The notes beneath the pieces are model-generated. The model was not told the origin of the DNA, ran no database searches, and saw nothing but the letters and a program-made list of their open reading frames with translations. This document shows positions 1 to 51,017 of a DNA stretch of 51,017 bases, in pieces. The translations under genes were made by a program, and so were the position numbers. Numbering within the stretch: the first letter of the stretch is position 1; each line of letters starts with the position of its first letter. This DNA comes from an uncultured Campylobacter sp. (GTDB taxonomy: Bacteria; Actinomycetota; Actinomycetes; Mycobacteriales; Mycobacteriaceae), in contig CALTYW010000001.1 of the NCBI GenBank assembly GCA_943913625.1, positions 1 to 51,017 on the forward strand, written 5' to 3'.

Positions 1-3
1 TCG

Positions 4-318
4 GTGAAACTCCTTTCAGATCAGAGCCTCACACACAAACTTCCTGACACCCTCCTGCGCGCGGCGAACGAGGTCGACGGGTGGCGGCCGATCACCGTGA
101 TCGCCCACGACGGCACCCGCCTGATCTTCGAGACCGCCGACGGCGCCTTCGTCGTGTACAACCACGACGCGGACGCGCTCGACGAGGTGGTTGAGTTCCA
201 CCGCGGCTACCGCATGATGCGCGGGCCCGAGGTGCGCGGCGACGACGGCTACGTGCGGCGCTCGTCTTTGTGGGTGAGCTTCGAGCCGGTCGGGCCGTGC
301 CTGGCGGAGGACATCTGA
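4..318 (+). CDS. Host-side hypothetical protein outside the prophage (start uncertain)
   Basis: 104-aa ORF with GC-rich codon usage lying left of the att site. Confidence 0.45.
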   Translation: MKLLSDQSLTHKLPDTLLRAANEVDGWRPITVIAHDGTRLIFETADGAFVVYNHDADALDEVVEFHRGYRMMRGPEVRGDDGYVRRSSLWVSFEPVGPCLAEDI

Positions 319-374
319 CCGGTGCTGTGTGCTGGCCGGCTCGCAGCGGCGGGCTAGCTGGCTCGGGGCATGCG

Positions 375-400
375 AAAGGCGGGGTGTGAAAACCCCGCCT
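375..400 (-). terminator. Hairpin, probable host terminator downstream of tRNA-Gly
   Basis: AGGCGGGGT-gtgaaa-ACCCCGCCT stem next to the displaced tRNA 3' end. Confidence 0.6.
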
Positions 401-404
401 GAGC

Positions 405-452
405 TGGAGCCGGCGACGAGAATCGAACTCGCACTCTCAGCTTGGGAAGCTG
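405..452 (-). repeat. Left att core (duplicated 3' half of tRNA-Gly)
   Basis: TGGAGCCGGCGACGAGAATCGAACTCGCACTCTCAGCTTGGGAAGCTG, identical to 50964-51011. Confidence 0.97.
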
Positions 453-557
453 CGTTTCTGTGCTACCTTATGTTGCATATCGCGCTGTTTCCCCAGCTCG
501 CCGGTTGCTGCACAATGTTGCGGGGAGGAACCAAGTGACCTGGGGCGGAACGGGCGT

Positions 558-579
558 GTCCTGACTTTTGTCCTGACCT
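558..579 (+). promoter_or_regulatory. Integrase arm-type sites (tandem GTCCTGAC)
   Basis: GTCCTGACTTTTGTCCTGACCT; near-identical copy at 50908-50929. Confidence 0.75.
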
Positions 580-603
580 CCAACCCGAAAGACCACTACC
601 CCC

Positions 604-1821
604 ATGAGCGCCAACATCGGCAACATTCACTACCGCGAAAAAACCGGCCTATACGTCTTCACCGCCGACCTCGGAATCGGACCCGACGGCAAACGCCGCA
701 AACGCGAATACACCTCCAAGCGCAAGGACAAGCTCGTCGTCAAGCGCCGTGAAATCACCCGCCAGATCGCCACCGGAACCTACATCGCCGGCACCGTGCC
801 GACGGTGGGGCAGTGGTGGACACACTGGTGCGACGAGATAGCGGCGAAGCGGGTGCGCCCGAACGCGCTCGCGAACTACCGCTCGTATGGTCGCCGGCAT
901 GTCATCCCCGCTATCGGCCAGCGAAAACTCGACGCGCTCACAACCGACGATGTGCGCTACCTCCACAAGACGATGCGCGAGAGTGGTGTCAGCACCCGCA
1001 CCGTCGAAGCTGTCCACAACACGCTGCACAAGTGCCTGGACGACGCGGTGCGAGAAGACAAAGTCGCGATGAACGTGCTCGACAAGATGGACAAGCCCCG
1101 CGCCATCAGCCGCGAGCGTGAAGCGTTCACCGCCGCCGAGATGCGCGCCCTGGTCGCCACCATCGAGGGGGAGCCACCGATGTGGCGCGTCCGCTGGCTC
1201 ATGGCGCTACAGACAGGTGCGCGCCAGGGTGAGTGCTTGGGCCTGGAGTGGGAACGGGTGTTCCTCACGCCCGGCGCGGAAGCGGTGGACGTGTCGTGGC
1301 AGTTGCAGCGGGTGCCGTGGCGTCACGGGCGCGGCTGTGAGTGTGAGGCGGGTGTGTCTGCTGCGCGCTGCCATGTGCGTGAGCCTGATGCTGCGGAGGA
1401 TTTCGAGTTGCGCCCGTGCTACCTGGGTAGGTGGTTTCAGCGTCCGAAGACGGCGGCGTCGATTCGTGCCGTGCCGATCCAGGGGCGGCTGGTGGAGGCG
1501 TTTTGGGCGCTGCATGAGGAGCGGGCCGAGGTGCATGGCCAGGTGCGCGACGGTGATCTGGTGTTCTGTGACTTGCAGGGCAGGCCGTTGACGCCGCAGG
1601 CGGATAACCGGGCGTGGCATGAGCTGTGCGAGCGGGCGGGGGTGCGTGATGTGGATTTGCACTCGGCGCGCCACACGATGGTGTCGCTGATGCTGGAGGC
1701 TGGGGTAGACCCGGAGATTATCCGGCAGCTTGTGGGGCACTCGACGCTGGTGTCGACGCGGCATTATCTGCATGTGTCGCAGGATGCGGCGCGGAAAGCG
1801 TTGACTGCCTGGGGAGGGTAA
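604..1821 (+). CDS. int: Tyrosine integrase
   Basis: TGARQGE, LHSARH, LVGHS...TRHY catalytic motifs; N-terminal arm-binding region; Cys-rich insert. Confidence 0.95.
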   Translation: MSANIGNIHYREKTGLYVFTADLGIGPDGKRRKREYTSKRKDKLVVKRREITRQIATGTYIAGTVPTVGQWWTHWCDEIAAKRVRPNALANYRSYGRRHVIPAIGQRKLDALTTDDVRYLHKTMRESGVSTRTVEAVHNTLHKCLDDAVREDKVAMNVLDKMDKPRAISREREAFTAAEMRALVATIEGEPPMWRVRWLMALQTGARQGECLGLEWERVFLTPGAEAVDVSWQLQRVPWRHGRGCECEAGVSAARCHVREPDAAEDFELRPCYLGRWFQRPKTAASIRAVPIQGRLVEAFWALHEERAEVHGQVRDGDLVFCDLQGRPLTPQADNRAWHELCERAGVRDVDLHSARHTMVSLMLEAGVDPEIIRQLVGHSTLVSTRHYLHVSQDAARKALTAWGG

Positions 1822-2018
1822 TTTCGGAGGTGGCTTGGGGGACGCCGCCGATGATGTGCCAGGTCTGGATGAGCCAGGTTTGGCCGGTGGTGGCGAGGGG
1901 GTGGTTTCCGAACATTGCCCAGTCAGCTTGTACGGCTGTCTGTTCTATTTCGGTGAGGTGTTCGCCGGGGAGGGTGATGCCGCGTTGGGGGATGACGAGT
2001 AGGTCTGGTGGGCGCGTG

Positions 2019-2417
2019 TTATTCGCTTTCTGTGCTGCTTGGATACTTGAATTCATCTACGAGACTTTCGATTATGTCTTGCTGGTGTGGTGTCAGTGTA
2101 GTGATGTCGACGAATTTGACCCTAGCATTTACCGAACGGATTTTCGAAAGATCGGGCCAGCGATCTTTCGGCACCCTCCCAGCGTGGAGAACTTCAGCAG
2201 GTGGCAAGTTCAGCGTCACCGCGAGACGCACCGCAGTATCGCCGTCAAGCGTGAAAACGCTGCGCTCGTACCACTCGCCGCGCTCTAACTGGCCCACCCA
2301 GTGGCGCGACTTCCCCATCGCGGCACCGAGCTGCTGCTGCGTCATGCCCAGGGCAAGCCGCGCCTTTCTGACCATGTTCCCGAGCTTCAAATTCGGCTCA
2401 TAATTGCTGGCTTCCAT
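2019..2417 (-). CDS. XRE-family HTH immunity repressor
   Basis: VRKARLALGMTQQQLGAAMGKSRHWVGQLERG; divergent from the early operon. Confidence 0.85.
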   Translation of the reverse strand: MEASNYEPNLKLGNMVRKARLALGMTQQQLGAAMGKSRHWVGQLERGEWYERSVFTLDGDTAVRLAVTLNLPPAEVLHAGRVPKDRWPDLSKIRSVNARVKFVDITTLTPHQQDIIESLVDEFKYPSSTESE

Positions 2418-2425
2418 GCGGGGAA

Positions 2426-2521
2426 TGCTACCTAGTGCAGCAGTCGAGTAGCACGTCACAACCATGTAATTTCAGGGGGTAGGCAGCAGCATGTTGCACA
2501 TTAATGTTGCGTTAGGTAACA
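2426..2521. promoter_or_regulatory. Lysis/lysogeny switch region with 17-bp operator-like palindromes
   Basis: TGCTACCTAGTGCAGCA (2426-2442) and TGTTGCGTTAGGTAACA (2505-2521) in an AT-richer divergent intergenic region. Confidence 0.7.
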
Positions 2522-2621
2522 TAGGAACCATCAGGAACCGAGCGGAACAGAACGGAACCTGCACCACCACCAACCACCCCCTGGTGCTGCCACACCAGAT
2601 ACCCCCGAAAGCGAGAACACC

Positions 2622-2960
2622 ATGAGCACCCTCACCATCGACTGGAACGCACCCGTCACCAAAACCCGCCCCATCGGCGCAGGCAAGAGCGAATCATTCA
2701 TCGTCGTATTCACCGCTGACGAGCGCCCCTCCAACGGCGCGATCTGCCGCAACTACGCACAGCACCTCGGCGTCAACGGCCAGGGCCAAGACCTCTACGG
2801 CACCACCGTGAAGCTCATCGAGGACTACACGAACTTCGACAGCATCCCGAACATCCTGCGCGTCTCCTACGGTGACGGCCTGCGCCCGATCTTCGCGCAG
2901 CCGGTAGACCCCTCCGGTGTCACCCAGCCCGACGCGACCAAAGCCGTCAAATGGTTCTAG
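2622..2960 (+). CDS. Hypothetical early protein
   Basis: 112-aa ORF, first gene after the switch region. Confidence 0.7.
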   Translation: MSTLTIDWNAPVTKTRPIGAGKSESFIVVFTADERPSNGAICRNYAQHLGVNGQGQDLYGTTVKLIEDYTNFDSIPNILRVSYGDGLRPIFAQPVDPSGVTQPDATKAVKWF

Positions 2961-3078
2961 AACGATAGCCCGACGAGCAGGCGGGGGAGTGCAAGCCTCC
3001 CCACGGGTACTGGGGCGACACGGCCCACCACGACCGCTGCCACGGTCACCCGCCAACCACATGGAAAAGGAGAGCACC

Positions 3079-3501
3079 ATGAAAACCATCGACAGCCGCA
3101 CGATGCGAACCATCCTCCAGGAGACAACCAGCAACGAAGAGCTGCGCGCCCGCCTGGAAGACTTCGCAGAGTTCGAAAGCGTCGACAAGAAGCAGCGCGA
3201 ATTCGTCGAGCGAATCACCAACCTTGACCGCTGCCTGTCGACTGTCGCAGGCGTTAAACCGTCGAAAATTGACCCGACCATCAGCTCCTATTTCCCTGGC
3301 CAAGGAGACAGCCTGGAATACAAGATCGGCGGGTATCTCGCGTCCATCTTCGGCAGCGCGGAACACCAGACAGTGATGTGTGTCGAAGTGCGCCGCGGCC
3401 AGTACAATCCGGAGCTTGCGTCTTTCAGGGCATACGAAATCGCCCCTGAAAAAGTTGCTGAACTCGTCGTCAACTGCATCGACACCCTCAAGCGCAAGTA
3501 G
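3079..3501 (+). CDS. Hypothetical protein
   Basis: AAGGAG SD before MKTIDS. Confidence 0.7.
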   Translation: MKTIDSRTMRTILQETTSNEELRARLEDFAEFESVDKKQREFVERITNLDRCLSTVAGVKPSKIDPTISSYFPGQGDSLEYKIGGYLASIFGSAEHQTVMCVEVRRGQYNPELASFRAYEIAPEKVAELVVNCIDTLKRK

Positions 3502-3520
3502 CGAACTGGAGGACAGAATA

Positions 3521-3706
3521 ATGCCAGAAAAGGACTACCTCACCGTCGAAGAAGTTGCGCACGTCACCGGCTTCTCCGACCGCTTCATCAGAAACCACAT
3601 CCGCGCCGGCAACCTCGCCGCGTTGAAGATCGGACGGACGTACCGCATCCGCCGTCCCGAAGTTCACGAGTTCATGGAATTCCTCGCGGACACCACCGCC
3701 GCATAA
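3521..3706 (+). CDS. Excisionase-like HTH DNA-binding protein
   Basis: YLTVEEVAHVTGFSDRFIRNHIRAGNLAALKIGRTYRI; GGAGG SD. Confidence 0.85.
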   Translation: MPEKDYLTVEEVAHVTGFSDRFIRNHIRAGNLAALKIGRTYRIRRPEVHEFMEFLADTTAA

Positions 3707-3804
3707 GCGAGTGGCCACCGCGACGCCGGGACTGCCATCCCGATAAGCGCGCCGAAGTGACCACTCAAATGCACATGTACCCACCAACCACGATGGAGAA
3801 CACA

Positions 3805-4815
3805 ATGCACCATCACCCTAACACCGTCGAGCTGTTGCCCGAAACGTCCGACCGCAACGCCTGGCTCGAGCAGCGACGCCACGGCATCGGCTCAAGCGAC
3901 GCCAGCATCATCATGGGCCTGTCCACCTACGAATCCCCCTACACGCTGTGGGAGCAGAAGACCGGGCGCGCCCCGCTCGACCCGCCCGTCGACCGCGACA
4001 CCGAAGAGCTACGCGAGTGGGGCAACCGCCTAGAGCCGGTGATCCGCGCCGCTGTTGGGGAAGAACTCGGCCTGGACATCGTCAAAGAGGACCGCGCTTG
4101 GGCCAACAAGGAACGCCCGTGGCTGCGCGCCAACCTCGACGGCATCGTCGCCGGCCAGGAAATCGTCTTCGAGTTCAAGAACACGTCCTCGTTTATGCGT
4201 CCGCAGTGGGAAGACCAAATCCCCGACCACGCCGAAATCCAGGTGCACCACACCGGGCTTGTGTGCGGGTGGACGGACGCTGTCGTTGCCGGCCTGATCG
4301 GGGGGAATCACCTCGCGATCCACCGCCTGGAGCTGAACCCGAACATTCTGGAGATGATGCTGACCGCCGAAGAGAAGTTTTGGCAGCACGTCCAGGACGA
4401 CACGGCCCCCGATGTGGACTGGCACGAGCGCACCAAAGACGCACTGCTCACCGAGTGGCGTCAGACCCGCACCATCGGCACCCAAGAGGTATCCGAGCAG
4501 GACGCCCGCAAGTGGGTGGAGCAGTACCACGCCGCGCACGCCGCCTACAAGGACGCCGAGAAACGCAAGGCTGAAGCCACCAACAACCTGTTGAAGCTCA
4601 TGGCAGGCCACGATCAGATCGCCACCGGAGACACCATTTGGGCGAAGACGAAGCGCGGGAAGCTCAACGCGAAGAAGCTCAGCGCGGACAAGCCCGAGCT
4701 GTACGCGAAGTATCTCACCGCCCGCGCCCTCGATACCGACCGGCTCAAGGACGAGCACCCGGACGTGTACGCCGACTACCAGACCATCAGTGTGGCACCG
4801 CAGAAGATCGCCTAA
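3805..4815 (+). CDS. YqaJ/RecE-like exonuclease
   Basis: WLEQRRHGIGSSD, GNRLEP, ANLDG, EFKN motifs; upstream of RecT. Confidence 0.92.
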   Translation: MHHHPNTVELLPETSDRNAWLEQRRHGIGSSDASIIMGLSTYESPYTLWEQKTGRAPLDPPVDRDTEELREWGNRLEPVIRAAVGEELGLDIVKEDRAWANKERPWLRANLDGIVAGQEIVFEFKNTSSFMRPQWEDQIPDHAEIQVHHTGLVCGWTDAVVAGLIGGNHLAIHRLELNPNILEMMLTAEEKFWQHVQDDTAPDVDWHERTKDALLTEWRQTRTIGTQEVSEQDARKWVEQYHAAHAAYKDAEKRKAEATNNLLKLMAGHDQIATGDTIWAKTKRGKLNAKKLSADKPELYAKYLTARALDTDRLKDEHPDVYADYQTISVAPQKIA

Positions 4816-4866
4816 ACCACACAACTCCACACAGACCACACAACCTCACATAAGGAGAACCCGAAA

Positions 4867-5712
4867 ATGGCACGAGACCTCGAAGCACGCATGGCCCAGA
4901 ACAACGCCCCCGCCCAGCAGCGCACCGCGAACATCGCAGACCAAATCCGCTCGATGGAGCAGCAGTTCGCAATGGCCGCGCCCAAGGGCATGGAAGCAAC
5001 CCAGCTCGTCCGCGACGCGCTCACTTGCCTGCGCCAGACCCCGAAGCTCGCCCAGTGCACCCCGCAGTCGGTGCTCGGCTCGCTCATGACCTGCGCCCAG
5101 CTGGGCCTGCGCCCCGGCGTGCTGGGCCACGCCTACCTGTTGCCGTTCTGGGATAAGCGCGCTGGCGGCCAGGTCGCGCAGCTCGTGATCGGCTACCAGG
5201 GGCTGATCGAGCTGGCGCACCGCTCCGGCCAGATCCAATCCCTGATCGCCCGCACCGTGTACGAAAACGACGTGTTCGATGTGGACTACGGCCTGGAAGA
5301 CAAGCTCGTCCACAAGCCCTACATGGGCGGGGATAAGGGCAACCCGGTCGCCTACTACGCCGTCGCGAAGTTCGTAACCGGCGGTCACGCGTTCTACGTC
5401 ATGTCGCACCAGGAAATGCTTGCCTACCGCGACGAACACGCCAAGGCCCGCAACCGCCAAGGCCAGGTATTCGGCCCGTGGGTCGACAATTTCGAAGCCA
5501 TGGCCCACAAGACGTGTGTGCGTCAGCTGTCGAAGTGGATGCCGAAGTCAACGGAGTTGGCGACGGCTATCGCTGCGGACGAGACGATCCGTGTCGACCT
5601 TGCACCAGACGCGATCAACTACGGCGAGCACCCGCAAGGCGACAACGACGCCCCGGAGCACGTCGACGGGGAAGTCGTCGACGAGCCGGAGCAGGAACCG
5701 GCCACCGCGTAA
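4867..5712 (+). CDS. recT: RecT-family ssDNA annealing protein
   Basis: CAQLGLRPG, AYLLPF, IGYQGLIELAHRSG, MAHKT motifs. Confidence 0.93.
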   Translation: MARDLEARMAQNNAPAQQRTANIADQIRSMEQQFAMAAPKGMEATQLVRDALTCLRQTPKLAQCTPQSVLGSLMTCAQLGLRPGVLGHAYLLPFWDKRAGGQVAQLVIGYQGLIELAHRSGQIQSLIARTVYENDVFDVDYGLEDKLVHKPYMGGDKGNPVAYYAVAKFVTGGHAFYVMSHQEMLAYRDEHAKARNRQGQVFGPWVDNFEAMAHKTCVRQLSKWMPKSTELATAIAADETIRVDLAPDAINYGEHPQGDNDAPEHVDGEVVDEPEQEPATA

Positions 5713-5808
5713 GCGCCACCACCACCGGGGCGGGGCATCCGGTTATCACACCCCACACCCGGCGCGCCTGCCAGCGCGCCACCAACCCACCAACCCCGAA
5801 AGAACGCA

Positions 5809-6636
5809 ATGACCACACGTAAATGCAAGCACCCCAGCTGCCCGAACCGCACCCGCCGCCTGGACGGGTGGTGCAGCGACTGCGCATTCCTCGTCGGCAC
5901 CCGCGAACCGTCCACCGACGCCGGCGAAGCCCGCGACCTCCTCGATCAGCTCTACCGCCAAGGCTGGACACGCGACGCAATCGCCACCCAAACCGGCCTG
6001 ACCACCAAAGCTCTGTGTGCAATCCGCCACGGCAAAACCACCACCGCGCAACCGCGCACCATCACCCTGCTGCGCAGCCTGATCGACACTGACCCCATCG
6101 AACACATCGACCTGCGCCCCGCCTGGCCCTACATGCGCCGCCTGCGCGCACTCCAAGCAGCCGGACACCCCCAGGAAGATATTGCCGCACGCGCCGGACT
6201 ATCGACATCGATGCTGTCGAAGATCACGCTCGGCAAAGCCCAGGACGTCACACGCCGCACCGCCCAGGCCATCGAACGGGCGTGGCGTGACCTCGCCGGC
6301 CAACCCGTGGCAGGCCCGCCCACGAAGCTCGCGGCCCGGATGATGTGGGAACCGCCGATGGGGTGGGACGACATCGACGACCCGGACGAGCAGCACCCCG
6401 CGCCGTTGCTGTACATCCCGCTCTCGGCGGGGGAGCGACGCCACGCCCGCACGATCCTCGACACCTACCCGGCGCGCTCGTGGCCGTACGAAATCGGGCG
6501 TGAGTCCCTCGTGGACATTGCCAGGGGGAAGCGCAACGCGTCGCACCCCGCCACCATTGATCTGCTGTACGCCGAGAGTGAGCGTATCCGCACCGCGAGG
6601 CGCGACCGGGCAGGTGAGCGCCGTGCAGCAGCTTGA
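5809..6636 (+). CDS. DNA-binding protein with Cys motif and two HTHs
   Basis: N-terminal CKHPSC..CSDC; TRDAIATQTGL and QEDIAARAGLS. Confidence 0.7.
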   Translation: MTTRKCKHPSCPNRTRRLDGWCSDCAFLVGTREPSTDAGEARDLLDQLYRQGWTRDAIATQTGLTTKALCAIRHGKTTTAQPRTITLLRSLIDTDPIEHIDLRPAWPYMRRLRALQAAGHPQEDIAARAGLSTSMLSKITLGKAQDVTRRTAQAIERAWRDLAGQPVAGPPTKLAARMMWEPPMGWDDIDDPDEQHPAPLLYIPLSAGERRHARTILDTYPARSWPYEIGRESLVDIARGKRNASHPATIDLLYAESERIRTARRDRAGERRAAA

Positions 6637-6961
6637 ATTTGACCTCGGCGGCCTGGACGTGCGCGATGTGGCCTACTACGCCGAAATCGCGATCCACCGG
6701 GGGTGGGACGCCGCAGCACAGCAAGTGATGGGCGCGCTCGCTCGTAGTGGCCGGCCTTTTACCTCCGATGATTTTCGCCGCCTGATGGCTGACGCGCCCG
6801 AGCCGCACCACCCGAACGTGATCGGCTCGTTCTTCCGCCGCGCCCGCGCCGACGGACTTATCAAACCCACCGGCAGGTTCAGGTGCGCCACCACCGCCAG
6901 TCGCCACGGAGCCGCAATCCGCGAATGGGTAGGCACCACGCCGGACACCCGCGCCGCATAG
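6623..6961 (+). CDS. Hypothetical phage protein
   Basis: ORF overlapping the upstream stop; FTSDD...HPNVIGS. Confidence 0.6.
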   Translation: MQQLEFDLGGLDVRDVAYYAEIAIHRGWDAAAQQVMGALARSGRPFTSDDFRRLMADAPEPHHPNVIGSFFRRARADGLIKPTGRFRCATTASRHGAAIREWVGTTPDTRAA

Positions 6962-7010
6962 CCACTGTCACGTTTGTAATTACGACCACCAGATTCACGA
7001 GGAACATCGA

Positions 7011-7820
7011 ATGCGAATTAGGTCAATCAAGCCAGAGTTCTGGCGCTCACCCGACATCTCGAACCTGGAGATCGAAGACCGACTGCTGTTCATCGGGCTG
7101 TGGTCGTACGTCGACGACAACGGCGTCGGCCAAGATCGGGTCAGTCTCGTGGCCGCTGATCTGTTCGCCGATGATCTTTCGCGAGACCCTCGCGAGACTC
7201 TCGCGAGGGTTACCGGAGGTCTCGCGAGACTTTCCGAAGCGGGCCGAATCGAGCGCTACACCGTCGACGGGCGCGACTACCTCGCCGTGACCAACTGGAC
7301 GAAGCACCAGCGCATCGACAAGCCCAACAAGCCCCGCTATCCGCTGCCTACCAGCGAAAACGCCATCATTCGCGAGACAGTCGCGACACCCTCGCGAGAT
7401 ACTCGCGACACCCTCGCGACAGTTCCGCGCCTGGAACAGGGGAACAGAGGAACAGGGGAGCAGGGGAGCAGGGGAGCAGACACCCCACCCGACGAAGACC
7501 ACGACGACCTGGACGCGCTCGCTGACGCTCACGCCCAGGAGGTCAACTCCCCAGTCGCGCCGGGCGTGTACGGCACCCCGGAGGAACCCCGCTGTCGACG
7601 CCACGCCGGAAGCCCCGACCCACCCCACTGCGGAGGATGCGGCAAAGCCCGCCGCTGGTTCGAAAAACGCGAAGCCGAAGCCCAGGCCGAAGCCGAACGG
7701 CAACGCGCCGCAGAACGCGCCAGAGCCGACGCCTGCCCCTACTGCGAGGGCGGGTGGCGCAAAGGCACCAACCCCGCCCAGCGCTGCACCCACGATCCCG
7801 CCAAGGAGGACGCCGCATGA
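7011..7820 (+). CDS. Replication initiator-like protein
   Basis: MRIRSIKPEFW N-terminus typical of phage replication proteins; internal iterons; C-terminal Cys pairs. Confidence 0.8.
   Translation: MRIRSIKPEFWRSPDISNLEIEDRLLFIGLWSYVDDNGVGQDRVSLVAADLFADDLSRDPRETLARVTGGLARLSEAGRIERYTVDGRDYLAVTNWTKHQRIDKPNKPRYPLPTSENAIIRETVATPSRDTRDTLATVPRLEQGNRGTGEQGSRGADTPPDEDHDDLDALADAHAQEVNSPVAPGVYGTPEEPRCRRHAGSPDPPHCGGCGKARRWFEKREAEAQAEAERQRAAERARADACPYCEGGWRKGTNPAQRCTHDPAKEDAA
7179..7479. repeat. Putative origin: TCGCGA iterons at 11-bp spacing plus a purine-rich repeat
   Basis: TCGCGA at 7179, 7190, 7201, 7222 and 7370, 7381, 7392, 7403, 7414; GGARCAGRG-type repeats at about 7433-7479. Confidence 0.75.
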
Positions 7821-8446
7821 GCCGAACCTACCGCGTCATGCCCCCCGAACTCTGGTCACGACCCGCATTCCGCGACCTCGACCACACCGCCCAACTCGTC
7901 TACCTGATGCTGTGGACACACCCCACGCTCACAACCGCCGGCACGCTCGATTACCACCCGGCGCGCCTGGCGGCACTGTCCGCCGACCTCGACCCCGTCA
8001 CCATCGACGAGACCATCACCACCCTGGAAGACGCCGACCTCGTCGCCTGCGACCGCGACACCGGCGAGCTCGCGATCCTCGCCTGGTGGGAAGACACCAC
8101 CGTGCTCCGCCAGCCCGACGTCGCGAAGAACGCCATCCGAAAGCTGCACGATGTTGCATCAGGCAGCATCCACCAAGCCATCGCGAACACCCTCCACCGG
8201 CTCAACACGCCCCCCGTACCAGCGGGACTCACCACCGAAACAGCTCTCCAGCACCTCGCCAATCACCCGCCTGCGCACCACCAGCAACACCAAGCGGTAG
8301 AGAAGCTGCCGGAGAGTGTGTGGCCTGGCCATCCGTTTACGGTGGATGATCCGGCGGATGCGCGGTGTGCGGTGCATGCGGGGCAGGTGCGGGTGGTGGG
8401 TTGTGGTGCGTGTGCTGCTGCTGGGCGGTTGGTGGGGGATAGGTAG
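7817..8446 (+). CDS. Second replication-initiator-like protein
   Basis: LWSRPAFRDLDHTAQLVYLMLW resembles the N-terminus of the previous gene; C-terminal RCAVH...CGAC. Confidence 0.6.
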   Translation: MSRTYRVMPPELWSRPAFRDLDHTAQLVYLMLWTHPTLTTAGTLDYHPARLAALSADLDPVTIDETITTLEDADLVACDRDTGELAILAWWEDTTVLRQPDVAKNAIRKLHDVASGSIHQAIANTLHRLNTPPVPAGLTTETALQHLANHPPAHHQQHQAVEKLPESVWPGHPFTVDDPADARCAVHAGQVRVVGCGACAAAGRLVGDR

Positions 8447-8561
8447 CAGAATGTTGCGTGTTGGTGTTGTGTTAGGTAGCACGGCGCGCTAAGCTAGGAA
8501 TCACCAACGAGGAACCGGCTGCCACCGGAACCACACCCACCAACCACATGAGGAGAAAATC

Positions 8562-8855
8562 ATGCGCCCCAGCTTCCGCCCCACCTATGGCCGCGAGTAC
8601 GCCGGCTTCTTCACCGCCCGCACCACCGTCCCCGCCGACGGCCTGACCGCTGACCTTGAAGCGCTGGCCATCGAAGAGGTTGACGGCCCGGACGGTGAGA
8701 CCCTGGTCGTGCTGGAGGACAGCGTCGACTACGACGAGCCGGTCACCTACGAGCAGCTGGTCGACTACTTCCGCGACATCCTGCCGACCGCCGAGTGGGA
8801 AATCGTCGACGAGTGCGACGACACCGTCGCCACCATCACCCCGCAGCTGGTGTAG
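8562..8855 (+). CDS. Small acidic hypothetical protein
   Basis: AGGAG SD; D/E-rich; follows an operator-containing intergenic region. Confidence 0.75.
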   Translation: MRPSFRPTYGREYAGFFTARTTVPADGLTADLEALAIEEVDGPDGETLVVLEDSVDYDEPVTYEQLVDYFRDILPTAEWEIVDECDDTVATITPQLV

Positions 8856-9175
8856 CCGTGGGCACCCGCCTGGCCTTTGTGCTGCTGGCGGTGCTGGTGG
8901 TCGCCCTGGCGATCTGCACTCGCCTGCTTGTGGCTGCCGGCACCGCGACGATGCTGCCGCTGTTGCTGATCGGTGTCGCGCCGACAGCGCTGTACCTGAT
9001 GAACACCCCGAACCGCCCCCGCGGATAGGAGCCGAGTTTCCATGCCTGACTTTCTCGCCGTTTTCGTTGCTGATCCGACGCTCGTCCAGGTGGCGGTGCA
9101 CGCCGCGCTCGATGTGTGCTGGCCGATCCTCCCACCCGACACCCTGACCGCCCTCGCCTACGTCTAGGAGAACCA

Positions 9176-9403
9176 ATGTCCAAGATCGTCAACCTGACCA
9201 ACGGTCACCCGAAGCCGAACACGGACGGCTACTGGCACACCGAAAACACCATGACCATCGTCCAGCCAGGGCCGACGGTGGAAGTCGCGTTCTACGCCAA
9301 AGGCGTCAACAGCTACGTGAAGCTCACACCCGCAGAAGCCGCCGAACTTGGCGCGAACCTCACCGCAGCATCAGCCAAAGCCACCGGAAAGGACACCCGC
9401 TAA
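9176..9403 (+). CDS. Hypothetical protein
   Basis: AGGAG SD before MSKIVN. Confidence 0.6.
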   Translation: MSKIVNLTNGHPKPNTDGYWHTENTMTIVQPGPTVEVAFYAKGVNSYVKLTPAEAAELGANLTAASAKATGKDTR

Positions 9404-9597
9404 TGGATCATATCGACGTAGAAGTCGCCCAGGATCCCTACCACATCGCGCCTATCATGCTCTACCTCCGCGACGGGCGCACATCATCCGCCGCGCACCT
9501 GACCACGACCGAAGCAGAGTCCCTCTTCAACGAACTCTCCACCGCCATTTCCGAGCGCCAGCGGATCGAAGCCGAGCACGCACAGGAGACCGGCTAA
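9403..9597 (+). CDS. Hypothetical protein
   Basis: TAATG coupling with the upstream gene. Confidence 0.6.
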   Translation: MDHIDVEVAQDPYHIAPIMLYLRDGRTSSAAHLTTTEAESLFNELSTAISERQRIEAEHAQETG

Positions 9598-9727
9598 TGG
9601 CCGCGCCGTGCAACGACCCGGACTGCCCCGGCTGGCAACCCGTAGCCGGCTTCACCCAGGAACAGCTTGACCGGCTAGGCGCGACCGAAGTCTTCGTCCA
9701 CCTCAACCACGAACAGGAACCCAAGTA

Positions 9728-10237
9728 ATGGCCACCATCACCCTTGTCGGCAACCTCACCGCCGACCCCGAACTCAAGCAGACCAACGACGGCACCGACG
9801 TTGCCCGCTTCTCCCTCGCCTGGAGCGAGCGGCAAAAGGCCGGCGACGACTGGATCGACGGCCCCACCACCTTCGTCCGCTGCTCCGTGTGGGGACGCAT
9901 GGCCTCCCACGTCGCCAACAACCTCCACAAGGGCACCCGCATCCTGGTTGCCGGCGACATGCGCACCGAAGAGTGGGCGTCCGACCAAGGGCCGCGTGTC
10001 GACGTGACGATGAACGTCCGCCACCTCGGCGTGTCGTTGGAGTTCGCGGACGTGCAGATTACGAAGCGGGAGAAGAGCGGGGGCGCGGGCGCGTTCGGCG
10101 CTGACGGCACCAACCAGCACAACCAGAACCAGCAGCAGGGGCAGCAGCAAGGCCAGCAGCCCACCGGCTGGATCGGCCAAGACACCCAGAACGGCTTCAG
10201 CGACGGCACCCCATTCCCCGACGAACCCAGTTACTAG
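9728..10237 (+). CDS. ssb: Single-stranded DNA-binding protein
   Basis: ITLVGNLTADPELK; Q/G-rich linker; acidic tail. Confidence 0.93.
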   Translation: MATITLVGNLTADPELKQTNDGTDVARFSLAWSERQKAGDDWIDGPTTFVRCSVWGRMASHVANNLHKGTRILVAGDMRTEEWASDQGPRVDVTMNVRHLGVSLEFADVQITKREKSGGAGAFGADGTNQHNQNQQQGQQQGQQPTGWIGQDTQNGFSDGTPFPDEPSY

Positions 10238-10310
10238 GAGCACCCCGAGTGAACAACCCCCCACACCCACTACCCACAAGAGCACCAACCAACCGTAAGG
10301 AGAACCACCA

Positions 10311-10601
10311 ATGGCCAGCATGTCCAACTGCGAATCCATCGCCAACACCATCGCCAGCAAGCTCGGCAGCGGCATCAAAACCAAAACCGCCGGCACCGAC
10401 ACCGGCATGGCCTACTGCTCCGGCACCCTCAACAACAAGGTGTCCTTCTCGATCCTCGACATCGACGAGGGCCGACGCTGCAACGTCGAAATCAGCGACA
10501 CCAACGTCACCTCCACGATCAACGTGCCGTCGTCCTGGTCGAACAGTGTCATCGCGAACCGCGCCGCCAACTCGTACACCGGCGCTGGCAACAGCAACTA
10601 A
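10311..10601 (+). CDS. Ser/Asn/Thr-rich hypothetical protein
   Basis: AAGGAG SD; 96-aa ORF. Confidence 0.7.
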   Translation: MASMSNCESIANTIASKLGSGIKTKTAGTDTGMAYCSGTLNNKVSFSILDIDEGRRCNVEISDTNVTSTINVPSSWSNSVIANRAANSYTGAGNSN

Positions 10602-10634
10602 CCCAACGGTCACGCTGGCGGGGGGTGGTGGACT

Positions 10635-10874
10635 GTGAAGCTCCCGGACACCGCCGAACGCCAATCGAAGTTCGCAGAGTTCGCCCGCCAACTCGACCAC
10701 GCCGCCGACACCAACCCGCCAGAGCAGTCGTGGTTGCCGTGGCCCGACCAGACCGAACTCACCCCCGGCTCGCGCAACACCTACCGCTGGCGCATCAACA
10801 CCGGCGAACTCTTGGGCGACGGGTACGAAGCCGCGATACGCAACGGCTACCTCTACGCAAGGCGACGCCCATGA
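10635..10874 (+). CDS. Hypothetical protein
   Basis: ORF in a coupled gene run. Confidence 0.55.
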   Translation: MKLPDTAERQSKFAEFARQLDHAADTNPPEQSWLPWPDQTELTPGSRNTYRWRINTGELLGDGYEAAIRNGYLYARRRP

Positions 10875-11047
10875 CCAACCGCCGCGAACAACTCCAACCC
10901 CTACACGACGCCGTCACCGGCTTCCTGATGGAAGTGAACCGCCACGACGTCGCCACCGCCCAAGGACGATCACGTATCGCCCACCACACAACCAACATCG
11001 CGGTCGCCCTCCACGACCTGGAGCGCACCGAGAAAGCACAACCATGA
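10871..11047 (+). CDS. Hypothetical protein
   Basis: ATGA overlaps at both ends. Confidence 0.55.
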   Translation: MTNRREQLQPLHDAVTGFLMEVNRHDVATAQGRSRIAHHTTNIAVALHDLERTEKAQP

Positions 11048-11382
11048 GCATGACCCCTGAACAAGCCCAAGAGCTACTGCACTACCACGACAAGACCGGC
11101 AGCTTCGACCTCACCGGGGAAGAGATAGCCGACCTACTCGCCACCGTCGCCAACCTGCGGTACGAGTACGCAGTGCAGGGGCCGGTGGCGGTACCGGGCG
11201 ACCCAGTGTGGCGGTTCGTGGTGCGTATCCGTGAAGATGGCGGCGCAATCCTCACGAGTTGGCCACATCAGGCGAAGTGGTTCGACACCCGCCAAGGCGC
11301 CGATGGGTTCATGAAGCGCCACCAGCTCACCGGGCGCCGAATCGTCCGCCGTCCCGTTGACGGCATCGAGGTGGTCTCATGA
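11044..11382 (+). CDS. Hypothetical protein
   Basis: ATGA-coupled ORF. Confidence 0.65.
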   Translation: MSMTPEQAQELLHYHDKTGSFDLTGEEIADLLATVANLRYEYAVQGPVAVPGDPVWRFVVRIREDGGAILTSWPHQAKWFDTRQGADGFMKRHQLTGRRIVRRPVDGIEVVS

Positions 11383-11786
11383 TTGGCCGGATTTTTAACC
11401 CGCCGCCTGGTGTGGAACCGGGCCGGTGCCGGGTGAAATTTGCGCGGGGGATTGAGAACCCGGTGTGGCCGTGGATGGTGGAGCGTGAGGGGTGCGGCGG
11501 TTCGGCGGCGTTCACGACCTGGCGTGAGGCAATGGACTATGCCGACCGCATAGCCCGCACCCGCGAAGTCGTACTGCCGCGTGGGCCGTATGAGATTCGT
11601 GGCAAGCAGAACATCTACGAAGACCCCATTACGGTCAAGCCCGCCAAACACTTAGCTGGGTACGAAACCGTAGCTGTCGGTTACACCACGCACGGCGTAC
11701 AAGACGGGTTCTTCCTGGCGCAGGACGAAGTGCGCCCCCTCGCGCTGGCCCTACTCGCTCTCGCAGAACAGGAGGAACTGACATGA
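11379..11786 (+). CDS. Hypothetical protein (paralog pair A, copy 1)
   Basis: AMDYADRIARTREVVLPR and LALAEQ shared with the next gene. Confidence 0.65.
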   Translation: MIGRIFNPPPGVEPGRCRVKFARGIENPVWPWMVEREGCGGSAAFTTWREAMDYADRIARTREVVLPRGPYEIRGKQNIYEDPITVKPAKHLAGYETVAVGYTTHGVQDGFFLAQDEVRPLALALLALAEQEELT

Positions 11787-12133
11787 GCCGTCATGACGGG
11801 AAAGTATGGGTGCGGAAACTACGGACGCACTACAGCTCCCACCCGTGGGAGGTACGGGCACGTAACCTGAACGGCTACGACTACTACGAGACGTTTTACG
11901 ACTGGGCCGACGCTATGGAAGCAGCTGACCGACTCGCACGCACCCGTGAGGTAGTGCTGCCGAGGGTGAACTTCGAGGGCCGCCTACAGCTCGACATACT
12001 CCACAACCAGAACGGCGTGTCCGTGTCCTACAAGATCGACGACCGACCACCTCAGTGGGGCACTGAGCACCAGCTGCCATCGTTCGCGACGTTCATACTC
12101 GCTCTCGCGGAGCAGCAGGGGGTGCGGCCATGA
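11783..12133 (+). CDS. Hypothetical protein (paralog pair A, copy 2)
   Basis: AMEAADRLARTREVVLPR and LALAEQ. Confidence 0.65.
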   Translation: MSRHDGKVWVRKLRTHYSSHPWEVRARNLNGYDYYETFYDWADAMEAADRLARTREVVLPRVNFEGRLQLDILHNQNGVSVSYKIDDRPPQWGTEHQLPSFATFILALAEQQGVRP

Positions 12134-12465
12134 GCACGGTTGAGGTGGAGTACCGGGACGCGGAGTGCCCGAAGTGCGGGCGGGATGCGGTCTGGATTTA
12201 CGAGCGCTATCTGCGACCGGGGGAGACCGCCGATCTGTGCGACTGCGGTGTGGAACCCGTCTACACGCCGGTGCATTGCTACCAGGCGGTGTGTGACCGG
12301 TGCGGGGAGCACGTCACCGACTACGGGGAATGGTGCGCTATCGGCCCCACCCCGGAGGACATGTGGGACTACCTAGAGGGCTGGGAGCACATAGGCGGGC
12401 GTGACCTGTGCGAAACGTGCTGGTGCATTGACGAAAACGACGAGATAACCGAGGTGAAACCATGA
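12130..12465 (+). CDS. Cys-rich putative zinc-binding protein
   Basis: CPKC, CDC, CDRC, CETC. Confidence 0.65.
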   Translation: MSTVEVEYRDAECPKCGRDAVWIYERYLRPGETADLCDCGVEPVYTPVHCYQAVCDRCGEHVTDYGEWCAIGPTPEDMWDYLEGWEHIGGRDLCETCWCIDENDEITEVKP

Positions 12466-12761
12466 GCTGGAAGGAACCTATCGAACTCGCCCCGCCGCAG
12501 GAGTTCATCGTCACGAGCGCGGTGCGCTACGCGAGGGGGCGGGCAACCTACATCGTGGAGGACGTGTGCCGCTTCGTGTCCGCCAACTGGCACTTGCTCT
12601 CCGACAACACGAAGCAGGTTGTCGCCCGCGACGTGCAGCAGGAAGTGGAGCTACGGCAAGCCCTGGGGGACGAGCAGCCCACCATTTCCCGGATTGATAA
12701 CCGCTACTGGGAAGACCTATACGAGCAGATTAGGAAGGACGGCTACCCATCATGGCCATGA
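12462..12761 (+). CDS. Hypothetical protein
   Basis: SAVRYARGRATY; coupled ORF. Confidence 0.65.
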   Translation: MSWKEPIELAPPQEFIVTSAVRYARGRATYIVEDVCRFVSANWHLLSDNTKQVVARDVQQEVELRQALGDEQPTISRIDNRYWEDLYEQIRKDGYPSWP

Positions 12762-13039
12762 CCGTTGATTACGACCGGCTGCGGGAGTGGCTGGACACGG
12801 TGGATCGCGCTAACGCGAACGCTGACGGGGCAATCAAGTTCGCTTACCCCGGCAACACCGTCGAAATCATCCGCGAGCTGCTGCGCCTGCGTGGGGAGGT
12901 CGAAGCGACCCGTGACCGGGTAGCCCGCGAGCTCGAGCGCACCCCGACGGAGCTACAAGCCGCACGCATCACCCTGCATACAGAGCGCGAGCACACGCTG
13001 GCGTTTTGTGACCACCTACTGAACGGAGACAACGAATGA
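12752..13039 (+). CDS. Hypothetical protein
   Basis: Coupled ORF. Confidence 0.6.
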   Translation: MAMTVDYDRLREWLDTVDRANANADGAIKFAYPGNTVEIIRELLRLRGEVEATRDRVARELERTPTELQAARITLHTEREHTLAFCDHLLNGDNE

Positions 13040-13206
13040 ACGACCAGATCAAGCAGTACGCCCTGGAGTTTGCCAAGGACGAGCTGAGGGACATTGAGCC
13101 CGGCGACGTGATGGAATTCTTCGATATCGAGTACGAGGAAGCCTGTGAAGTTGCAGACGCGATCCAAGGCCATGTAATCCCCATCTGGTCGGGTGATTCG
13201 GAATGA
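13036..13206 (+). CDS. Small acidic protein (56 aa, absent from the ORF track)
   Basis: MNDQIKQYALEFAKDELRDIEPGDVMEFFDIEYEEACEVADAIQGHVIPIWSGDSE; ATGA overlaps at both ends. Confidence 0.65.
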   Translation: MNDQIKQYALEFAKDELRDIEPGDVMEFFDIEYEEACEVADAIQGHVIPIWSGDSE

Positions 13207-13409
13207 GACTGAACATCACCGATAGGGCCATGGTGGGTGTGGCGCTCGCCTGGTGGCTACTCATAGCCGTCCTGGCCGTGACCTTCATAGTGGCGGGGTG
13301 GCGCTACATCACCACCGACCACGCCGTGTACGAGCTGGAAACCGGCGAATACCTCACCTGCACCGCCCAAGGTGGCAATGAGCTGCGCTGCGAGGTGACA
13401 CACCGATGA
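13203..13409 (+). CDS. Small membrane protein
   Basis: Hydrophobic N-terminal segment. Confidence 0.6.
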   Translation: MRLNITDRAMVGVALAWWLLIAVLAVTFIVAGWRYITTDHAVYELETGEYLTCTAQGGNELRCEVTHR

Positions 13410-13810
13410 ACCGCCACGACATCTTCTGGAAAGTCGCCATCCGAATCCGCGCCACCTACCGCGACCACGTCAAAGGCGAAGAAGCCTACGCGTACTCCGA
13501 AGACGCAGCCCGCGAACTGCAAGACGCGGGCCTGCTCGCCCCCGACCTACCGACCTTGCGAGACGACTACGACAGCATCAGCGTTCCAATTCGCCGCACC
13601 TCAATCAGGAACCGGGAGCACGACGATTTTCCCATCCTCTACGAAAACGAGGACAGCGTTCTCGTAGGTGTCACCGAGGGCGGGGAAGTCGAATTCTCGC
13701 TCGGCATGTGCGACGAAGTCTTCGTCACCCTCACCACCGACCAAGCCCGCCAATTCGCCCACACACTCCTGGGCGTAACCGACCACGCGGAAAGGAAAAC
13801 CAATGACTGA
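13406..13810 (+). CDS. Hypothetical protein
   Basis: Coupled ORF. Confidence 0.65.
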   Translation: MNRHDIFWKVAIRIRATYRDHVKGEEAYAYSEDAARELQDAGLLAPDLPTLRDDYDSISVPIRRTSIRNREHDDFPILYENEDSVLVGVTEGGEVEFSLGMCDEVFVTLTTDQARQFAHTLLGVTDHAERKTND

Positions 13811-14186
13811 CAACGGATACATCTCAATGGCACTGCCCGACGGGTGCCGAGTGGAAGAAGCCCCCGATGGGCGCACCGCGATCACCATGACCGGCAACAG
13901 CGCCGAGTTCTTCCACCGCGTGCTTGGTCAAGCGATCCGCCAACTCACCGAAAAGCAGTGGGCCGAACAACAACCCGACACCGAGCCGCAGGAACTCCAC
14001 GACGGTATCCAAGAATGGCGACCCAGATTCAAGCACGCACCAGACGCGGTGGTGTGGACGAAACCGGGCGCAACCGTCATGGTGCAGAACATCGAACCAG
14101 GCCACCTCGACCCGCACGAGGCGGACTTGCTCGGCAGGATGTTTATCGAAGCCGCCCACTACTCCGCAACAGGGGGCAACCAGTGA
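13803..14186 (+). CDS. Hypothetical protein
   Basis: AAGGA SD; coupled ORF. Confidence 0.65.
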   Translation: MTDNGYISMALPDGCRVEEAPDGRTAITMTGNSAEFFHRVLGQAIRQLTEKQWAEQQPDTEPQELHDGIQEWRPRFKHAPDAVVWTKPGATVMVQNIEPGHLDPHEADLLGRMFIEAAHYSATGGNQ

Positions 14187-14374
14187 AGCGCGCCGTGATC
14201 GCCGTGGCCCTGGTGCTCACCCTCACCGCCTGCGGCACCCCAACCGAAAGCAACACCGGCCACGGACTACTCATGCGCGAATCCAACTTCACCCTAAAGG
14301 ACGGGCGCACCGTCACCTGCCTGATCTACGACCACGCCAGCATTAGCTGCGACTGGGAGAACGCCGGTGACTGA
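14183..14374 (+). CDS. Small putative lipoprotein
   Basis: MKRAVIAVALVLTLTAC lipobox. Confidence 0.65.
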   Translation: MKRAVIAVALVLTLTACGTPTESNTGHGLLMRESNFTLKDGRTVTCLIYDHASISCDWENAGD

Positions 14375-14429
14375 CAACCGCCGATACCTCCACATGTCGC
14401 TCATACCCACCAACCACAAGGAGAAACCA

Positions 14430-15050
14430 ATGCCTAACCAACTCACAACGAAGCTCGCACGCAAGTGGGCGGAAGCAGTGACGGAGAGCGGAAGCGGAAT
14501 CATCACTCCCCATACCGTCACCGACGAAGAACTGAATCGGTGGCGTGCCGCTGCCCGTGACTACCTGCTTGCCGTCCTGCCCGAGCCGACGATGGCCGAC
14601 ATCACCTGGCGCATCGGCGAACACACCCTCGCCGGGGCAACCCTCGACCTTGGGCTAGGCGAGACCACCGAATGCGTCATGCTCGCCAAGGACGAACACG
14701 GGTACATCACCTACATCACGCTCGACGGGCACATCAACGACGACGCCAAGGACTGCTTCACCCCGAACGGAAAGCGCTACAAGCTGGTGGAAGAGGGAAC
14801 TCTTTCATCTAATGAAAATGTTGGCCATGACCAGCCGGAACACCCGGCCATCCTCACCACCGTGGAGGACTACGAGAACGCCCCGGAGGGCACGGTGGTT
14901 GATGTGTTGGGCAATGTCGCAATACACCATCTTTACGGCTGGGGCATTTCGGGATACTCCCTCAAGTTGTCGCCTCGTGAAATGTCCGAGCAGGGCGAGG
15001 GCATTGTTATCCGCTGGGGTTGGGGCACCCCGGACAAGCGCGACGAGTGA
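14430..15050 (+). CDS. Hypothetical protein
   Basis: AAGGAG SD before MPNQLT. Confidence 0.7.
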   Translation: MPNQLTTKLARKWAEAVTESGSGIITPHTVTDEELNRWRAAARDYLLAVLPEPTMADITWRIGEHTLAGATLDLGLGETTECVMLAKDEHGYITYITLDGHINDDAKDCFTPNGKRYKLVEEGTLSSNENVGHDQPEHPAILTTVEDYENAPEGTVVDVLGNVAIHHLYGWGISGYSLKLSPREMSEQGEGIVIRWGWGTPDKRDE

Positions 15051-15063
15051 CTACCCCAATGAC

Positions 15064-15255
15064 ATGCCCACCAACCACCCCAAGTGCCCGCACCCCGGAA
15101 AACGGGCCTACAAAACGGAGCGAGAAGCCGATGAAGCACTCGGCCACGAATGGCGCACAGCCCGCCGCAAACATATGCCCATCCGCTACTACCACTGCGT
15201 GTGCGGAATGTGGCACACCACCAGCAAACCCTACGAATGGTGGCGTCCTGCTTGA
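15064..15255 (+). CDS. Small Cys/His zinc-finger-like protein
   Basis: CPHPGKRAY...YYHCVCGMWHTTS. Confidence 0.65.
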   Translation: MPTNHPKCPHPGKRAYKTEREADEALGHEWRTARRKHMPIRYYHCVCGMWHTTSKPYEWWRPA

Positions 15256-15637
15256 CGTTTTCATCCCCGGCAATCCTGTGCCGAAAGGGTCGATGCGCCA
15301 CGTCGGTAAAGGCGTCATGATCCACGACAACGCCGAGCTGAAACGGTGGATGCAAACCATCGACCTGATCGTGCGCCGCGTGTACAAAGGCGACCCCATC
15401 GACGCCCCGGTGATCGCGGAAGCGGTGTTCTATATGAAGCGCCCGAAACGCCCCCGCTGGCTACGCCCCGCCACCAAACCCGACTGCGACAAGCTCCAGC
15501 GCGCCATCGGTGACGGCCTGGAAAACGCCGGCGTCCTCCGCAACGATTCCCGCATCGTCGAGTGGTACCGGCCCCGCAAGTACTACGCAGACCCGCAGCA
15601 CCCAATGGGCGCGAGGGTCAAGGTGTGGGCAGCATGA
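15248..15637 (+). CDS. rusA: RusA-like Holliday junction resolvase (start uncertain, possibly CTG)
   Basis: IPGNPVPKGS, KPDCDKLQRAIGDGL, NDSRIV. Confidence 0.85.
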   Translation: MLDVFIPGNPVPKGSMRHVGKGVMIHDNAELKRWMQTIDLIVRRVYKGDPIDAPVIAEAVFYMKRPKRPRWLRPATKPDCDKLQRAIGDGLENAGVLRNDSRIVEWYRPRKYYADPQHPMGARVKVWAA

Positions 15638-15813
15638 TCGTGTTCGAAGTGCTCGCCCTGATCGGCCTGGTGATGATGGTCTGTGGCCTGGCCTACGAGC
15701 AGCGACGCAGCCCCTACACATGGCTCATTGCCGCGCTGGCTGTGTGGCTCATCGGGAACATCGCCTGGCACGCCGCCACCGGATGGCTCCGCAACTTCAC
15801 GGTGGTGAGCTAA
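15635..15813 (+). CDS. Small membrane protein (start approximate)
   Basis: MIVFEVLALIGLV...; two hydrophobic segments. Confidence 0.5.
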
Positions 15814-16125
15814 TGCGACCGACCTACGGCCCGTGGCAGCGCTAGTTCGCCTGGCGACCCGTCCGCACCGAACAGCACGGCTGGCGGTGGCTGCGCACCG
15901 TGGAGCGCGCCCTGCGCTATCCGCCCGACATCCCGTTCGCCCCCGACCCGTGCTGGGTGTACCGCCCAACCCCCAACAACCGACACGAGACCCAATGACC
16001 CCACTACCGACCGCGCTGCGCTGGGCAATGCAAGACCTCGAAGCCTGCGGCATCGACCCCATGCGCCACATCGAAACCGCCCGCGCCTTGACCAACCTCT
16101 ACCTCGGACTAATCGGAGGAACCGT

Positions 16126-16614
16126 ATGACAATCCCTGCCCACATCATGCCCGCCGTCGAGTTCAAACGACTCCACGACGACGTGCCACTACCGACCCGC
16201 GCCCACCCTACGGATGCGGGCGTTGACCTCACCGCCGACTGCGTCATGCACGACACCGACCGATACACCGACTGGGAGGTTGACATCATCCAACCCGGTT
16301 ATTCCCGCATCTACGGCACCGGCATTGCAGCCGCAATCCCCGAGGGGTACGTCGGCTTGCTGTTTGTTCGTTCCTCCCTGGGGGTGAAGCGCCACCTTGA
16401 TATTGCAAACGGTACCGGGGTGATTGACGCGCCGTACCGGGGTGAGGTGATGGTGTGCCTCCGCAACACCGGCAATAAGGCTGCCACGATCACCCGCGGG
16501 GAACGCATCGTGCAAATGGTGACCGTGCCCGTGAACCTCACCCCCTGGGTCGAAGTCGACGACCTGGACGACACCGAACGAGGGGAGGGCGGGATTGGAT
16601 CAACCGGATACTGA
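16126..16614 (+). CDS. dut: Trimeric dUTPase
   Basis: AGVDL, RSSLG, GVIDAPYRGE, RGEGGIGSTG. Confidence 0.95.
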   Translation: MTIPAHIMPAVEFKRLHDDVPLPTRAHPTDAGVDLTADCVMHDTDRYTDWEVDIIQPGYSRIYGTGIAAAIPEGYVGLLFVRSSLGVKRHLDIANGTGVIDAPYRGEVMVCLRNTGNKAATITRGERIVQMVTVPVNLTPWVEVDDLDDTERGEGGIGSTGY

Positions 16615-16786
16615 CCCCGTAGACGTCGTCTACATCTCGGAGCAAACCGGCTACAGCAAGGTCAGCGTCTACCGCTGGCACCACGCCGGCATGCTCCCCG
16701 AACCCGCCAGGACACGCCCACTCGGGTGGCAACGGGCAACCATCGACTGGTGGGTCAGGCAGAACTTCACCACCGATTGGGACTGA
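16595..16786 (+). CDS. AlpA-like small HTH protein
   Basis: ISEQTGYSKVSVYRWHHAGMLPEP...GWQRATIDWW. Confidence 0.65.
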   Translation: MDQPDTDPVDVVYISEQTGYSKVSVYRWHHAGMLPEPARTRPLGWQRATIDWWVRQNFTTDWD

Positions 16787-16837
16787 CATGGGCGCTCGGT
16801 GTTGCAATAGGTAACGTAAATAGGCAACATTTGTTGT

Positions 16838-17326
16838 GTGCGTGCACCATGTGAGGGGAAAACGGTTTTCACAGACCCCGATCACGCGACCCAGCAGGAA
16901 CGCGCCCAAGCGCTCGAAATGTGCCACCACTGCCCCCTGCGCCCCCAATGCGCACAAGATGCACTCACCGCAGGCACCACCCTTGACGGGGAATACCGCT
17001 CACCCGCTGTCGGCGTGATCCAAGCAGGCGTACTGCTCATGGGCGATAAACGAAGCCGCGACGCGCTCTACTCGATTACCAGCCTGCCGCCGGCGCGCCC
17101 CCGCACCCGAAAACCCACCCCGCGTACTTGCTTGCACTGCGGCCAGGCGATGGTACCCCGCGACAAGTCGATCAGCCTGGACTCCTCGATCATCACGCAC
17201 GCGGCCAGGGGCTACTGCCGGATCTGTTACGCGAAGCTCAAACGTGAGGGCAAACTTGCCACGCTGCATCCGAAGCACCAGGCCGCCTTGGGGTGGCGTG
17301 AGAAGCACCAGCGGAAAACCGTATGA
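16838..17326 (+). CDS. WhiB-family transcription factor with C-terminal Cys domain
   Basis: C...CHHCPLRPQC...GVIQAG; CLHC..CRIC. Confidence 0.85.
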   Translation: MRAPCEGKTVFTDPDHATQQERAQALEMCHHCPLRPQCAQDALTAGTTLDGEYRSPAVGVIQAGVLLMGDKRSRDALYSITSLPPARPRTRKPTPRTCLHCGQAMVPRDKSISLDSSIITHAARGYCRICYAKLKREGKLATLHPKHQAALGWREKHQRKTV

Positions 17327-17639
17327 CCAGGCACAAACGCGAGGCCTTCGGCGTGTCGCAGTCGCCGGACGACCGCAACCCCTATACCCCGCCCACACCA
17401 GCCCGTAAAGGCCGGCGCAAACCCCGCTGGCACCCCAAACCCACCCGCGCAAATGTAACGAGAAGCAACACGATCAGGTAACATTACAAGCGTGTGATTC
17501 GAGTGCGGCCCGGATACTCATGGCTAGGCCCAAGGATCCCCCACAACCCCACAGATACCGGGCGAGGGGACACCTCACTCGGAGACACGACGCCACACGA
17601 CCACCCGCCCAGCCTTTCGGCGGCGTAGGCCATGTGGCA

Positions 17640-17690
17640 GGTGCGCGCCGCGAGTTTGGGCGGGACGCAGGTTCAACTCCTGGCGCACCA
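17640..17690 (+). ncRNA. Miniature tRNA-like element (acceptor stem, T arm, one hairpin)
   Basis: GGTGCGC/GCGCACC-A stem; CAGG-TTCAACT-CCTG T arm. Confidence 0.45.
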
Positions 17691-17770
17691 CGGCCCGTGC
17701 AGGTGCTGGCAAAGTCACCGCATTGATCCCCAGTCGCCGGGGGGTAGACCACGGGCAAATCGGCGGCCCT

Positions 17771-17850
17771 GGAAGCGTCGCGCATGGTGCGCAACCCGTC
17801 TCGAACACGGGGGCCGCTAACCCGGAGGGGTTCGATTCCTCACGCTTCCG
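17771..17850 (+). tRNA. tRNA-Ser(CGA)
   Basis: GGAAGCG/CGCTTCC acceptor; CCCGT-CTCGAAC-ACGGG anticodon arm; long variable arm; GTTCGATTC. Confidence 0.85.
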
Positions 17851-17851
17851 C

Positions 17852-17935
17852 ACCCCGCTGGCGGAATTGGTAGACGCGACGTCCTCAAAAGGCGTTACCC
17901 GACCAGGTGTCCCGGTTCGAATCCGGGGCGGGGGA
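17852..17935 (+). tRNA. tRNA-Leu(CAA)
   Basis: TGGCGGAATTGGTAGACGC D arm; ACGTC-CTCAAAA-GGCGT; CCCGG-TTCGAAT-CCGGG; first acceptor pair mismatched. Confidence 0.85.
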
Positions 17936-18023
17936 CTGGGTCGCCCGGAGCCATAACTCGGGCCGACGGTGCGGCACACCGGCAGCCGCACAGCCCTAAC
18001 CCACCAACCACAAGGAGAACCGC

Positions 18024-18299
18024 ATGAAGATCAAGAACCTGCTCGCCGCACTCGGCGCAACCGTCGTAGCCCGACACCTCGCGCACTACGCGCTCGCGAT
18101 CTACTCCCAGGTCGTCACCGACGGCGAAGCAACCGATCTGCTCATCGAGCGTATCCGCGACCACCGCTTCGCAGTCGCCAAGAACCGCGCAGACCTCGCC
18201 GGCATCTACCATGCCCACGGCCAGGAGTTGCTCGCGCACTACTTCGCTTACCGCGCCGAGCGACTTCTTGACCGCATCGAGCGCGAAGCCGCGAACTAG
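18024..18299 (+). CDS. Hypothetical protein
   Basis: AAGGAG SD. Confidence 0.65.
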   Translation: MKIKNLLAALGATVVARHLAHYALAIYSQVVTDGEATDLLIERIRDHRFAVAKNRADLAGIYHAHGQELLAHYFAYRAERLLDRIEREAAN

Positions 18300-18309
18300 G
18301 ATCACCACC

Positions 18310-18693
18310 ATGCACTTCCTGGAAAAACACCCCACCCCGTGGAACCTTGAATACAGCGACGGCGAAAACAGGCGCGGCTGCATCGTCGATGCCAACGGAA
18401 CTCCCGTAATCGTTGCGTGGGACGAAGACAGCGTGAACACTGAACTACGCGGCGACATCTTCGAATTGCTGAAGTTCGTCAACGAGCACCAGTTCGCGCT
18501 GCGGCCCGCCGACCAGATCATCCGCGAAGCTCGCGAACGTGAAAAGAACCCGCTGCACGAGCTGTTCCACGCGGGCTACATCAACGTCGACGACCTCAAG
18601 GAAGCTCCGGCGATCTACGCCTTGGTGACTGCGCAGTTCGACCAGCTGCTCGGGGAGATGCAGCGCCGAGCCGACGAACGGGGTATCCACTAA
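18310..18693 (+). CDS. Hypothetical protein (paralog pair B, copy 1)
   Basis: MHFLEKHPTPW...IVDANG. Confidence 0.7.
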   Translation: MHFLEKHPTPWNLEYSDGENRRGCIVDANGTPVIVAWDEDSVNTELRGDIFELLKFVNEHQFALRPADQIIREAREREKNPLHELFHAGYINVDDLKEAPAIYALVTAQFDQLLGEMQRRADERGIH

Positions 18694-19043
18694 TGCATTT
18701 CCTGGAGAAGCACCCCGGCCCGTGGCGTTTAGTTCGCCAAACCGCGAAGAATCTGTCGCCGGATCTGCGCGACAGCATTCTCGCCAACGAGTACGACGAT
18801 GTGCGCTACGTTCCGCACGCGCCGGATCGGGACGTGATTGTGGACGCGAACGGTGACACGGTCGTCGAAACCTGGGATGGCGAGGGCTACGCTTCCGGCT
18901 TGCAAGGCGACGCCCGCGACCTGGTGGACTTCATCAACATCATCGGCCCGAGATTGCCACGCCTGATACAGCTGGACATCCAAGAGAAGATGCGCGACGT
19001 GTACAAGAGGCGCTTGGGGTACATCGAACGGGACAGCAACTAG
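18693..19043 (+). CDS. Hypothetical protein (paralog pair B, copy 2)
   Basis: MHFLEKHPGPW...IVDANG. Confidence 0.7.
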   Translation: MHFLEKHPGPWRLVRQTAKNLSPDLRDSILANEYDDVRYVPHAPDRDVIVDANGDTVVETWDGEGYASGLQGDARDLVDFINIIGPRLPRLIQLDIQEKMRDVYKRRLGYIERDSN

Positions 19044-19079
19044 CGGCACAACGCCGGTGCGCCCGTATCCTCCGCGACC

Positions 19080-19616
19080 ATGACGCAGATAGCAGTAGCC
19101 GACCTGGCCCACTACCCCGGCAACGCCAGGCAGGGCGACGTGGACATGATCGCCGAATCGCTGGAAGTCAACGGCCAGTACAAACCCATCGTCGTCAACC
19201 GTGGCGACAAAGAACCGTCCCTGACCAACACGGTGCTGTGTGGCAACCACACCCTTGATGCTGCGAAACAGCTGGGGTGGGCCACGTTGGACGCCCACTG
19301 GGTTGACCTCACCGCAGAGCAGGCGCGCCGGGTTGTACTCGTCGACAACCGCGCCAACGACGCCGCGAGCTATGACGTTGACGCCCTGGTCGATCTGCTG
19401 ACCGAGTACCCCGACCTCGACGGCACCGGCTTCACCCGCGACGAACTCGACACGCTGCTCGAAGAGCTAGACGCCGCCGACGCGGAGGTACCGGACATGC
19501 CAGACGAGGAACCCGCCACCGAATGGAACCTACTCGTCGAGTGCGGCAGCGAAGACGAAGCGAAACTGCTCAAGACCAAGCTCACCGCCGAGGGTTACAC
19601 CTGCGGACTCGCGTAA
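19080..19616 (+). CDS. ParB/Srx-like domain protein
   Basis: YPGNAR, GQYKPIVV, GNHTLDAA, LVDNR. Confidence 0.85.
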   Translation: MTQIAVADLAHYPGNARQGDVDMIAESLEVNGQYKPIVVNRGDKEPSLTNTVLCGNHTLDAAKQLGWATLDAHWVDLTAEQARRVVLVDNRANDAASYDVDALVDLLTEYPDLDGTGFTRDELDTLLEELDAADAEVPDMPDEEPATEWNLLVECGSEDEAKLLKTKLTAEGYTCGLA

Positions 19617-19634
19617 CGTGACGGAAAGGACACC

Positions 19635-19877
19635 ATGCAGACACCCACAGCACTCCAACGCCTAATTGACGAACTCAACCGTGACATCGACCAAGACGAC
19701 GAAGCTCTCGTAGCCGACTACATCATCGTCACCCGCAGCGAAGACCTTGACGGCAACGAGGCCATCCGTACCTACTCGTCCGCCGGCATCTCCCGCGTTA
19801 CCGCCACCGGCATGCTGCACTACGCCCAGAACGACATCTGGGAGGGCGCGATGGAACCGTTCGACGACGACGAATAA
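19635..19877 (+). CDS. Acidic hypothetical protein
   Basis: AAGGA SD; 80 aa. Confidence 0.65.
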   Translation: MQTPTALQRLIDELNRDIDQDDEALVADYIIVTRSEDLDGNEAIRTYSSAGISRVTATGMLHYAQNDIWEGAMEPFDDDE

Positions 19878-19933
19878 GGGACAACCCCCAAGCGTCGTAG
19901 CGTGACCTGCCGACGATCCGGGAGGTCACTACA

Positions 19934-20338
19934 TTGCCCGCCAAACACCGCGACAAGGACGCACTACGCATAGCCGAACGCGCACGCAAAGCACGCGACA
20001 TGCGCATCATCGGCATGAGCTACCCACAGATCGCTGACCAACTCGGCGTGTCCCCGGCGACCGTCCGCAACGACATTAAGCGCTTCACCGAAGACCTCCC
20101 AAAAGAAGAAGCACTCGAGTACCGCGACCACCAGGTCGCCCTCCACGAGATGATGATTAGCCGCTGGGCACCGAAAGCCCTGAAAGGCGATTACAAGGCG
20201 GCGATGGTGGTGGCGAAGTACGACCAGCTGCGCACCGAACTCCTGGGCACCGGCAGGATCGAAGACGACGGCGGGGAACAGGTCGCCCGTAATGAACTCG
20301 CCGCCATGATGGAGGCGATCAAGGGGGCAGCGTCGTGA
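19934..20338 (+). CDS. Probable terminase small subunit (HTH)
   Basis: MSYPQIADQLGVSPATVRND; directly upstream of TerL. Confidence 0.75.
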   Translation: MPAKHRDKDALRIAERARKARDMRIIGMSYPQIADQLGVSPATVRNDIKRFTEDLPKEEALEYRDHQVALHEMMISRWAPKALKGDYKAAMVVAKYDQLRTELLGTGRIEDDGGEQVARNELAAMMEAIKGAAS

Positions 20339-21627
20339 CCGTCGGCATGTCGCAGAAGCAGCTCGACAGCGTCGCCCACGCGAACCTGCGCGTGAACATC
20401 TTCGACGGCTCGGTGCGCGCCGGGAAAACGTTCGGCTGGCTGTGGATCATCCTCAACGAATGCGCCACCTACACCGGGGCGGGCAGCATCGTGATCTTCG
20501 GCAAGAACCGCGATTCCATCTACCGCAACGTCTTCGAGCCGCTGGAAAACCTTGCCGTGTTCGCCCCGTTCCGGGGCCAGGTGCGCTACCGCCAGGGCGC
20601 AGCCACCGCCACCATCTTCGGGCGCAAAGTCCACGTCATCGGCGCGAACGACGAGGGATCCGAGGCCCGCATCCGAGGCATGACCATCGGGCGCGCCTTT
20701 GGCGACGAAATCACCGTGCTCAACCGCTCGTTCTTCCGCCAGATGCTCGCCCGCATGTCCGTCGCCGGCGCGAAACTCTGGGGCACCACAAACCCCGATT
20801 CCCCCGCGCACTGGCTCAAAGCCGACTACCTCTCCAAGATCCCCGGCACGATGCACTTCGACCCCGACACCCCCGAGGGCGATCAGCTGCTGTCGTGGTC
20901 GTACTGGCACTTCACGATGGACGACAACCCATCTTTGGACGATGAGTACCGCGAAGCCTTGAAGCGCGAGTACACGGGCCTGTGGTACAAGCGCTTCATC
21001 CTCGGCCTATGGGTCAGCGCGGAGGGGGCGATCTACCCCATGTTCGACGAGACCCGCCACACGATCCACCCCGACGACCTGCCACGCATCGACCGCACCC
21101 TGGCGCTGGGCATCGACTACGGCACCACCCACCCCACTGCCGGCATGCTCCTGGGCGTGGGCCGCAACCCCGCCGGCGTCAACCAGCTCTACATCCTCGA
21201 CGAATGGGCACCCGCCACCGGACTCACCGACGCGAAGCTGTCCCGCGACCTCGCCACGAAACGGCTCGAGTGGCGCGCCAAGTGGCCCGAACCCGAATGG
21301 ACGTACACCGACCCCGCCGCCAAATCGTTCTCCACCCAGCTGTGGGAAGACCAACACCCCGCGCTCGCCAAGGCCGACAACGCCGTCCTCGACGGCATCC
21401 GCACCGTCGCATCACTCCTGGACAATGACCAGCTCCGAATATCCAAGACCTGTACCGAACTGATTAGAGAGCTACCCGGCTACCGCTGGGACGACAAGGC
21501 AGCAAACCGAGGCGTCGAAGCCCCCGTCAAGGAACACGACGACTACTCCGACGCCCTGCGCTACGCCGTCTACTCGTCCCGCTGGGAGTGGGCAAGACTC
21601 CTCGACCGCGTATTGGAGACCACCTAA
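20335..21627 (+). CDS. terL: Terminase large subunit
   Basis: GSVRAGKT Walker A, GDE, TTNPD, GIDYG, DDYSDALRY. Confidence 0.95.
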   Translation: MTVGMSQKQLDSVAHANLRVNIFDGSVRAGKTFGWLWIILNECATYTGAGSIVIFGKNRDSIYRNVFEPLENLAVFAPFRGQVRYRQGAATATIFGRKVHVIGANDEGSEARIRGMTIGRAFGDEITVLNRSFFRQMLARMSVAGAKLWGTTNPDSPAHWLKADYLSKIPGTMHFDPDTPEGDQLLSWSYWHFTMDDNPSLDDEYREALKREYTGLWYKRFILGLWVSAEGAIYPMFDETRHTIHPDDLPRIDRTLALGIDYGTTHPTAGMLLGVGRNPAGVNQLYILDEWAPATGLTDAKLSRDLATKRLEWRAKWPEPEWTYTDPAAKSFSTQLWEDQHPALAKADNAVLDGIRTVASLLDNDQLRISKTCTELIRELPGYRWDDKAANRGVEAPVKEHDDYSDALRYAVYSSRWEWARLLDRVLETT

Positions 21628-23138
21628 TGGCATTCCCCGCCCCGCACACACCCTGGCCCATGCCCGAGTGGGATCCAGTGCGCACAATGGTCGAGCAAGC
21701 CGCCATGTGGTGGGAGGGCGACGTCAACCAGCTCTCGTCGGCGTACCACGGCCAATACAAGCCGTCGCAGTACGCCGGCGGCGTCAAGGGCGCGGTGTCG
21801 CGCTGGTTCTGGGGCAACCCCGACATGAAGCAAGACCGCCGCGTCCACATGCCGCTGGCCGCTGATATTTGCGCCACTTCCGCGACGCTGTTGTTCGACC
21901 GCCCGCCGCGCTTCACCCACCCCGAGGAAGAGGTGCAAGACCACCTCGACGAGTTGCTCAACCCCGACGAATTCCCCGCACAGCTACTCGTCGCTGCCGA
22001 GTCCTGCGCAGCCCTCGGTGGTGTCGGCTGGCGTATCCAGTGGGACACCGACATCGACCAGCACCCGTGGATCGAATGGGTCGACGCCGATCAGTGCTGG
22101 CCCACGTTCGCCTACGGCAAACTCCAGTCCGTCATGTTCATGGAGGAACTCACCCCCATCAACAACATGACCTACCGGCTGTTCACCGAGCACACCCGTG
22201 GCCGCATCGACTACCGGCTCATGGAGGGCAAACCCAACGACACCGGACGTATCGTGCCCCTCACCGAGCACCCGACCACCGCCGCGCTCGCCAACGAAGT
22301 CGACGAAGACTCCGGCCAGTACACCGACATGACCGTCCTGACCGCAGGCTACATCCCCAACGCCCGCCCCGTCGTCGGATTCCGCAAACACGGCCAACTG
22401 CGCCACATCGGGCGCTCTGATCTGACCCCTGACATGTTCCCGATGTTCGACGCGCTTGATGAAGTCTGGACGGAGATTCGCGCCGAAATCCGCCTGTCAC
22501 GCAAGAAGATCATCGTCCCCGACTGGATGCTCGAAACCCACGCCCTCGGCGCAGGTCAAAGCTTCGACAACGACCGCGAAGTCTTCTCCCCCGTGCGCGG
22601 CCACCCGAACTCCGAGATGAAACCGGAAATCTACGCCCCGGCCCTGCGCATCACCGAGATGGTGGACGCCGCGACCGCCTGGACGGACAAGATCATCCAG
22701 CGCGCCAACTACTCGCCGGCGTCGTTCGGACTCGACACCACCACCAGCGGCAACCCCACGGCGCGTGAGATTGAAGCCCGCTACGACGCCTCCATGAAGA
22801 CCTGGTCGTCGAAGTCCGCCTACTGGCGCGCCGGGTTGAAAGCCGCCGCCACCGCACTCATGCAGCGCGACAGCATCATGCACGGCAAACCCATCGACAT
22901 CGACCCGCCGCGCATCGAGATGGACAAACCCGTCCAGGAAACCGCGCAGGATCGCGCACAGACCATCCAGGCGCTGGAAGCCGCCCGCTCCGCGTCCACG
23001 GAAACCAGGGTGGCCATGCAGTGGCCCGACTGGGACGCAGACATGCAAGCCCAGGAGGTCGAGCGCATCAAGCTCGAGCAGGCCGGCACCTACGACCCCG
23101 CCCTGTTCGCCCAGCCGGACGATCAACTCGACCTGTAG
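21627..23138 (+). CDS. Portal protein
   Basis: Follows TerL; ~500 aa; PTAREI motif. Confidence 0.85.
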   Translation: MAFPAPHTPWPMPEWDPVRTMVEQAAMWWEGDVNQLSSAYHGQYKPSQYAGGVKGAVSRWFWGNPDMKQDRRVHMPLAADICATSATLLFDRPPRFTHPEEEVQDHLDELLNPDEFPAQLLVAAESCAALGGVGWRIQWDTDIDQHPWIEWVDADQCWPTFAYGKLQSVMFMEELTPINNMTYRLFTEHTRGRIDYRLMEGKPNDTGRIVPLTEHPTTAALANEVDEDSGQYTDMTVLTAGYIPNARPVVGFRKHGQLRHIGRSDLTPDMFPMFDALDEVWTEIRAEIRLSRKKIIVPDWMLETHALGAGQSFDNDREVFSPVRGHPNSEMKPEIYAPALRITEMVDAATAWTDKIIQRANYSPASFGLDTTTSGNPTAREIEARYDASMKTWSSKSAYWRAGLKAAATALMQRDSIMHGKPIDIDPPRIEMDKPVQETAQDRAQTIQALEAARSASTETRVAMQWPDWDADMQAQEVERIKLEQAGTYDPALFAQPDDQLDL

Positions 23139-23149
23139 GCTAACCACCC

Positions 23150-24316
23150 ATGTACAACCCCGACGCGCTCGACAAGGTAGGCGGCACCATCGTCGACACG
23201 TACGAGCGCGCCGAGCTGTACCTGATCCAGGTGATCCGCGACGCCCTCATCAGAACCGGCGAGGAACCCGAGTGGGCAATGGCCCAGTTGCTCGCGATCC
23301 GCCAAGAGCGCTACAAGATCAACGGGCTAATCGCGGAACTCAACCGGCACACCCCGCAGCTATGGGCGCAGACCGTGGACGAAGCCTACGTACGCGGCAT
23401 GCTCCAAGCCGAAGAGGAGCTAGGGGTACTCGAATCCACCGGCCTGTTTCAGGCCGCGCCGGGCAACACCGTCGTCAACGACATGGCCGTCCAAGCTATC
23501 GCCGCCGAGGGTGTCGTCTCCATGAGCAACGTGCACCGCCAGATCCTGCGCAGGGTCGAGGACGCGTGGCGCGCCATCGTCGCCGAAGCCACCGGCTACA
23601 GCGTCACCGGAGCCATGACCACCCAGCAGGCAGCGCAGCGCGCCTTTACCCGGATGGCGCGTGACGGGATGGGATTCTTCGTCGACAGCGCCGGGCGCAA
23701 ATGGGGGCTGGACACCTACGCGGACATGGCCGTACGCACCGCCACCACGAGGGCACTGCTCGCCGGCCACACGGACACAATGGTCGAGCGCGGCGTCGAC
23801 CTCGTCGTGGTGTCCTCCCACCCGCGCCCCGCGCCTGTGTGCGCACCCTACGAGCGCAAGGTCGTGTCGCTGACAGGGAAGTACCCGGCAGGCACACACC
23901 GCATCGGGGACAGCATCGTGTCGGTCAAGGCGACCATGCAGGAAGCGGAAGCAGCTGGCCTCCATCACGTAAATTGCCGCCATAGGCACTCCGCCTACGT
24001 ACCCGGCATCACCCCGCTGACCCCGCCAGAACCCGACCCAGGGCACGAGGGGTACAAGGCCACCCAGAAGCAGCGCTACCTAGAGCGCCAGATCCGTGCC
24101 AGCAAGCGCATGGAAGCCGCAGCCATCGACGAGCACGACAAGCACAAGGCACGCCAGCGCAAACGCAACTACCAAGCCCAACTACGCGACCACGTCGCAA
24201 TGCACGACCTACCGCGCCGACGCCACCGCGAGCAGCTCAAAAAACCAGGCACCATCACCGCCGCCGACTACATGCCAAAACGCGACGCCGACGTCATTGA
24301 TCTGCGCCGCGATTAG
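23150..24316 (+). CDS. Minor capsid/head morphogenesis protein
   Basis: FVDSAGRKW..YADMAVRT, GLHHVNCRH, QKQRYLERQIR. Confidence 0.85.
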   Translation: MYNPDALDKVGGTIVDTYERAELYLIQVIRDALIRTGEEPEWAMAQLLAIRQERYKINGLIAELNRHTPQLWAQTVDEAYVRGMLQAEEELGVLESTGLFQAAPGNTVVNDMAVQAIAAEGVVSMSNVHRQILRRVEDAWRAIVAEATGYSVTGAMTTQQAAQRAFTRMARDGMGFFVDSAGRKWGLDTYADMAVRTATTRALLAGHTDTMVERGVDLVVVSSHPRPAPVCAPYERKVVSLTGKYPAGTHRIGDSIVSVKATMQEAEAAGLHHVNCRHRHSAYVPGITPLTPPEPDPGHEGYKATQKQRYLERQIRASKRMEAAAIDEHDKHKARQRKRNYQAQLRDHVAMHDLPRRRHREQLKKPGTITAADYMPKRDADVIDLRRD

Positions 24317-24324
24317 CCGTTCAA

Positions 24325-24522
24325 TCACTCCTCCCAGAAATGCTCCATAGGTGTGACCCAGATGGCGAACACTGACTCCGCAGCCCCGATCATTTCGCTG
24401 ATCCGGGAGCGTTCAACTTGGTTACTCGCCTGGTGATATTGCAGCCGAAGCCGGTCGATGTAGTGGCTGGTTTCGTCACTGCGGATGCGCTTCTCTTGAT
24501 CTGCGGTGATCGTCAGTGTCAT
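24325..24522 (-). CDS. Hypothetical protein in the antirepressor operon
   Basis: 65-aa ORF with GGAGG SD. Confidence 0.55.
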   Translation of the reverse strand: MTLTITADQEKRIRSDETSHYIDRLRLQYHQASNQVERSRISEMIGAAESVFAIWVTPMEHFWEE

Positions 24523-24629
24523 GCCGCTTCCTCCGGGAACAACTCGATTATCTTGGTTTCGAACCGTGGCTCCGGGCCGTAGATCGGCTCGGCGGGACGG
24601 TAATTGTCCAGGTTAATTAGGAGACCCAT
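24519..24629 (-). CDS. 36-aa peptide coupled between the antirepressor and the next gene
   Basis: MGLLINLDNYRPAEPIYGPEPRFETKIIELFPEEAA; ATGA overlap. Confidence 0.4.
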   Translation of the reverse strand: MGLLINLDNYRPAEPIYGPEPRFETKIIELFPEEAA

Positions 24630-25444
24630 TCCAGCGCCTCCATTTCAATTGGCTCGCGGGCGATACGGTCGAGCAAGCGAAGGATCGCACCGGCACCATC
24701 TGGGGTGATCTTTAGCGTGTACATGACTTCCCCGTTGAACTTAGGGATGTCGTGGTGCAAGACACGGCGGAAGTAGTTCTTGTGACGGTGGTATTCGCTG
24801 TAGCGGTAGCGGTTACGCCAACCGACCTCGTTGTCGTAGATGCGGGAGGTTTCGCGGTAGATCCACTTGTGGTCTACGAGAATCTGGCGCAGTTCGCGTT
24901 CACCAATGCCAAGGCTTCGGGCGACGGTACGGAACGACAGCACGTCGTCGTCGTTGACGAACTGGTCGTGGTACTCGACCTTGGGGGCGTCGATTGCGAT
25001 TTGTTCGCGCTGTGCTTCGACCGTGTCTACGGCGCTGGCGAGTTCGCGTAGTGCGCTGGCGTAATCCTGGGGGAGTCGGTGGGCGGGCGCGGTGTCGGCG
25101 GCGCGCAGTTGCTTCTCGGCTTCGATGAAGTACTGGCGCGCTTGCTTTCCGCGCTCGGTGCGTTGGATCATCGCGATCTCTTTCGCCATGTCCAACGAGA
25201 TGATGTGGTTCACGGCTGGACGGGAACGACCGAGGGAATCGCGTACCCGGTCATTTTTGACCGCGTAGTCTTGGCCCTGCTCAAAGCCGTACTCCACCAT
25301 GCGCGGGAATCAGTGTCGGTATTCGGTGCTGACTTCAAGGAAGTCGTGAAGATCGCGGCCCATCACGGCGTAGTCGTCGCCGGCACGCTCGATGGGGATG
25401 AGGTCAGTTGCACCAGTGTCGGGCAGCATGGAAAACTGTTCCAT
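24617..25444 (-). pseudogene. AntA-type antirepressor interrupted by an in-frame TGA
   Basis: GRDLHDFLEV..YRH*FPRMVEYGF..SLDMAKEIAMIQRT..LPQDYASALREL..APKVEY; stop at 25310-25312. Confidence 0.85.
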
Positions 25445-25580
25445 GATTCAACTCCATTCAAGTTGAGTCCACGCCACGGGGTGTTTGCGGCACCGCCGTG
25501 GCTTTCCTATGAGAAAGGGCACCAGGTCAATGTGACCCAGTGCCCTTTAAGTTAGTGCGGTTCTATACTTTTGGCAAGTT

Positions 25581-25781
25581 TTACCGCTCACCTTTAGCAA
25601 TGCGCCCCACATAGGATTCTGATAGGCCGGTTGCCGCCGCTATTTCACGCCCAGAAACCGGGCCGAGAAACGCTGCCCGAAAAGCTTGTGCGCGCTTCGC
25701 CTTAAGCTCGGCAACGCCCTGCTCGTATTCTTTGTGTGCTCGAACGGCATCGGCAAGCAGTTCATCGTGGTTGGCGTTCAT
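25581..25781 (-). CDS. Small HTH protein
   Basis: SGREIAAATGLSESYVGRIAKG; palindromes immediately upstream. Confidence 0.7.
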   Translation of the reverse strand: MNANHDELLADAVRAHKEYEQGVAELKAKRAQAFRAAFLGPVSGREIAAATGLSESYVGRIAKGER

Positions 25782-25820
25782 GCAACATGATGTTGCCTTA
25801 AAATGTTGCATTGTGCAACA

Positions 25821-26348
25821 TTACGAGCTCATGCAGGTGCCGGCATGTTCACCGTTCACAGCCGCGCTATAGAAGCGGACAGCACCTAGACGCTGCTCAA
25901 TGTCAGCGGGAACCGTGAAGCCGTACGTGTGGAACGACGACGACAACGCGAGCGGAATCTCTACTTGGTCAGAACCCTCGGAAACTACAGCGCGGTGAAT
26001 GCCGGAAGACGGCTCGGACACCCAAAACCTGCCATTCTCGAACTGGATGAAGAAGTCGTACGAGTTGTACACACTTGCTTGCGGCGCGAAGTAGAAAGTG
26101 GTCTCGCCATCTACGTTTGCAACCCGTGTCAGGGCGACATCATGCTCCGACGTGCGAACGACCTGGGAGTCACAGACAAGCGCATCGTTAGGCGGCAGAT
26201 CGTTCTCAACCTGGGTGTCAAACTCGGGAGCGACCTGGCTAGGAAAATCGGTGCCAGAAGACTGGGCCGACGGCGCTGTGCCAGTGTCCGAACATCCGGC
26301 GAGCGCGATCAGGGGGAGAAGTGCGAGGGGGAGTAGGCGCGGTTTCAT
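25821..26348 (-). CDS. Lipoprotein (possible superinfection exclusion moron)
   Basis: MKPRLLPLALLPLIALAGC lipobox; opposite strand inside the head module. Confidence 0.7.
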   Translation of the reverse strand: MKPRLLPLALLPLIALAGCSDTGTAPSAQSSGTDFPSQVAPEFDTQVENDLPPNDALVCDSQVVRTSEHDVALTRVANVDGETTFYFAPQASVYNSYDFFIQFENGRFWVSEPSSGIHRAVVSEGSDQVEIPLALSSSFHTYGFTVPADIEQRLGAVRFYSAAVNGEHAGTCMSS

Positions 26349-26425
26349 GCCTGTGACCTTAATGGACAACGCGGCCCGCCGTTCATGGTGCGGGGGTACG
26401 AATCCCCCAACCCGTAGGAGCACCA

Positions 26426-27169
26426 GTGTCCGACGTCCAGGCGACCGAAAACACCAACGAGCAGGCAGCCCAGGCAGCAGCCGACGCAGCCGCACAAGCC
26501 GCAGCCCAGACCGCACCGACCCCGGCAAACATGCCGGCAACCACTAAGGCAGAACCCGACACCGTTGACGCGCTGCCCTCGTGGGCGCAGTCGCTGATTA
26601 AGGATCTGCGCGACGAGAACGGCAAGCACCGCAACAAGGCCAAGACCGCCGCCGAGGAAGCCGCGCAGCGTGAAAAGGAACTCGCAACCCAGGCACGCGA
26701 CCAACTCGTCAACGACCTCGCGAAAGCACTCGGCATCGGCGGCGAAGACGAGCAAGACCCGCAGGCACTCCTGGACGCCGCGAACGAGAAGACCACCGAG
26801 CAGCAGAAGCGCATCGACGAGCTGGTCAGCCAGGTCAACTCCTACAAACGCGAGCAGGCCATTGACGAGGCTATCGGCAACCGCAACGTCAACAAGCGCC
26901 TGCTCAAGGCAGTGCTCGCGCAGGACAACGCGCTCAAAGACCTAGACGTAGACAGTGACAACTTCGCAGACCAGGTGTCCGAAGCCGTCAACGACGCCAT
27001 CAAGAACACCCCCGAACTAGTCCAGGCGACACCAGGGAAGTCCGGCATCGACCCGACCAACACCAACTCCGAGCGCCCCATCACCCGCGACGACCTCAAG
27101 ACCATGTCCCCGGAGGACATCAACAAGGCCGTAGCTGACGGGAAGCTCGACCACCTACTTAAGGGCTAA
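26426..27169 (+). CDS. Capsid scaffolding protein
   Basis: IKDLRDENGKHR; helical and acidic; precedes the capsid gene. Confidence 0.85.
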   Translation: MSDVQATENTNEQAAQAAADAAAQAAAQTAPTPANMPATTKAEPDTVDALPSWAQSLIKDLRDENGKHRNKAKTAAEEAAQREKELATQARDQLVNDLAKALGIGGEDEQDPQALLDAANEKTTEQQKRIDELVSQVNSYKREQAIDEAIGNRNVNKRLLKAVLAQDNALKDLDVDSDNFADQVSEAVNDAIKNTPELVQATPGKSGIDPTNTNSERPITRDDLKTMSPEDINKAVADGKLDHLLKG

Positions 27170-27181
27170 AGGAGAACCCAA

Positions 27182-28087
27182 GTGTCTGTTGATTCTTTCA
27201 TCCCAGAAATCTGGTCTGCGGCCATCACGGAGCCGTACAAGAAGAACCTCATCTTCGGACAGGACGGCATCGCGTCCAAGTCCTACTACGGCGAAATCAC
27301 CGGCGTTGGTTCGTCTGTGACGATCAACAGTCTCGGTGACATCACCGTCAAGGATCGCAAGCGCGGTGAGGACATCGAGATCGAGGAACTCGAAACCACC
27401 CCGAAGAAGATTCACATCGATCAGGAGAAGTACTTCGCGTTCAGCGTCGACGACGTCGACAAGGTGCAGGTTCTCGGCCAGGTCAAGGGCATTGCCACCG
27501 ACCGCGCTGCTATTCGACTGCGCGACCAGGCCGACCAGTACCTGTCCAAGGTGCTCGCCGAGGGCGCGCACAAGGACAACAAGGTCGACGCCATGAACAT
27601 CATCAAGGCCGACCCGCACCGCGTCACCACCGGCGAGACCGCCTACGACGCGTTGCTCGCACTGTCCGAGCGTCTGGACGACCAGTCCGTGCCGACCGAG
27701 GGCCGCTGGGTTGTGATCGGCTCGAAGACCCGCTCCGCTCTGCTGAACGACCCGCGTTTCGTCAACGTGGACAAGTCGGGCACCTCGGAGGGTTTGCGCA
27801 ACGGCGTGATCGGTCGCGTGATCGGCTTCGACGTCATGGTGTCCAACAACATTCAGAAGAAGGGTGGCACCGCCAAGACCCCGACGACTGAGACTCTCGT
27901 TGCTGGTGTGCCGGATGCGTTCGCGTTCGCGTCCCAGCTGCTGGAGATCGAGGCTATGCGTGATCAGAAGCAGTTCCGCGACATCGTTCGTGGTCTGCAT
28001 GTCTACGGTGCGGCTGTTGTCCGTCCGGAGGGCATTTCGACCGTGGACGTCACGGTTGGTGGCGGCGCTGGTGCGGCCGCTGCCTAG
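27182..28087 (+). CDS. Major capsid protein
   Basis: FIPEIWS, IDQEKYFAFSVDDVD, DIVRGLHVYGAAVVRP. Confidence 0.9.
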   Translation: MSVDSFIPEIWSAAITEPYKKNLIFGQDGIASKSYYGEITGVGSSVTINSLGDITVKDRKRGEDIEIEELETTPKKIHIDQEKYFAFSVDDVDKVQVLGQVKGIATDRAAIRLRDQADQYLSKVLAEGAHKDNKVDAMNIIKADPHRVTTGETAYDALLALSERLDDQSVPTEGRWVVIGSKTRSALLNDPRFVNVDKSGTSEGLRNGVIGRVIGFDVMVSNNIQKKGGTAKTPTTETLVAGVPDAFAFASQLLEIEAMRDQKQFRDIVRGLHVYGAAVVRPEGISTVDVTVGGGAGAAAA

Positions 28088-28158
28088 CCGCAGGAAATGA
28101 GGAGCCAGGGACACCACGACGGTGCCCTGGCTTTTCGCCTACCTACAGGAGGAACTCG

Positions 28159-28566
28159 TTGAAGATTTTCGCGACGGCGGAGGATTACACCGCCTACGCC
28201 CAGGACGATGCGCCGGAGAATATCGACCGGCTGCTCAAGCTCGCCAGCGGGTGGGTGCGCGACGTGACCAAGCGCGCCCGCTTCGACACCACCAAAGATG
28301 GTGAACCCAAGGACAAGGGCATCAAGGCCGCGCTGCGCGACGCCACCTGCGAGCAAGTACTCGTGTGGGTGCAAAACGGTGTGGAGCCGGGGAAGCAACC
28401 CGATAAGGGCGCTGTGTCGTCCACGGCGATTGGTGATGCGTCGATCAGCTACGAGACGGACAGTGTCGTAGCGCAGCGCGCCTTGGCCGCTTCCTCCGTC
28501 GCCCCGACCGTGCTGTCGATCCTCGCTGCCGAGTGCTTGACGGAGGGCCAGCCGTGGACGCGGTAG
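28159..28566 (+). CDS. Head-tail adaptor
   Basis: Synteny; DATCEQV, STAIGDASISY. Confidence 0.7.
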   Translation: MKIFATAEDYTAYAQDDAPENIDRLLKLASGWVRDVTKRARFDTTKDGEPKDKGIKAALRDATCEQVLVWVQNGVEPGKQPDKGAVSSTAIGDASISYETDSVVAQRALAASSVAPTVLSILAAECLTEGQPWTR

Positions 28567-28952
28567 ATGAACTCGCAGAACTTTGGTTCCAGCACGACGT
28601 GACGTTCCACCCCGGTGCTGGTGCGTCCCCGTACGGCATGAGCGCGGGTGAGGATCTGCCGGTGAAGTGCCATGTGCGCCAGCAGGTGCGGCGCGAGGAC
28701 ACTCCGGCTGGTGAGGTGACGACGACGGAGACGGTGGTGTACGCGCCGTTGTCGGTGCGCGCCGACCGTGGCGACACGCTTACTCTGCCGGAGCCGTTCG
28801 AGCCGGGGCCGTGGCAGATCGTCGCCAAGACCGTGCACCACGGCGCGGAGATGAACCTGCCGAACCACCAGAAATTCACCTGCGACGTGCCCACAACCGC
28901 GCCGAGCGATCCCTACGAGGTGGGGGAGGTGGGGCCGTATGGCGCAGCTTGA
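28554..28952 (+). CDS. Head closure/stopper protein
   Basis: Synteny. Confidence 0.6.
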   Translation: MDAVDELAELWFQHDVTFHPGAGASPYGMSAGEDLPVKCHVRQQVRREDTPAGEVTTTETVVYAPLSVRADRGDTLTLPEPFEPGPWQIVAKTVHHGAEMNLPNHQKFTCDVPTTAPSDPYEVGEVGPYGAA

Positions 28953-29277
28953 TTGGAAAGGCGACCAGATCCTGCGCCGTCTCGACCAGGCCGTCGAATC
29001 CGCAGCGCAGGCAGCAGGGGAAGTCCTCGGCGACGAAGCCGTGCAGCGCACCCCCAAGGAGTCCGGCACGCTCCAAGGCTCGATGAAAGTCACCACGGAC
29101 GGCCAGGGCACCGCCGCCGTGTCCTACAACACTCCGTACGCCTGCCGCCAGCACGAGGAAATCGGGTGGCGGCACCCCGGTGGCGGGGAAGCCAAATACC
29201 TGGAAAACGCCATGTCCGCAGCCGCCGACGGCATGCAGCAGGCCATCGCCCAAGAAATCGGAAAGGTACTCAAGTGA
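28939..29277 (+). CDS. Neck/tail completion protein
   Basis: TPKESGTLQGS, YNTPYACRQHE, AKYLE. Confidence 0.75.
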   Translation: MAQLDWKGDQILRRLDQAVESAAQAAGEVLGDEAVQRTPKESGTLQGSMKVTTDGQGTAAVSYNTPYACRQHEEIGWRHPGGGEAKYLENAMSAAADGMQQAIAQEIGKVLK

Positions 29278-29726
29278 CCCGCCACGATAAGCCCCCGGTG
29301 TTTCCTGACCTGTTGCCTGATCTGGCGAACCATCTCGCGGGGGAGAAGATCGGCCAGTTCAACGTGCGCGGGATCTACAAGACGTTCGCGCCGCCGGCGA
29401 TCTACTTCGGCACCATCCCGGACGAAGCCGGGTACGCCATCGCGATCAACCACTACGACACGGTCACCAACCTGGGCCGCGACACGTCGACGCCTGCGAT
29501 CAAGGTGCAGTTCCGCGCCAGGGGAGACAAGCACCCGCACAGCCCCGCCAGGATCCTCGACCGCATCTACCAAGAACTCCACGACCGGGATCACTTCGAG
29601 CTGGACAACTCCACCACCGTCCTACGTTGCATCTGTCACCTCCGAGGACCGGAGGAACAGGACACACAAGGCCGCTGGACGCGGGCCGATTCCTACACCC
29701 TCACACTCAATCCTCAAGGAGAGTAA
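29274..29726 (+). CDS. Tail terminator-like protein
   Basis: Synteny; VQFRARG. Confidence 0.65.
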   Translation: MTRHDKPPVFPDLLPDLANHLAGEKIGQFNVRGIYKTFAPPAIYFGTIPDEAGYAIAINHYDTVTNLGRDTSTPAIKVQFRARGDKHPHSPARILDRIYQELHDRDHFELDNSTTVLRCICHLRGPEEQDTQGRWTRADSYTLTLNPQGE

Positions 29727-29732
29727 CCCCAA

Positions 29733-30296
29733 ATGGCAGTAGCAAAAGCACCCGCATCCTTTGATCTCGCATCCACCCTCGCCCGCGACTGGGCACTCCA
29801 AGTCAAGAACGAAGCAGGCGAGTGGGTCTTCGTTCGTGGCCTGTCCAAGTTCGCGCCGAAGACCACCCCGACGATGAAGGACGACTCCGACATCGACTCC
29901 GAGGGCTACAAGTCCCAGATCGCAACCGCCCTCCAGCAGACGTTCGAGGGCGAGGGCTACCGCAAGGGCACCCTCGCTGGTGAGACGTTCAAGCAGGACG
30001 AGGGCCAGGCGGCGCTGCGCGCAGTGGGCCGCAAGATGGGCCTCGGCAACGTCATCCCCGCCCGCTGCTGGCGCACCGACGGTGTGGAAGAGGGCTACGA
30101 GGGCCACTTCTCCGTCGAGTGGACGGATAACGACGGTGGTAACGAGGATCTGGATCAGTTCTCGTTCACGATGATGTCTCGTGGTAAGCCGATGGCGATT
30201 AAGCCGGTCACCGATCCGCAGGGTGATTCCGTTCCGACGGGCGAGGATAACTCGTTCCGCCAGGGTGGCTCCACTGTGACGACTCCGGCCCAGTAA
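29733..30296 (+). CDS. Major tail tube protein
   Basis: Synteny; strong SD; STLARDW. Confidence 0.8.
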   Translation: MAVAKAPASFDLASTLARDWALQVKNEAGEWVFVRGLSKFAPKTTPTMKDDSDIDSEGYKSQIATALQQTFEGEGYRKGTLAGETFKQDEGQAALRAVGRKMGLGNVIPARCWRTDGVEEGYEGHFSVEWTDNDGGNEDLDQFSFTMMSRGKPMAIKPVTDPQGDSVPTGEDNSFRQGGSTVTTPAQ

Positions 30297-30369
30297 CCCG
30301 GCTGGACAATAAGCGGGCGGTGCCACTATTCGCGGTGTCACTGCCCGCTTTCTCATGTCTGGAGCACTG

Positions 30370-30834
30370 GTGAAAGACCTCCGCGAATTCCACGACCCGC
30401 ACCTCTACCTGCCGATCAACGGCAAGACCTACACCGTCAAAGCCCCCAACGCCGAGGACGGCCTGCGGCTGAAAACCTACGTCATGTCCGACTCCTCCGT
30501 GGACATGACCGTTGCGGGCAAGTCCAACATCGAGATGGTCGCTATCGTGCTGAACTCGACCTACGACCCGGCCACCGACACCATGTCGGGCGGCTTGTGG
30601 GACGAGCTGGTTGCCGACGGGATCCCGCTCGCAGAAATCATGCACGTCGCCAACACGGCTATCGCGCACTTCGCGGTGGGTGAGAACTTCGGCACCTATT
30701 GGTGGGAGAACCGCCTGGGAAAAGAACTGGAGCCACTGGTGCCGGAAGCGACGATGGGGCTGATCGAGACAGTGGCCGAAGCCCAGGAAACAGCACCGTC
30801 ACCGGCGAACATGCCGAAGAAGAAACGCTCCTAG
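30370..30834 (+). CDS. Tail assembly chaperone (G)
   Basis: Between tube and tape measure genes; GGGAAAA slippery site at 30717-30723. Confidence 0.8.
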   Translation: MKDLREFHDPHLYLPINGKTYTVKAPNAEDGLRLKTYVMSDSSVDMTVAGKSNIEMVAIVLNSTYDPATDTMSGGLWDELVADGIPLAEIMHVANTAIAHFAVGENFGTYWWENRLGKELEPLVPEATMGLIETVAEAQETAPSPANMPKKKRS

Positions 30835-31184
30835 ATGGCCCGTACGGCCCCTACGACCCACGGCCCCGCGCCTACGGAGAAGACGACCCCGGTGGTGGCC
30901 CGTACGACCCGGAGACGGGCTTGCGCGACTGGTACGGCTACACCGGCCCGCTTGTCGAGCAAGACCCGGAGCCGGAGCCGGTACAGATCCCGTGGTCGCT
31001 GATCCTGGAGCACTGGGCCGACATCGAGTGCGACCTGCACGAGAAATTCAATATCGACGCCGAATCGGGCATTTTGCGTCAACGCACCTGGCGGTGGCTC
31101 GAGCTGCGAATCACCGACCTGACCCGCCAGCCGTCACGACTCAAACAGGTCTGTGACGCCTACGCCCTAGAGGTGAGCCAATAA
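30717..31184 (+). CDS. Tail assembly chaperone -1 frameshift extension (GT)
   Basis: Open -1 frame from the slippery site to the TMP start; WADIECDLHE..RTWRW. Confidence 0.75.
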   Translation, partial: GKRTGATGAGSDDGADRDSGRSPGNSTVTGEHAEEETLLDGPYGPYDPRPRAYGEDDPGGGPYDPETGLRDWYGYTGPLVEQDPEPEPVQIPWSLILEHWADIECDLHEKFNIDAESGILRQRTWRWLELRITDLTRQPSRLKQVCDAYALEVSQ

Positions 31185-34100
31185 TGTCGATGGATCTGGG
31201 TACACTCCACGCCAAAATCACAGTCGATGCCAACGGTGTGTCGTCCACGCTGGGCAGCGTCAAGCGCGACCTGTCCGATGTCAAGCGCGACATGGAGCGC
31301 GTCGAGCGCACCAAGATGAACGTCGCCCCCACCGGGGAAGACAAAATCAAGTCCGCGTCGAAGAGCGCGCAACAGCTCGGCCAGGACATGGACAAAGCCG
31401 GCGACGCCGCCGAAAACCTGCGCGTCTCCGAGCAGCCCGCGCAGGAGCTGGAGCGCGCCGCTGGCTCCGGGCGGGGCTTGTCCGATGTGCTCTCGGGGCT
31501 GGGGAACGTCGCTCCGCTGGTTGGCCTGGCGGCTGCTGGCGCGGGTGTGGCCGGGGCGTTCCAACAGGCGCTCGAGCTGGGTAACGAGTTTACGAACCAG
31601 ATCAACACGGTGCGTGCCGTGTCGGGGGCGACCGAGGAGCAGTTGGCGGCTGTGGGGCAGCGCGCCCGCGAACTCGGCAACGACATCACCCTGTCCAACA
31701 CCTCGGCGTCCGATGCAGCGCTGGCGATGGCGGAGCTGGCTAAGGGTGGTTTCGAGGTCGACCAGGCGATGCAGGCTGCTAAGGGCACGTTGCAGCTCGC
31801 CGCTGCCGCGCAGGTGGATGCGGGTACGGCTGCGACGATCCAGGCGCAGGCGCTCAACAGCTTCGGGTTGCAGGCGGACTACGCGGCTAAGGCTGCGGAC
31901 GTGCTCGCCAACGCCGCGAACGCCTCGACTGCGGAAATGACCGACATCGCAGCCGGTTTACAGCAATCCGGCGCAGTCGCCGCACAGTTCGGCCTGTCAC
32001 TGGAGGACACTTCCGCAGCGCTGGGCATGTTCGCCAACGCCGGTATCACCGGCTCTGACGCCGGTACGCTGCTGAAAACCGCGCTACTGTCCCTGACCGA
32101 TCAGGGCAAGCCCGCGCAGCAAGCGATGGAAGAGCTGGGGCTGACCGTCTACGACGCCCAGGGCAAGTTCGTCGGCATGCACTCCCTGATGGAGCAGCTC
32201 GGGGAAGCCGCATCCCGCATGAGCGACGAGGAATATCAGGCTGCCGCCGCGACCCTGTTCGGCTCGGACGCGATGCGTCTGGCGGGTATCGCTGGTGAGC
32301 ACGGCGCGTCGGGCTACGACCAGATGCGTGAAGCCGTGGAGCGCGAGGGGGCGGCTGCTGATGTGGCTGCTGCGAAGACTCGTGGTCTGCCGGGTGCTAT
32401 CGCAGCTGTCGAGAACAGCGCCGAAGAACTCGCCTTGACGCTGTACGACCAGTTCTCCCCCGCACTAGAGAGCGGGCTGCGCCACCTCGCAGGCGGCATG
32501 GACGCCCTCGGCCCCGCAATCGCCGGCGTCGGCAACGCCATGCGCGCCGTCCCCGGCCCAGTATTCATTGCCATGCTCGCCGGCGTCGCCACCCGCATGC
32601 TCGACCTCAACACGAAGATGACGAGCGGGGTCGGGTCGATCAACCGCTACGCCAACACGGTGCGCACCCAGCTCACCTCCGCGTGGGCCACGGCCCGTAC
32701 CTCCGGCCAGCAGGCATCCGCCCAGCTTCGTGAGCGTCGCGCACAGCTCGCGCAGACCGCAGCAGCCGAACGCGCATTCGCCAACACCACCAAGAGCGCC
32801 CACATGTCCGCTATCGCGACGTCGCGGGCAATGGAGCTGGAGTGGAAGACCCGCATGCTCGGCATGCAGACCGCAGCAACCACGTTCGCGGGCACCACTC
32901 GCGGTGTGATGGTGGCCGGTTTCAACGGCATCAAGACTGCCGCGTCTGGGCTTATGGGGCTGCTCGGTGGGCCGTGGGGGTTGGCGCTTACCGCTGCTGC
33001 CGGTGTGGTCAGCGTGCTCGCCAGCAAGCACATGGAGGCTAAGGCTGCGGAGGAAGAGCACCAGGCGCAGCAAGCCCAACTCAAAGACAGCCTGGATCAG
33101 ACCACCGGCGCGATCACCGCCCAGACCAACGAACTACAAAAGAAGCGCGCTGAGGAAAACGATTGGATCGACACCGCAAATCAGCTCGGCGTGTCCTCCG
33201 ATACCGTTGTGGCCGCTATGAACGGCAACGCAGGTGCCATGCGTGAGGTCGAAAACGCCACCAAAGCTTCTACCCGCGCTGCTATCGAGGGTTCCGACAC
33301 CTGGAAGAAGAAAGCTGATCTGTACGCCGAATCCGGCGTGTCGCTCGACCTGCTGACCGACGCCGTCCACGGCAACGCAGACGCACAAAAGCAGCTGTCC
33401 GACATCATGGGCGGCGAGGGCGAACTCAACTTCTGGTCGAAGAAAGTCGAGGACGCCACCGCAAAGGCCCGTGACCTCAAAGACGGCGTCAACGGCGCAG
33501 CAGGCGAAGTAGAAGAGCTACAGGGCAAACTCCGCGCCGACCAGATCGCTGGCATCGATAAAGTGATTGGACAGACCCGCGACGCGTTCGCGCAGCTGGG
33601 TGATTCGATCACCGGCATTCCCGACGAGAAGACCATCGAGGTCTCGTCGATGGCCCCTGACGTCAAAAAGCAGTTCGAAGACCTGAACGCCACTGTCGAG
33701 CGCGGCGCGGATGGCCAGGTTCGAGTTACTTTTGACGATGGGCTCAACGTCATGGCCATGCTCGATCAAATCGGCGCGAGGGCTAAGGCGGGAATCGACG
33801 GTCGCGTCGATCTCTCCGACAACACCCCCGAGGTGCAAGAGCGACTCATTCAGCTCGGCATAGCGACCCGTGACCCAATCACTGGGCAACTCATGATGAC
33901 CGACAACTTGGCTGAAGTCATGGGCAAGCAAGAAGAACTCGGCGCCATCACTCGCGACCCCATCACTCAAGAGTTCACCGTTGTCGACAACGTCGAGCTG
34001 GTGAAGTCGGCGCTGCGTGACCTCAAGCAGGACATTTACGACATTCCACCTGGTGAAGTCCGCATCATGGACGACACCCCGAAGAACCGTGCCAACGTGC

Positions 34101-36661
34101 GCCAGCTCGGTATCGAGGTCGCGGAGCTACCCGGTGGTCACATCGCGATCACCGATACCTCACCGGAGAACCTGCTCAATCTCGCGACTCTCGGAACGCA
34201 AACGCAGAACCTCCCTCCGGGGCACGTCGGCATCACCGACACCACGCCAGAGAACCTTGCGCACCTCGCTGATCTGGGCGTCAAGACAACGACGCTGCCG
34301 AACGGCAAGGTGGTGGTCTCCGACAACGCCGATACGACCGCCAACCACATCAAGACCGTGCTGGCACCGCAGGCGATCAACACGTTCTCCGACCACACGG
34401 TCAACATCGTCCGCCGCATCACCGACATCTTCACCCGTGGCGACGCCAACGGCGGCGTGTACGACGGGGCGCAGCGCGCCCAAGCGTTCGCGGACGGCGG
34501 CACGACTCGAGCACTCGATCAGGCCATGTCCGGCCCCCGCAAGGAACCGGCGCACGTCGCCACGATCACCCCGCCCGGCACCTACCGCGTCCACGGCGAA
34601 TCCGAGACCGGGGGCGAAGCCTACATCCCCCTCGCAGCGTCGAAGCGTGACCGCTCCACCCGCATCCTGAACCACGTCGCCACCAGCTTTGGCTACAACC
34701 TCGTCACCAACGACGGGCGCGCTGTCGCACTTGCGGACGGCGCGGTGCTGCCGGGTGCTGCCGTGGAGAAGAAGCTGAAGTACATGGACAACACCCCCTA
34801 CATTTTCGGCGGGTGGACGCGTGCCGGCGTCGACTGCTCGGGCGCTGTCTCCCTCGGCGTGAACACAGCTTTGGGTCTGGACGAGTGGGACTCGCGTACC
34901 GCCACCGCTGGTGAGGGCGCGTGGCTGACGCAGAAAAACTTCCAGCGCGGCAAAGGCCAATCCGGCGACATCCGCGTCGCGTTCTACAATGGCGGGCCAG
35001 GTGGCGGCCACACGGCCATGCAGCTCGACAACGGCACGTTCATCGAGTCCGGCGGCAACACCGGGGGTGGCTTCACGATCAACCGTGGCGCAGGCCCACT
35101 CGAGGGCAGGGGCTTCACCGACTGGTACTTCCTGCCCGGTGCCCGCCCACTCAAGCCGGGGGAGGGGCTGGACTACTTCGACGCGCTCGACGGCGCGGCC
35201 GGCACCCGCACTGCCCGCGCCGCAAGGGGAAGCGACCTCGACGGCGTGAGCACCACCGAGCAGAAGCGCGAACTCAACGGCGGCGCAGGCCCGTTGATTC
35301 GTGACGGCTCCGTCCTGGAGCTGGTTGCCGCGCTCTACTCGTACCAGACTGGCCACCCGATGGACGACGACATTGTCTCCTGGGGCCAGGCCATCGGCCT
35401 GTACTCCGAGCTGTCCGAGAAGTCGGAGAAGAAAGCCGCCAAGGAAGCTGACAAGCTCACCAAGTCCATCGAGAAGAAGTCTGAGCAGCTCGACAAAAAG
35501 CGCGAAGCCCTCCCCACCGCCGAGGAAGACCTGCGCATTGCGAAGATGAAGCGCGACGAGGTCTACGGCAAAAAGGACAAGAACGGCAAGACCACCGCCA
35601 CCGAATCGCAAAAGGCCGCTGCCGATCAGCGCGTGGTCAAAGCCGAGCAAAAGGTCGAGAAGCTCAAGGAAGAAATCGCCAAGCTCGAAAAAGAAATGGC
35701 CGAGCAGGAAGCCGCACTCGCGGAGCTTGATTCCGACGTGCTGACCCCGGTCAACGAGATGGAAAAGGCCTCCGGCACCTCGGGCAACAAGTACGCCGAC
35801 GAAATCATCAAGGAGGGCCGCAAACGCGGTATCACTGACCGTGGCATCAAGATCGCGCTCGCCACTGCGCTGGTGGAGTCGAACATGAAGATGTACGCGA
35901 ACCCGGCGGATCCGCCGTCGATGAAAATGCCGCATGACGCGGTCGGCTCCGACCACGATTCCGTGGGCCTGTTCCAGCAGCGGGCGAACGGCGCGTGGGG
36001 CACCACCGCCGACCGCATGGATCCAGCCAAGAGCGCGGGCATGTTCTACGACCAGCTGGTCAAGGCGGACTACAACACCGGCGACGCCGGCGCGCACGCC
36101 CAACGTGTGCAGCGCTCGGCGTTTCCTGGACGCTACGCGCAGCGCATGGACGAAGCCCAAGGCTTCCTCGACAAGTACAACTCGAGCGCTAAGGCGAAGA
36201 TCACCCCGATGGCTGACGGCGGCATCCTCGGGAATGCGCGCCAGGCGTCGATCAACGAGGGGTCGGCGGTGCTGTGGGCGGAAGCCGGGCCGGAAGCCTA
36301 CATCCCCCTGTCTTCCGATAAGCGGGCACGCTCCATCGAGATTTGGAAAGAGACCGGCAAACGCCTGGGCGTCGACGTCATGAGCATGTTCAACCTGATC
36401 GGCTCCGGCCTGCCCGGACTGGTGGAGGGCAAGCTCGACTTCGACACCGGGGGCAGCACCTCGATCCACCGCCTGGGCATCAACGAGGAAGCGGCGTCGT
36501 ACCGGGCGAAGCGTCACGCCCAGCGCGAGGTCACCAACGCCGTGGGCGCAGTCTTCAACGGCCCGGTGCAAATCAACGACCCGAAGCAGTACCTCCAGCG
36601 CCAGATGGACACCGCCCAGAAGCAGCTAGGTAATGCCATGAGGAGCGTGATGCTGAAATGA
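31184..36661 (+). CDS. Tape measure protein with NlpC/P60-like and lytic transglycosylase-like domains
   Basis: 1825 aa, Ala-rich; PYIFGG..GVDCSG..GHTA; ALVESN..SVGLFQQ. Confidence 0.93.
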   Translation: MSMDLGTLHAKITVDANGVSSTLGSVKRDLSDVKRDMERVERTKMNVAPTGEDKIKSASKSAQQLGQDMDKAGDAAENLRVSEQPAQELERAAGSGRGLSDVLSGLGNVAPLVGLAAAGAGVAGAFQQALELGNEFTNQINTVRAVSGATEEQLAAVGQRARELGNDITLSNTSASDAALAMAELAKGGFEVDQAMQAAKGTLQLAAAAQVDAGTAATIQAQALNSFGLQADYAAKAADVLANAANASTAEMTDIAAGLQQSGAVAAQFGLSLEDTSAALGMFANAGITGSDAGTLLKTALLSLTDQGKPAQQAMEELGLTVYDAQGKFVGMHSLMEQLGEAASRMSDEEYQAAAATLFGSDAMRLAGIAGEHGASGYDQMREAVEREGAAADVAAAKTRGLPGAIAAVENSAEELALTLYDQFSPALESGLRHLAGGMDALGPAIAGVGNAMRAVPGPVFIAMLAGVATRMLDLNTKMTSGVGSINRYANTVRTQLTSAWATARTSGQQASAQLRERRAQLAQTAAAERAFANTTKSAHMSAIATSRAMELEWKTRMLGMQTAATTFAGTTRGVMVAGFNGIKTAASGLMGLLGGPWGLALTAAAGVVSVLASKHMEAKAAEEEHQAQQAQLKDSLDQTTGAITAQTNELQKKRAEENDWIDTANQLGVSSDTVVAAMNGNAGAMREVENATKASTRAAIEGSDTWKKKADLYAESGVSLDLLTDAVHGNADAQKQLSDIMGGEGELNFWSKKVEDATAKARDLKDGVNGAAGEVEELQGKLRADQIAGIDKVIGQTRDAFAQLGDSITGIPDEKTIEVSSMAPDVKKQFEDLNATVERGADGQVRVTFDDGLNVMAMLDQIGARAKAGIDGRVDLSDNTPEVQERLIQLGIATRDPITGQLMMTDNLAEVMGKQEELGAITRDPITQEFTVVDNVELVKSALRDLKQDIYDIPPGEVRIMDDTPKNRANVRQLGIEVAELPGGHIAITDTSPENLLNLATLGTQTQNLPPGHVGITDTTPENLAHLADLGVKTTTLPNGKVVVSDNADTTANHIKTVLAPQAINTFSDHTVNIVRRITDIFTRGDANGGVYDGAQRAQAFADGGTTRALDQAMSGPRKEPAHVATITPPGTYRVHGESETGGEAYIPLAASKRDRSTRILNHVATSFGYNLVTNDGRAVALADGAVLPGAAVEKKLKYMDNTPYIFGGWTRAGVDCSGAVSLGVNTALGLDEWDSRTATAGEGAWLTQKNFQRGKGQSGDIRVAFYNGGPGGGHTAMQLDNGTFIESGGNTGGGFTINRGAGPLEGRGFTDWYFLPGARPLKPGEGLDYFDALDGAAGTRTARAARGSDLDGVSTTEQKRELNGGAGPLIRDGSVLELVAALYSYQTGHPMDDDIVSWGQAIGLYSELSEKSEKKAAKEADKLTKSIEKKSEQLDKKREALPTAEEDLRIAKMKRDEVYGKKDKNGKTTATESQKAAADQRVVKAEQKVEKLKEEIAKLEKEMAEQEAALAELDSDVLTPVNEMEKASGTSGNKYADEIIKEGRKRGITDRGIKIALATALVESNMKMYANPADPPSMKMPHDAVGSDHDSVGLFQQRANGAWGTTADRMDPAKSAGMFYDQLVKADYNTGDAGAHAQRVQRSAFPGRYAQRMDEAQGFLDKYNSSAKAKITPMADGGILGNARQASINEGSAVLWAEAGPEAYIPLSSDKRARSIEIWKETGKRLGVDVMSMFNLIGSGLPGLVEGKLDFDTGGSTSIHRLGINEEAASYRAKRHAQREVTNAVGAVFNGPVQINDPKQYLQRQMDTAQKQLGNAMRSVMLK

Positions 36662-37722
36662 GCCTGATGCGCACAGACGTGGCGTGGCGTCGTCGTGACG
36701 AGTACCAGCGCCGCGATTTTCTGCGGTTCTTCCTAGTCGGCGCTGACCGGAAAACCCGCTGGGCGTTCGGCGCGCCCGATTCCCCGGTGCGCCTGGCGGA
36801 AATCCCCACCGGGTTGCAGGGCGCGGACTTCGAGCACGACTACCAGGAATTCGTCGGCATGGACGGCGGCCTGTACCGGGGCACGACGGATAAGCGGGGC
36901 ACGATCACGTTGAAGCTGTGGGTGGCTGACCCCCGCTCGAGCGCGTGGGCACGCCGGCAACACACCTTGTGGCGCGAGTCGTTGGGTAGGGGCAAGGCAC
37001 CGGCCCGCCTGTACGTCGTGTCGAAAGAGTCCGGCTACTGGTGGATCGACGTGCGCCCGGAGACCATCGCGGAGGTCGACTACATGGCCGAAGCCTCCCT
37101 GCCCGGTGCGATTGGGGAGACCGGCGAGATTGTCACGTTCACCACGGATCGCAGCTTCTGGACCAGGTTTGACGAGGTGCGCGAATTCACCCCGAAGACC
37201 GGGTTCACCGCCGAGATGCGCAACCTCGGCGACCAGGAAGCGTGGCTGCGGTGGGCGATCACCGGCACCCACTCCGGCGTCGAGGTTGGCATCGGGGACG
37301 ATGTGCACTTCCTCCCCGACCCGCGCACCATCCCGAGCTTGCAGGCGTTCAGCGAGAACGAGCTACTCAACACCCCACTCATGGCGGGAATGATGGCGAA
37401 GCTCGGCATCGCTTCGAAAGAAGACCTGCTCAACGACCCGCAAATGCTCGAAATCCTGCGCAAACAGAACGAGCACATCCCCGCGATGAACTACGACGTC
37501 GGCGGCTACCTCATCGACACGGATGAAGCGTGGCCGTCGCTGCAATCCACCTACGGCGAAGACCTCCAGCCGATCTTCCCCCGCAAGTACTGGACGAAGC
37601 CCTTGCCGCCGCGTGACATGTCCAGGGGCCGCGCCACGAAACTCACCGTCCGCCCGTACAACCCCGGCCCCGACTTCAAAGTCGAGGTCGCCTACACCCC
37701 GAGGACGGAGCAAGCATGGTAG
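36658..37722 (+). CDS. Distal tail (Dit-like) protein
   Basis: Directly after the TMP. Confidence 0.7.
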   Translation: MSLMRTDVAWRRRDEYQRRDFLRFFLVGADRKTRWAFGAPDSPVRLAEIPTGLQGADFEHDYQEFVGMDGGLYRGTTDKRGTITLKLWVADPRSSAWARRQHTLWRESLGRGKAPARLYVVSKESGYWWIDVRPETIAEVDYMAEASLPGAIGETGEIVTFTTDRSFWTRFDEVREFTPKTGFTAEMRNLGDQEAWLRWAITGTHSGVEVGIGDDVHFLPDPRTIPSLQAFSENELLNTPLMAGMMAKLGIASKEDLLNDPQMLEILRKQNEHIPAMNYDVGGYLIDTDEAWPSLQSTYGEDLQPIFPRKYWTKPLPPRDMSRGRATKLTVRPYNPGPDFKVEVAYTPRTEQAW

Positions 37723-39311
37723 AACGCTTGGGCACCAACCCCCTGAACATCAGGGTGCACAACAACGACTACACCCAATCCCGCACACTCGGCCACTACA
37801 TCTCGGCCAGCTTCTCGGAGGAATTCGGCTTCAACGCCGGCACCGGCGAAATCACCGTCGAAGCCAACCACCCCTTGGCGAAACGGCTCATGCAGGCCGA
37901 CGTCGACGTTGTACCCGTCACCGCCGAGTACAACGGCTGGCTGTGGACGGGCCGGGTGCAGTCGTACGTGGCCGCAGGCGCGCCGGGCCGCGAAACGCTC
38001 ACCTGTGAGCTGGTGTCCGACGAAATACAGCTCGCGAGCGTGCTCGCTTTCTCGTCCCCGAATAAGTCGCTGTCGCTGCAAGGCAAGCGCGACGCGGCGC
38101 GTGGCCCGCTGCTCCAGGTGGTGCACCACTACCTCTCGCGCAACCTCGCGAGGGCTGACCTGCCCGTGTACCTGTTCATGCCGCCGCCGAAGAGAAACGA
38201 CACGTCCCCGAAGATCGACGCGTCGGCACGCATGACCTACCTCGATGATCTGCTGCGCGACCAGCTCGACAAGCACGAATACAACCTGACCGCCCGCATG
38301 TGGTGGCCGGGCATGAAATTCCCATACGGGAAGATGGTGCCGTTCAACATCGAGGGCCAGGACGAACTCGGTAGCGTGAAGCAAACGCTTGTCCCCTCCG
38401 AGGACATCACCACCCAGGCGCTCGGGGACATCAGCACGAACTTCGTGCGTCTGCGCAGGGGTGAAGCTGACAACGCGCTCGCGGAGGGGTTGCCGGGCCT
38501 GTACAAGCCGACCACACCGGGCCTTATGGTGTGGGTCGAGCCTGTGCGCAAGCGCGAGCATGTGCGCTTCTCCACCGCGTCCGGCGAGGTCGAGCAGATC
38601 ACCCTGTCCGGCAAAGCCGGTGGGCCGGTGCGCGCCGTGGTCGGCGGGAAGTCCGACGACTGGGTCAACGAGACGATCAACCTCGGCATTGATTTCGCGG
38701 TGCAAGGCATCATCACGGCAGCGTCTGGCGCGGCGACTGGCGCGCTCACGGGTACGGCTATCGGTGCGGTGGCTGGCCCGGTGGGTATGGCTGTCGGCGC
38801 GATGGCCGGCGGCGTCATCGGGTCGCTGGCGAAGAATGCGATGGAGGACACGGTCTTCGCGTTCACGGATCGCGTCGATGTGAACCGGCGCGCCGCCGAG
38901 GGGCCGTTCCACCTCCGCGAAAGCTTCACCAGCTCGAGCGCGGGCGTGTTCACCTACGACACCTCCGCACTCGCGGAGCGCGCCCTGATCGACGCCGAGG
39001 GCGGACAAGCCATCGAATTCACGATGGTGGACGGCCAGTCGAAGATCCTCGGGGAGGACAGGCGCGCCGAGAACGGCAAGGTGATCTACGGCTACAAGGT
39101 GGGCGACCGAGTGCAGCTCCACGAGCACCTCTCGGGCCGCAGCGTGACCGACATTGTCACCGGGGTGGAGGTCAAAGACGAGGTTGGTGCGCGCCTGCGG
39201 GTCACCCCGAGGGTCGGCAAGCAGCGCAACACGTCGAACCCGTTCGTGGACATGGTCGAGGGCATGAACAAAGCCTTTGGCACGCTGCGCGACCTCGGAT
39301 TGGCCACGTAG
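37716..39311 (+). CDS. Baseplate hub/minor tail protein
   Basis: Synteny; GYKVGDRV near the C-terminus. Confidence 0.7.
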   Translation: MVERLGTNPLNIRVHNNDYTQSRTLGHYISASFSEEFGFNAGTGEITVEANHPLAKRLMQADVDVVPVTAEYNGWLWTGRVQSYVAAGAPGRETLTCELVSDEIQLASVLAFSSPNKSLSLQGKRDAARGPLLQVVHHYLSRNLARADLPVYLFMPPPKRNDTSPKIDASARMTYLDDLLRDQLDKHEYNLTARMWWPGMKFPYGKMVPFNIEGQDELGSVKQTLVPSEDITTQALGDISTNFVRLRRGEADNALAEGLPGLYKPTTPGLMVWVEPVRKREHVRFSTASGEVEQITLSGKAGGPVRAVVGGKSDDWVNETINLGIDFAVQGIITAASGAATGALTGTAIGAVAGPVGMAVGAMAGGVIGSLAKNAMEDTVFAFTDRVDVNRRAAEGPFHLRESFTSSSAGVFTYDTSALAERALIDAEGGQAIEFTMVDGQSKILGEDRRAENGKVIYGYKVGDRVQLHEHLSGRSVTDIVTGVEVKDEVGARLRVTPRVGKQRNTSNPFVDMVEGMNKAFGTLRDLGLAT

Positions 39312-39361
39312 GACAACGGGCCGCTTGCGGGACTCTCCCCAGTCGAAAGGGGAGATGCCCA

Positions 39362-40885
39362 ATGACCCAGATACTCGACTGGTCGCAGCGGTTCAGCTTC
39401 GGCAGCGCCCGCCCGACCAGCGCGATCAGCCTTATCTGCATCCACGTCACGGTCAACCGGCCTGGCACGCCTGCGGAGAACGTGGCGAACTACCAAATCC
39501 GCTCGCAGTCCGGTTCGTATCACGAGCTGGTTGACACCCGCCCGGTGGTGCTGATCGAGAACACGGACGACTGGCGCACCTGGTCGTCCGGCAACCGTGG
39601 CAACGATATCGGCTGGCACTTGTCGTTCGTCGTGATGGGCAACGAGACCCGCGAGCAGTGGCTTGCCCAGGACGCGATGCTGCGAGCCGGTGCGAAACGC
39701 TGCGCGATCCGTGCGAAGAAGTACGGCATCCCGGTCGTGAAGCTCACGGCTGCGGATCTGCGCGCCGGGAAGCGCGGCTTCTGTGGCCACCTGGAGACCG
39801 GCCAAGCCTGGGGCGGCACAGACCACGTAGACCCCGGCAAGCACTTCCCCTGGGACGTGTTTCTGCGCTACGTCCGCGAATACATGGGCCAAGCACCCGC
39901 CCCGGCTGCGAAGCCAGCGGCCCCGGCACCCAAGGTCACTAAGGCGGGCGAGCGCATGCTTGACTACCCGCGAGACCAGGTCAAGCAGGACACCGGCTAC
40001 AACTGCGGCCCCGCGAGTGTGCAGACCGCGATCCGCGCTGCCGGTGGGCCGCTTGTGTCGGAATCGACGCTGGCGCGGGAGCTGCGCACCTCCACCAGGG
40101 GCACGGACTACATCGGGCAGTTCCCCAAGGTGCTCGACAAGTACATCCCAGGCGCGAAGTACAAACACACCGACATCCCGAACGACCCGCCCACGAACTC
40201 GCAGAAAGAAAAATTCTGGGCTGATCTGACCGGCTCCATCAACGCCGGCCACGCCGTCGTGGTGAACATCTGCGCCCCGCCGTCGAACTACCCGCGTGCG
40301 GTGTGGCCGTCCACCATTTCCCCGAACTACAGGGGCGGCACCGTGTGGCACTACATCCTCGCCACCGGATACGCCGGCGAGGGCAAGAACCGCCGCGTCT
40401 GGATCGCAGATAGCGGTTTCGACCCGTACGGCTACTGGATCAGCTTTGACCAGCTCGCCACTCTCGTCCCACCCAAGGGCTACGCGTACAGCGTCGCCCA
40501 ACCAACCACAACCTCTAAGGAGACCCCAGTGTCCTCAACCCGCGTCATCCTCGGCGGCGAATCCGCAGCCGCCCTCCACGAAGCCAAGATCAGCTCCAAG
40601 AATGTCGAGGACGCCACTCGCCGCCTGGAGCGCACCGTCACCCTGATCGCAGACCAGCTGCTCGGCTGGCCGAAGAACGACAAGGGCGAATACCTCATTT
40701 CCGGCTGGGACTTCGATTCGATTCTCGCGTCCGCGAAGAAGAAGCTCGACGCCGGCAAGGGCGTGACCCTCGTCGAACAGATCGCGCTACTGCAAGACCA
40801 GAACAAGCACATCATCGAAGCGGTCAAGCAGTCCAACGACTCGGTCACGCACCTGATCGACGCTTACGAAGCAGGAGTGAAGTAG
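39362..40885 (+). CDS. Endolysin: amidase, C39-like peptidase and C-terminal domain
   Basis: ICIHVT, SYH, CGH..HVDPG; QDTGYNCGPAS..WHY..ADSG. Confidence 0.9.
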   Translation: MTQILDWSQRFSFGSARPTSAISLICIHVTVNRPGTPAENVANYQIRSQSGSYHELVDTRPVVLIENTDDWRTWSSGNRGNDIGWHLSFVVMGNETREQWLAQDAMLRAGAKRCAIRAKKYGIPVVKLTAADLRAGKRGFCGHLETGQAWGGTDHVDPGKHFPWDVFLRYVREYMGQAPAPAAKPAAPAPKVTKAGERMLDYPRDQVKQDTGYNCGPASVQTAIRAAGGPLVSESTLARELRTSTRGTDYIGQFPKVLDKYIPGAKYKHTDIPNDPPTNSQKEKFWADLTGSINAGHAVVVNICAPPSNYPRAVWPSTISPNYRGGTVWHYILATGYAGEGKNRRVWIADSGFDPYGYWISFDQLATLVPPKGYAYSVAQPTTTSKETPVSSTRVILGGESAAALHEAKISSKNVEDATRRLERTVTLIADQLLGWPKNDKGEYLISGWDFDSILASAKKKLDAGKGVTLVEQIALLQDQNKHIIEAVKQSNDSVTHLIDAYEAGVK

Positions 40886-40887
40886 CT

Positions 40888-41304
40888 ATGACCAACATCA
40901 AGAACGCCACCGTTACTGCCCAGGCCGTCGGCTCCGCGTACGACACGCAGCCGGGTTGGCTTCGCTACAAGGGCACGATCCTGATTATCCTGACCGGCTT
41001 GGTGTCGACGCTGTCGCAGCTCGCCGCGATGCCCGAGTGGGACGGCACCACCCTCGGTGTCGGCTTCACCATCGCCGCCACCGTCATCGGCGCGGCCATC
41101 AACCGTGGCACCAAGGACGGCATCACCCCGTCGATGGTCTCCAGGATCGCCCGCTTCGCCCCGGAGGACACCACCCCGGACTGCGAGCCGGAGCAGGCAC
41201 ACCCGCTGGAGTTCCCGGTGGTCGATCCTGACCTGGACTACGACGAGTACATCACCAACATGGCCACCCCGGAAACCGGACGCCACCGCGCCGGGGAGGT
41301 GTAG
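40888..41304 (+). CDS. Holin
   Basis: Two transmembrane segments; directly after the lysin. Confidence 0.7.
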   Translation: MTNIKNATVTAQAVGSAYDTQPGWLRYKGTILIILTGLVSTLSQLAAMPEWDGTTLGVGFTIAATVIGAAINRGTKDGITPSMVSRIARFAPEDTTPDCEPEQAHPLEFPVVDPDLDYDEYITNMATPETGRHRAGEV

Positions 41305-41309
41305 CCGTC

Positions 41310-41807
41310 GTGCCCATCGAGCACCTGCCGCCGCGTATGCGGCCCAAGGCCCGCCGCTTCCGCGACTGGTTCGCCACCGACAAAGGGATCATCCTGATCC
41401 TCGCGCTCGGGTTCTTCTGCCGCGCCCTGTCGTACCTGCTGGAAGCCCCGAGGCTGATGCAGCACGCGCTGGAGCTGCGCGCCGGGTGGATCAGCCCGCT
41501 CATTTGGACGTTTGGCACGGTGCTATTGGTGTGCGCGCTGCGGGTTGATAGTCGCCAGCTGGAGCGCGTGGCCTTGTCGTACGCCGTCGGCGTGTGCTCG
41601 CTGTGGACGGTGATGTACATTTTCACGCCCGCGGTGCCGATCCCAGGCCAGTGGTGGTGGCCGCTCGACTGGGTGCGCGTGGTGATTGAGTACTTCGGCA
41701 ACTTCCTGCTGCGGGGCAGCATGTACGCCACCGCAGGCGCTTTGGCGTGGTACACCGTGTGGCGCGACAGCCACGGCGGAATCAGAGTGAGGGGAGCACA
41801 TGACTGA
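41310..41807 (+). CDS. Multi-pass membrane protein (lysis cassette)
   Basis: About four hydrophobic segments. Confidence 0.65.
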   Translation: MPIEHLPPRMRPKARRFRDWFATDKGIILILALGFFCRALSYLLEAPRLMQHALELRAGWISPLIWTFGTVLLVCALRVDSRQLERVALSYAVGVCSLWTVMYIFTPAVPIPGQWWWPLDWVRVVIEYFGNFLLRGSMYATAGALAWYTVWRDSHGGIRVRGAHD

Positions 41808-42192
41808 CAAGCTCGACTTCGCAGCTATCGACAACCCGTGGCAAGCGCTCGTGTTCGTCGTGTGCTTCGGCTTCGCCGTACTCGCCTACGTCGCCATGAA
41901 CCGCACCAAAAAGGGCGCGGAGAAAAAGGTGGACGAGACAGAGCGAGTGGTCAAACAGGCTGCGGAGGTACCGGAACTTTGGGACACCGTTGATTTCCTC
42001 ACCAAGCAGGCGAAGACCATGTCGGAGGAACTGGCGCGCCAGGGCCGCAAGCTCGAAGCAATGGAACCGATTGTCAACGAGCGTTACCCGGCTGCGGTGA
42101 ACCACATCCGTGTGCTGCATAAGGCTCGCCCGGAGCTGGACGAGCTGCACCCGATTCCCGAGGTGCTGCGCGAAGACCTGCGGGTGCGGTAG
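41800..42192 (+). CDS. Membrane-anchored coiled-coil protein (lysis cassette)
   Basis: One transmembrane segment followed by a helical region. Confidence 0.65.
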   Translation: MTDKLDFAAIDNPWQALVFVVCFGFAVLAYVAMNRTKKGAEKKVDETERVVKQAAEVPELWDTVDFLTKQAKTMSEELARQGRKLEAMEPIVNERYPAAVNHIRVLHKARPELDELHPIPEVLREDLRVR

Positions 42193-42203
42193 CTGGAGGG
42201 CCG

Positions 42204-42212
42204 TGCTATATT
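42204..42212 (+). promoter_or_regulatory. Extended -10 promoter for the CRISPR-like RNA
   Basis: TGcTATATT a few nt upstream of repeat 1. Confidence 0.55.
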
Positions 42213-42216
42213 CAAG

Positions 42217-42342
42217 TTGTTCCCCGCGTGAGCGGGGGTGAGCCATTGTTCTTGTGCGATGTGCTCCTATTCCCTGCGTGAGCAGGGTTGAGCCGTTGTT
42301 TCTGTGCGGTGGCTCTTCTTCCCCGCGTAAGCGGGGTTTTTT
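42217..42342 (+). CRISPR. Mini-array of type I-E-like repeats with two short spacers and no cas genes
   Basis: TTGTTCCCCGCGTGAGCGGGGGTGAGCCA (42217-42245), CTATTCCCTGCGTGAGCAGGGTTGAGCCG (42267-42295), TTCTTCCCCGCGTAAGCGGGG+T6 (42316-42342); spacers of 21 and 20 nt. Confidence 0.8.
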
Positions 42343-42751
42343 ATTTCACCCACCGCTGCACCGTGGAGCGGGTGCGCCCCGTGGCCTGCGCGATCCGGTA
42401 GAGCGGAACCCCCGAATCGACCGCTGCTTTAGCCATTGCGTCGCGCCGTGCTTTGAGGTCAGCGAGCTGCTCTTCCACGGTAGTGATCTCCTCGTCCAGG
42501 GCGGTGATCTGCTGGAGCTGGGAGATGCCGCCGTTGTAGTGTTTCGTGGCCACCTCCCAAAAATCGACATCCTCGCGCTCGGCCATGCCCGACTGGTTGG
42601 CGCTGTCCCACCCCTCATCGTCGGCGGGCACCGCCACCCACTCGAGCATCTCCTGCGCAATCGCCAGAGTGTCGTAGTCGCCGGCATCCTCGCCCAGGGC
42701 GGGAATCACCACAGACTCCTCGTAGCTGTATGCGCTGCTGTAGAGCTGCAT
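42341..42751 (-). CDS. Acidic N-terminal domain fused to a C-terminal HTH (Aca-like candidate)
   Basis: GVPLYRIAQATGRTRSTVQRW; TAATG-coupled to the upstream gene. Confidence 0.75.
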   Translation of the reverse strand: MQLYSSAYSYEESVVIPALGEDAGDYDTLAIAQEMLEWVAVPADDEGWDSANQSGMAEREDVDFWEVATKHYNGGISQLQQITALDEEITTVEEQLADLKARRDAMAKAAVDSGVPLYRIAQATGRTRSTVQRWVK

Positions 42752-43176
42752 TATCGGGTGGCCTCCAGCTCTGCTGCGCGGCGTGCGGCGATCTTCGCGG
42801 CCTGCTCGCGGGCCTTGTCCTCCAGGCCGGCCAGGGCCACGTCGAAGACGCTGCCGTAGTCCTCGCCGAGGGTCTTGATGATGTCCACCATGCGACCGTC
42901 GATGCCGTAGTGCTCGCGCACCGCAGCTTTGGCTTCCTCTTCGATGGTGTAGAACGCGCCGGTGATGGCCTGGGCGAGGGTGCGGTCGATGGTTTCGATG
43001 GTCTGCATCCGGGCGCTGGCTTTGGCTCCGTGGCGGCCAGATTCACCGCGCCAGGTTTTGGCTTCGTCGCGGTCGGTGCGGGTCATGGAGATGTCGCTGG
43101 AGATGCTGGCGCGCATTGCGTCGTTGACGTAGGCGATGGTGAGGGTCTCGATGGTGGCGGTGTCGGTGATGAACAT
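42751..43176 (-). CDS. Helical hypothetical protein (anti-defence candidate)
   Basis: GAAAGGA SD before MFITDT; first gene after its own promoter. Confidence 0.7.
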   Translation of the reverse strand: MFITDTATIETLTIAYVNDAMRASISSDISMTRTDRDEAKTWRGESGRHGAKASARMQTIETIDRTLAQAITGAFYTIEEEAKAAVREHYGIDGRMVDIIKTLGEDYGSVFDVALAGLEDKAREQAAKIAARRAAELEATR

Positions 43177-43216
43177 TTGCTCGTCCTTTCGGGTGGTGTT
43201 CTTTGCTTGTGTCACC

Positions 43217-43251
43217 AGTATGACGCACTGCGTCGTACAACGCAATGCGTC
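43217..43251 (-). promoter_or_regulatory. Promoter overlapped by two palindromic operators
   Basis: TTGCGT-17-CATACT on the minus strand; GACGCAcTGCGTC (43222-43234) and ACGCAaTGCGT (43240-43250). Confidence 0.7.
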
Positions 43252-43341
43252 GCCTTTACGGGGGTGATAGCCGGGGGTAGGGTAGGACAACTGTGCAGGT
43301 CACGTCCAATGCGGAAACCCCCAACGAATAGGAGCACCCGC

Positions 43342-44418
43342 ATGGCCGACATCGTGCCCACCTACAAAGACCTCGAAACAAAACTCGTCCTACGCTGGGT
43401 CGATACCGAAGACGTCATGGCCACGCAGCGCGCCACCATCGAGGTCACACCCGAAGCCGCATATTTGGAGCTGCCGCGTGGCCTGCGCGGAGAGAAAGGT
43501 GAACCCGGCGACCCCGGCCCCGGCTTCTGGTTCCGTGACCTGATTACCGATAAGCGCCAGCTGCCGCAGAACCTGCGCGACGTGGATCGAGGCAGCGCGT
43601 TCCCCGACACGAAGTCCAAGAGCCTGTGGGTGTGGGACGGGCGTGACTACTTCGAAATCCCGAATTTCATTGGGCTTCGTGGCGAGCCGGGTAAGACGCC
43701 GCGTGTGCAGATCGGCTCTGTGGTGCCGGGTGGCGACGCCAAAGTGTCGGTCAACCAGGCCGCCAGCACGGAGGACACGTTCGTCCTGGACTTCGTGCTG
43801 CCCCAAGGCCCGGTCGGCCCGCAGGGTAAGCAGGGCGAGACGGGCGAGGCGTCGAACGTGTCTAGCTCGCCGGATGTGGACGTGTCGCGTCCGCCGAAGC
43901 CGGGTGAAGCGCTGACGTGGAACGGCTCGAAGTGGGCACCGCGCAACATGCTGTCCCCGGTGGGGCCGTGGATGATGGGTCCGAACGACTTCAATTCATT
44001 CGAGCAGAAGCTGATCGGTTCCAGCGACAAAAAGAACCATCTGATCGGCTCGATCACGGTGCCCGGCTTGCCGTTCGACTGGCGGCCCGTGATTTTGGGC
44101 GGCCACTTGCAGTGGTGGTCTGACCTTGGCATCCAGCTCAACGTGGACGTGCGTGTCGGCAACGCCCAAAAGGGCGACATCGTCGGCCACGGCGTCGGGG
44201 TGCGCAACGCCCGCCAGCTCCAGTACGTCAGCCTGCACCCGTGGTCGACCGGCAGCGTCTCCCCAGGCTCCACCTACGGCGTGGTCAAGGCCAACACGGC
44301 CACCACGATCTACGTCGTCCTGGAAAAGGTGTACGGGTCTGCGGGTGCGTGGGAGTTCACCCGCCAGAACGCCGGCCTGACGTTCATGGCCATGCCGGTG
44401 AACACCCAGTACGCGTAG
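43342..44418 (+). CDS. Minor tail protein with collagen-like repeats
   Basis: AGGAG SD; GEKGEPGDPG and GPVGPQGKQGETG. Confidence 0.8.
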   Translation: MADIVPTYKDLETKLVLRWVDTEDVMATQRATIEVTPEAAYLELPRGLRGEKGEPGDPGPGFWFRDLITDKRQLPQNLRDVDRGSAFPDTKSKSLWVWDGRDYFEIPNFIGLRGEPGKTPRVQIGSVVPGGDAKVSVNQAASTEDTFVLDFVLPQGPVGPQGKQGETGEASNVSSSPDVDVSRPPKPGEALTWNGSKWAPRNMLSPVGPWMMGPNDFNSFEQKLIGSSDKKNHLIGSITVPGLPFDWRPVILGGHLQWWSDLGIQLNVDVRVGNAQKGDIVGHGVGVRNARQLQYVSLHPWSTGSVSPGSTYGVVKANTATTIYVVLEKVYGSAGAWEFTRQNAGLTFMAMPVNTQYA

Positions 44419-44425
44419 GGGGTGC

Positions 44426-46603
44426 GTGGTGGCTGATCGTGATTTCCGCTCGTCGGAGGAACTCGCCGGCGTCACTGTCTCCAGTACGCAGGCATTGCCT
44501 GAGCCGCAGGACGGGGAGGTCAACCCGTACAACTCGTTGACGCGTGCGGATACGTTCGGGATTCGTCCTGACCTGTATTTCGAGCTGGCCCAGGCGATGC
44601 CGCAGGCACCGACGGTGGACATGCTGATTCGTCGTGCCCGTGAAGCGCTTGCCCAGTCCGAGGACAGCCTGAAGCAGTCGGATCAGGCCCGTCGGGACAG
44701 CGCTAAGGCGCTCGAAGATTCGGACGCGGCGCTGAAAGACGCTGCGGTCGCGAGGAAGCAGGCCAGGGCGAGCCTGGATCAGTCGACGGCGGCGATTGCT
44801 GAATCGAATTCGGCTGTGGCGCAGGCACGGCAGGCCGTGACGACGTCGAACGAGTACCTCCAGGTCTCCAAGGACGCTTTGGCGGACGCGGGGCGAGCAC
44901 GAGCGCGGGCCGATTCCGCGCTCGCGGAGGGTGCGAAGCAGCGCACCGTGGTTGAGCGGTCGCTGGCTGAATCTGCACAGGCGTTGGAGCGCGCCGGGGC
45001 AGCGGTGCGCAAGTCGGACGATTCCATCTCGCTGGCGCGCTCGGCGCTGGTCGACGCTGGGGCAGCTCGAGCTAAGGCTGAATCGGCGTTGTCAGAGAGC
45101 GCGGCGCAGCGGGTGCTGGTGGAGCAGTCGCTGGGCGAATCTGCTCGCGCTTTGGCGCGGGCGGGGGATTCACTGTCGCGGTCGGATCGGGCGTTGTCGG
45201 TGGCGGGTACTGCCCTGGCGGACGCGAGTACGGCGCGTACTGATGCTGCGTCGGCGTTGTCGAATTCGGGCGCTGCCCTGGATAAGTCGGATTCGTCGGT
45301 GGCGACTGCGAACGCGGCGAACAGTAGGGCGTCGTCGGCTGATCTGACGTCGGAAGCTGGGCGCAAGGTGGCGCTGGAATCGCTGGCTAAGGCGTCGCAG
45401 GCGAACACAAACGCCATCGCGGCTACGAATACCGCGCTGCGGGCCACGAATGATTCTGTGGAAGCCCTGCGTCGGGCGAATGCGGCGAACAGCCGCGCTA
45501 TAGAAGCGAACTCGGCGGCGATTTCTGCCACAAATCAGGCGGTGGCGTCGCACGGGGTGGCGATCCAGGCGACGAATGATGCTGTGTCGGCGCTGTCGGC
45601 GTCGTTGGCTGCGAACTCGCGGGCGATTGCTGCTGTGTCGGAAGCGTCGTCGGCGAACAGCAGGGCTATCTCCGCGAACAGCACCGCAATCTCGGCCACA
45701 AATACTGCCGTGTCCGCGAACAGTACCGCCATTGGTGCCACGAATAAGGCTGTGGCGGCTGTGACCGCGTCGTCGGCGGCGAACGCGAACGCTATTTCGG
45801 CGTTGTCGGATGCGTCGGCGGCGAACAGTAGGGCGATCAGGGCCACGAATTCTGCTGTTGCGGCGACGAATACCGCCGTGTCCGCGAACTCGAACGCTAT
45901 CTCCGCCACGAATAAGGCGCTGACCGCGACGAATAGCGCGGTGTCTGCCCTGGAGGTGGCGAACGGGGCGAACAGTCGAGCCATCGCCGCCACCAACCGG
46001 GCCGTGGCCGCTGCGAACGCCGCGTCAGCTGCGAACACGGACGCGATCCGCGCCACCAACCGGGCTACTTACGCGCTTACCGAAGCTATCGGCTTGGTGC
46101 ACCTGAAAAACTACGGTGCCTGGGGCATGAGCAGTGGTTACTCGCTGAACAAGGGCACAACCTACATTGATTTTGACTACCTCAAGGGGGCGTCGGGTTG
46201 TGGGTCGAACGCGATTTCCGCTGGCGGGAAGATCATCAACGGGATCCGCTTCGACGACGCTGGCCAGTGGGAAGTGAACCTACGCATGTACATCCCGTCA
46301 GCGCCAAGCAGTCTCTCGATGGAGAATGTGAAGGTGCATCTCGCGCACTGCCGAGGTAGCGAGTTTGTCGACCGGGCCACGTTCGCGACGAACGAGATGT
46401 ATGGGCACTCGATTGGTTTGCACGCGATGTTCCGAGTGCAGCCAGGTGATTACGCCTACGTGTTCGTGGATTCGAGCGCGAATCGTGGTTCGACGTTGCT
46501 GACACGCACGTCCAGGTGGGGGGACGATTACAACGAGTTGGCGGTGCGCCAGGTGTCTCGCGTTGGACAACCTGATATTCCGACAGACTACCTGCGACTC
46601 TAG
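44426..46603 (+). CDS. Tail fibre-like protein with long Ala/Ser/Asn coiled-coil stalk and beta-rich tip
   Basis: Repeating ANSxAIxATNxAV pattern. Confidence 0.75.
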   Translation: MVADRDFRSSEELAGVTVSSTQALPEPQDGEVNPYNSLTRADTFGIRPDLYFELAQAMPQAPTVDMLIRRAREALAQSEDSLKQSDQARRDSAKALEDSDAALKDAAVARKQARASLDQSTAAIAESNSAVAQARQAVTTSNEYLQVSKDALADAGRARARADSALAEGAKQRTVVERSLAESAQALERAGAAVRKSDDSISLARSALVDAGAARAKAESALSESAAQRVLVEQSLGESARALARAGDSLSRSDRALSVAGTALADASTARTDAASALSNSGAALDKSDSSVATANAANSRASSADLTSEAGRKVALESLAKASQANTNAIAATNTALRATNDSVEALRRANAANSRAIEANSAAISATNQAVASHGVAIQATNDAVSALSASLAANSRAIAAVSEASSANSRAISANSTAISATNTAVSANSTAIGATNKAVAAVTASSAANANAISALSDASAANSRAIRATNSAVAATNTAVSANSNAISATNKALTATNSAVSALEVANGANSRAIAATNRAVAAANAASAANTDAIRATNRATYALTEAIGLVHLKNYGAWGMSSGYSLNKGTTYIDFDYLKGASGCGSNAISAGGKIINGIRFDDAGQWEVNLRMYIPSAPSSLSMENVKVHLAHCRGSEFVDRATFATNEMYGHSIGLHAMFRVQPGDYAYVFVDSSANRGSTLLTRTSRWGDDYNELAVRQVSRVGQPDIPTDYLRL

Positions 46604-46615
46604 GAGGTAGCGCGC

Positions 46616-48451
46616 ATGCAGATGCAGTTCACGACGGTGAAGCGGGCGGTCAAGGCCGTGCACGTAGACGGCTACGACAATGACCGCGCCCCCGAGGTCG
46701 AACAGGTGCAAGGCTCGGTCACGTTTTACCCGATGATGGGTGAGGGTGACAGTGTCCAGGTGCAGACCGTGGAGGGGCCAGTCACGGTGGTGCTCACCCC
46801 GATTACGGTGCGGATTGCGGACGGCATGGTGATGCACCGTGGCGGTATCGGGGTGCAGCTTTTCGCCGGTGGCAAGGGGTCAGAGCCGTCGCTGATTCGG
46901 TGGCGGGCGCGGTTCACGAACCTCCAATCTGACGGCGTGCCAATCCAGCTGCGGGACGTCGTTTTCGACGCGGTGCCCGGTGGGGAAGTCGACCTCACCA
47001 CCGCAGCACCCCTCGCGAACGCGCCGGAGCCTATCGTGCGCGGCCCGCAAGGTGTGTCGATGGATTCGCTGACGGTGGAGGGCGGCGACCTCGTTGTGTG
47101 GGGCCGCTCCGAATCCGGCAAGCAGGTGCTGTCGCGGATCAAGATGTCGCAGATCACCGAACCTGCGGCACAAGCAGCAGCGGACGACACACTCGCGAAG
47201 CTCAAGAAGACGCTGGACGCCAAGGCGGACAAGGACGAGACCGCGCAGGCACTGGGAACCAAGGCCAATCAGGAAGCCGTGACCACCGCGCTGGCGCTTA
47301 AGGCCGACAAGACCGCGCTAACAACTGGGTTGTCGGGCAAGGCGGACACGTCGCACAAGCACACCTCGGCGGACGTAACCGACGCGAAGAGCACGCCGAC
47401 GGCGGGCGTGCTCGTCAAGTACGACACGGGCGGATTGTTCACCGTCGGCACCCCCAAGGTCGACGCGCACCCGACGACGAAGAAGTACGTCGAAGAAGCA
47501 CTGACGAAGAAAGCTGACAAACAGCACTCTCACCCGATCAGCGACGTCACCGGGCTACAGGCCGCGCTCGACGTCAAAGCGGCGAACGCCCACAAGCACG
47601 GACAGGGCGACATCATCGGCCTGGACACGACCTTGGCGGGCAAGGCCGATAAAACGCACAGCCACGGCTGGGATGGGATCACCGGCAAACCCACCACGTT
47701 CACCCCTGCTGCGCACAGCCACACCATCGGCAACGTGACAGGGCTACAGTCCGCCCTTGACGACAAACTCCCCAAGACGCACTTCAAGGTCGATTCCACA
47801 CTGTACGACCCGCAGCGCGTCGTAATCGACGGTTTTACAGCGTCCGATGCGCGTACTGAGGTCGCCGGGATTCTTAAGACTGCGGGGTTGACAAGCATCG
47901 GTAAAACCGGTGTGTGGTCTATCGCGGTTGGTGTTGACGCGGTTGCTGAGCATGCGCTTGGGGTGGCTGTCGGCGCGTGGTCGGTGGCTCTTGGTGAGCA
48001 GGTGGTCGCGCTTGGCTCTCTAGCGGTCGCTAGTGCCCAGTGTGCGGTCTCTATCGGCCCGTCAGCAATCGCAATGGGTACCTGGTCGCTTGCGCTGGGC
48101 GGGGCAGCCAAGGTCGGGAAAGGCGCGACGAATTCCGTCGCTCTCGGCCCCAATGCCGTCGTGAACACCCCCAACACGATTCAACTTGGGGCATCCGGTG
48201 CCACCGTCAACGTCTCCGGCGATTTGACGATCCCTGATCCGAAGCAAGGCCGTAGTGCTGCGACGAAGCATTATGTCGATACTCGCAAAGTCCAGATCAG
48301 CCAGGTCAATGGCTTGGCGGCGGAGCTGGGGGCGCGCCCGAACGCGTGGATCATCGAAACCGCTGCGGAGCTGAAGGCGACGGAGGCGAAGGCGCGGCCC
48401 GGCGACATTATTTTTGTGGACGAAACCGGCGAGAAATGGAAGGTGAGCTAA
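46616..48451 (+). CDS. Tail fibre with H-x-H repeats and YadA-head-like repeats
   Basis: HSHPISDVTGLQAALD repeats; SIAVG/SVALG/AVSIG repeats; AATKHYVD. Confidence 0.8.
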   Translation: MQMQFTTVKRAVKAVHVDGYDNDRAPEVEQVQGSVTFYPMMGEGDSVQVQTVEGPVTVVLTPITVRIADGMVMHRGGIGVQLFAGGKGSEPSLIRWRARFTNLQSDGVPIQLRDVVFDAVPGGEVDLTTAAPLANAPEPIVRGPQGVSMDSLTVEGGDLVVWGRSESGKQVLSRIKMSQITEPAAQAAADDTLAKLKKTLDAKADKDETAQALGTKANQEAVTTALALKADKTALTTGLSGKADTSHKHTSADVTDAKSTPTAGVLVKYDTGGLFTVGTPKVDAHPTTKKYVEEALTKKADKQHSHPISDVTGLQAALDVKAANAHKHGQGDIIGLDTTLAGKADKTHSHGWDGITGKPTTFTPAAHSHTIGNVTGLQSALDDKLPKTHFKVDSTLYDPQRVVIDGFTASDARTEVAGILKTAGLTSIGKTGVWSIAVGVDAVAEHALGVAVGAWSVALGEQVVALGSLAVASAQCAVSIGPSAIAMGTWSLALGGAAKVGKGATNSVALGPNAVVNTPNTIQLGASGATVNVSGDLTIPDPKQGRSAATKHYVDTRKVQISQVNGLAAELGARPNAWIIETAAELKATEAKARPGDIIFVDETGEKWKVS

Positions 48452-49141
48452 ATGGCGCTGAAACGGATTAGACGCGGGGCGCGATTGCACCCGGCACAGG
48501 TGAAGCCCGGTAGCGGGTGGGCAAACGTGACCGCCCCAGGGAGCACGAACCCTTACTTCATCGGGGCGGCTGACCAGCGTCTTACGGTGACCGCCTCGAA
48601 TTGTGACGGGGTGCGTATCTACGACTGGGGTAAATCCCCGAACCTGTACACGGAGTCGACGCCGGGTTCCACGCTGCATAGTGCCGTGGCGCTCGTGTCC
48701 AACATGGGCTTCGGCCCCGTGGTGCGTGTACTCAATCCGACTGAAAACACGGAGGTAACTATCATGTCTGAACCGCTCCCCCCCCCCTGCTCAATAGCAG
48801 GTTTGCGCGCCTGGGTAGGTGGTTGCCGTGGCGCTGAGGAAACTGAACTCGGTGCAGGAAGCGTCCGGCACCGGGTGGCGCGCCCACAAGCAGGGCCGCA
48901 TCGTCGTACTGATCTGCCAGGATTTGCCCATCGGGACGAGCGAGTTGCTGCCGGACGGGTTCAGGCCAATGGGCTACGTCGAGGTTGCAGCCAAGGGCAA
49001 CGACCCCGCCACAAACAACTGTGGTCTAGCGGTGCGGTGGAACGGCAGAATGACCGTCTACGGGGCGGGCAAGTCCACCACGGTGAACGCGGTTGTAACG
49101 TTCGTGGTCGGCGGCTGACCCCGCAGGGGGTGGGGGCGTAA
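48452..49141 (+). CDS. MAL-cassette gene A1 (domain ends at the C10 tract, then reads through B1 out of frame)
   Basis: MALKRI...SEPLPPPC; stop TAA overlaps the ATG at 49141. Confidence 0.7.
   Translation: MALKRIRRGARLHPAQVKPGSGWANVTAPGSTNPYFIGAADQRLTVTASNCDGVRIYDWGKSPNLYTESTPGSTLHSAVALVSNMGFGPVVRVLNPTENTEVTIMSEPLPPPCSIAGLRAWVGGCRGAEETELGAGSVRHRVARPQAGPHRRTDLPGFAHRDERVAAGRVQANGLRRGCSQGQRPRHKQLWSSGAVERQNDRLRGGQVHHGERGCNVRGRRLTPQGVGA
48778..48787 (+). repeat. C10 homopolymer tract 1
   Basis: ctCCCCCCCCCCtgc. Confidence 0.9.
48828..49118 (+). CDS. MAL-cassette gene B1, receptor-binding head-like domain
   Basis: (M)ALRKL...KQGRIVVL...LPDGFRP. Confidence 0.7.
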   Translation: MALRKLNSVQEASGTGWRAHKQGRIVVLICQDLPIGTSELLPDGFRPMGYVEVAAKGNDPATNNCGLAVRWNGRMTVYGAGKSTTVNAVVTFVVGG

Positions 49142-49494
49142 TGGCACTACGTCTTATTGGCCGTAGCCCGGTGCAGCATGTGTTGGAGGGCTACGCGAAC
49201 CCCGGCGATCCATACATCACGTTCCCGCACGCCAAAAACATCAACCCCACCCCGAACCGGTACCAGGTACGCCCCGGTACTGGCATGTGGCTGGTTACGC
49301 TCACTGCGAGCGACCCTGAAGCGTCGATCCGTCTGGCGATCCAAAACGGTGTCGAGATTTGGGGTAAGGGCAGCGTTTCGGGGTGCGACTACATCACAAA
49401 CCCGACGTATTGGGTGCTGTGTAGTCCGGGTGCGGTTAAGCAAGCAACCCGGTATGTATTGACCCTCACGAAAACAGCCCCCCCCCCTGCGTAA
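49141..49494 (+). CDS. MAL-cassette gene A2 (ends at the C10 tract)
   Basis: MALRLI...KTAPPPA*. Confidence 0.7.
   Translation: MALRLIGRSPVQHVLEGYANPGDPYITFPHAKNINPTPNRYQVRPGTGMWLVTLTASDPEASIRLAIQNGVEIWGKGSVSGCDYITNPTYWVLCSPGAVKQATRYVLTLTKTAPPPA
49478..49487 (+). repeat. C10 homopolymer tract 2
   Basis: gCCCCCCCCCCtgc. Confidence 0.9.
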
Positions 49495-49521
49495 TTGCAA
49501 GATTCTGGGGTGGTGGTCGCG

Positions 49522-49830
49522 GTGGCGCTAAGGAAGATCGGCGGCAGGGACAGTGTGCTGTGCCGTACCGGCGACACACCCTCATACCGCAATTGGGCCA
49601 CCTGGGACTTACCCACAGATCACCCCACGGTGACGGTGCCCAAACCGGAGATGGTCAAAGCGCAACGTGGGAAGTGGCGCTGCGAAGTTTTGGCAGGCCG
49701 CGCTTTGACCTACGTAGATGGGAAGAATGTGGGAGAAAACGGTCCCGGCGTGTACGTGTACGAGGGGGAGCTGGCGGTCTACAACCAGCGCAGCGAACCC
49801 GTCACCATGATTCTCACCCGGTTGGCCTGA
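49522..49830 (+). CDS. MAL-cassette gene B2
   Basis: (M)ALRKIGG...VTMILTRLA. Confidence 0.7.
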   Translation: MALRKIGGRDSVLCRTGDTPSYRNWATWDLPTDHPTVTVPKPEMVKAQRGKWRCEVLAGRALTYVDGKNVGENGPGVYVYEGELAVYNQRSEPVTMILTRLA

Positions 49831-49851
49831 CCCTCGTAGGGGGTGAGGGCC

Positions 49852-50124
49852 GTGGCGCTTAGAAAGATCAGCACGACCACGACCGCGAACGGCGCAGGCT
49901 ACTACGCGGTGAAACAAGGCCGGGTGGTCATTGTCGAAATCGTCAATTGGGATGGCACATCCATCTCTCTGCCGTGGCCACCCGCATACCGAGCACGCGG
50001 AACGCTATTCCAGACGGGCAGCACAGCGCCCGCCAGGTGCAACGCGAACACGACTGGGCAACTCGACGCTTACGACATGACCGGCAACGGTGCGCTGTGG
50101 GGCCAGGTCACCTACATCACCTAA
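49852..50124 (+). CDS. MAL-cassette gene C, related to B1
   Basis: (M)ALRKIS...KQGRVVIV...QVTYIT. Confidence 0.7.
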   Translation: MALRKISTTTTANGAGYYAVKQGRVVIVEIVNWDGTSISLPWPPAYRARGTLFQTGSTAPARCNANTTGQLDAYDMTGNGALWGQVTYIT

Positions 50125-50182
50125 ACATCCCCTGACCGCGACAGGTTGGGGGACAACCGGCGGGCCGGGTGAGACTGCGCGC

Positions 50183-50836
50183 ATGAACGTTGAGCAGATC
50201 ACCCAAGCCCTCCGCGAAGTGTCGGACGCGGACTTCGAGCACATCTTCGACCAAATGATCCTGATCCGCCAGGAGCGCCAGGCCCGCCCACAGGTCGAAG
50301 CGGCCAAGGTGGACATGGCCACCCAGCTCTGGGAGGAACACCCAAACCTAAAACCGGAATACCAGGACACCGACCCTGAACCTGCCGAGACCATCGACTC
50401 CCTGGTGGCGAAAATTCCCCCATGGAAGAAACCCTCCGGCCCGGCAACCGCGTACCCGCCAGCATCCTTGGTGCAGCACCAGGGCAAGCTGTGGCGCAAC
50501 CGCACGCGGGGCATGAACGAATCTGAGCCTGGCACGAAGTGGTCGCGGTGGGAGGACGTCACCCGCGATTTCCTCCGTCCCGAGCCGGTGCACGATGGCA
50601 ACGCCCCGGAGCAGGAATCGCCGACGTCAGAGAAACCCGCACCGACGCCGGAGTCGGAGGAACCGCAGAACGTCACCCCGGCCCCAACCGTGGCGGCCTG
50701 GACGCCTGGTGAGACCCTCATTAAGGGCACCACCCGCACCTATAAGGGCAAGCTGTATGTCTGTCAGCGATTCCACACGACCAAGGCAGGGTTGGAGCCT
50801 GATGCTGGTACCGGGTACTGGCAGCTGCTCGTGTAA
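50183..50836 (+). CDS. Tail-associated protein with carbohydrate-binding-like modules
   Basis: AYPPASLVQHQGKLW..EPG; WTPG..TYKGKLYVC..H..EP..W. Confidence 0.65.
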   Translation: MNVEQITQALREVSDADFEHIFDQMILIRQERQARPQVEAAKVDMATQLWEEHPNLKPEYQDTDPEPAETIDSLVAKIPPWKKPSGPATAYPPASLVQHQGKLWRNRTRGMNESEPGTKWSRWEDVTRDFLRPEPVHDGNAPEQESPTSEKPAPTPESEEPQNVTPAPTVAAWTPGETLIKGTTRTYKGKLYVCQRFHTTKAGLEPDAGTGYWQLLV

Positions 50837-50853
50837 TTCCCTCGATGTGATTC

Positions 50854-50888
50854 CACCCCCGTTCGACATGGTTGTCGGCGGGGGTTTA
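50854..50888 (+). terminator. Putative terminator hairpin
   Basis: ACCCCCG..CGACA-tggt-TGTCG.CGGGGGT followed by TT. Confidence 0.55.
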
Positions 50889-50907
50889 GCCTGTGCGCGT
50901 CTGGCAC

Positions 50908-50929
50908 GTCCTGACCTTTGTCCTGACCT
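50908..50929 (+). promoter_or_regulatory. Integrase arm-type sites
   Basis: GTCCTGACCTTTGTCCTGACCT. Confidence 0.75.
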
Positions 50930-50963
50930 GTTCCGCACTGCCCGGCGTTTCCGCTGGTTATTG

Positions 50964-51017
50964 TGGAGCCGGCGACGAGAATCGAACTCGCACTCTCAGC
51001 TTGGGAAGCTGATGTTC
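50964..51017 (-). tRNA. tRNA-Gly(CCC) 3' portion and right att core (5' end beyond the window)
   Basis: Reverse complement ...TCAGC-TTCCCAA-GCTGA..GCGAGTTCGATTCTCGTCGCCGGCTCCA. Confidence 0.93.

Follow-up and report, generated by a model that had tools for sequence, protein, structure and literature searches.

A probable Cracr array in a Corynebacterium prophage is related to the CreR unit of the host type I-E CRISPR-Cas system

A short array of three repeat-like units and two pseudo-spacers, located behind the lysis genes of a Corynebacterium prophage, is probably a type I-E Cracr array that derives from the CreR unit of the host and would make the host CRISPR machinery switch itself off. 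This view is based on sequence comparison between the prophage, the cas locus of the same genome and related loci in the genus.

The prophage and its mini-array

The window, i.e. the whole stretch of 51,017 nt that was analysed, is one entire contig (C1) and represents a prophage integrated in tRNA-Gly, with genes for an integrase, terminase, portal, tape measure protein, amidase/C39 lysin, holin and minor tail proteins (Table 1). The tRNA-Gly(ccc) 3' end that matches the att core is found at the end of contig C27, and C1 has 55-nt terminal overlaps with C41 and C27. The assembly is a binned draft (215 contigs, 77% complete); the placement of the prophage and of the cas locus described below in one cell rests on the binning and on these 55-nt overlaps. 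A related prophage on contig C2 shows approximately 80% identity and the same att core and is devoid of the mini-array. As the sequence-only reading of the window had stated, cas genes appear to be missing from the prophage: tblastn with the eight host I-E Cas proteins returned no homolog on the prophage contig.

Table 1. Positions of the att sites, selected genes and mini-array elements in the window
Feature	Position	Strand	Remarks
attL	405-452		48-bp direct repeat, identical to 50964-51011 and to the tRNA-Gly(ccc) 3' end on contig C27
Integrase gene	604-1821
Endolysin	39362-40885	+	upstream of the 130-aa ORF
Upstream ORF, 130 aa	41800-42192	+	without family match; last + strand gene after the endolysin and holin-like genes
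Possible extended -10 TGCTATATT	42204-42212	+	4 nt upstream of pseudo-repeat 1; by-eye candidate
Pseudo-repeat 1	42216-42245	+	6-nt lead, hairpin 42222-42237, then 8-nt handle equivalent
5'-handle equivalent of pseudo-repeat 1, GTGAGCCA	42238-42245	+	8 nt
Pseudo-spacer 1	42246-42266	+	21 nt; guide part = positions 1-16
Pseudo-repeat 2	42267-42295	+	hairpin 42272-42287 with compensatory change of a C-G to a U-A pair
Handle of pseudo-repeat 2, TTGAGCCG	42288-42295	+	8 nt
Pseudo-spacer 2	42296-42315	+	20 nt; homolog of pseudo-spacer 1 and of the host CreR guide, with differences at positions 7 and 14
Pseudo-repeat 3	42316-42342	+	hairpin 42321-42336 and T6 = intrinsic terminator; without handle part
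Convergent two-gene cassette	42341-43290	-	adjoins the mini-array
attR	50964-51011		second copy of the 48-bp core

The mini-array lies in the 148 nt that separate the convergent ORFs 41800-42192 (+) and 42341-42751 (-) and starts 24 nt after the stop codon of the former. Tandem Repeats Finder recognized a tandem array at 42220-42336 (period 50, 2.4 copies, 80% matches), and a repeat search returned a 21-nt hairpin unit three times (42217-42237, 42267-42287 and 42316-42336; identities of 100, 81 and 90%) at spacings of 50 and 49 nt, each copy containing a 6-bp GC hairpin (42222-42237, 42272-42287 and 42321-42336). When up to three mismatches were permitted, the 18-nt hairpin motif occurred three times in the 51-kb window, always within the mini-array, compared to 0.15 expected occurrences and to none of 100 shuffles with three or more. 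The hairpin of pseudo-repeat 1, CCCCGC-GTGA-GCGGGG, is identical to that of the host array repeat. The stem of pseudo-repeat 2 is kept through a double change (CCCTGC/GCAGGG), and pseudo-repeat 3 with its T6 is the sole terminator-like site that a terminator scan called in 41900-42900; its T-run reaches into the stop codon of the opposing ORF 42341-42751, and its hairpin would be the 3' hairpin of a second RNA. Hence, the three degenerate I-E-like repeats, the compensatory change, the terminator in the third repeat and the two short, mutually similar spacers that had been noted from the sequence alone all hold. The extended -10 element noted there fared less well, since TGCTATATT is indeed present and can be picked by eye, whereas a sigma-70 consensus scan of 41900-42900 called no promoter at the mini-array.

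A canonical CRISPR array looks different, because here the repeats are only 81-90% alike and the 21- and 20-nt spacers are homologous to each other, compared to 32-33 nt in the host array. The distance from a handle to the next hairpin is 25-27 nt versus 37-38 nt in the host array, i.e. approximately 12 nt less. Furthermore, the 3' ends of all guides (GGCTC or GTGCTC; GTGCTC in pseudo-spacer 1) look like relics of the repeat 5' end (GTGCTC), which suggests a true guide part of approximately 15-16 nt.

When the phage units were aligned with seven host CreR units, the handle core TGAGCC was invariant and the downstream hairpin was paired in 54 of 54 cells. Covariation within the hairpins amounts to one compensatory pair, a level reached by 57 of 500 shuffles and thus of weak formal support. 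In the minimum-free-energy fold of the whole 130-nt RNA (z -8.0), hairpin 1 pairs with hairpin 3 instead of three local hairpins being formed. An Rfam scan of 41500-43000 yielded no family at gathering score and no CRISPR repeat family; the best match was anti-hemB (27.2 bits versus a threshold of 49.5), driven by the hairpins and the terminator.

The host type I-E system and its CreR unit

Contig C55 carries a complete I-E operon in which cas3, cse1, cse2, cas7e, cas5e, cas6e, cas1 and cas2 are co-directional and tightly packed, with strong Pfam hits for all. Divergent from cas3 lies the host array with at least 42 repeats at a period of 61 and spacers of 32-33 nt, reaching the contig end. 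The comparison with host I-E repeats, which the sequence-only reading had proposed as a check, revealed near-identity: of the 25 positions of the host array repeat, phage repeat 1 shares 23 and repeat 2 shares 22, and all three have one orientation, in which the 5'-handle part lies 3' of the hairpin. When the 42 host spacers were compared with the prophage, no match exceeded 13-14 nt, so at present no self-targeting has to be suppressed. A second I-E variant is represented by a fragment on contig C167 that is closest to the systems of the genomes G320 and G302; loci of this type possess a separate CreR-target pair without relation to that of C55, and neither of the phage guides fits it.

Inside the 287-nt region between the divergent cas3 and array, the host possesses a mini-array of its own (C55:11846-11910), in which a hairpin and the handle ATGAGCCC precede a 20-nt pseudo-spacer that a 5-nt linker separates from a second hairpin. 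In the alignment, its pseudo-spacer is homologous to both phage pseudo-spacers. The target of the host guide is an AAC-flanked site on the opposite strand (C55:11792-11773), 78 nt away and ending approximately 80 nt upstream of the cas3 start codon. Guide and target pair at positions 1-5, 7-11, 13-15 and 17, with mismatches at 6 and 12, and for type I systems every sixth spacer position has been reported to be unpaired (PMC10120712).

We take this unit to be CreR, because its layout, its PAM-flanked target and the co-variation of guide and target fit the published description. It lies inside the CRISPR-cas locus, its guide has a partial PAM-flanked match near the cas promoter, and no toxin gene is present. 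The I-E CreR of Salmonella shows a match of 15 consecutive nt with an AAG PAM, approximately 140 bp upstream of casA (Liu et al., 10.1101/2023.03.10.532045). As there, the first pseudo-repeat of the C55 unit keeps the 5' handle and the second one the hairpin, and the guide agrees over approximately 15 nt with a PAM-flanked site close to the cas promoter. In contrast to the Salmonella CreR, positions 6 and 12 break up the match, AAC predominates as PAM, and the unit is placed between the divergent cas3 and array.

A TAnnnT hexamer was read by eye 18-26 nt beyond the target in all seven loci that were aligned, from which we infer that Cascade on the target would sit on or next to the -35 region. 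A consensus promoter scan upstream of cas3 called nothing. The by-eye candidate TTGCAC-N17-TAATCT for the cas3 promoter was dropped, since it does not meet the consensus scan.

Co-variation of guide and target in the genus

Among 320 other Corynebacterium genomes, blastn with the cas3-array intergenic region found related sequences in six, and the mini-array was the best-conserved part. A pattern based on the geometry of the unit matched 18 of the 320 genomes, compared to none for the reversed control; 14 of these matches are mini-arrays beside a divergent cas3 and four are short spacers inside ordinary arrays. For comparison, an I-E Cas6e is present in 72 of the 320. All 14 host CreR units share the 48-50-nt unit geometry of the phage mini-array. 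At 12 of the 14 loci, as well as in G000, the genome carrying this prophage, the opposite strand contains a site that is flanked by AAC or AAG and partially matches the local guide; in the 12 loci it is 80-143 nt away. G512 and G548 showed no PAM-flanked target above the threshold near the mini-array.

Guides and targets change together across species. Such paired changes concern position 2 in G469 and positions 8-9 in G538, G589 and G514, and wholly different guides with matching targets exist in G460, G313, G466, G413, G339, G516 and G590. The same guide is present in the loci of G000 and C. urinipleomorphum, with targets that are identical over positions 1-15 except for 6 and 12. The mismatches at these two positions provide a clean natural read-out of the 6-nt periodicity of Cascade. 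In a cross table, every guide fits the target of its own or a sister locus best. Altogether, the pattern search indicates that Corynebacterium I-E loci commonly carry a CreR-type guide and a co-varying target beside cas3 (15 including G000 among 321 genomes).

The phage guides and their target

Of the 15 positions scored on the AAC-flanked site C55:11792-11773 (minus strand), 14 agree with phage guide 1, whose run counted from the PAM is an uninterrupted 14, and 14 likewise with the host's own guide, whose run is 13. In the 2.27-Mb assembly, both strands considered, this cas3-upstream site is the best non-self match of guide 1; the next-best one is the host CreR itself, whose neighbouring sequence is a handle instead of a PAM. 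Guide 2 agrees with the same site at 13 of 15 positions, with mismatches at 7 and 14 and a run of 5 from the PAM. When shuffled guides were scored against the 30 AA-flanked sites of the cas3-array intergenic region with the mini-array masked, none of 20000 reached the observed score, for guide 1, the host guide and guide 2 alike.

Compared to the CreR guide of G000, guide 1 is equal at 14 of the first 15 positions with position 6 as the only difference, and guide 2 at 13 of 15, differing at 7 and 14. Because the phage guides are homologous to CreR, their target match is partly inherited and does not count as independent evidence; the drifted positions are informative. Guide 1 has drifted at position 6 and at its 3' end, never at a pairing position, and has gained an additional pairing at position 16. 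Position 7 is a seed position of I-E Cascade, and guide 2, with its mismatches there and at position 14, may be inactive on this host. A better target for guide 2 was found neither in the 320 genus genomes nor in the I-E locus of the G320/G302 type. The ideal-target pattern of guide 2 occurred in three of the 320 other genus genomes versus four for the reversed control, in no case with an AA PAM or hairpins nearby.

The suggestion that the guides make a repressor out of host Cascade, acting e.g. on the cas promoter, was one of two options in the sequence-only reading. It gains support from the complete host I-E system, the homologous CreR and the PAM-flanked match of guide 1 upstream of cas3.

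Searches for further copies

Among the 320 genus genomes searched with the mini-array pattern, this prophage alone has the array. A query of 153 intergenic nt against phage records aligned 25 nt of the terminator part with 41 records (40 of them Klebsiella phages) at E ~0.1, which we regard as chance matches and not as relatives. A 10-kb megablast against phage records retrieved nothing, the combined handle-and-guide pattern occurred in no stretch of the viral contigs, and the two flanking proteins had no confirmed relative among them. The same type of scan in genome contigs gave 38 stretches, of which one, in C. urinipleomorphum, is real; the other 37 lack I-E hairpins and were judged to be chance. 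The single stretch from metagenome contigs was also attributed to chance, because it lies in coding-like sequence without a hairpin. At the family level, two of 300 other genomes showed the pattern, one inside an ordinary array and the other without a hairpin nearby, and both were discarded. The 130-aa upstream ORF has weak homologs (36-37% identity) in two of 120 genus genomes, with no repeat-like units near them. Among sequencing runs, a query for 41300-43300 retrieved no entry and no RNA data set.

Relation to known mini-arrays

In Salmonella enterica, a prophage I-E Cracr array has two pseudo-spacers, 24 and 21 nt long, between three pseudo-repeats (Liu et al., 10.1101/2024.10.29.618823). 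It is processed in a Cas-dependent manner, lowers casA mRNA and restores plaquing of T7, dependent on pseudo-spacer 1, and the accompanying survey lists 219 candidates, including 20 I-E arrays, from three phyla including Actinomycetota (10.1101/2024.10.29.618823). The element described here resembles this array in being prophage-borne and outside the cas locus, in its three repeat-like units with a degenerate third repeat and two short pseudo-spacers, in the homology of the pseudo-spacers to host CreR guides and in the partial, discontinuous complementarity to the cas promoter. Differences concern the host, which is a Corynebacterium (Actinomycetota), the target upstream of cas3 as the first gene of the cas3-to-cas2 row instead of casA, and the additional role of the third repeat as terminator. 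Moreover, both guides resemble the same host CreR, whereas the guides of one array are stated always to target different variants (10.1101/2024.10.29.618823). Activity was demonstrated for the Salmonella array, whereas the present one is known from its sequence.

The same source defines viral Cracrs by several features (10.1101/2024.10.29.618823). The first is a position on a phage or plasmid outside the CRISPR-cas locus, and here the att repeats in tRNA-Gly delimit the prophage. The second is a short pseudo-spacer bordered by repeat-like units that resemble the host's cognate repeat or CreR, as is the case for both pseudo-spacers. The third is at least nine PAM-proximal positions in common with a host CreR or CreA guide; the phage guides have 14 and 13 of 15, and if nine consecutive positions were required, neither would strictly pass owing to positions 6 and 7. 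The fourth is partial complementarity to a PAM-flanked site at a cas or creT promoter of the host, which guide 1 shows at 14 of 15 positions for a cas promoter placed there by inference. The fifth is Cas-dependent processing together with an anti-CRISPR or repressive effect, which is predicted here. The phage element is, in turn, not a CreR but a mobile-element derivative of one.

Prophage copies of regulatory mini-arrays have also been reported in I-B and I-F1 systems (Shmakov et al. 2023, PMC10120712). Common to those and to the present case are phage copies of host regulatory mini-arrays with a conserved seed, a variable stem sequence and mismatches at sixth positions. The system is I-E here and I-B or I-F1 there, and the present lysogen keeps its own mini-array, whereas in that study prophage mini-arrays co-occurred only with I-F1 hosts lacking one (PMC10120712).

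The mechanism as such is already published and was first described only recently; the present element adds a comparative-genomics case, well supported, of probable phage hijacking of CRISPR autoregulation in Corynebacterium. The word "Corynebacterium" is absent from the main text of PMC10120712, 10.1101/2024.10.29.618823 and 10.1101/2023.03.10.532045, whose supplementary tables were outside this comparison and may already list the element or its kin, and a full-text search found no paper linking the genus with such elements. Any use of native I-E systems in corynebacteria, e.g. for genome editing or phage resistance in industrial and clinical strains, should reckon with host autorepression and with prophage silencers of this kind.

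Proposed mode of action and alternatives

According to the Cracr explanation, the mini-array would be transcribed on the + strand, either from the weak extended -10 or by read-through from the lysis genes, and the transcript would end at hairpin 3 with its T6. Host Cas6e would cleave 3' of hairpins 1 and 2 and release two RNAs of approximately 50 nt, each with an 8-nt handle, approximately 26 nt of spacer and linker and a 3' hairpin. Since the hairpin-to-handle distance is approximately 12 nt below that of a normal crRNA, corresponding to two Cas7 steps, the resulting Cascade is predicted to contain two fewer Cas7 subunits. RNA 1 would guide this shortened Cascade to C55:11792-11773 by pairing at positions 1-5, 7-11 and 13-16, and the short pairing should permit binding without Cas3 cleavage. 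Bound on or next to the promoter of the cas3-to-cas2 row, the complex would act as repressor and tighten the autorepression by the host CreR. In addition, both RNAs would compete with real crRNAs for Cas proteins.

Several observations count against this explanation, namely the absence of a called promoter, the position-7 mismatch of guide 2, the partly inherited target match of the guides, the absence of self-targeting by the 42 host spacers, the global fold that joins hairpins 1 and 3, the weak covariation and the binned draft assembly. Furthermore, the host keeps its own CreR with the same target, which makes the added effect uncertain.

A stronger version of the Cracr explanation, which we offer tentatively as a possibility with less than even chances, assumes a super-repressor in a lysogen that retains its CreR. 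Guide 1 with its run of 14 versus 13 would out-compete CreR and lock the single promoter of all eight cas genes including cas1-cas2, thereby blocking both interference and the acquisition of spacers against the prophage, and guide 2 would be adapted to a variant of the target with C at 7 and G at 14 in unsequenced strains. If true, it would run counter to the published rule that regulatory arrays of prophages are confined to hosts without one of their own, and would extend the mechanism to Actinomycetota with a cas3-first operon.

RNA anti-CRISPRs (Racrs) consist of solitary repeat units, i.e. repeat mimics on mobile elements that capture Cas proteins, and to our knowledge they carry no guide with a target. 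A pure decoy of this type, whose repeat-like RNAs would titrate Cas6e, Cas5 or Cas7 without any DNA targeting, is an unlikely explanation. The three Cas6e-type hairpins on a mobile element, the two handles that keep the TGAGCC core and the position-7 mismatch of guide 2 to its only candidate target would suit a decoy. However, the PAM-flanked match of guide 1 at the cas3 promoter region is specific, none of the positions at which CreR pairs with its target has been lost and position 16 has been added, which is needless for a pure decoy, and CreR-armed systems are discussed to compensate for simple sequestration (10.1101/2024.10.29.618823). The decoy that the sequence-only reading had placed beside the repressor is thus compatible with the data as an addition: competition for Cas proteins, also proposed for the Salmonella I-E array (10.1101/2024.10.29.618823), is probably part of the effect.

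It is improbable that the element is a non-functional passenger, i.e. a piece of a Corynebacterium cas3-array intergenic region that recombination captured, that was then duplicated and that now serves at most as a terminator between convergent genes. Hairpin 3 is indeed a canonical terminator between convergent ORFs, and the confinement of the array to one prophage among the genus genomes, its absence from phage and viral contig collections and from the C2 prophage would fit this reading. Against this stand the intact state of both downstream hairpins and both handles after divergence, the compensatory pair in hairpin 2 and the preserved orientation, 48-50-nt geometry and guide 1 seed. Moreover, hairpin 1 corresponds to the array repeat and not to pseudo-repeat 1 of the host CreR, so the array is no simple duplicate of the locus in this host.

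A mimic of a CreTA-type antidote is very improbable. It would require that the host mini-array represses a small toxin gene adjacent to cas3, which the phage copy keeps silent while Cascade is disabled otherwise; CracrIF RNAs that silence creT have been described (10.1101/2024.10.29.618823), and an unexplained two-gene cassette with a helix-turn-helix protein adjoins the array. Yet, in all seven loci examined the target lies approximately 75-85 nt upstream of the conserved cas3 start with its ribosome-binding site, leaving no room for a separate gene, and no toxin candidate was seen at these loci. A viral mini-CRISPR array in the proper sense, directed against competing phages with the help of host Cas proteins, as cited for viruses in Shmakov et al. 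(PMC10120712), is hardly credible, given spacers of 20-21 instead of 32-33 nt that are homologous to each other and to the host CreR, and phage-record matches that cover the terminator part only, with the handle-and-guide pattern absent from viral contigs.

Next to the probable Cracr array, the convergent cassette deserves mention. Searches for anti-CRISPR candidates among the neighbouring proteins in PHROGs, PADLOC, PDB sequences and the ESM Atlas returned nothing. One ORF of the cassette encodes 179 aa (or 141 aa from an internal Met) without a family, the other 136 aa with a C-terminal helix-turn-helix (Pfam HTH_23, E 6.8e-6), and together they could be an acr-aca-like pair.

The host CreR-like mini-array and the spacers of the C55 array

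The host genome (G000) carries a CreR-like mini-array, i.e. a candidate cas-regulating mini-array RNA, and the target of this RNA is located upstream of the divergent cas3. The mini-array and its co-varying target, which is flanked by AAC/AAG, occur in G000 and in 14 of the 320 other genus genomes compared. In G000 and the homologous loci, mismatches between mini-array and target are preferentially found at positions 6 and 12.

The CRISPR array on the same host contig, C55, contains no spacer matching the window prophage. Its spacer 15 matches a site in a second prophage of this assembly (contig C2) at 29 of 33 positions; the bases flanking this site include no clean AAC/AAG PAM, and it may represent an escaped protospacer. 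Furthermore, the sequences of spacers 26 and 28 are nearly the same, both being variants of one protospacer, and spacers 7 and 19 overlap each other in opposite orientation. This pattern looks like the result of a single target having been sampled repeatedly or by primed acquisition.

Coordinates of the features in the window and in other contigs of G000
Feature	Location	Strand	Remarks
CreR-like mini-array and target	C55:11695-11981		homologous loci L036, L061-L066, L068-L086
Spacers 26 and 28	C55:13543-13576, 13665-13698
Site matched by spacer 15	C2:38628-38660
I-E locus fragment	C167:1-2411		cas5, cas6e, cas1, cas2
Ser(cga) and Leu(caa) tRNA genes	window 17771-17936		adjoining, phage-encoded
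Two-gene cassette	window 42341-43290	-	convergent on the mini-array
Tail-fibre-like genes	window 43330-51017		minor tail protein phrog_4120, phage tail repeat, CBM_5_12

A second I-E locus and a second prophage

A second I-E locus is represented by a fragment on contig C167. Its proteins share 71-82% amino-acid identity with those of C55, its GC content is 58%, and its nearest relatives are in two genus genomes, G320 and G302 (92% for Cas6e), the I-E loci of which have their own, unrelated CreR-target pair. The fragment could belong to a second system in G000 or to a contaminating strain.

Much of the window prophage recurs, at approximately 77-85% identity, in the prophage on contig C2 (47.9 kb), which lacks any I-E-like mini-array. 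The end of the C2 prophage carries the same 47-bp att core; either both phages use tRNA-Gly or strains are mixed in the bin. At the place corresponding to that of the window's phage-encoded tRNA pair, C2 has two tRNA-Arg genes.

Genes next to the window mini-array

Pairs of acr and aca genes are frequent neighbours of Cracr genes, the viral CRISPR-like anti-CRISPR RNA arrays, and the layout of the two-gene cassette resembles such pairs. No family was detected for one of its ORFs, which is 179 (or 141) aa long; the product of the second ORF, of 136 aa, has a helix-turn-helix (Pfam HTH_23) at its C-terminus. The main tail module occupies 31-39 kb; the tail-fibre-like genes are separate from it, in an unusual place behind the lysis cassette and beside attR.

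What the first reader, a model, noticed from the sequence alone, without database searches (positions are those of the whole stretch)
42341..43251. Acr/Aca-like autoregulated operon converging on the mini-array
Seen: a minus-strand two-gene operon inserted between lysis and tail genes. Its TTGCGT-17-CATACT promoter is overlapped by two ACGCAnTGCGT palindromes. The second protein has an acidic N-terminus fused to an HTH, and its stop abuts the repeat-3 terminator. Established: acr operons are repressed by HTH Aca proteins binding promoter inverted repeats. Inference: a combined protein and RNA anti-CRISPR island with two new Acr candidates.
Basis: partly seen in the sequence, partly recalled or inferred. 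Interest (0 to 1): 0.75.

Follow-up and report, generated by a model that had tools for sequence, protein, structure and literature searches.

The report
Autoregulated anti-CRISPR-like phage gene cassette
A Corynebacterium prophage carries a small self-repressed two-gene cassette, built like an anti-CRISPR operon, right next to an RNA decoy that copies the host's own CRISPR regulator, so its two unknown proteins are good candidates for new CRISPR inhibitors.

Summary
orfA (42751-43176) and orfB (42341-42751) form a minus-strand operon between the lysis and tail-fibre genes. Its TTGCGT-17-CATACT promoter carries the only two ACGCANTGCGT sites in the window.

orfB is a fusion of a 76-aa acidic domain (pI 4.05) and a coiled-coil HTH. 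In related prophages the HTH is kept and the first gene is swapped (four unrelated families). The promoter palindromes change together with the HTH recognition helix, which supports Aca-like autorepression.

The abutting mini-array is a type I-E "Cracr" array. Its first pseudo-spacer matches a CreR-like unit in the host's cas3 leader at 18 of 22 positions. It also pairs with the cas3 promoter next to an AAC PAM.

The acidic domain has 468 representative relatives. It is fused once to an AcrIC5 domain and is co-transcribed once with a repeat unit.

Three lysogens carrying sister cassettes hold perfect self-targeting spacers. One of them (G103) was checked and has an intact cas operon.

Against: neither protein matches a known Acr or Aca, this host has no self-targeting spacer (0 of 42), and no inhibition has been shown.

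Verdict: a new member of the acr-aca kind; the Acr role is likely but unproven.

The parts
43217..43250 (-). Promoter with two operators. -35 TTGCGT is at 43240-43245 and -10 CATACT at 43217-43222, with a 17-nt spacer. Operator 1 (ACGCATTGCGT, 43240-43250) overlaps the -35. Operator 2 (ACGCAGTGCGT, 43223-43233) abuts the -10.
   Evidence: Read. These are the only 2 matches in the window against 0.09 expected. The same two sites, 17 bp apart and directly before the -10, occur in L029, L026 and L014.
43177..43216 (-). Conserved 5'UTR scaffold (GGTGACACAAGCAAAGAACACCACC) and ribosome-binding site AAGGA.
   Evidence: Aligned by eye across the window, L029, L026, L014, L013, L012 and L032. No function was tested.
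42751..43176 (-). orfA: 141 aa, pI 5.1, all-helical bundle. It is the variable cargo gene and a candidate inhibitor.
   Evidence: ORF. Only 10 clusters in 5.8 billion proteins, all 139-141 aa. AF2 pLDDT 94.9. No Pfam, PHROG, PADLOC, NCBIfam or PDB match. It is absent from every related cassette fetched.
43111..43121 (.). One-mismatch copy of the operator (GCGCATTGCGT) inside orfA. It may be a third site or chance.
   Evidence: 5 one-mismatch matches in the window against 3.1 expected. Three of the five lie within 140 bp here.
42524..42751 (-). orfB residues 1-76: a small acidic alpha/beta domain ('N-dom'), the candidate effector.
   Evidence: pI 4.05. Modelled as a separate domain. It occurs as a stand-alone 60-90 aa protein in other genomes. 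The profile finds 468 representatives at E<=1e-3. Fusions to AcrIC5, PhdYeFM and HTH domains are seen. 9 of 51 members match phrog_27679.
42344..42523 (-). orfB residues 77-136: a long helix (76-112) plus a C-terminal helix-turn-helix, the presumed operator-binding autorepressor.
   Evidence: Pfam HTH_23 at E 6.8e-6. AF2 helices 76-112, 117-124 and 128-135. DeoR DNA-binding domain at Z 5.6, rmsd 1.1 over 43 residues. The recognition helix co-varies with the operator.
42217..42346 (+). Neighbouring type I-E crRNA-like (Cracr) mini-array. It runs psiR1 42217-42244, psiS1 42245-42266, psiR2 42267-42294, psiS2 42295-42315, then psiR3 hairpin plus T-run 42316-42346. It converges on orfB.
   Evidence: Repeats match the host array repeat with 0-2 mismatches. 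Pseudo-spacers are 22 and 21 nt. psiS1 matches the host CreR-like pseudo-spacer at 18/22 and pairs with the cas3 promoter at positions 1-5, 7-11 and 13-16 next to AAC. The terminator is called.
42204..42212 (+). Possible extended -10 (TGCTATATT) for the mini-array.
   Evidence: Read by eye. It was not called by the scanner. Inference only.

Best explanation
This is an anti-CRISPR-type accessory operon of a temperate Corynebacterium siphophage.

**How it is driven and controlled.** A sigma-A-type promoter drives orfA and the translationally coupled orfB. The C-terminal coiled-coil HTH of orfB binds the two ACGCANTGCGT operators that cover the -35 and abut the -10. This shuts the operon down after an initial burst, as Aca proteins do.

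**What the family looks like.** The operon belongs to a family of mix-and-match cassettes in Corynebacterium prophages. Each has one promoter/5'UTR scaffold, exchangeable acidic cargo genes, the coiled-coil HTH, and usually a type I-E crRNA-like mini-array.

**What the array does here.** It mimics the host's own CreR-like regulator RNA. It should load host Cascade and hold it on the cas3 promoter.

**What the proteins probably do.** The cargo is orfB's own acidic N-terminal domain and orfA. These are the likely protein inhibitors of the type I-E system, or of another defence, that act alongside the RNA.

**Shown versus inferred.** Shown by sequence: the anatomy, cargo exchange, operator/HTH co-variation, the array's mimicry and its target, and self-targeting in related lysogens. 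Inferred: DNA binding, repression, and any inhibition by orfA or orfB.
For: 1. **Anatomy and non-chance operators**.
2. **Conserved HTH, variable partner.** orfB has 41 clusters and orfA only 10.
   - L029 keeps orfB (75% identity), the promoter and the array, but has an unrelated 124-aa first gene.
   - L026 and L014 have a 152/155-aa gene.
   - L013 and L012 have a 243/262-aa gene.
3. **Operator co-variation.**
   - Four loci with helix GRT(R/P)STVQRWVK all carry ACGnnTTGCrT-6-ACGCnGyGCGT directly before the -10.
   - Two loci with helix GRQQSAVAQWKRMK carry GTAGTACTAC / TACTAC-N7-GTAGTA instead.
   - The relaxed motif is not enriched elsewhere in the phage (5 found against 2.9 expected).
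4. **Link of the HTH to mini-arrays.** The four best C-domain hits in 321 genus genomes all have an I-E-like mini-array within about 1 kb. The eight weaker hits have none.
5. **The array is a Cracr.**
   - The host leader holds psiR-psiS-psiR with psiS CTTGTTTTTGTGCGATTGGCTC.
   - The phage psiS1 matches it at 18/22; L029 psiS1 aligns to it at 20 of 21 bases.
   - The seed TTGTT.TTGTG occurs 4 times in the 2.27-Mb genome. Three of the four are phage psiS1, host psiS and a site 78-99 nt upstream of cas3 with an AAC PAM.
   - Published I-E Cracr arrays have the same three-repeat anatomy with 24/21-nt pseudo-spacers and often sit beside acr genes.
6. **The N-domain.**
   - It is fused to Pfam AcrIC5 (E 4.9e-21) in P0068/L030, to a PhdYeFM DNA-binding domain in P0099, and to an HTH in P0129.
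   - In G125 it has its own TTGACA-17-TATAAT promoter and is followed on the same strand by a repeat-spacer-repeat/terminator unit. This resembles the published acrIC5-racrIC1 bicistron.
7. **Self-targeting in lysogens with sister cassettes.**
   - G103: 23 of 103 spacers hit its own prophage region at <=3 mismatches, 13 of them perfectly. Its cas3-cas1 operon is intact, and no mini-array was found in the 69 kb scanned.
   - G017: 16 of 96 spacers, 3 perfect.
   - G081: 9 of 75 spacers, 3 perfect.
   - The upstream PAM-like bases are consistent.
8. **Host distribution.** Hosts of HTH-plus-array cassettes have I-E arrays in 4 of 4 cases, against 100 of 321 in the genus.
Against: - **No homology.** orfA, the N-domain and the HTH match no known Acr or Aca in Pfam, PHROGs, NCBIfam or PDB sequences. 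Fold searches give only generic helical-bundle or HTH matches.
- **No self-targeting here.** 0 of 42 spacers in this host match the prophage. The array is cut by the contig end and the genome is 77% complete. G253 also has 0 of 47.
- **No enrichment of the stand-alone N-domain in CRISPR-bearing hosts.** Only 2 of 6 such genomes have I-E arrays, which is about the genus baseline.
- **An awkward partner in G125.** There the N-domain is co-transcribed with a full-length (about 33-nt) spacer unit. That fits poorly with a general Cascade blocker.
- **Attribution is indirect.** The self-targeting shows that those prophages (or hosts) disable interference, not which gene does it.
- **Kinship.** The genus genomes are related, so the counts are not independent.
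- **No expression data.** No RNA data could be obtained.
Confidence: 0.6

Rival explanations
1. The HTH protein regulates the mini-array or a phage developmental switch. On this reading the cargo genes (orfA and the N-domain) are ordinary morons unrelated to CRISPR, such as anti-restriction or another host-takeover function. The cassette is still autoregulated, but it is not an acr locus.
For: - The tightest association found is between the coiled-coil HTH and mini-arrays, in any orientation (same strand, divergent or convergent).
- The stand-alone N-domain is not enriched in I-E hosts (2 of 6).
- The cargo proteins are acidic (pI 4.05-5.1), as DNA-mimic anti-restriction proteins are (recalled, not tested).
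- The Atlas structure search lists an ArdA cluster only at TM 0.40.
Against: - The operators sit on the cassette's own promoter, not in front of the array.
- In the window the array has no ACGCANTGCGT site of its own.
- The N-domain is fused to an AcrIC5 domain and is co-transcribed with a repeat unit.
- G103 tolerates 13 perfect self-targets with no mini-array in the 69 kb scanned.
Confidence: 0.2
2. It is a toxin-antitoxin or prophage-encoded exclusion/defence module. orfA would be the toxin or effector. orfB would be an antitoxin whose acidic N-domain neutralises it and whose HTH autorepresses the operon, in a HigBA/MqsRA-like gene order.
For: - The gene order is effector first, then an HTH protein, with a palindrome on the promoter.
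- One N-domain relative carries a PhdYeFM antitoxin N-terminal domain (P0099).
- The site is a typical moron position in a prophage.
Against: - There is no fixed pairing. The same N-domain/HTH protein sits behind orfA in the window and behind an unrelated 124-aa gene in L029.
- The 124/152-aa gene family pairs with either the N-domain or a different N-terminal domain.
- Most of the listed N-domain relatives are stand-alone 60-90-aa proteins.
- No toxin, antitoxin or defence family matches in Pfam, NCBIfam or PADLOC.
Confidence: 0.12
3. The ORFs and palindromes are chance features of a high-GC intergenic stretch.
For: High-GC DNA gives many long spurious ORFs. For example, a 562-aa plus-strand ORF overlaps the region.
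Against: - Both proteins have homologues at 44-99% identity with no frame breaks.
- The models are confident (pLDDT 94.9 and 88.7).
- GC3 of orfB is 0.82.
- 0 of 100 shuffles reached two operator sites.
Confidence: 0.02

Closest known systems
acr-aca operons of Pseudomonas and Pectobacterium phages, in which Aca1/Aca2 HTH repressors bind inverted repeats in the acr promoter.
   Same: - Small cargo gene(s) are followed by an HTH gene in one operon.
- Inverted repeats overlap the promoter.
- The HTH is conserved while the cargo is exchanged.
- The operon sits in a prophage accessory slot.
   Different: - There is no sequence relation to any Aca or Acr found here.
- The HTH is a coiled-coil type with the recognition helix at the extreme C-terminus.
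- The regulator is itself fused to a candidate effector domain.
- The host is an actinobacterium with a type I-E system.
AcrIF24, an Acr with an HTH that represses its own promoter and is genetically linked to type I-F Cracr RNAs. Sources: PMC9001735 (abstract seen in the listing) and bioRxiv 10.1101/2024.10.29.618823 (sections 9-11 and passages).
   Same: - One protein combines an effector part with an Aca-like HTH.
- It lies beside a short-spacer crRNA-like array.
- The published model of Acr/Cracr synergy by spacer length would fit the 21-22-nt pseudo-spacers here.
   Different: - The sequences are unrelated.
- This is type I-E, not I-F.
- Here the array converges on the gene.
- No binding to Cascade has been shown.
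The acrIC5-racrIC1 bicistron of a Bifidobacterium pseudocatenulatum prophage (PMC10651486; passages read).
   Same: - A small acr gene is followed within a few nucleotides by a repeat-like RNA on one transcript. The G125 relative (L033) has exactly this layout with the N-domain gene.
- An N-domain relative is fused to an AcrIC5 domain.
   Different: - In the window the RNA element is on the opposite strand.
- The N-domain itself is not AcrIC5.
- The published AcrIC5 homologue begins differently from the L030 fusion protein (primer in the supplement).
Viral type I-E Cracr arrays (bioRxiv 10.1101/2024.10.29.618823; sections 7 and 8 read). This entry concerns the neighbouring mini-array.
   Same: - Three repeat-like units with two short pseudo-spacers (24/21 nt published; 22/21 nt here).
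- Similarity to a host CreR-like RNA.
- Discontinuous pairing to a cas promoter.
   Different: - The predicted target is the cas3 promoter, not casA.
- The host is Corynebacterium.
- The preprint's tables could not be opened, so I cannot say whether this array is already listed there.
Type II toxin-antitoxin operons with HTH antitoxins in second position (HigBA, MqsRA).
   Same: The gene order and the promoter palindrome.
   Different: - There is no conserved pairing of the two genes.
- There is no toxin family match.

Membership tests
acr-aca operon (functional class) | An HTH regulator gene lies in the same operon, downstream of small cargo gene(s). | tested here: met
   orfA and orfB overlap by 1 nt. 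orfB matches HTH_23 at 26.2 bits against a cut-off of 24.6.
acr-aca operon (functional class) | Inverted repeats overlap the operon's promoter and track the specificity of the regulator. | tested here: met
   Two sites are found against 0.09 expected. They are conserved in 4 loci with the same recognition helix and differ in 2 loci with another helix. Binding itself was not tested.
acr-aca operon (functional class) | The regulator is conserved while the upstream genes vary. | tested here: met
   Four unrelated first-gene families were found in seven cassettes. orfB has 41 clusters and orfA has 10.
acr-aca operon (functional class) | The cargo inhibits a CRISPR-Cas system. | not testable with these tools
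   This needs an interference assay.
acr-aca operon (functional class) | The lysogen tolerates self-targeting spacers. | tested here: inconclusive
   G000 has 0 of 42. Among relatives with sister cassettes, G103 has 23 of 103 (13 perfect), G017 has 16 of 96, G081 has 9 of 75 and G253 has 0 of 47.
Known Aca families / known Acr families (by sequence) | Significant similarity to a described Aca or Acr. | tested here: inconclusive
   orfA, orfB and the N-domain profile give no match in Pfam, PHROGs, NCBIfam or PDB sequences. No dedicated Acr/Aca library was available.
Pfam HTH_23 (PF13384) | Score at or above the gathering cut-off. | tested here: met
   26.2 bits against 24.6, residues 101-136.
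Pfam DUF6003 (PF19466) | Score at or above the gathering cut-off. | tested here: not met
   24.5 bits against 35.4, C-terminal half only. 6 of 41 homologue clusters carry a precomputed PF19466 hit.
Viral type I-E Cracr array (the neighbour) | Repeat-like units of the host's subtype with short pseudo-spacers. | tested here: met
   0-2 mismatches to the host repeat core. Pseudo-spacers are 22 and 21 nt.
Viral type I-E Cracr array (the neighbour) | The pseudo-spacer resembles a host CreR/CreA and pairs PAM-proximally (>=9 bp) with a cas promoter. | tested here: met
   18/22 identity to the host leader pseudo-spacer. It pairs at positions 1-5, 7-11 and 13-16 next to AAC, 78-99 nt upstream of cas3. 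The seed occurs only 4 times in the genome.
Viral type I-E Cracr array (the neighbour) | Cas6e-dependent processing and repression of cas transcription. | not testable with these tools
   This needs small-RNA sequencing and RT-qPCR.
Type II toxin-antitoxin pair | Cognate, co-inherited pairing of the two genes. | tested here: not met
   The same orfB type is paired with unrelated first genes, and the same first-gene family is paired with different N-terminal domains.
Type II toxin-antitoxin pair | Membership of a known toxin or antitoxin family. | tested here: inconclusive
   orfA and orfB have no match in Pfam, NCBIfam or PADLOC. One distant N-domain relative carries a PhdYeFM domain.

The most novel reading that the evidence does not exclude
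orfB's 76-aa acidic N-terminal domain founds a widespread, undescribed family of anti-CRISPR or anti-defence effectors, with at least 468 clusters at 50% identity. The domain is modular: it stands alone or is bolted onto different DNA-binding autoregulators (coiled-coil HTH, XRE-like HTH, PhdYeFM) and once onto AcrIC5. In this phage it would work with the short-spacer Cracr array as AcrIF24 does in type I-F. The protein would disable Cascade loaded with normal 32-nt crRNAs. It would spare the smaller complexes loaded with the 21-22-nt viral pseudo-spacers, which sit on the cas3 promoter.
Probability: 0.27. Interest if true: 0.85.

Novelty: new member of a known kind. Interest (0 to 1): 0.68.

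Why it matters
I found no anti-CRISPR protein described for Corynebacterium or its type I-E systems. One search listed 15 of 18 papers and none addressed this. The Cracr preprint's main text does not mention the genus, and its tables could not be read.

This locus offers several things:
- **A regulator to fish with.** The coiled-coil HTH and its promoter scaffold act as a bait that already pulls out at least seven cassettes with four or more unknown cargo families.
- **A candidate effector domain** with hundreds of relatives.
- **Natural test beds.** The checked lysogen, G103, has an intact cas operon and tolerates up to 13 perfect self-targeting spacers.

It would also extend the newly described pairing of protein and crRNA-like RNA inhibitors from type I-F proteobacteria to type I-E actinobacteria. 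It identifies a host CreR-like autoregulator of cas3 in this genus. Corynebacteria are industrial and skin organisms, so inhibitors and regulators of their native I-E system would be practical tools.

Tried and rejected
- **DNA and protein searches in phage collections.** blastn and tblastn of the region, orfA and orfB against 50,697 phage records gave no match. IMG/VR scans with orfB, the A1 and A2 profiles and a promoter/5'UTR pattern found no relative.
- **Other contig scans.** The genome-contig scan with orfB gave one weak HTH-only hit in a Tannerellaceae MAG (L009), which I did not pursue. The metagenome scan gave only 3 loci.
- **Fold searches.**
  - orfA: best Foldseek E-value 0.67; best VIA Z 8.0 (ferritin-like bundles), which is noise level for helical proteins.
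  - orfB: only the HTH part matched.
- **Atlas.** There was no feature hit for either protein. The structure rows for the N-domain were unnamed phage and actinobacterial clusters.
- **Complex prediction, orfA with orfB(1-76).** No answer, score 0.00. This is not evidence either way.
- **The look-up of sequencing runs.** None was listed and no RNA holder was listed.
- **The search of earlier findings.** Nothing to show.
- **A rejected target for psiS1.** A 13/22 match lies in the cas1/cas2 overlap (C55 about 2939). I rejected it as chance because it is coding and has no promoter.
- **The HTH as a phage-wide repressor.** Rejected, because the relaxed operator is not enriched elsewhere.
- **The published AcrIC5 homologue.** I tested whether it is the L030 fusion protein. 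The cloning primer shows a different N-terminus.
Full report
**1. What is there**

The window is one whole contig (C1) of a 2.27-Mb, 215-contig, 77%-complete genome. One homologue is named as a Corynebacterium sp. protein.

The window is a complete temperate siphophage or prophage. It carries:
- integrase at 604-1821, then RecE/RecT, SSB, RusA, dUTPase, WhiB and ParB;
- terminase, portal, capsid, tape measure 31184-36661 and minor tails;
- endolysin 39362-40885, holin, two membrane proteins, further minor-tail genes 43342-48451, and a tRNA fragment at the right end.

On the minus strand between the lysis genes and the later tail genes lie two ORFs:
- orfA, 141 aa, 43176->42754;
- orfB, 136 aa, 42751->42344; its start overlaps orfA's stop by one base (TAATG).

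The -35 TTGCGT is at 43240-43245, the -10 CATACT is at 43217-43222, and the spacer is 17 nt. The two ACGCANTGCGT palindromes at 43240-43250 and 43223-43233 are the only ones in 51 kb (0.09 expected). A simple sigma-70 scan did not call this promoter. Its reality rests on conservation, described in section 4.

The orfB stop is 4 nt from the hairpin of the third CRISPR-like repeat, which a T-run follows.

**2. The two proteins**

*orfA* has only 10 clusters among 5.8 billion proteins, all 139-141 aa and 45-100% identical.
- It folds confidently (pLDDT 94.9) into a helical bundle.
- The bundle has no informative structural neighbour: Foldseek E>=0.67 and VIA Z<=8.0.
- It has no family or PDB match.

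*orfB* has 41 clusters at 57-99% identity. It is modelled (pLDDT 88.7) as three parts:
- an alpha/beta domain, residues 1-72;
- one long helix, 76-112;
- a terminal helix-turn-helix, 117-135.

The HTH reaches Pfam HTH_23. It superposes on the DeoR, KorB and ParB DNA-binding domains at Z about 5. Residues 1-76 have pI 4.05.

**3. orfB is a fusion**

A profile of orfB was searched in 321 genus genomes. It found no full-length relative, only halves:
- the N-domain alone, as 72-91-aa proteins, in six genomes;
- the coiled-coil HTH alone, or behind other N-terminal domains, at twelve places.

A profile of the N-domain against 1.84 billion representatives found 468 proteins at E<=1e-3 and 114 at E<=1e-10. 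About two thirds of the 150 listed are stand-alone proteins of 60-100 aa.

I scanned 56 of these 150 with Pfam; 53 had no family. The three that did were:
- P0068, the protein of loci L030/L031, which adds a C-terminal AcrIC5 domain (E 4.9e-21);
- P0099, which adds an N-terminal PhdYeFM DNA-binding domain;
- P0129, which repeats orfB's architecture.

By eye, P0054 has an XRE-like HTH in front of the N-domain. 9 of 51 members match the unnamed phrog_27679. The N-domain profile has no PDB sequence match.

**4. A family of cassettes with an Aca-like regulator**

Seven related cassettes were read.

| Locus (genome) | First gene(s) | HTH protein | Mini-array |
|---|---|---|---|
| Window | orfA | N-domain/HTH | convergent |
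| L029 (metagenome) | unrelated 124 aa | N-domain/HTH (75% identical) | convergent |
| L026 (G017) | 152 aa | 148 aa, different N-terminal part | convergent |
| L014 (G017) | 155 aa | 148 aa, different N-terminal part | divergent |
| L013 (G081) | 243 aa | 66 aa, coiled-coil HTH only | four repeats, same strand, downstream |
| L012 (G111) | 262 aa | HTH, then a truncated N-domain | upstream |
| L032 (G103) | N-domain | 130-aa HTH, then 303-aa and 92-aa genes | none |

L032 sits in the same slot, next to the homologous minor-tail gene. In L033 (G125) the N-domain gene has its own consensus promoter, and a 174-aa HTH protein lies upstream.

The cargo proteins are all acidic (pI 4.4-5.1) and unrelated to each other. 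The exception is the C-terminus shared by the 124-aa and 152/155-aa genes.

All cassettes share a promoter/5'UTR scaffold. The decisive point is co-variation:
- The four loci whose HTH recognition helix reads GRT(R/P)STVQRWVK all have two sites 17 bp apart. The second site abuts the -10 (CATACT, AATAAT, TATAAT or CATAAT). The loci are the window, L029, L026 and L014.
- The two loci with GRQQSAVAQWKRMK have GTAGTACTAC / TACTAC-N7-GTAGTA at the same place.

The relaxed operator is not enriched elsewhere in the phage (5 found against 2.9 expected). The regulator's target therefore appears to be local. This is the anatomy of an aca gene. Binding and repression are inferred, not shown.

**5. The neighbour is an RNA anti-CRISPR**

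The host contig C55 carries a full type I-E operon (cas3, cse1, cas7, cas5, cas6e, cas1) and an array of 42 repeats.

Between cas3 and the array there is a host unit of the form psiR-psiS-psiR. The phage psiS1 (42245-42266) is identical to the host psiS at 18 of 22 positions. L029 psiS1 aligns to the host psiS at 20 of 21 bases.

A site on the cas3-sense strand lies 78-99 nt upstream of the cas3 start and is preceded by AAC. It pairs as follows:
- with the host psiS at positions 1-5, 7-11, 13-15 and 17;
- with the phage psiS1 at positions 1-5, 7-11 and 13-16;
- the mismatches within those paired stretches fall at positions 6 and 12, which type I Cascade flips out.

The seed TTGTT.TTGTG occurs only four times in the whole genome, and three of the four are these elements. 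AA followed by C or G is also the motif upstream of protospacers in G017 and G081.

This matches the published description of viral type I-E 'Cracr arrays': three repeat-like units, pseudo-spacers of 24 and 21 nt, copies of host CreR, and pairing to a cas promoter (preprint sections 7-8). That preprint and the Racr paper both report that such RNAs cluster with acr genes. The examples include the HTH-bearing AcrIF24 and an acrIC5-racr bicistron. L033 reproduces the latter layout with the N-domain gene.

psiS2 pairs less well with this host's promoter, with mismatches at positions 7 and 14. It may be aimed at another strain.

**6. Association with CRISPR beyond this window**

- The four best HTH hits in the genus all have an I-E-like mini-array within about 1 kb. 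The eight weaker hits have none.
- Their pseudo-spacers are conserved between prophages of different species at 91-94%.
- The hosts of HTH-plus-array cassettes all have I-E arrays (4 of 4), against 100 of 321 genus genomes.
- Self-targeting was found in three related lysogens:
  - G103 has an intact cas3-cas1 operon. 23 of 103 spacers hit its own prophage region at <=3 mismatches, 13 of them perfectly, and 17 of 23 have GA upstream. Several lie inside the cassette. No mini-array was found in the 69 kb scanned.
  - G017 has 16 of 96 spacers hitting (3 perfect).
  - G081 has 9 of 75 (3 perfect).
- Such lysogens can only survive if interference is off. This is the classical signpost for prophage-borne inhibitors.

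**7. What speaks against**

- This host has no spacer against the prophage (0 of 42; the array is truncated), and G253 has none (0 of 47).
- The stand-alone N-domain occurs in I-E-bearing hosts at only the baseline rate (2 of 6).
- In G125 the N-domain travels with a full-length spacer unit.
- No homology to any known Acr or Aca was found.
- Self-targeting does not say which prophage gene is responsible.
- The genomes compared are kin.
- Expression could not be examined.

**8. Verdict**

- That the operon is a self-regulated accessory cassette with an Aca-like HTH is well supported, at about 0.85.
- That it is an anti-CRISPR or anti-defence locus whose cargo (orfB's N-domain and orfA) inhibits the host's type I-E system or another defence is the best explanation, at about 0.6.
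- The rivals are a regulator-plus-unrelated-moron reading (0.2) and a toxin-antitoxin or defence module (0.12).

In kind, this is a new member of the acr-aca class with new protein families. It is coupled to a recently described type of RNA inhibitor, in a bacterial group where neither has been described in the papers I could search.

Noticed in passing
G000 contig C55, about 11850-11925 (locus L035): The host carries its own CreR-like crRNA-like unit between cas3 and the CRISPR array. It reads degenerate repeat, 21-22-nt pseudo-spacer CTTGTTTTTGTGCGATTGGCTC, repeat. Its predicted target is 78-99 nt upstream of the cas3 start, next to AAC. This suggests Cascade-mediated autorepression of cas3 in this Corynebacterium.
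   Followed up: partly
G103 (L036 array; L032, L038, L039 prophage), G017 (L043; L044-L047), G081 (L048; L049-L051): There is heavy self-targeting. 23 of 103, 16 of 96 and 9 of 75 array spacers match the genome's own prophage region, with 13, 3 and 3 perfect matches. The upstream bases are consistent: GA+C in G103, and AA+C/G in G017 and G081. The cas operon of G103 looks intact.
   Followed up: partly
L013, L014, L026, L033 mini-arrays: Prophage mini-arrays in different Corynebacterium species share near-identical 32-34-nt 'spacers' at 91-94% identity. All begin GTTG/GTTT and end GCTC, and some have internal palindromes. They behave like conserved functional RNAs rather than acquired spacers. 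Their targets were not sought.
   Followed up: no
L030 4840-5320 (and L031): A 125-aa fusion of the N-domain with an AcrIC5 domain lies in a 52%-GC mobile element that also carries recombinase, sigma-factor and nuclease genes. Its promoter region holds the inverted repeat ATAGCAC-N6-GTGCTAT. A hairpin, CGGCAG-N7-CTGCCG followed by ATTAAGAT, begins about 17 nt after the stop. This may be another acr plus repeat-like RNA unit.
   Followed up: no
window 24617-25300 (-) and 28449-29111 (-): Two further minus-strand genes are inserted in the plus-strand structural module. One is an Ant-like anti-repressor (phrog_63, E 5e-38) between the head genes. The other is a 220-aa protein with no family match, between the capsid and tail genes.
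   Followed up: no
window 50967-51017 (-) and 604-1821 (+): A 3' tRNA fragment is cut by the contig end and lies opposite the integrase at the other end. If the contig is circularly joined, they would be neighbours, as in an attP-int arrangement. No terminal overlap of 15-199 nt was found. A complete tRNA also lies at 17852-17935.
   Followed up: partly
G000 C55 spacer 15 against C2:38628-38660: One host spacer matches another large contig of the same assembly at 29 of 33 positions. C2 may be a second mobile element targeted imperfectly.
   Followed up: no
L032 5322-5386 and 7027-7086: The promoter/5'UTR scaffold of the cassette occurs twice in the G103 prophage, before the N-domain gene and before a 92-aa gene. 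Three host spacers (7, 8 and 99) match this repeated scaffold.
   Followed up: no
window 31184-36661: The tape-measure protein carries endolysin-like segments. Residues about 1485-1670 match lysis PHROGs (for example phrog_700, E 1.6e-30).
   Followed up: no

What the first reader, a model, noticed from the sequence alone, without database searches (positions are those of the whole stretch)
48452..50124. Cascaded three-state poly-C switch that may select among small tail-tip genes by translational coupling
Seen: two units share the layout gene A - C10+TGC - linker - gene B - linker - next gene. In both, the three frames after the tract have matching fates. (i) The CCT frame stops at once (TAG 48795-48797; TAA 49492-49494). 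(ii) The CTG frame stops inside the first codons of gene B, at a stop embedded in GTGGCGCTRA (TGA 48835-48837; TAA 49529-49531). (iii) The TGC frame stays open for about 350-370 nt across all of gene B out of frame and stops on the start of the gene after it (TAATG 49139-49143; TAG 49860-49862 within GTGGCGCTTAG). Unit 1: C9 = stop, C10 = couples to A2, C11 = couples to B1. Unit 2: C9 = couples to B2, C10 = stop, C11 = couples to C. A2 is both the output of unit 1 and the input of unit 2, so the units form a decision tree. Established: homopolymer slippage drives on/off phase variation, including of phage receptor-binding genes. Inference: tract length here decides which downstream gene is translated, a recombinase-free routing switch for host range. 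The assembled state predicts A1 (extended) and A2 on, with B1, B2 and C off. I do not know of this architecture being described.
Basis: partly seen in the sequence, partly recalled or inferred. Interest (0 to 1): 0.93.

Follow-up and report, generated by a model that had tools for sequence, protein, structure and literature searches.

The report
Repeat-tract switch routing ribosomes among phage receptor heads
A prophage of a Corynebacterium carries slippery DNA repeats at the ends of small tail-tip genes, laid out so that each repeat length sends ribosomes to the start of a different downstream receptor-binding gene, which would be a recombinase-free way to vary host recognition.

Summary
The two C10 tracts are the only homopolymers of 7 or more in the window. 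Behind each, one frame stops at once, one stops in the start of the next gene, and one runs across that gene to the start of the following gene.

The same three fates hold at 10 of 10 junctions in seven related prophages, two of which carry (CT)n in place of poly-C. They also hold at 2 of 2 second-level poly-G tracts. Genes in the crossed slots have no stop in the crossing frame (14 of 14). Tract-bearing and last genes all have such stops (0 of 15 stop-free).

Tract length differs between otherwise identical copies, and all three states of both window genes occur in public assemblies. The small proteins model as receptor-binding heads. A complex model docks their shared N-terminus on the fibre's last residues.

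Best reading (0.6): a heritable three-state contingency switch that routes ribosomes by termination-reinitiation among alternative heads. Dependence of translation on tract length is inferred, not shown. Each gene also has its own Shine-Dalgarno-like element, so "off" is too strong. No reads could be examined.

The parts
46616..48451 (+). Tail fibre gene (611 aa). Its stop TAA abuts the ATG of A1 (TAAATG). Its conserved C-terminal end is the modelled dock for the small heads.
   Evidence: ORF; Pfam PTR repeat, 2.7e-18; PHROG tail families; conserved C-terminus in 5 loci; complex model.
48452..48797 (+). A1, the first small head gene. Shown here to its short-state stop (TAG 48795-48797, reached with C9). 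As assembled (C10) the ORF runs on to 49141 (229 aa).
   Evidence: model: pLDDT 86.5, all-beta. C1q/TNF-like jelly roll, Z 8.6, which is at background level.
48778..48787 (+). Poly-C tract 1 (C10), three codons from the natural end of A1.
   Evidence: The homologous tract varies C9/C10 between L040 and L039. All three states of this same protein occur in assemblies.
48788..48827 (+). Linker 1, between tract 1 and the B1 start. It holds the G-rich SD-like GGGTAGGTGG.
48828..49118 (+). B1 head gene (GTG start, 96 aa). The TGA at 48835-48837 inside its start ends the CTG frame. Its +2 frame has no stop.
   Evidence: model: pLDDT 89.7; lactococcal phage RBP head fold (3da0_C, E 3.8e-4, TMq 0.66).
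49139..49143 (+). TAATG: the stop of the tract-1 long frame overlaps the start of A2.
49141..49494 (+). A2 head gene (117 aa, short state as assembled, ends PPPA).
   Evidence: the same protein occurs as 117, 129 and 240 aa.
49478..49487 (+). Poly-C tract 2 (C10).
49522..49830 (+). B2 head gene (GTG start, 102 aa). The TAA at 49529-49531 in its start ends the CTG frame. Its +2 frame has no stop.
49852..50124 (+). C, the last head gene (GTG start, 90 aa, same family as B1). The TAG at 49860-49862 in its start ends the tract-2 long frame.
50183..50836 (+). 217-aa protein with a CBM_5_12 module. It marks the end of the array in all related loci and lies 58 nt after C's stop, so it is not stop-start coupled.
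50967..51017 (-). tRNA gene cut by the window end, probably the prophage attachment site.
   Evidence: Rfam tRNA, 34.2 bits, 5' cut.

Best explanation
The locus is the distal end of the tail module of a siphovirus-type prophage in a Corynebacterium. One fibre gene is followed by five small genes. Each encodes a stand-alone receptor-binding head with a shared N-terminal peptide (M/V-A-L-R/K-K/L-I). That peptide is modelled to dock on the fibre's conserved last residues.

A slippage-prone repeat sits three codons from the end of the first and third head genes. It is poly-C here and (CT)n in some relatives. Slipped-strand mispairing during replication changes its length, and the change is heritable.

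The length sets the frame in which ribosomes leave the head gene, and each frame ends at a defined place:
- at once (short state);
- on the start of the next gene, with stop and start 3-10 nt apart (B-start state);
- at the start of the gene after that, after crossing the next gene out of frame (long state).

Termination next to a start codon favours reinitiation there. In the long state, ribosomes crossing B's start should also hinder B's own initiation.

Two switches in series form a decision tree that biases which head is made. In relatives the second switch is a poly-G tract read only by long-frame ribosomes. Because the heads share one dock, this bias would decide what the fibre tip binds.

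Shown: the tracts, their variation between near-identical copies, the conserved frame fates, and the stop-free crossing frames. Model-supported: the head fold and the docking. Inferred: reinitiation, interference, and the effect on host range.
For: Frame fates. 10 of 10 poly-C or (CT)n junctions in seven distinct prophages (G000 x2, G015 x2, L042, L043, G137 x2, G176, G166) have one stop 4-9 nt after the repeat. They have a second stop at offset +7 or -3 from the next start. They have a third at -2, -3, +5 or +8 from a later start. In L042 the long frame is open for 1000 nt across three genes.

Second-level tracts. The poly-G tracts in L042 (G10) and L043 (G9) each send their three frames to the starts of g3 (-3), g4 (-3) and g5 (+8). 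One of those frames is continuous with the poly-C long frame.

Stop-free crossing frames. Groups were defined by position. Genes directly behind a repeat-bearing gene, or between a poly-G tract and the last gene, are stop-free in +2 in 14 of 14 cases. The two g3 genes are also stop-free in +1. Repeat-bearing and last genes are stop-free in 0 of 15 cases. Amino-acid-preserving codon resampling gives P(no stop) of 0.04-0.34 per gene.

Repeat type. A different repeat sits at the same site, (CT)9 in G137 and (CT)12 in G176. This argues for selection on slippage itself rather than on a proline tail.

Length variation. L039 and L040 show 0 mismatches and 1 gap over 3239 nt. In the window A1 cluster, the B-start form is on 12 contigs, the long form on 7 and the short form on 1. 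In the A2 cluster, the long form is on 24, the short on 3 and the B-start on 1. Of 32 A1-family cluster representatives, 19 are B-start, 7 short and 6 long. Of 11 A2-family representatives, 5 are B-start, 5 short and 1 partial.

Protein evidence. The B1 model matches lactococcal phage RBP heads. The fibre C-terminus x3 with B1 x3 gave ipSAE 0.63 against a best control of 0.40. That mark was reached by 58 of 80 solved complexes and 2 of 110 mismatched pairs. The three runs agree in at least 80% of contacts and the partner's pLDDT is at least 86. The interface joins fibre residues 66-75 of 75 to B1 residues 1-6.

Transcript. No promoter-like site and no + strand terminator-like site lies inside the array.
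Against: No expression or read data exist: no sequencing run was listed. Neither switching within a population nor any effect on translation is therefore shown.

Each small gene has its own G-rich SD-like element 5-8 nt before its start. Independent initiation is thus possible and coupling may only modulate it.

The +1 stop embedded in the start motif also occurs in A1 (ATGGCGCTGAAA), which has no tract upstream. That stop can arise from the conserved N-terminus alone.

The junctions are homologous and come from one genus, so they are not independent trials.

Linker hairpins fold no better than shuffles (z from -1.58 to +0.88). The SD-masking hairpins before long-frame targets are only suggestive (z from +0.49 to -3.5; weak consensus).

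The complex job used my own small alignments and homotrimers, unlike its calibration.

Some older assemblies may carry homopolymer length errors.
Confidence: 0.6

Rival explanations
1. C-terminal phase variation only. The repeat switches the tail of the A-type head between its natural end, a 13-18 residue extension and a junk extension of about 115 residues. This turns that head on or off. Where the frames end is a by-product of the conserved gene-start motif and high G+C.
[quoted passage not shown] The embedded +1 stop also occurs in A1's start, where no tract feeds it. A +2 frame stays open by chance in 16-22% of gene windows.
Against: This does not explain why 14 of 14 slot genes lack stops in the crossing frame while 0 of 15 other array genes do. 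It does not explain why long frames end at -2, -3, +5 or +8 of a start in 10 of 10 junctions, with different stop solutions. It does not explain why poly-G tracts lying outside any annotated gene show the same three-start layout.
Confidence: 0.15
2. Buffering, not switching. The repeat exists for another reason or is tolerated. The frames are arranged so that, whatever its length, ribosomes end at a start codon and downstream translation is kept up. The layout then protects expression from slippage rather than choosing among genes.
For: All three frames end near a start or at once. The stop of each B-slot gene sits at the foot of a C-run/G-run hairpin over the next gene's SD-like element. Ordinary coupling from B to the next gene is therefore also plausible.
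Against: The short state ends 30-39 nt before the next start, which is not a coupling distance. Replacement of poly-C by (CT)n at the same site points to selection for mutability. The three frames deliver ribosomes to different genes, which is not neutral for stoichiometry.
Confidence: 0.15
3. Non-heritable recoding. Transcriptional slippage or ribosomal frameshifting on the C-run gives a fixed mixture of the three frames in every cell. This sets the stoichiometry of the heads without genetic switching.
For: Long homopolymers can cause polymerase slippage (recalled knowledge, no call). The frame layout would serve such a mixture equally well.
Against: DNA-level length differences between near-identical copies are seen directly. 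(CT)n repeats are classic replication-slippage substrates (recalled). No fusion product is possible, because the B frame is closed by stops right after the tract. No known recoding RNA family matched.
Confidence: 0.06
4. Assembly artefact. The tract lengths are homopolymer sequencing errors and the genes are ordinary.
For: The window comes from a 215-contig, 77%-complete assembly. L039 and L040 come from old isolate records whose method I do not know.
Against: All three states recur on many independent contigs: 12, 7 and 1 for A1, and 24, 3 and 1 for A2. Dinucleotide repeats fill the same role. The frame architecture is independent of any one tract length.
Confidence: 0.03

Closest known systems
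Hypermutable poly-G tracts in Campylobacter phage genes (Sorensen et al. 2021, Cell Rep 35:109214)
   Same: A phage-encoded homopolymer whose slippage creates phenotypic diversity in host recognition.
   Different: As I recall it, those tracts switch single genes on or off by frameshift inside the gene. Here the repeat lies at the extreme 3' end and the three frames lead to different downstream starts. I saw only the title, as a reference in PMC10877375 and PMC12823448. The content is recalled.
Phage contingency loci in T2/T4 (Gomez, Barrick, Waters, bioRxiv 10.1101/2025.10.21.683753)
   Same: Simple sequence repeats in phage genomes that give reversible frameshifts as bet-hedging.
   Different: They report on/off frameshifts (agt, rIIA). 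[quoted passage not shown] I saw no routing or coupling described. I read the abstract and section 8 only.
C-terminal phase variation (Zelewska et al. 2016, PMC5320596; Snyder et al. 2010, Helicobacter canadensis)
   Same: A repeat near the 3' end. The three frames give different C-terminal ends, and sometimes one reaches the downstream gene.
   Different: There the output is the protein's own tail or a fusion. Here no fusion is possible. The frames end on start codons of separate genes, and the crossed genes are kept stop-free. I read passages of PMC5320596. Snyder 2010 was seen only as a citation.
Translational coupling by termination-reinitiation (overlaps such as UGAUG/UAAUG; classed separately from phase variation in Antonov et al. 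2013, PMC3711429)
   Same: A stop within a few nucleotides of the next start: TAATG, TGATG, TAAATG, TAGGTG, or a stop 5-8 nt inside the next gene.
   Different: In ordinary coupling the partner is fixed. Here a mutable repeat chooses among three partners. I read passages of PMC3711429. The classic examples are recalled.
Recombinase- or retroelement-driven tail fibre switching (Mu G segment/Gin, shufflons, DGRs)
   Same: The same biological end: alternative receptor-binding ends for one fibre.
   Different: Those use invertases with inverted repeats, or a reverse transcriptase. No long inverted repeat brackets this array (the longest arms are 24 nt at 71%). I did not search the window for a recombinase or reverse transcriptase beyond the integrase-type gene seen in L040. 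The mechanisms are recalled. van de Putte 1980 was seen only as a citation.
Lactococcal phage receptor-binding protein heads (p2 ORF18, TP901-1 ORF49)
   Same: The B1 model matches their head domain (3da0_C, E 3.8e-4, TMq 0.66; 4hem_C, TMq 0.68).
   Different: Those heads are the C-terminal domains of longer proteins with shoulder or stem and neck. Here the head stands alone behind a docking peptide of about 8 residues, and several are encoded in tandem.

Membership tests
Simple-sequence-repeat contingency locus (slipped-strand phase variation) | A repeat long enough to slip (homopolymer of about 8 or more, or several di- to penta-nucleotide units) in or next to a gene | tested here: met
   C10 twice in the window. 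C9-C11, G9-G10, (CT)9 and (CT)12 in relatives.
Simple-sequence-repeat contingency locus (slipped-strand phase variation) | Repeat length differs between otherwise near-identical sequences | tested here: met
   L039 versus L040: 3239 nt, 0 mismatches, 1 gap at tract 1. The same A1 and A2 proteins occur in three tail states on other contigs.
Simple-sequence-repeat contingency locus (slipped-strand phase variation) | Frequent, reversible switching within one clonal population | not testable with these tools
   No sequencing run was listed.
Simple-sequence-repeat contingency locus (slipped-strand phase variation) | A length change alters expression or function of a product | not testable with these tools
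   Only the predicted reading frames are known.
C-terminal phase variation | The repeat is near the 3' end, so the three frames give three different C-terminal ends | tested here: met
   Tails of 2-3, 13-18 and about 113-216 residues after the proline run.
C-terminal phase variation | The changed C-terminus is itself the functional output | not testable with these tools
   The tails are not conserved as peptides beyond what the SD and start motif impose. This needs experiment.
Translational coupling (termination-reinitiation) | The stop of the upstream reading frame lies within a few nucleotides of the downstream start | tested here: met
   Two of the three frames at each of 10 junctions end at -3, -2, +5, +7 or +8 of a start. 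All three frames do so at 2 poly-G tracts.
Translational coupling (termination-reinitiation) | Downstream translation depends on upstream translation | not testable with these tools
   Needs reporters with upstream stops or locked tracts.
Translational coupling (termination-reinitiation) | Weak or masked ribosome-binding site of the downstream gene | tested here: inconclusive
   G-rich SD-like elements are present. Short C-run/G-run hairpins over them occur in 12 upstream regions, with z from +0.49 to -3.5. The alignment consensus is weak.
Siphophage receptor-binding head domain (lactococcal p2/TP901-1 type) | Beta-barrel head fold | tested here: met
   B1 model: pLDDT 89.7. Foldseek prob 1.00, TMq 0.58-0.68 to 3da0, 2bse, 1zru, 4hem, 2f0c, 6r5w. 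Only 3 matches reach E <= 1e-3.
Siphophage receptor-binding head domain (lactococcal p2/TP901-1 type) | Trimer attached to a baseplate or fibre partner through its N-terminus | tested here: inconclusive
   The complex model passes (0.63 versus best control 0.40) with B1 residues 1-6 on the fibre's last residues. This is a model only, made with my own alignments.
C1q/TNF-like trimeric knob (for A1) | Ten-strand jelly roll of the C1q/TNF type | tested here: inconclusive
   VIA Z 8.6 to C1q, 8.0 to PRD1 P5 and 7.8 to BclA. Z near 8 is the usual best score for unmatched models. Foldseek found nothing at E <= 1e-3.
Programmed ribosomal frameshift or transcriptional slippage site | A fixed slippery site that yields a defined trans-frame fusion product | tested here: not met
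   The frame of the next gene is closed by stops right after the tract, so no fusion can form. Tract length varies in DNA. There is no Rfam match.

The most novel reading that the evidence does not exclude
The array is a heritable, reversible base-3 ribosome router. Each repeat is a three-way junction whose length sends translating ribosomes to one of three reinitiation points. Two repeats in series form a decision tree (poly-C then poly-C, or poly-C then poly-G inside one long frame). The tree picks which of up to five interchangeable receptor-binding heads is loaded on a single fibre dock. This would be host-range bet-hedging with no recombinase, retroelement or regulator. The crossed genes would be under synonymous-site selection to stay open in a frame that encodes nothing.
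Probability: 0.5. Interest if true: 0.92.

Novelty: new variant of a known kind. Interest (0 to 1): 0.86.

Why it matters
Phase variation by repeats is normally read as a binary on/off switch of the gene that holds the repeat. Here the repeat appears to use all three reading frames as addresses for different downstream genes. Two such repeats can be chained.

If this is true, contingency loci gain a new output logic: multi-way choice by reinitiation. Phages gain a new way to diversify receptor binding. Long "junk" open frames over real genes in high-G+C operons would have a concrete explanation.

It also gives a practical warning. Automatic annotation of these loci yields 115, 128 or 229-aa versions of the same protein. 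The array is small (1.7 kb) and directly testable with reporters.

Tried and rejected
- Phage record search with the 2-kb region: no match.
- The search for related loci in genome contigs with the fibre N-terminus: 51 pattern hits, none confirmed.
- Pattern scan of genome contigs: 0 hits. The tool warns that near records may be left out.
- The search for related loci in viral contigs with the A1-family alignment: only the L043 contig again.
- Sequencing runs: none was listed, and no RNA holder was listed. Tract heterogeneity in reads and expression could not be examined, and read laying was not used.
- Of 11 fibre-linked stretches fetched from other genomes, none carried this array. G015 had been fetched before.
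- L041 is a chance pattern hit (GC 47%).
- RNA idea 1: the poly-C pairs with the G-rich SD of the next gene. The pairing appears in the minimum-energy folds of the type II linkers, but 6 of 6 linkers fold no better than shuffles (z from -1.58 to +0.88). Dropped as evidence.
- RNA idea 2: C-run/G-run hairpins mask the SD of long-frame target genes. They are seen in the folds of 12 regions (z from +0.49 to -3.5). The alignment fold found only 4 weak pairs, and the CCCCC and CCACC types use different registers, so I do not claim covariation.
- Fusion of fibre and A1 by readthrough: the two are in frame in the window (TAA ATG) but not in G015 (TAATG). Rejected.
- A real overlapping protein in the long frame: the extensions are R/G-rich and not conserved between G000 and G015. 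Rejected.
- Pfam gave no family at its threshold for any of the 5 small proteins. GP38 at E 0.02 for A2 is below cut-off. PHROG hits were weak; the best was E 7.6e-4, to the C-terminal end of a minor tail protein.
- The search of earlier findings returned nothing for this genome.
- Searches for a described coupling-plus-phase-variation switch found none. The library lacks most subscription journals, and supplements were closed.
Full report
CONTEXT. The window is a siphovirus-type prophage in a 63.5% G+C genome. PHROG matches identify terminase, portal, major head, tape measure and minor tail proteins. One relative's protein is named by its source as from Corynebacterium sp., and the genus-level searches used the window's own genus. 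The finding lies at the far end of the tail module:
- a 725-aa coiled-coil protein;
- a 611-aa fibre with Pfam PTR repeats;
- five small genes;
- a 217-aa protein with a CBM_5_12 module;
- a tRNA gene cut by the window end.

No promoter-like site and no + strand terminator-like site lies inside the array. This fits one transcript, weakly.

C10 at 48778-48787 and C10 at 49478-49487 are the only homopolymers of 7 or more in the window. They are two of only 8 runs of 8 or more in the 2.27-Mb assembly.

The five genes are A1 (48452), B1 (GTG 48828), A2 (49141), B2 (GTG 49522) and C (GTG 49852). All begin M/V-A-L-R/K-K/L-I. As assembled, A1 is in the long state (229-aa ORF ending in TAATG of A2). 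A2 is in the short state (117 aa, ending PPPA).

RELATIVES KEEP THE LAYOUT. The array is rare:
- the A-family profile matched 5 of 321 genomes of the genus;
- the fibre N-terminus matched 12 of 321, of which only G015 carries the array;
- IMG/VR gave two G015-type contigs (L039, L040) and L043;
- the metagenome scan gave L042 and one chance hit.

That makes seven distinct prophages with ten repeat junctions. At 10 of 10 junctions:
- one frame stops 4-9 nt after the repeat;
- a second stops at +7 (8 cases) or -3 (2 cases) from the next gene's start;
- a third crosses that gene and stops at -2 (5 cases), +8 (3), -3 (1) or +5 (1) from a later gene's start.

Which frame has which fate is permuted between loci. 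At G015 tract 2, for example, the TGC frame ends at TAAATG of B2' and the CTG frame is the long one. The stop solutions also differ, so the layout is maintained rather than merely inherited.

In G137 and G176 the repeat at this site is (CT)9 and (CT)12 rather than poly-C. A different slippery sequence in the same place argues that mutability is what is selected. A proline tail cannot be the target, since CT repeats encode Leu-Ser.

In L042 and L043 a poly-G tract (G10, G9) lies between the B gene's stop and the next start. Its three frames end at the starts of the third, fourth and fifth genes (-3, -3, +8) in both loci. One of those frames is continuous with the poly-C long frame. In L042 the long frame is open for 1000 nt across three genes.

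SELECTION ON A NON-CODING FRAME. I grouped array genes by position, not by outcome.
- Genes directly behind a repeat-bearing gene, or between a poly-G tract and the last gene: 14 of 14 have no stop in the +2 frame. The two genes crossed in both alternative frames (g3 of L042 and L043) have none in +1 either.
- Repeat-bearing genes and last genes: 0 of 15 are stop-free in +2. They have 1-8 stops each.

Genome-wide, a +2 frame stays open over 100-125 codons in 16-22% of gene windows, and in 8-12.5% on this contig. Resampling codons by genome usage while keeping each protein gives P(no stop) of 0.04-0.34 per slot gene. By my arithmetic, the product over the 12 genes outside the window is about 2e-13. 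That treats kin as independent, which they are not, so it overstates. Permuting synonymous codons within each gene is a conservative control, and it still gives 0.03-0.47 per gene for the ten genes. I see no reason for such genes to be kept open in a frame whose translation is not conserved, unless ribosomes read it and must reach its end.

THE REPEATS VARY IN DNA. L039 is identical to G015 over 3239 nt. L040 differs from L039 by 0 mismatches and one gap, tract 1 at C9 versus C10.

In the protein collection, the cluster holding the window's A1 contains:
- the 128-aa B-start form (11 contigs, plus 1 for a variant with an interrupted tract);
- the 229-aa long form (7 contigs);
- a 115-aa short form (1 contig).

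The cluster holding A2 contains the 240-aa long form (24 contigs), the 117-aa short form (3) and the 129-aa B-start form (1).

Among 32 A1-family cluster representatives, 19 are B-start, 7 short and 6 long; one long form is cut by a contig end. Among 11 A2-family representatives, 5 are B-start, 5 short and 1 partial. P0029 and P0030 are a further near-identical pair in different states. Contig counts are not independent samples, and I could not see reads. Rapid switching within a population is therefore still unshown.

WHAT THE GENES ENCODE. The B1-family model (pLDDT 89.7) matches the head domains of lactococcal phage receptor-binding proteins and the Listeria phage PSA RBP. Foldseek gives prob 1.00 and TMq 0.58-0.68, with the best E at 3.8e-4.

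The A1 model (pLDDT 86.5) is an eight-strand beta sandwich. Its best VIA matches are C1q, PRD1 P5, BclA and TNF-family knobs at Z 7.8-8.6, a level the tool calls background. Foldseek found nothing at E <= 1e-3. I did not model A2 or B2.

A complex model was run with three copies of the fibre's last 75 residues and three copies of B1.
- It scored ipSAE 0.63 against a best control of 0.40.
- That mark was reached by 58 of 80 solved complexes and 2 of 110 mismatched pairs.
- The runs agree in at least 80% of contacts, and the partner's pLDDT is at least 86.
- The firmest contacts join fibre residues 70-75 to B1 residues 3-6.

The model supports binding and does not show it. The job also differed from the calibration, since it used my own alignments and homotrimers. 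The fibre's C-terminal motif is conserved in the five loci aligned. Together this fits interchangeable heads that compete for one dock through a shared N-terminal peptide.

MECHANISM AND ITS WEAK POINTS. The best reading is a three-state contingency switch that routes ribosomes.
- Short state: the A-type head is intact and ribosomes are released 30-39 nt before the next start.
- B-start state: ribosomes terminate on the next gene's start and can reinitiate there.
- Long state: ribosomes cross the next gene's start and body out of frame and terminate on the following gene's start.

The long extension may also disable the A-type head, making the choice more exclusive. That is my inference.

Against a strict on/off reading:
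- every small gene has a G-rich SD-like element;
- the +1 stop in the start motif also occurs in A1, which no tract feeds;
- the stop of each B-slot gene sits just before a C-run/G-run hairpin over the next gene's SD-like element, so ordinary coupling from B to the next gene may run in parallel (not significant as a set).

Rivals are scored in their own section: C-terminal switching only, buffering against slippage, non-heritable recoding, and assembly error. None explains the 14 of 14 versus 0 of 15 contrast together with the exact stop placement.

COMPARISON WITH WHAT IS KNOWN.
- Repeat-driven variation in phage genes is described for Campylobacter phages. I saw only the citation.
- It is also described for T2/T4 and other phages. 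That preprint reports on/off frameshifts and finds repeats under-represented in tail fibre genes (abstract and section 8).
- C-terminal phase variation, including one frame reaching the downstream gene, is described in Neisseria and Helicobacter (passages).
- Three searches aimed at a coupling-plus-repeat switch found none. The library misses most subscription journals, and I could not open supplements.

I therefore file this as a new variant of a known kind. It is a contingency locus of the C-terminal class whose output is a multi-way choice of downstream reinitiation site.

VERDICT. Interest 0.86.

Noticed in passing
L028 1789-1795, L047 5517-5523, L049 5511-5517 (G7); L050 5510-5517 (G8); L048 5515-5523 (G9): A second, unrelated small gene family sits behind related fibres and starts MLYVGNKIPKQVTVGG. 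It has a poly-G tract near its 5' end. Only the G8 copy reads in frame and resembles its downstream paralogue. The G7 and G9 copies are frameshifted. This looks like a classic on/off tract in the same genomic slot.
   Followed up: partly
L030 2327-2337 (G156) and L054 5748-5756: Further long homopolymers (G11, G9) lie between the fibre and the end of the tail module in other prophages of the genus. Their frame consequences were not analysed.
   Followed up: no
window 49122-49135 and 49478-49491: A 14-nt inverted repeat (93% complementary). The SD-like region before A2 (CGCAGGGGGTGGGG) is complementary to tract 2 plus TGCG at the end of A2, 342 nt away. Long-range pairing was not tested.
   Followed up: no
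window 49116-49140 and the equivalent places in 11 other upstream regions: A short hairpin lies right after the stop of the B-slot gene. A C-run (CCCCC or CCACC) pairs with the G-rich SD-like element of the next gene. z ranges from +0.49 to -3.5, and the alignment consensus is weak.
   Followed up: partly
window 49488-49508 versus L042 549-577: The linker after tract 2 (TGCGTAATTGCAAGATT) resembles a small-gene start with a deletion (TGGCGTAATTGGCTTTACGCAAGATT in L042). This suggests the linkers are remnants of gene starts and that the array evolves by recombination between conserved 5' ends. It was read by eye.
   Followed up: no
P0050 and P0051 (cluster of window A1): There are two natural tract variants. 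P0050 has the leucine before the tract replaced by proline, which implies a longer C-run. P0051 has a threonine inside the proline run, which implies an interrupted, possibly locked tract.
   Followed up: no
G000 contig C2 44011-47936 (L031): The same genome holds a second prophage with a related fibre N-terminus. It has different downstream genes and no long homopolymer.
   Followed up: partly
window 39362-40885 and 31184-36661: A 507-aa protein with strong endolysin-family PHROG matches lies inside the tail module. The 1825-aa tape measure also carries endolysin-like segments.
   Followed up: no
window 17771-17936: Adjacent tRNA-Ser(cga) and tRNA-Leu(caa) genes lie upstream of the terminase gene. 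Whether they are phage-borne or mark the prophage border was not examined.
   Followed up: no
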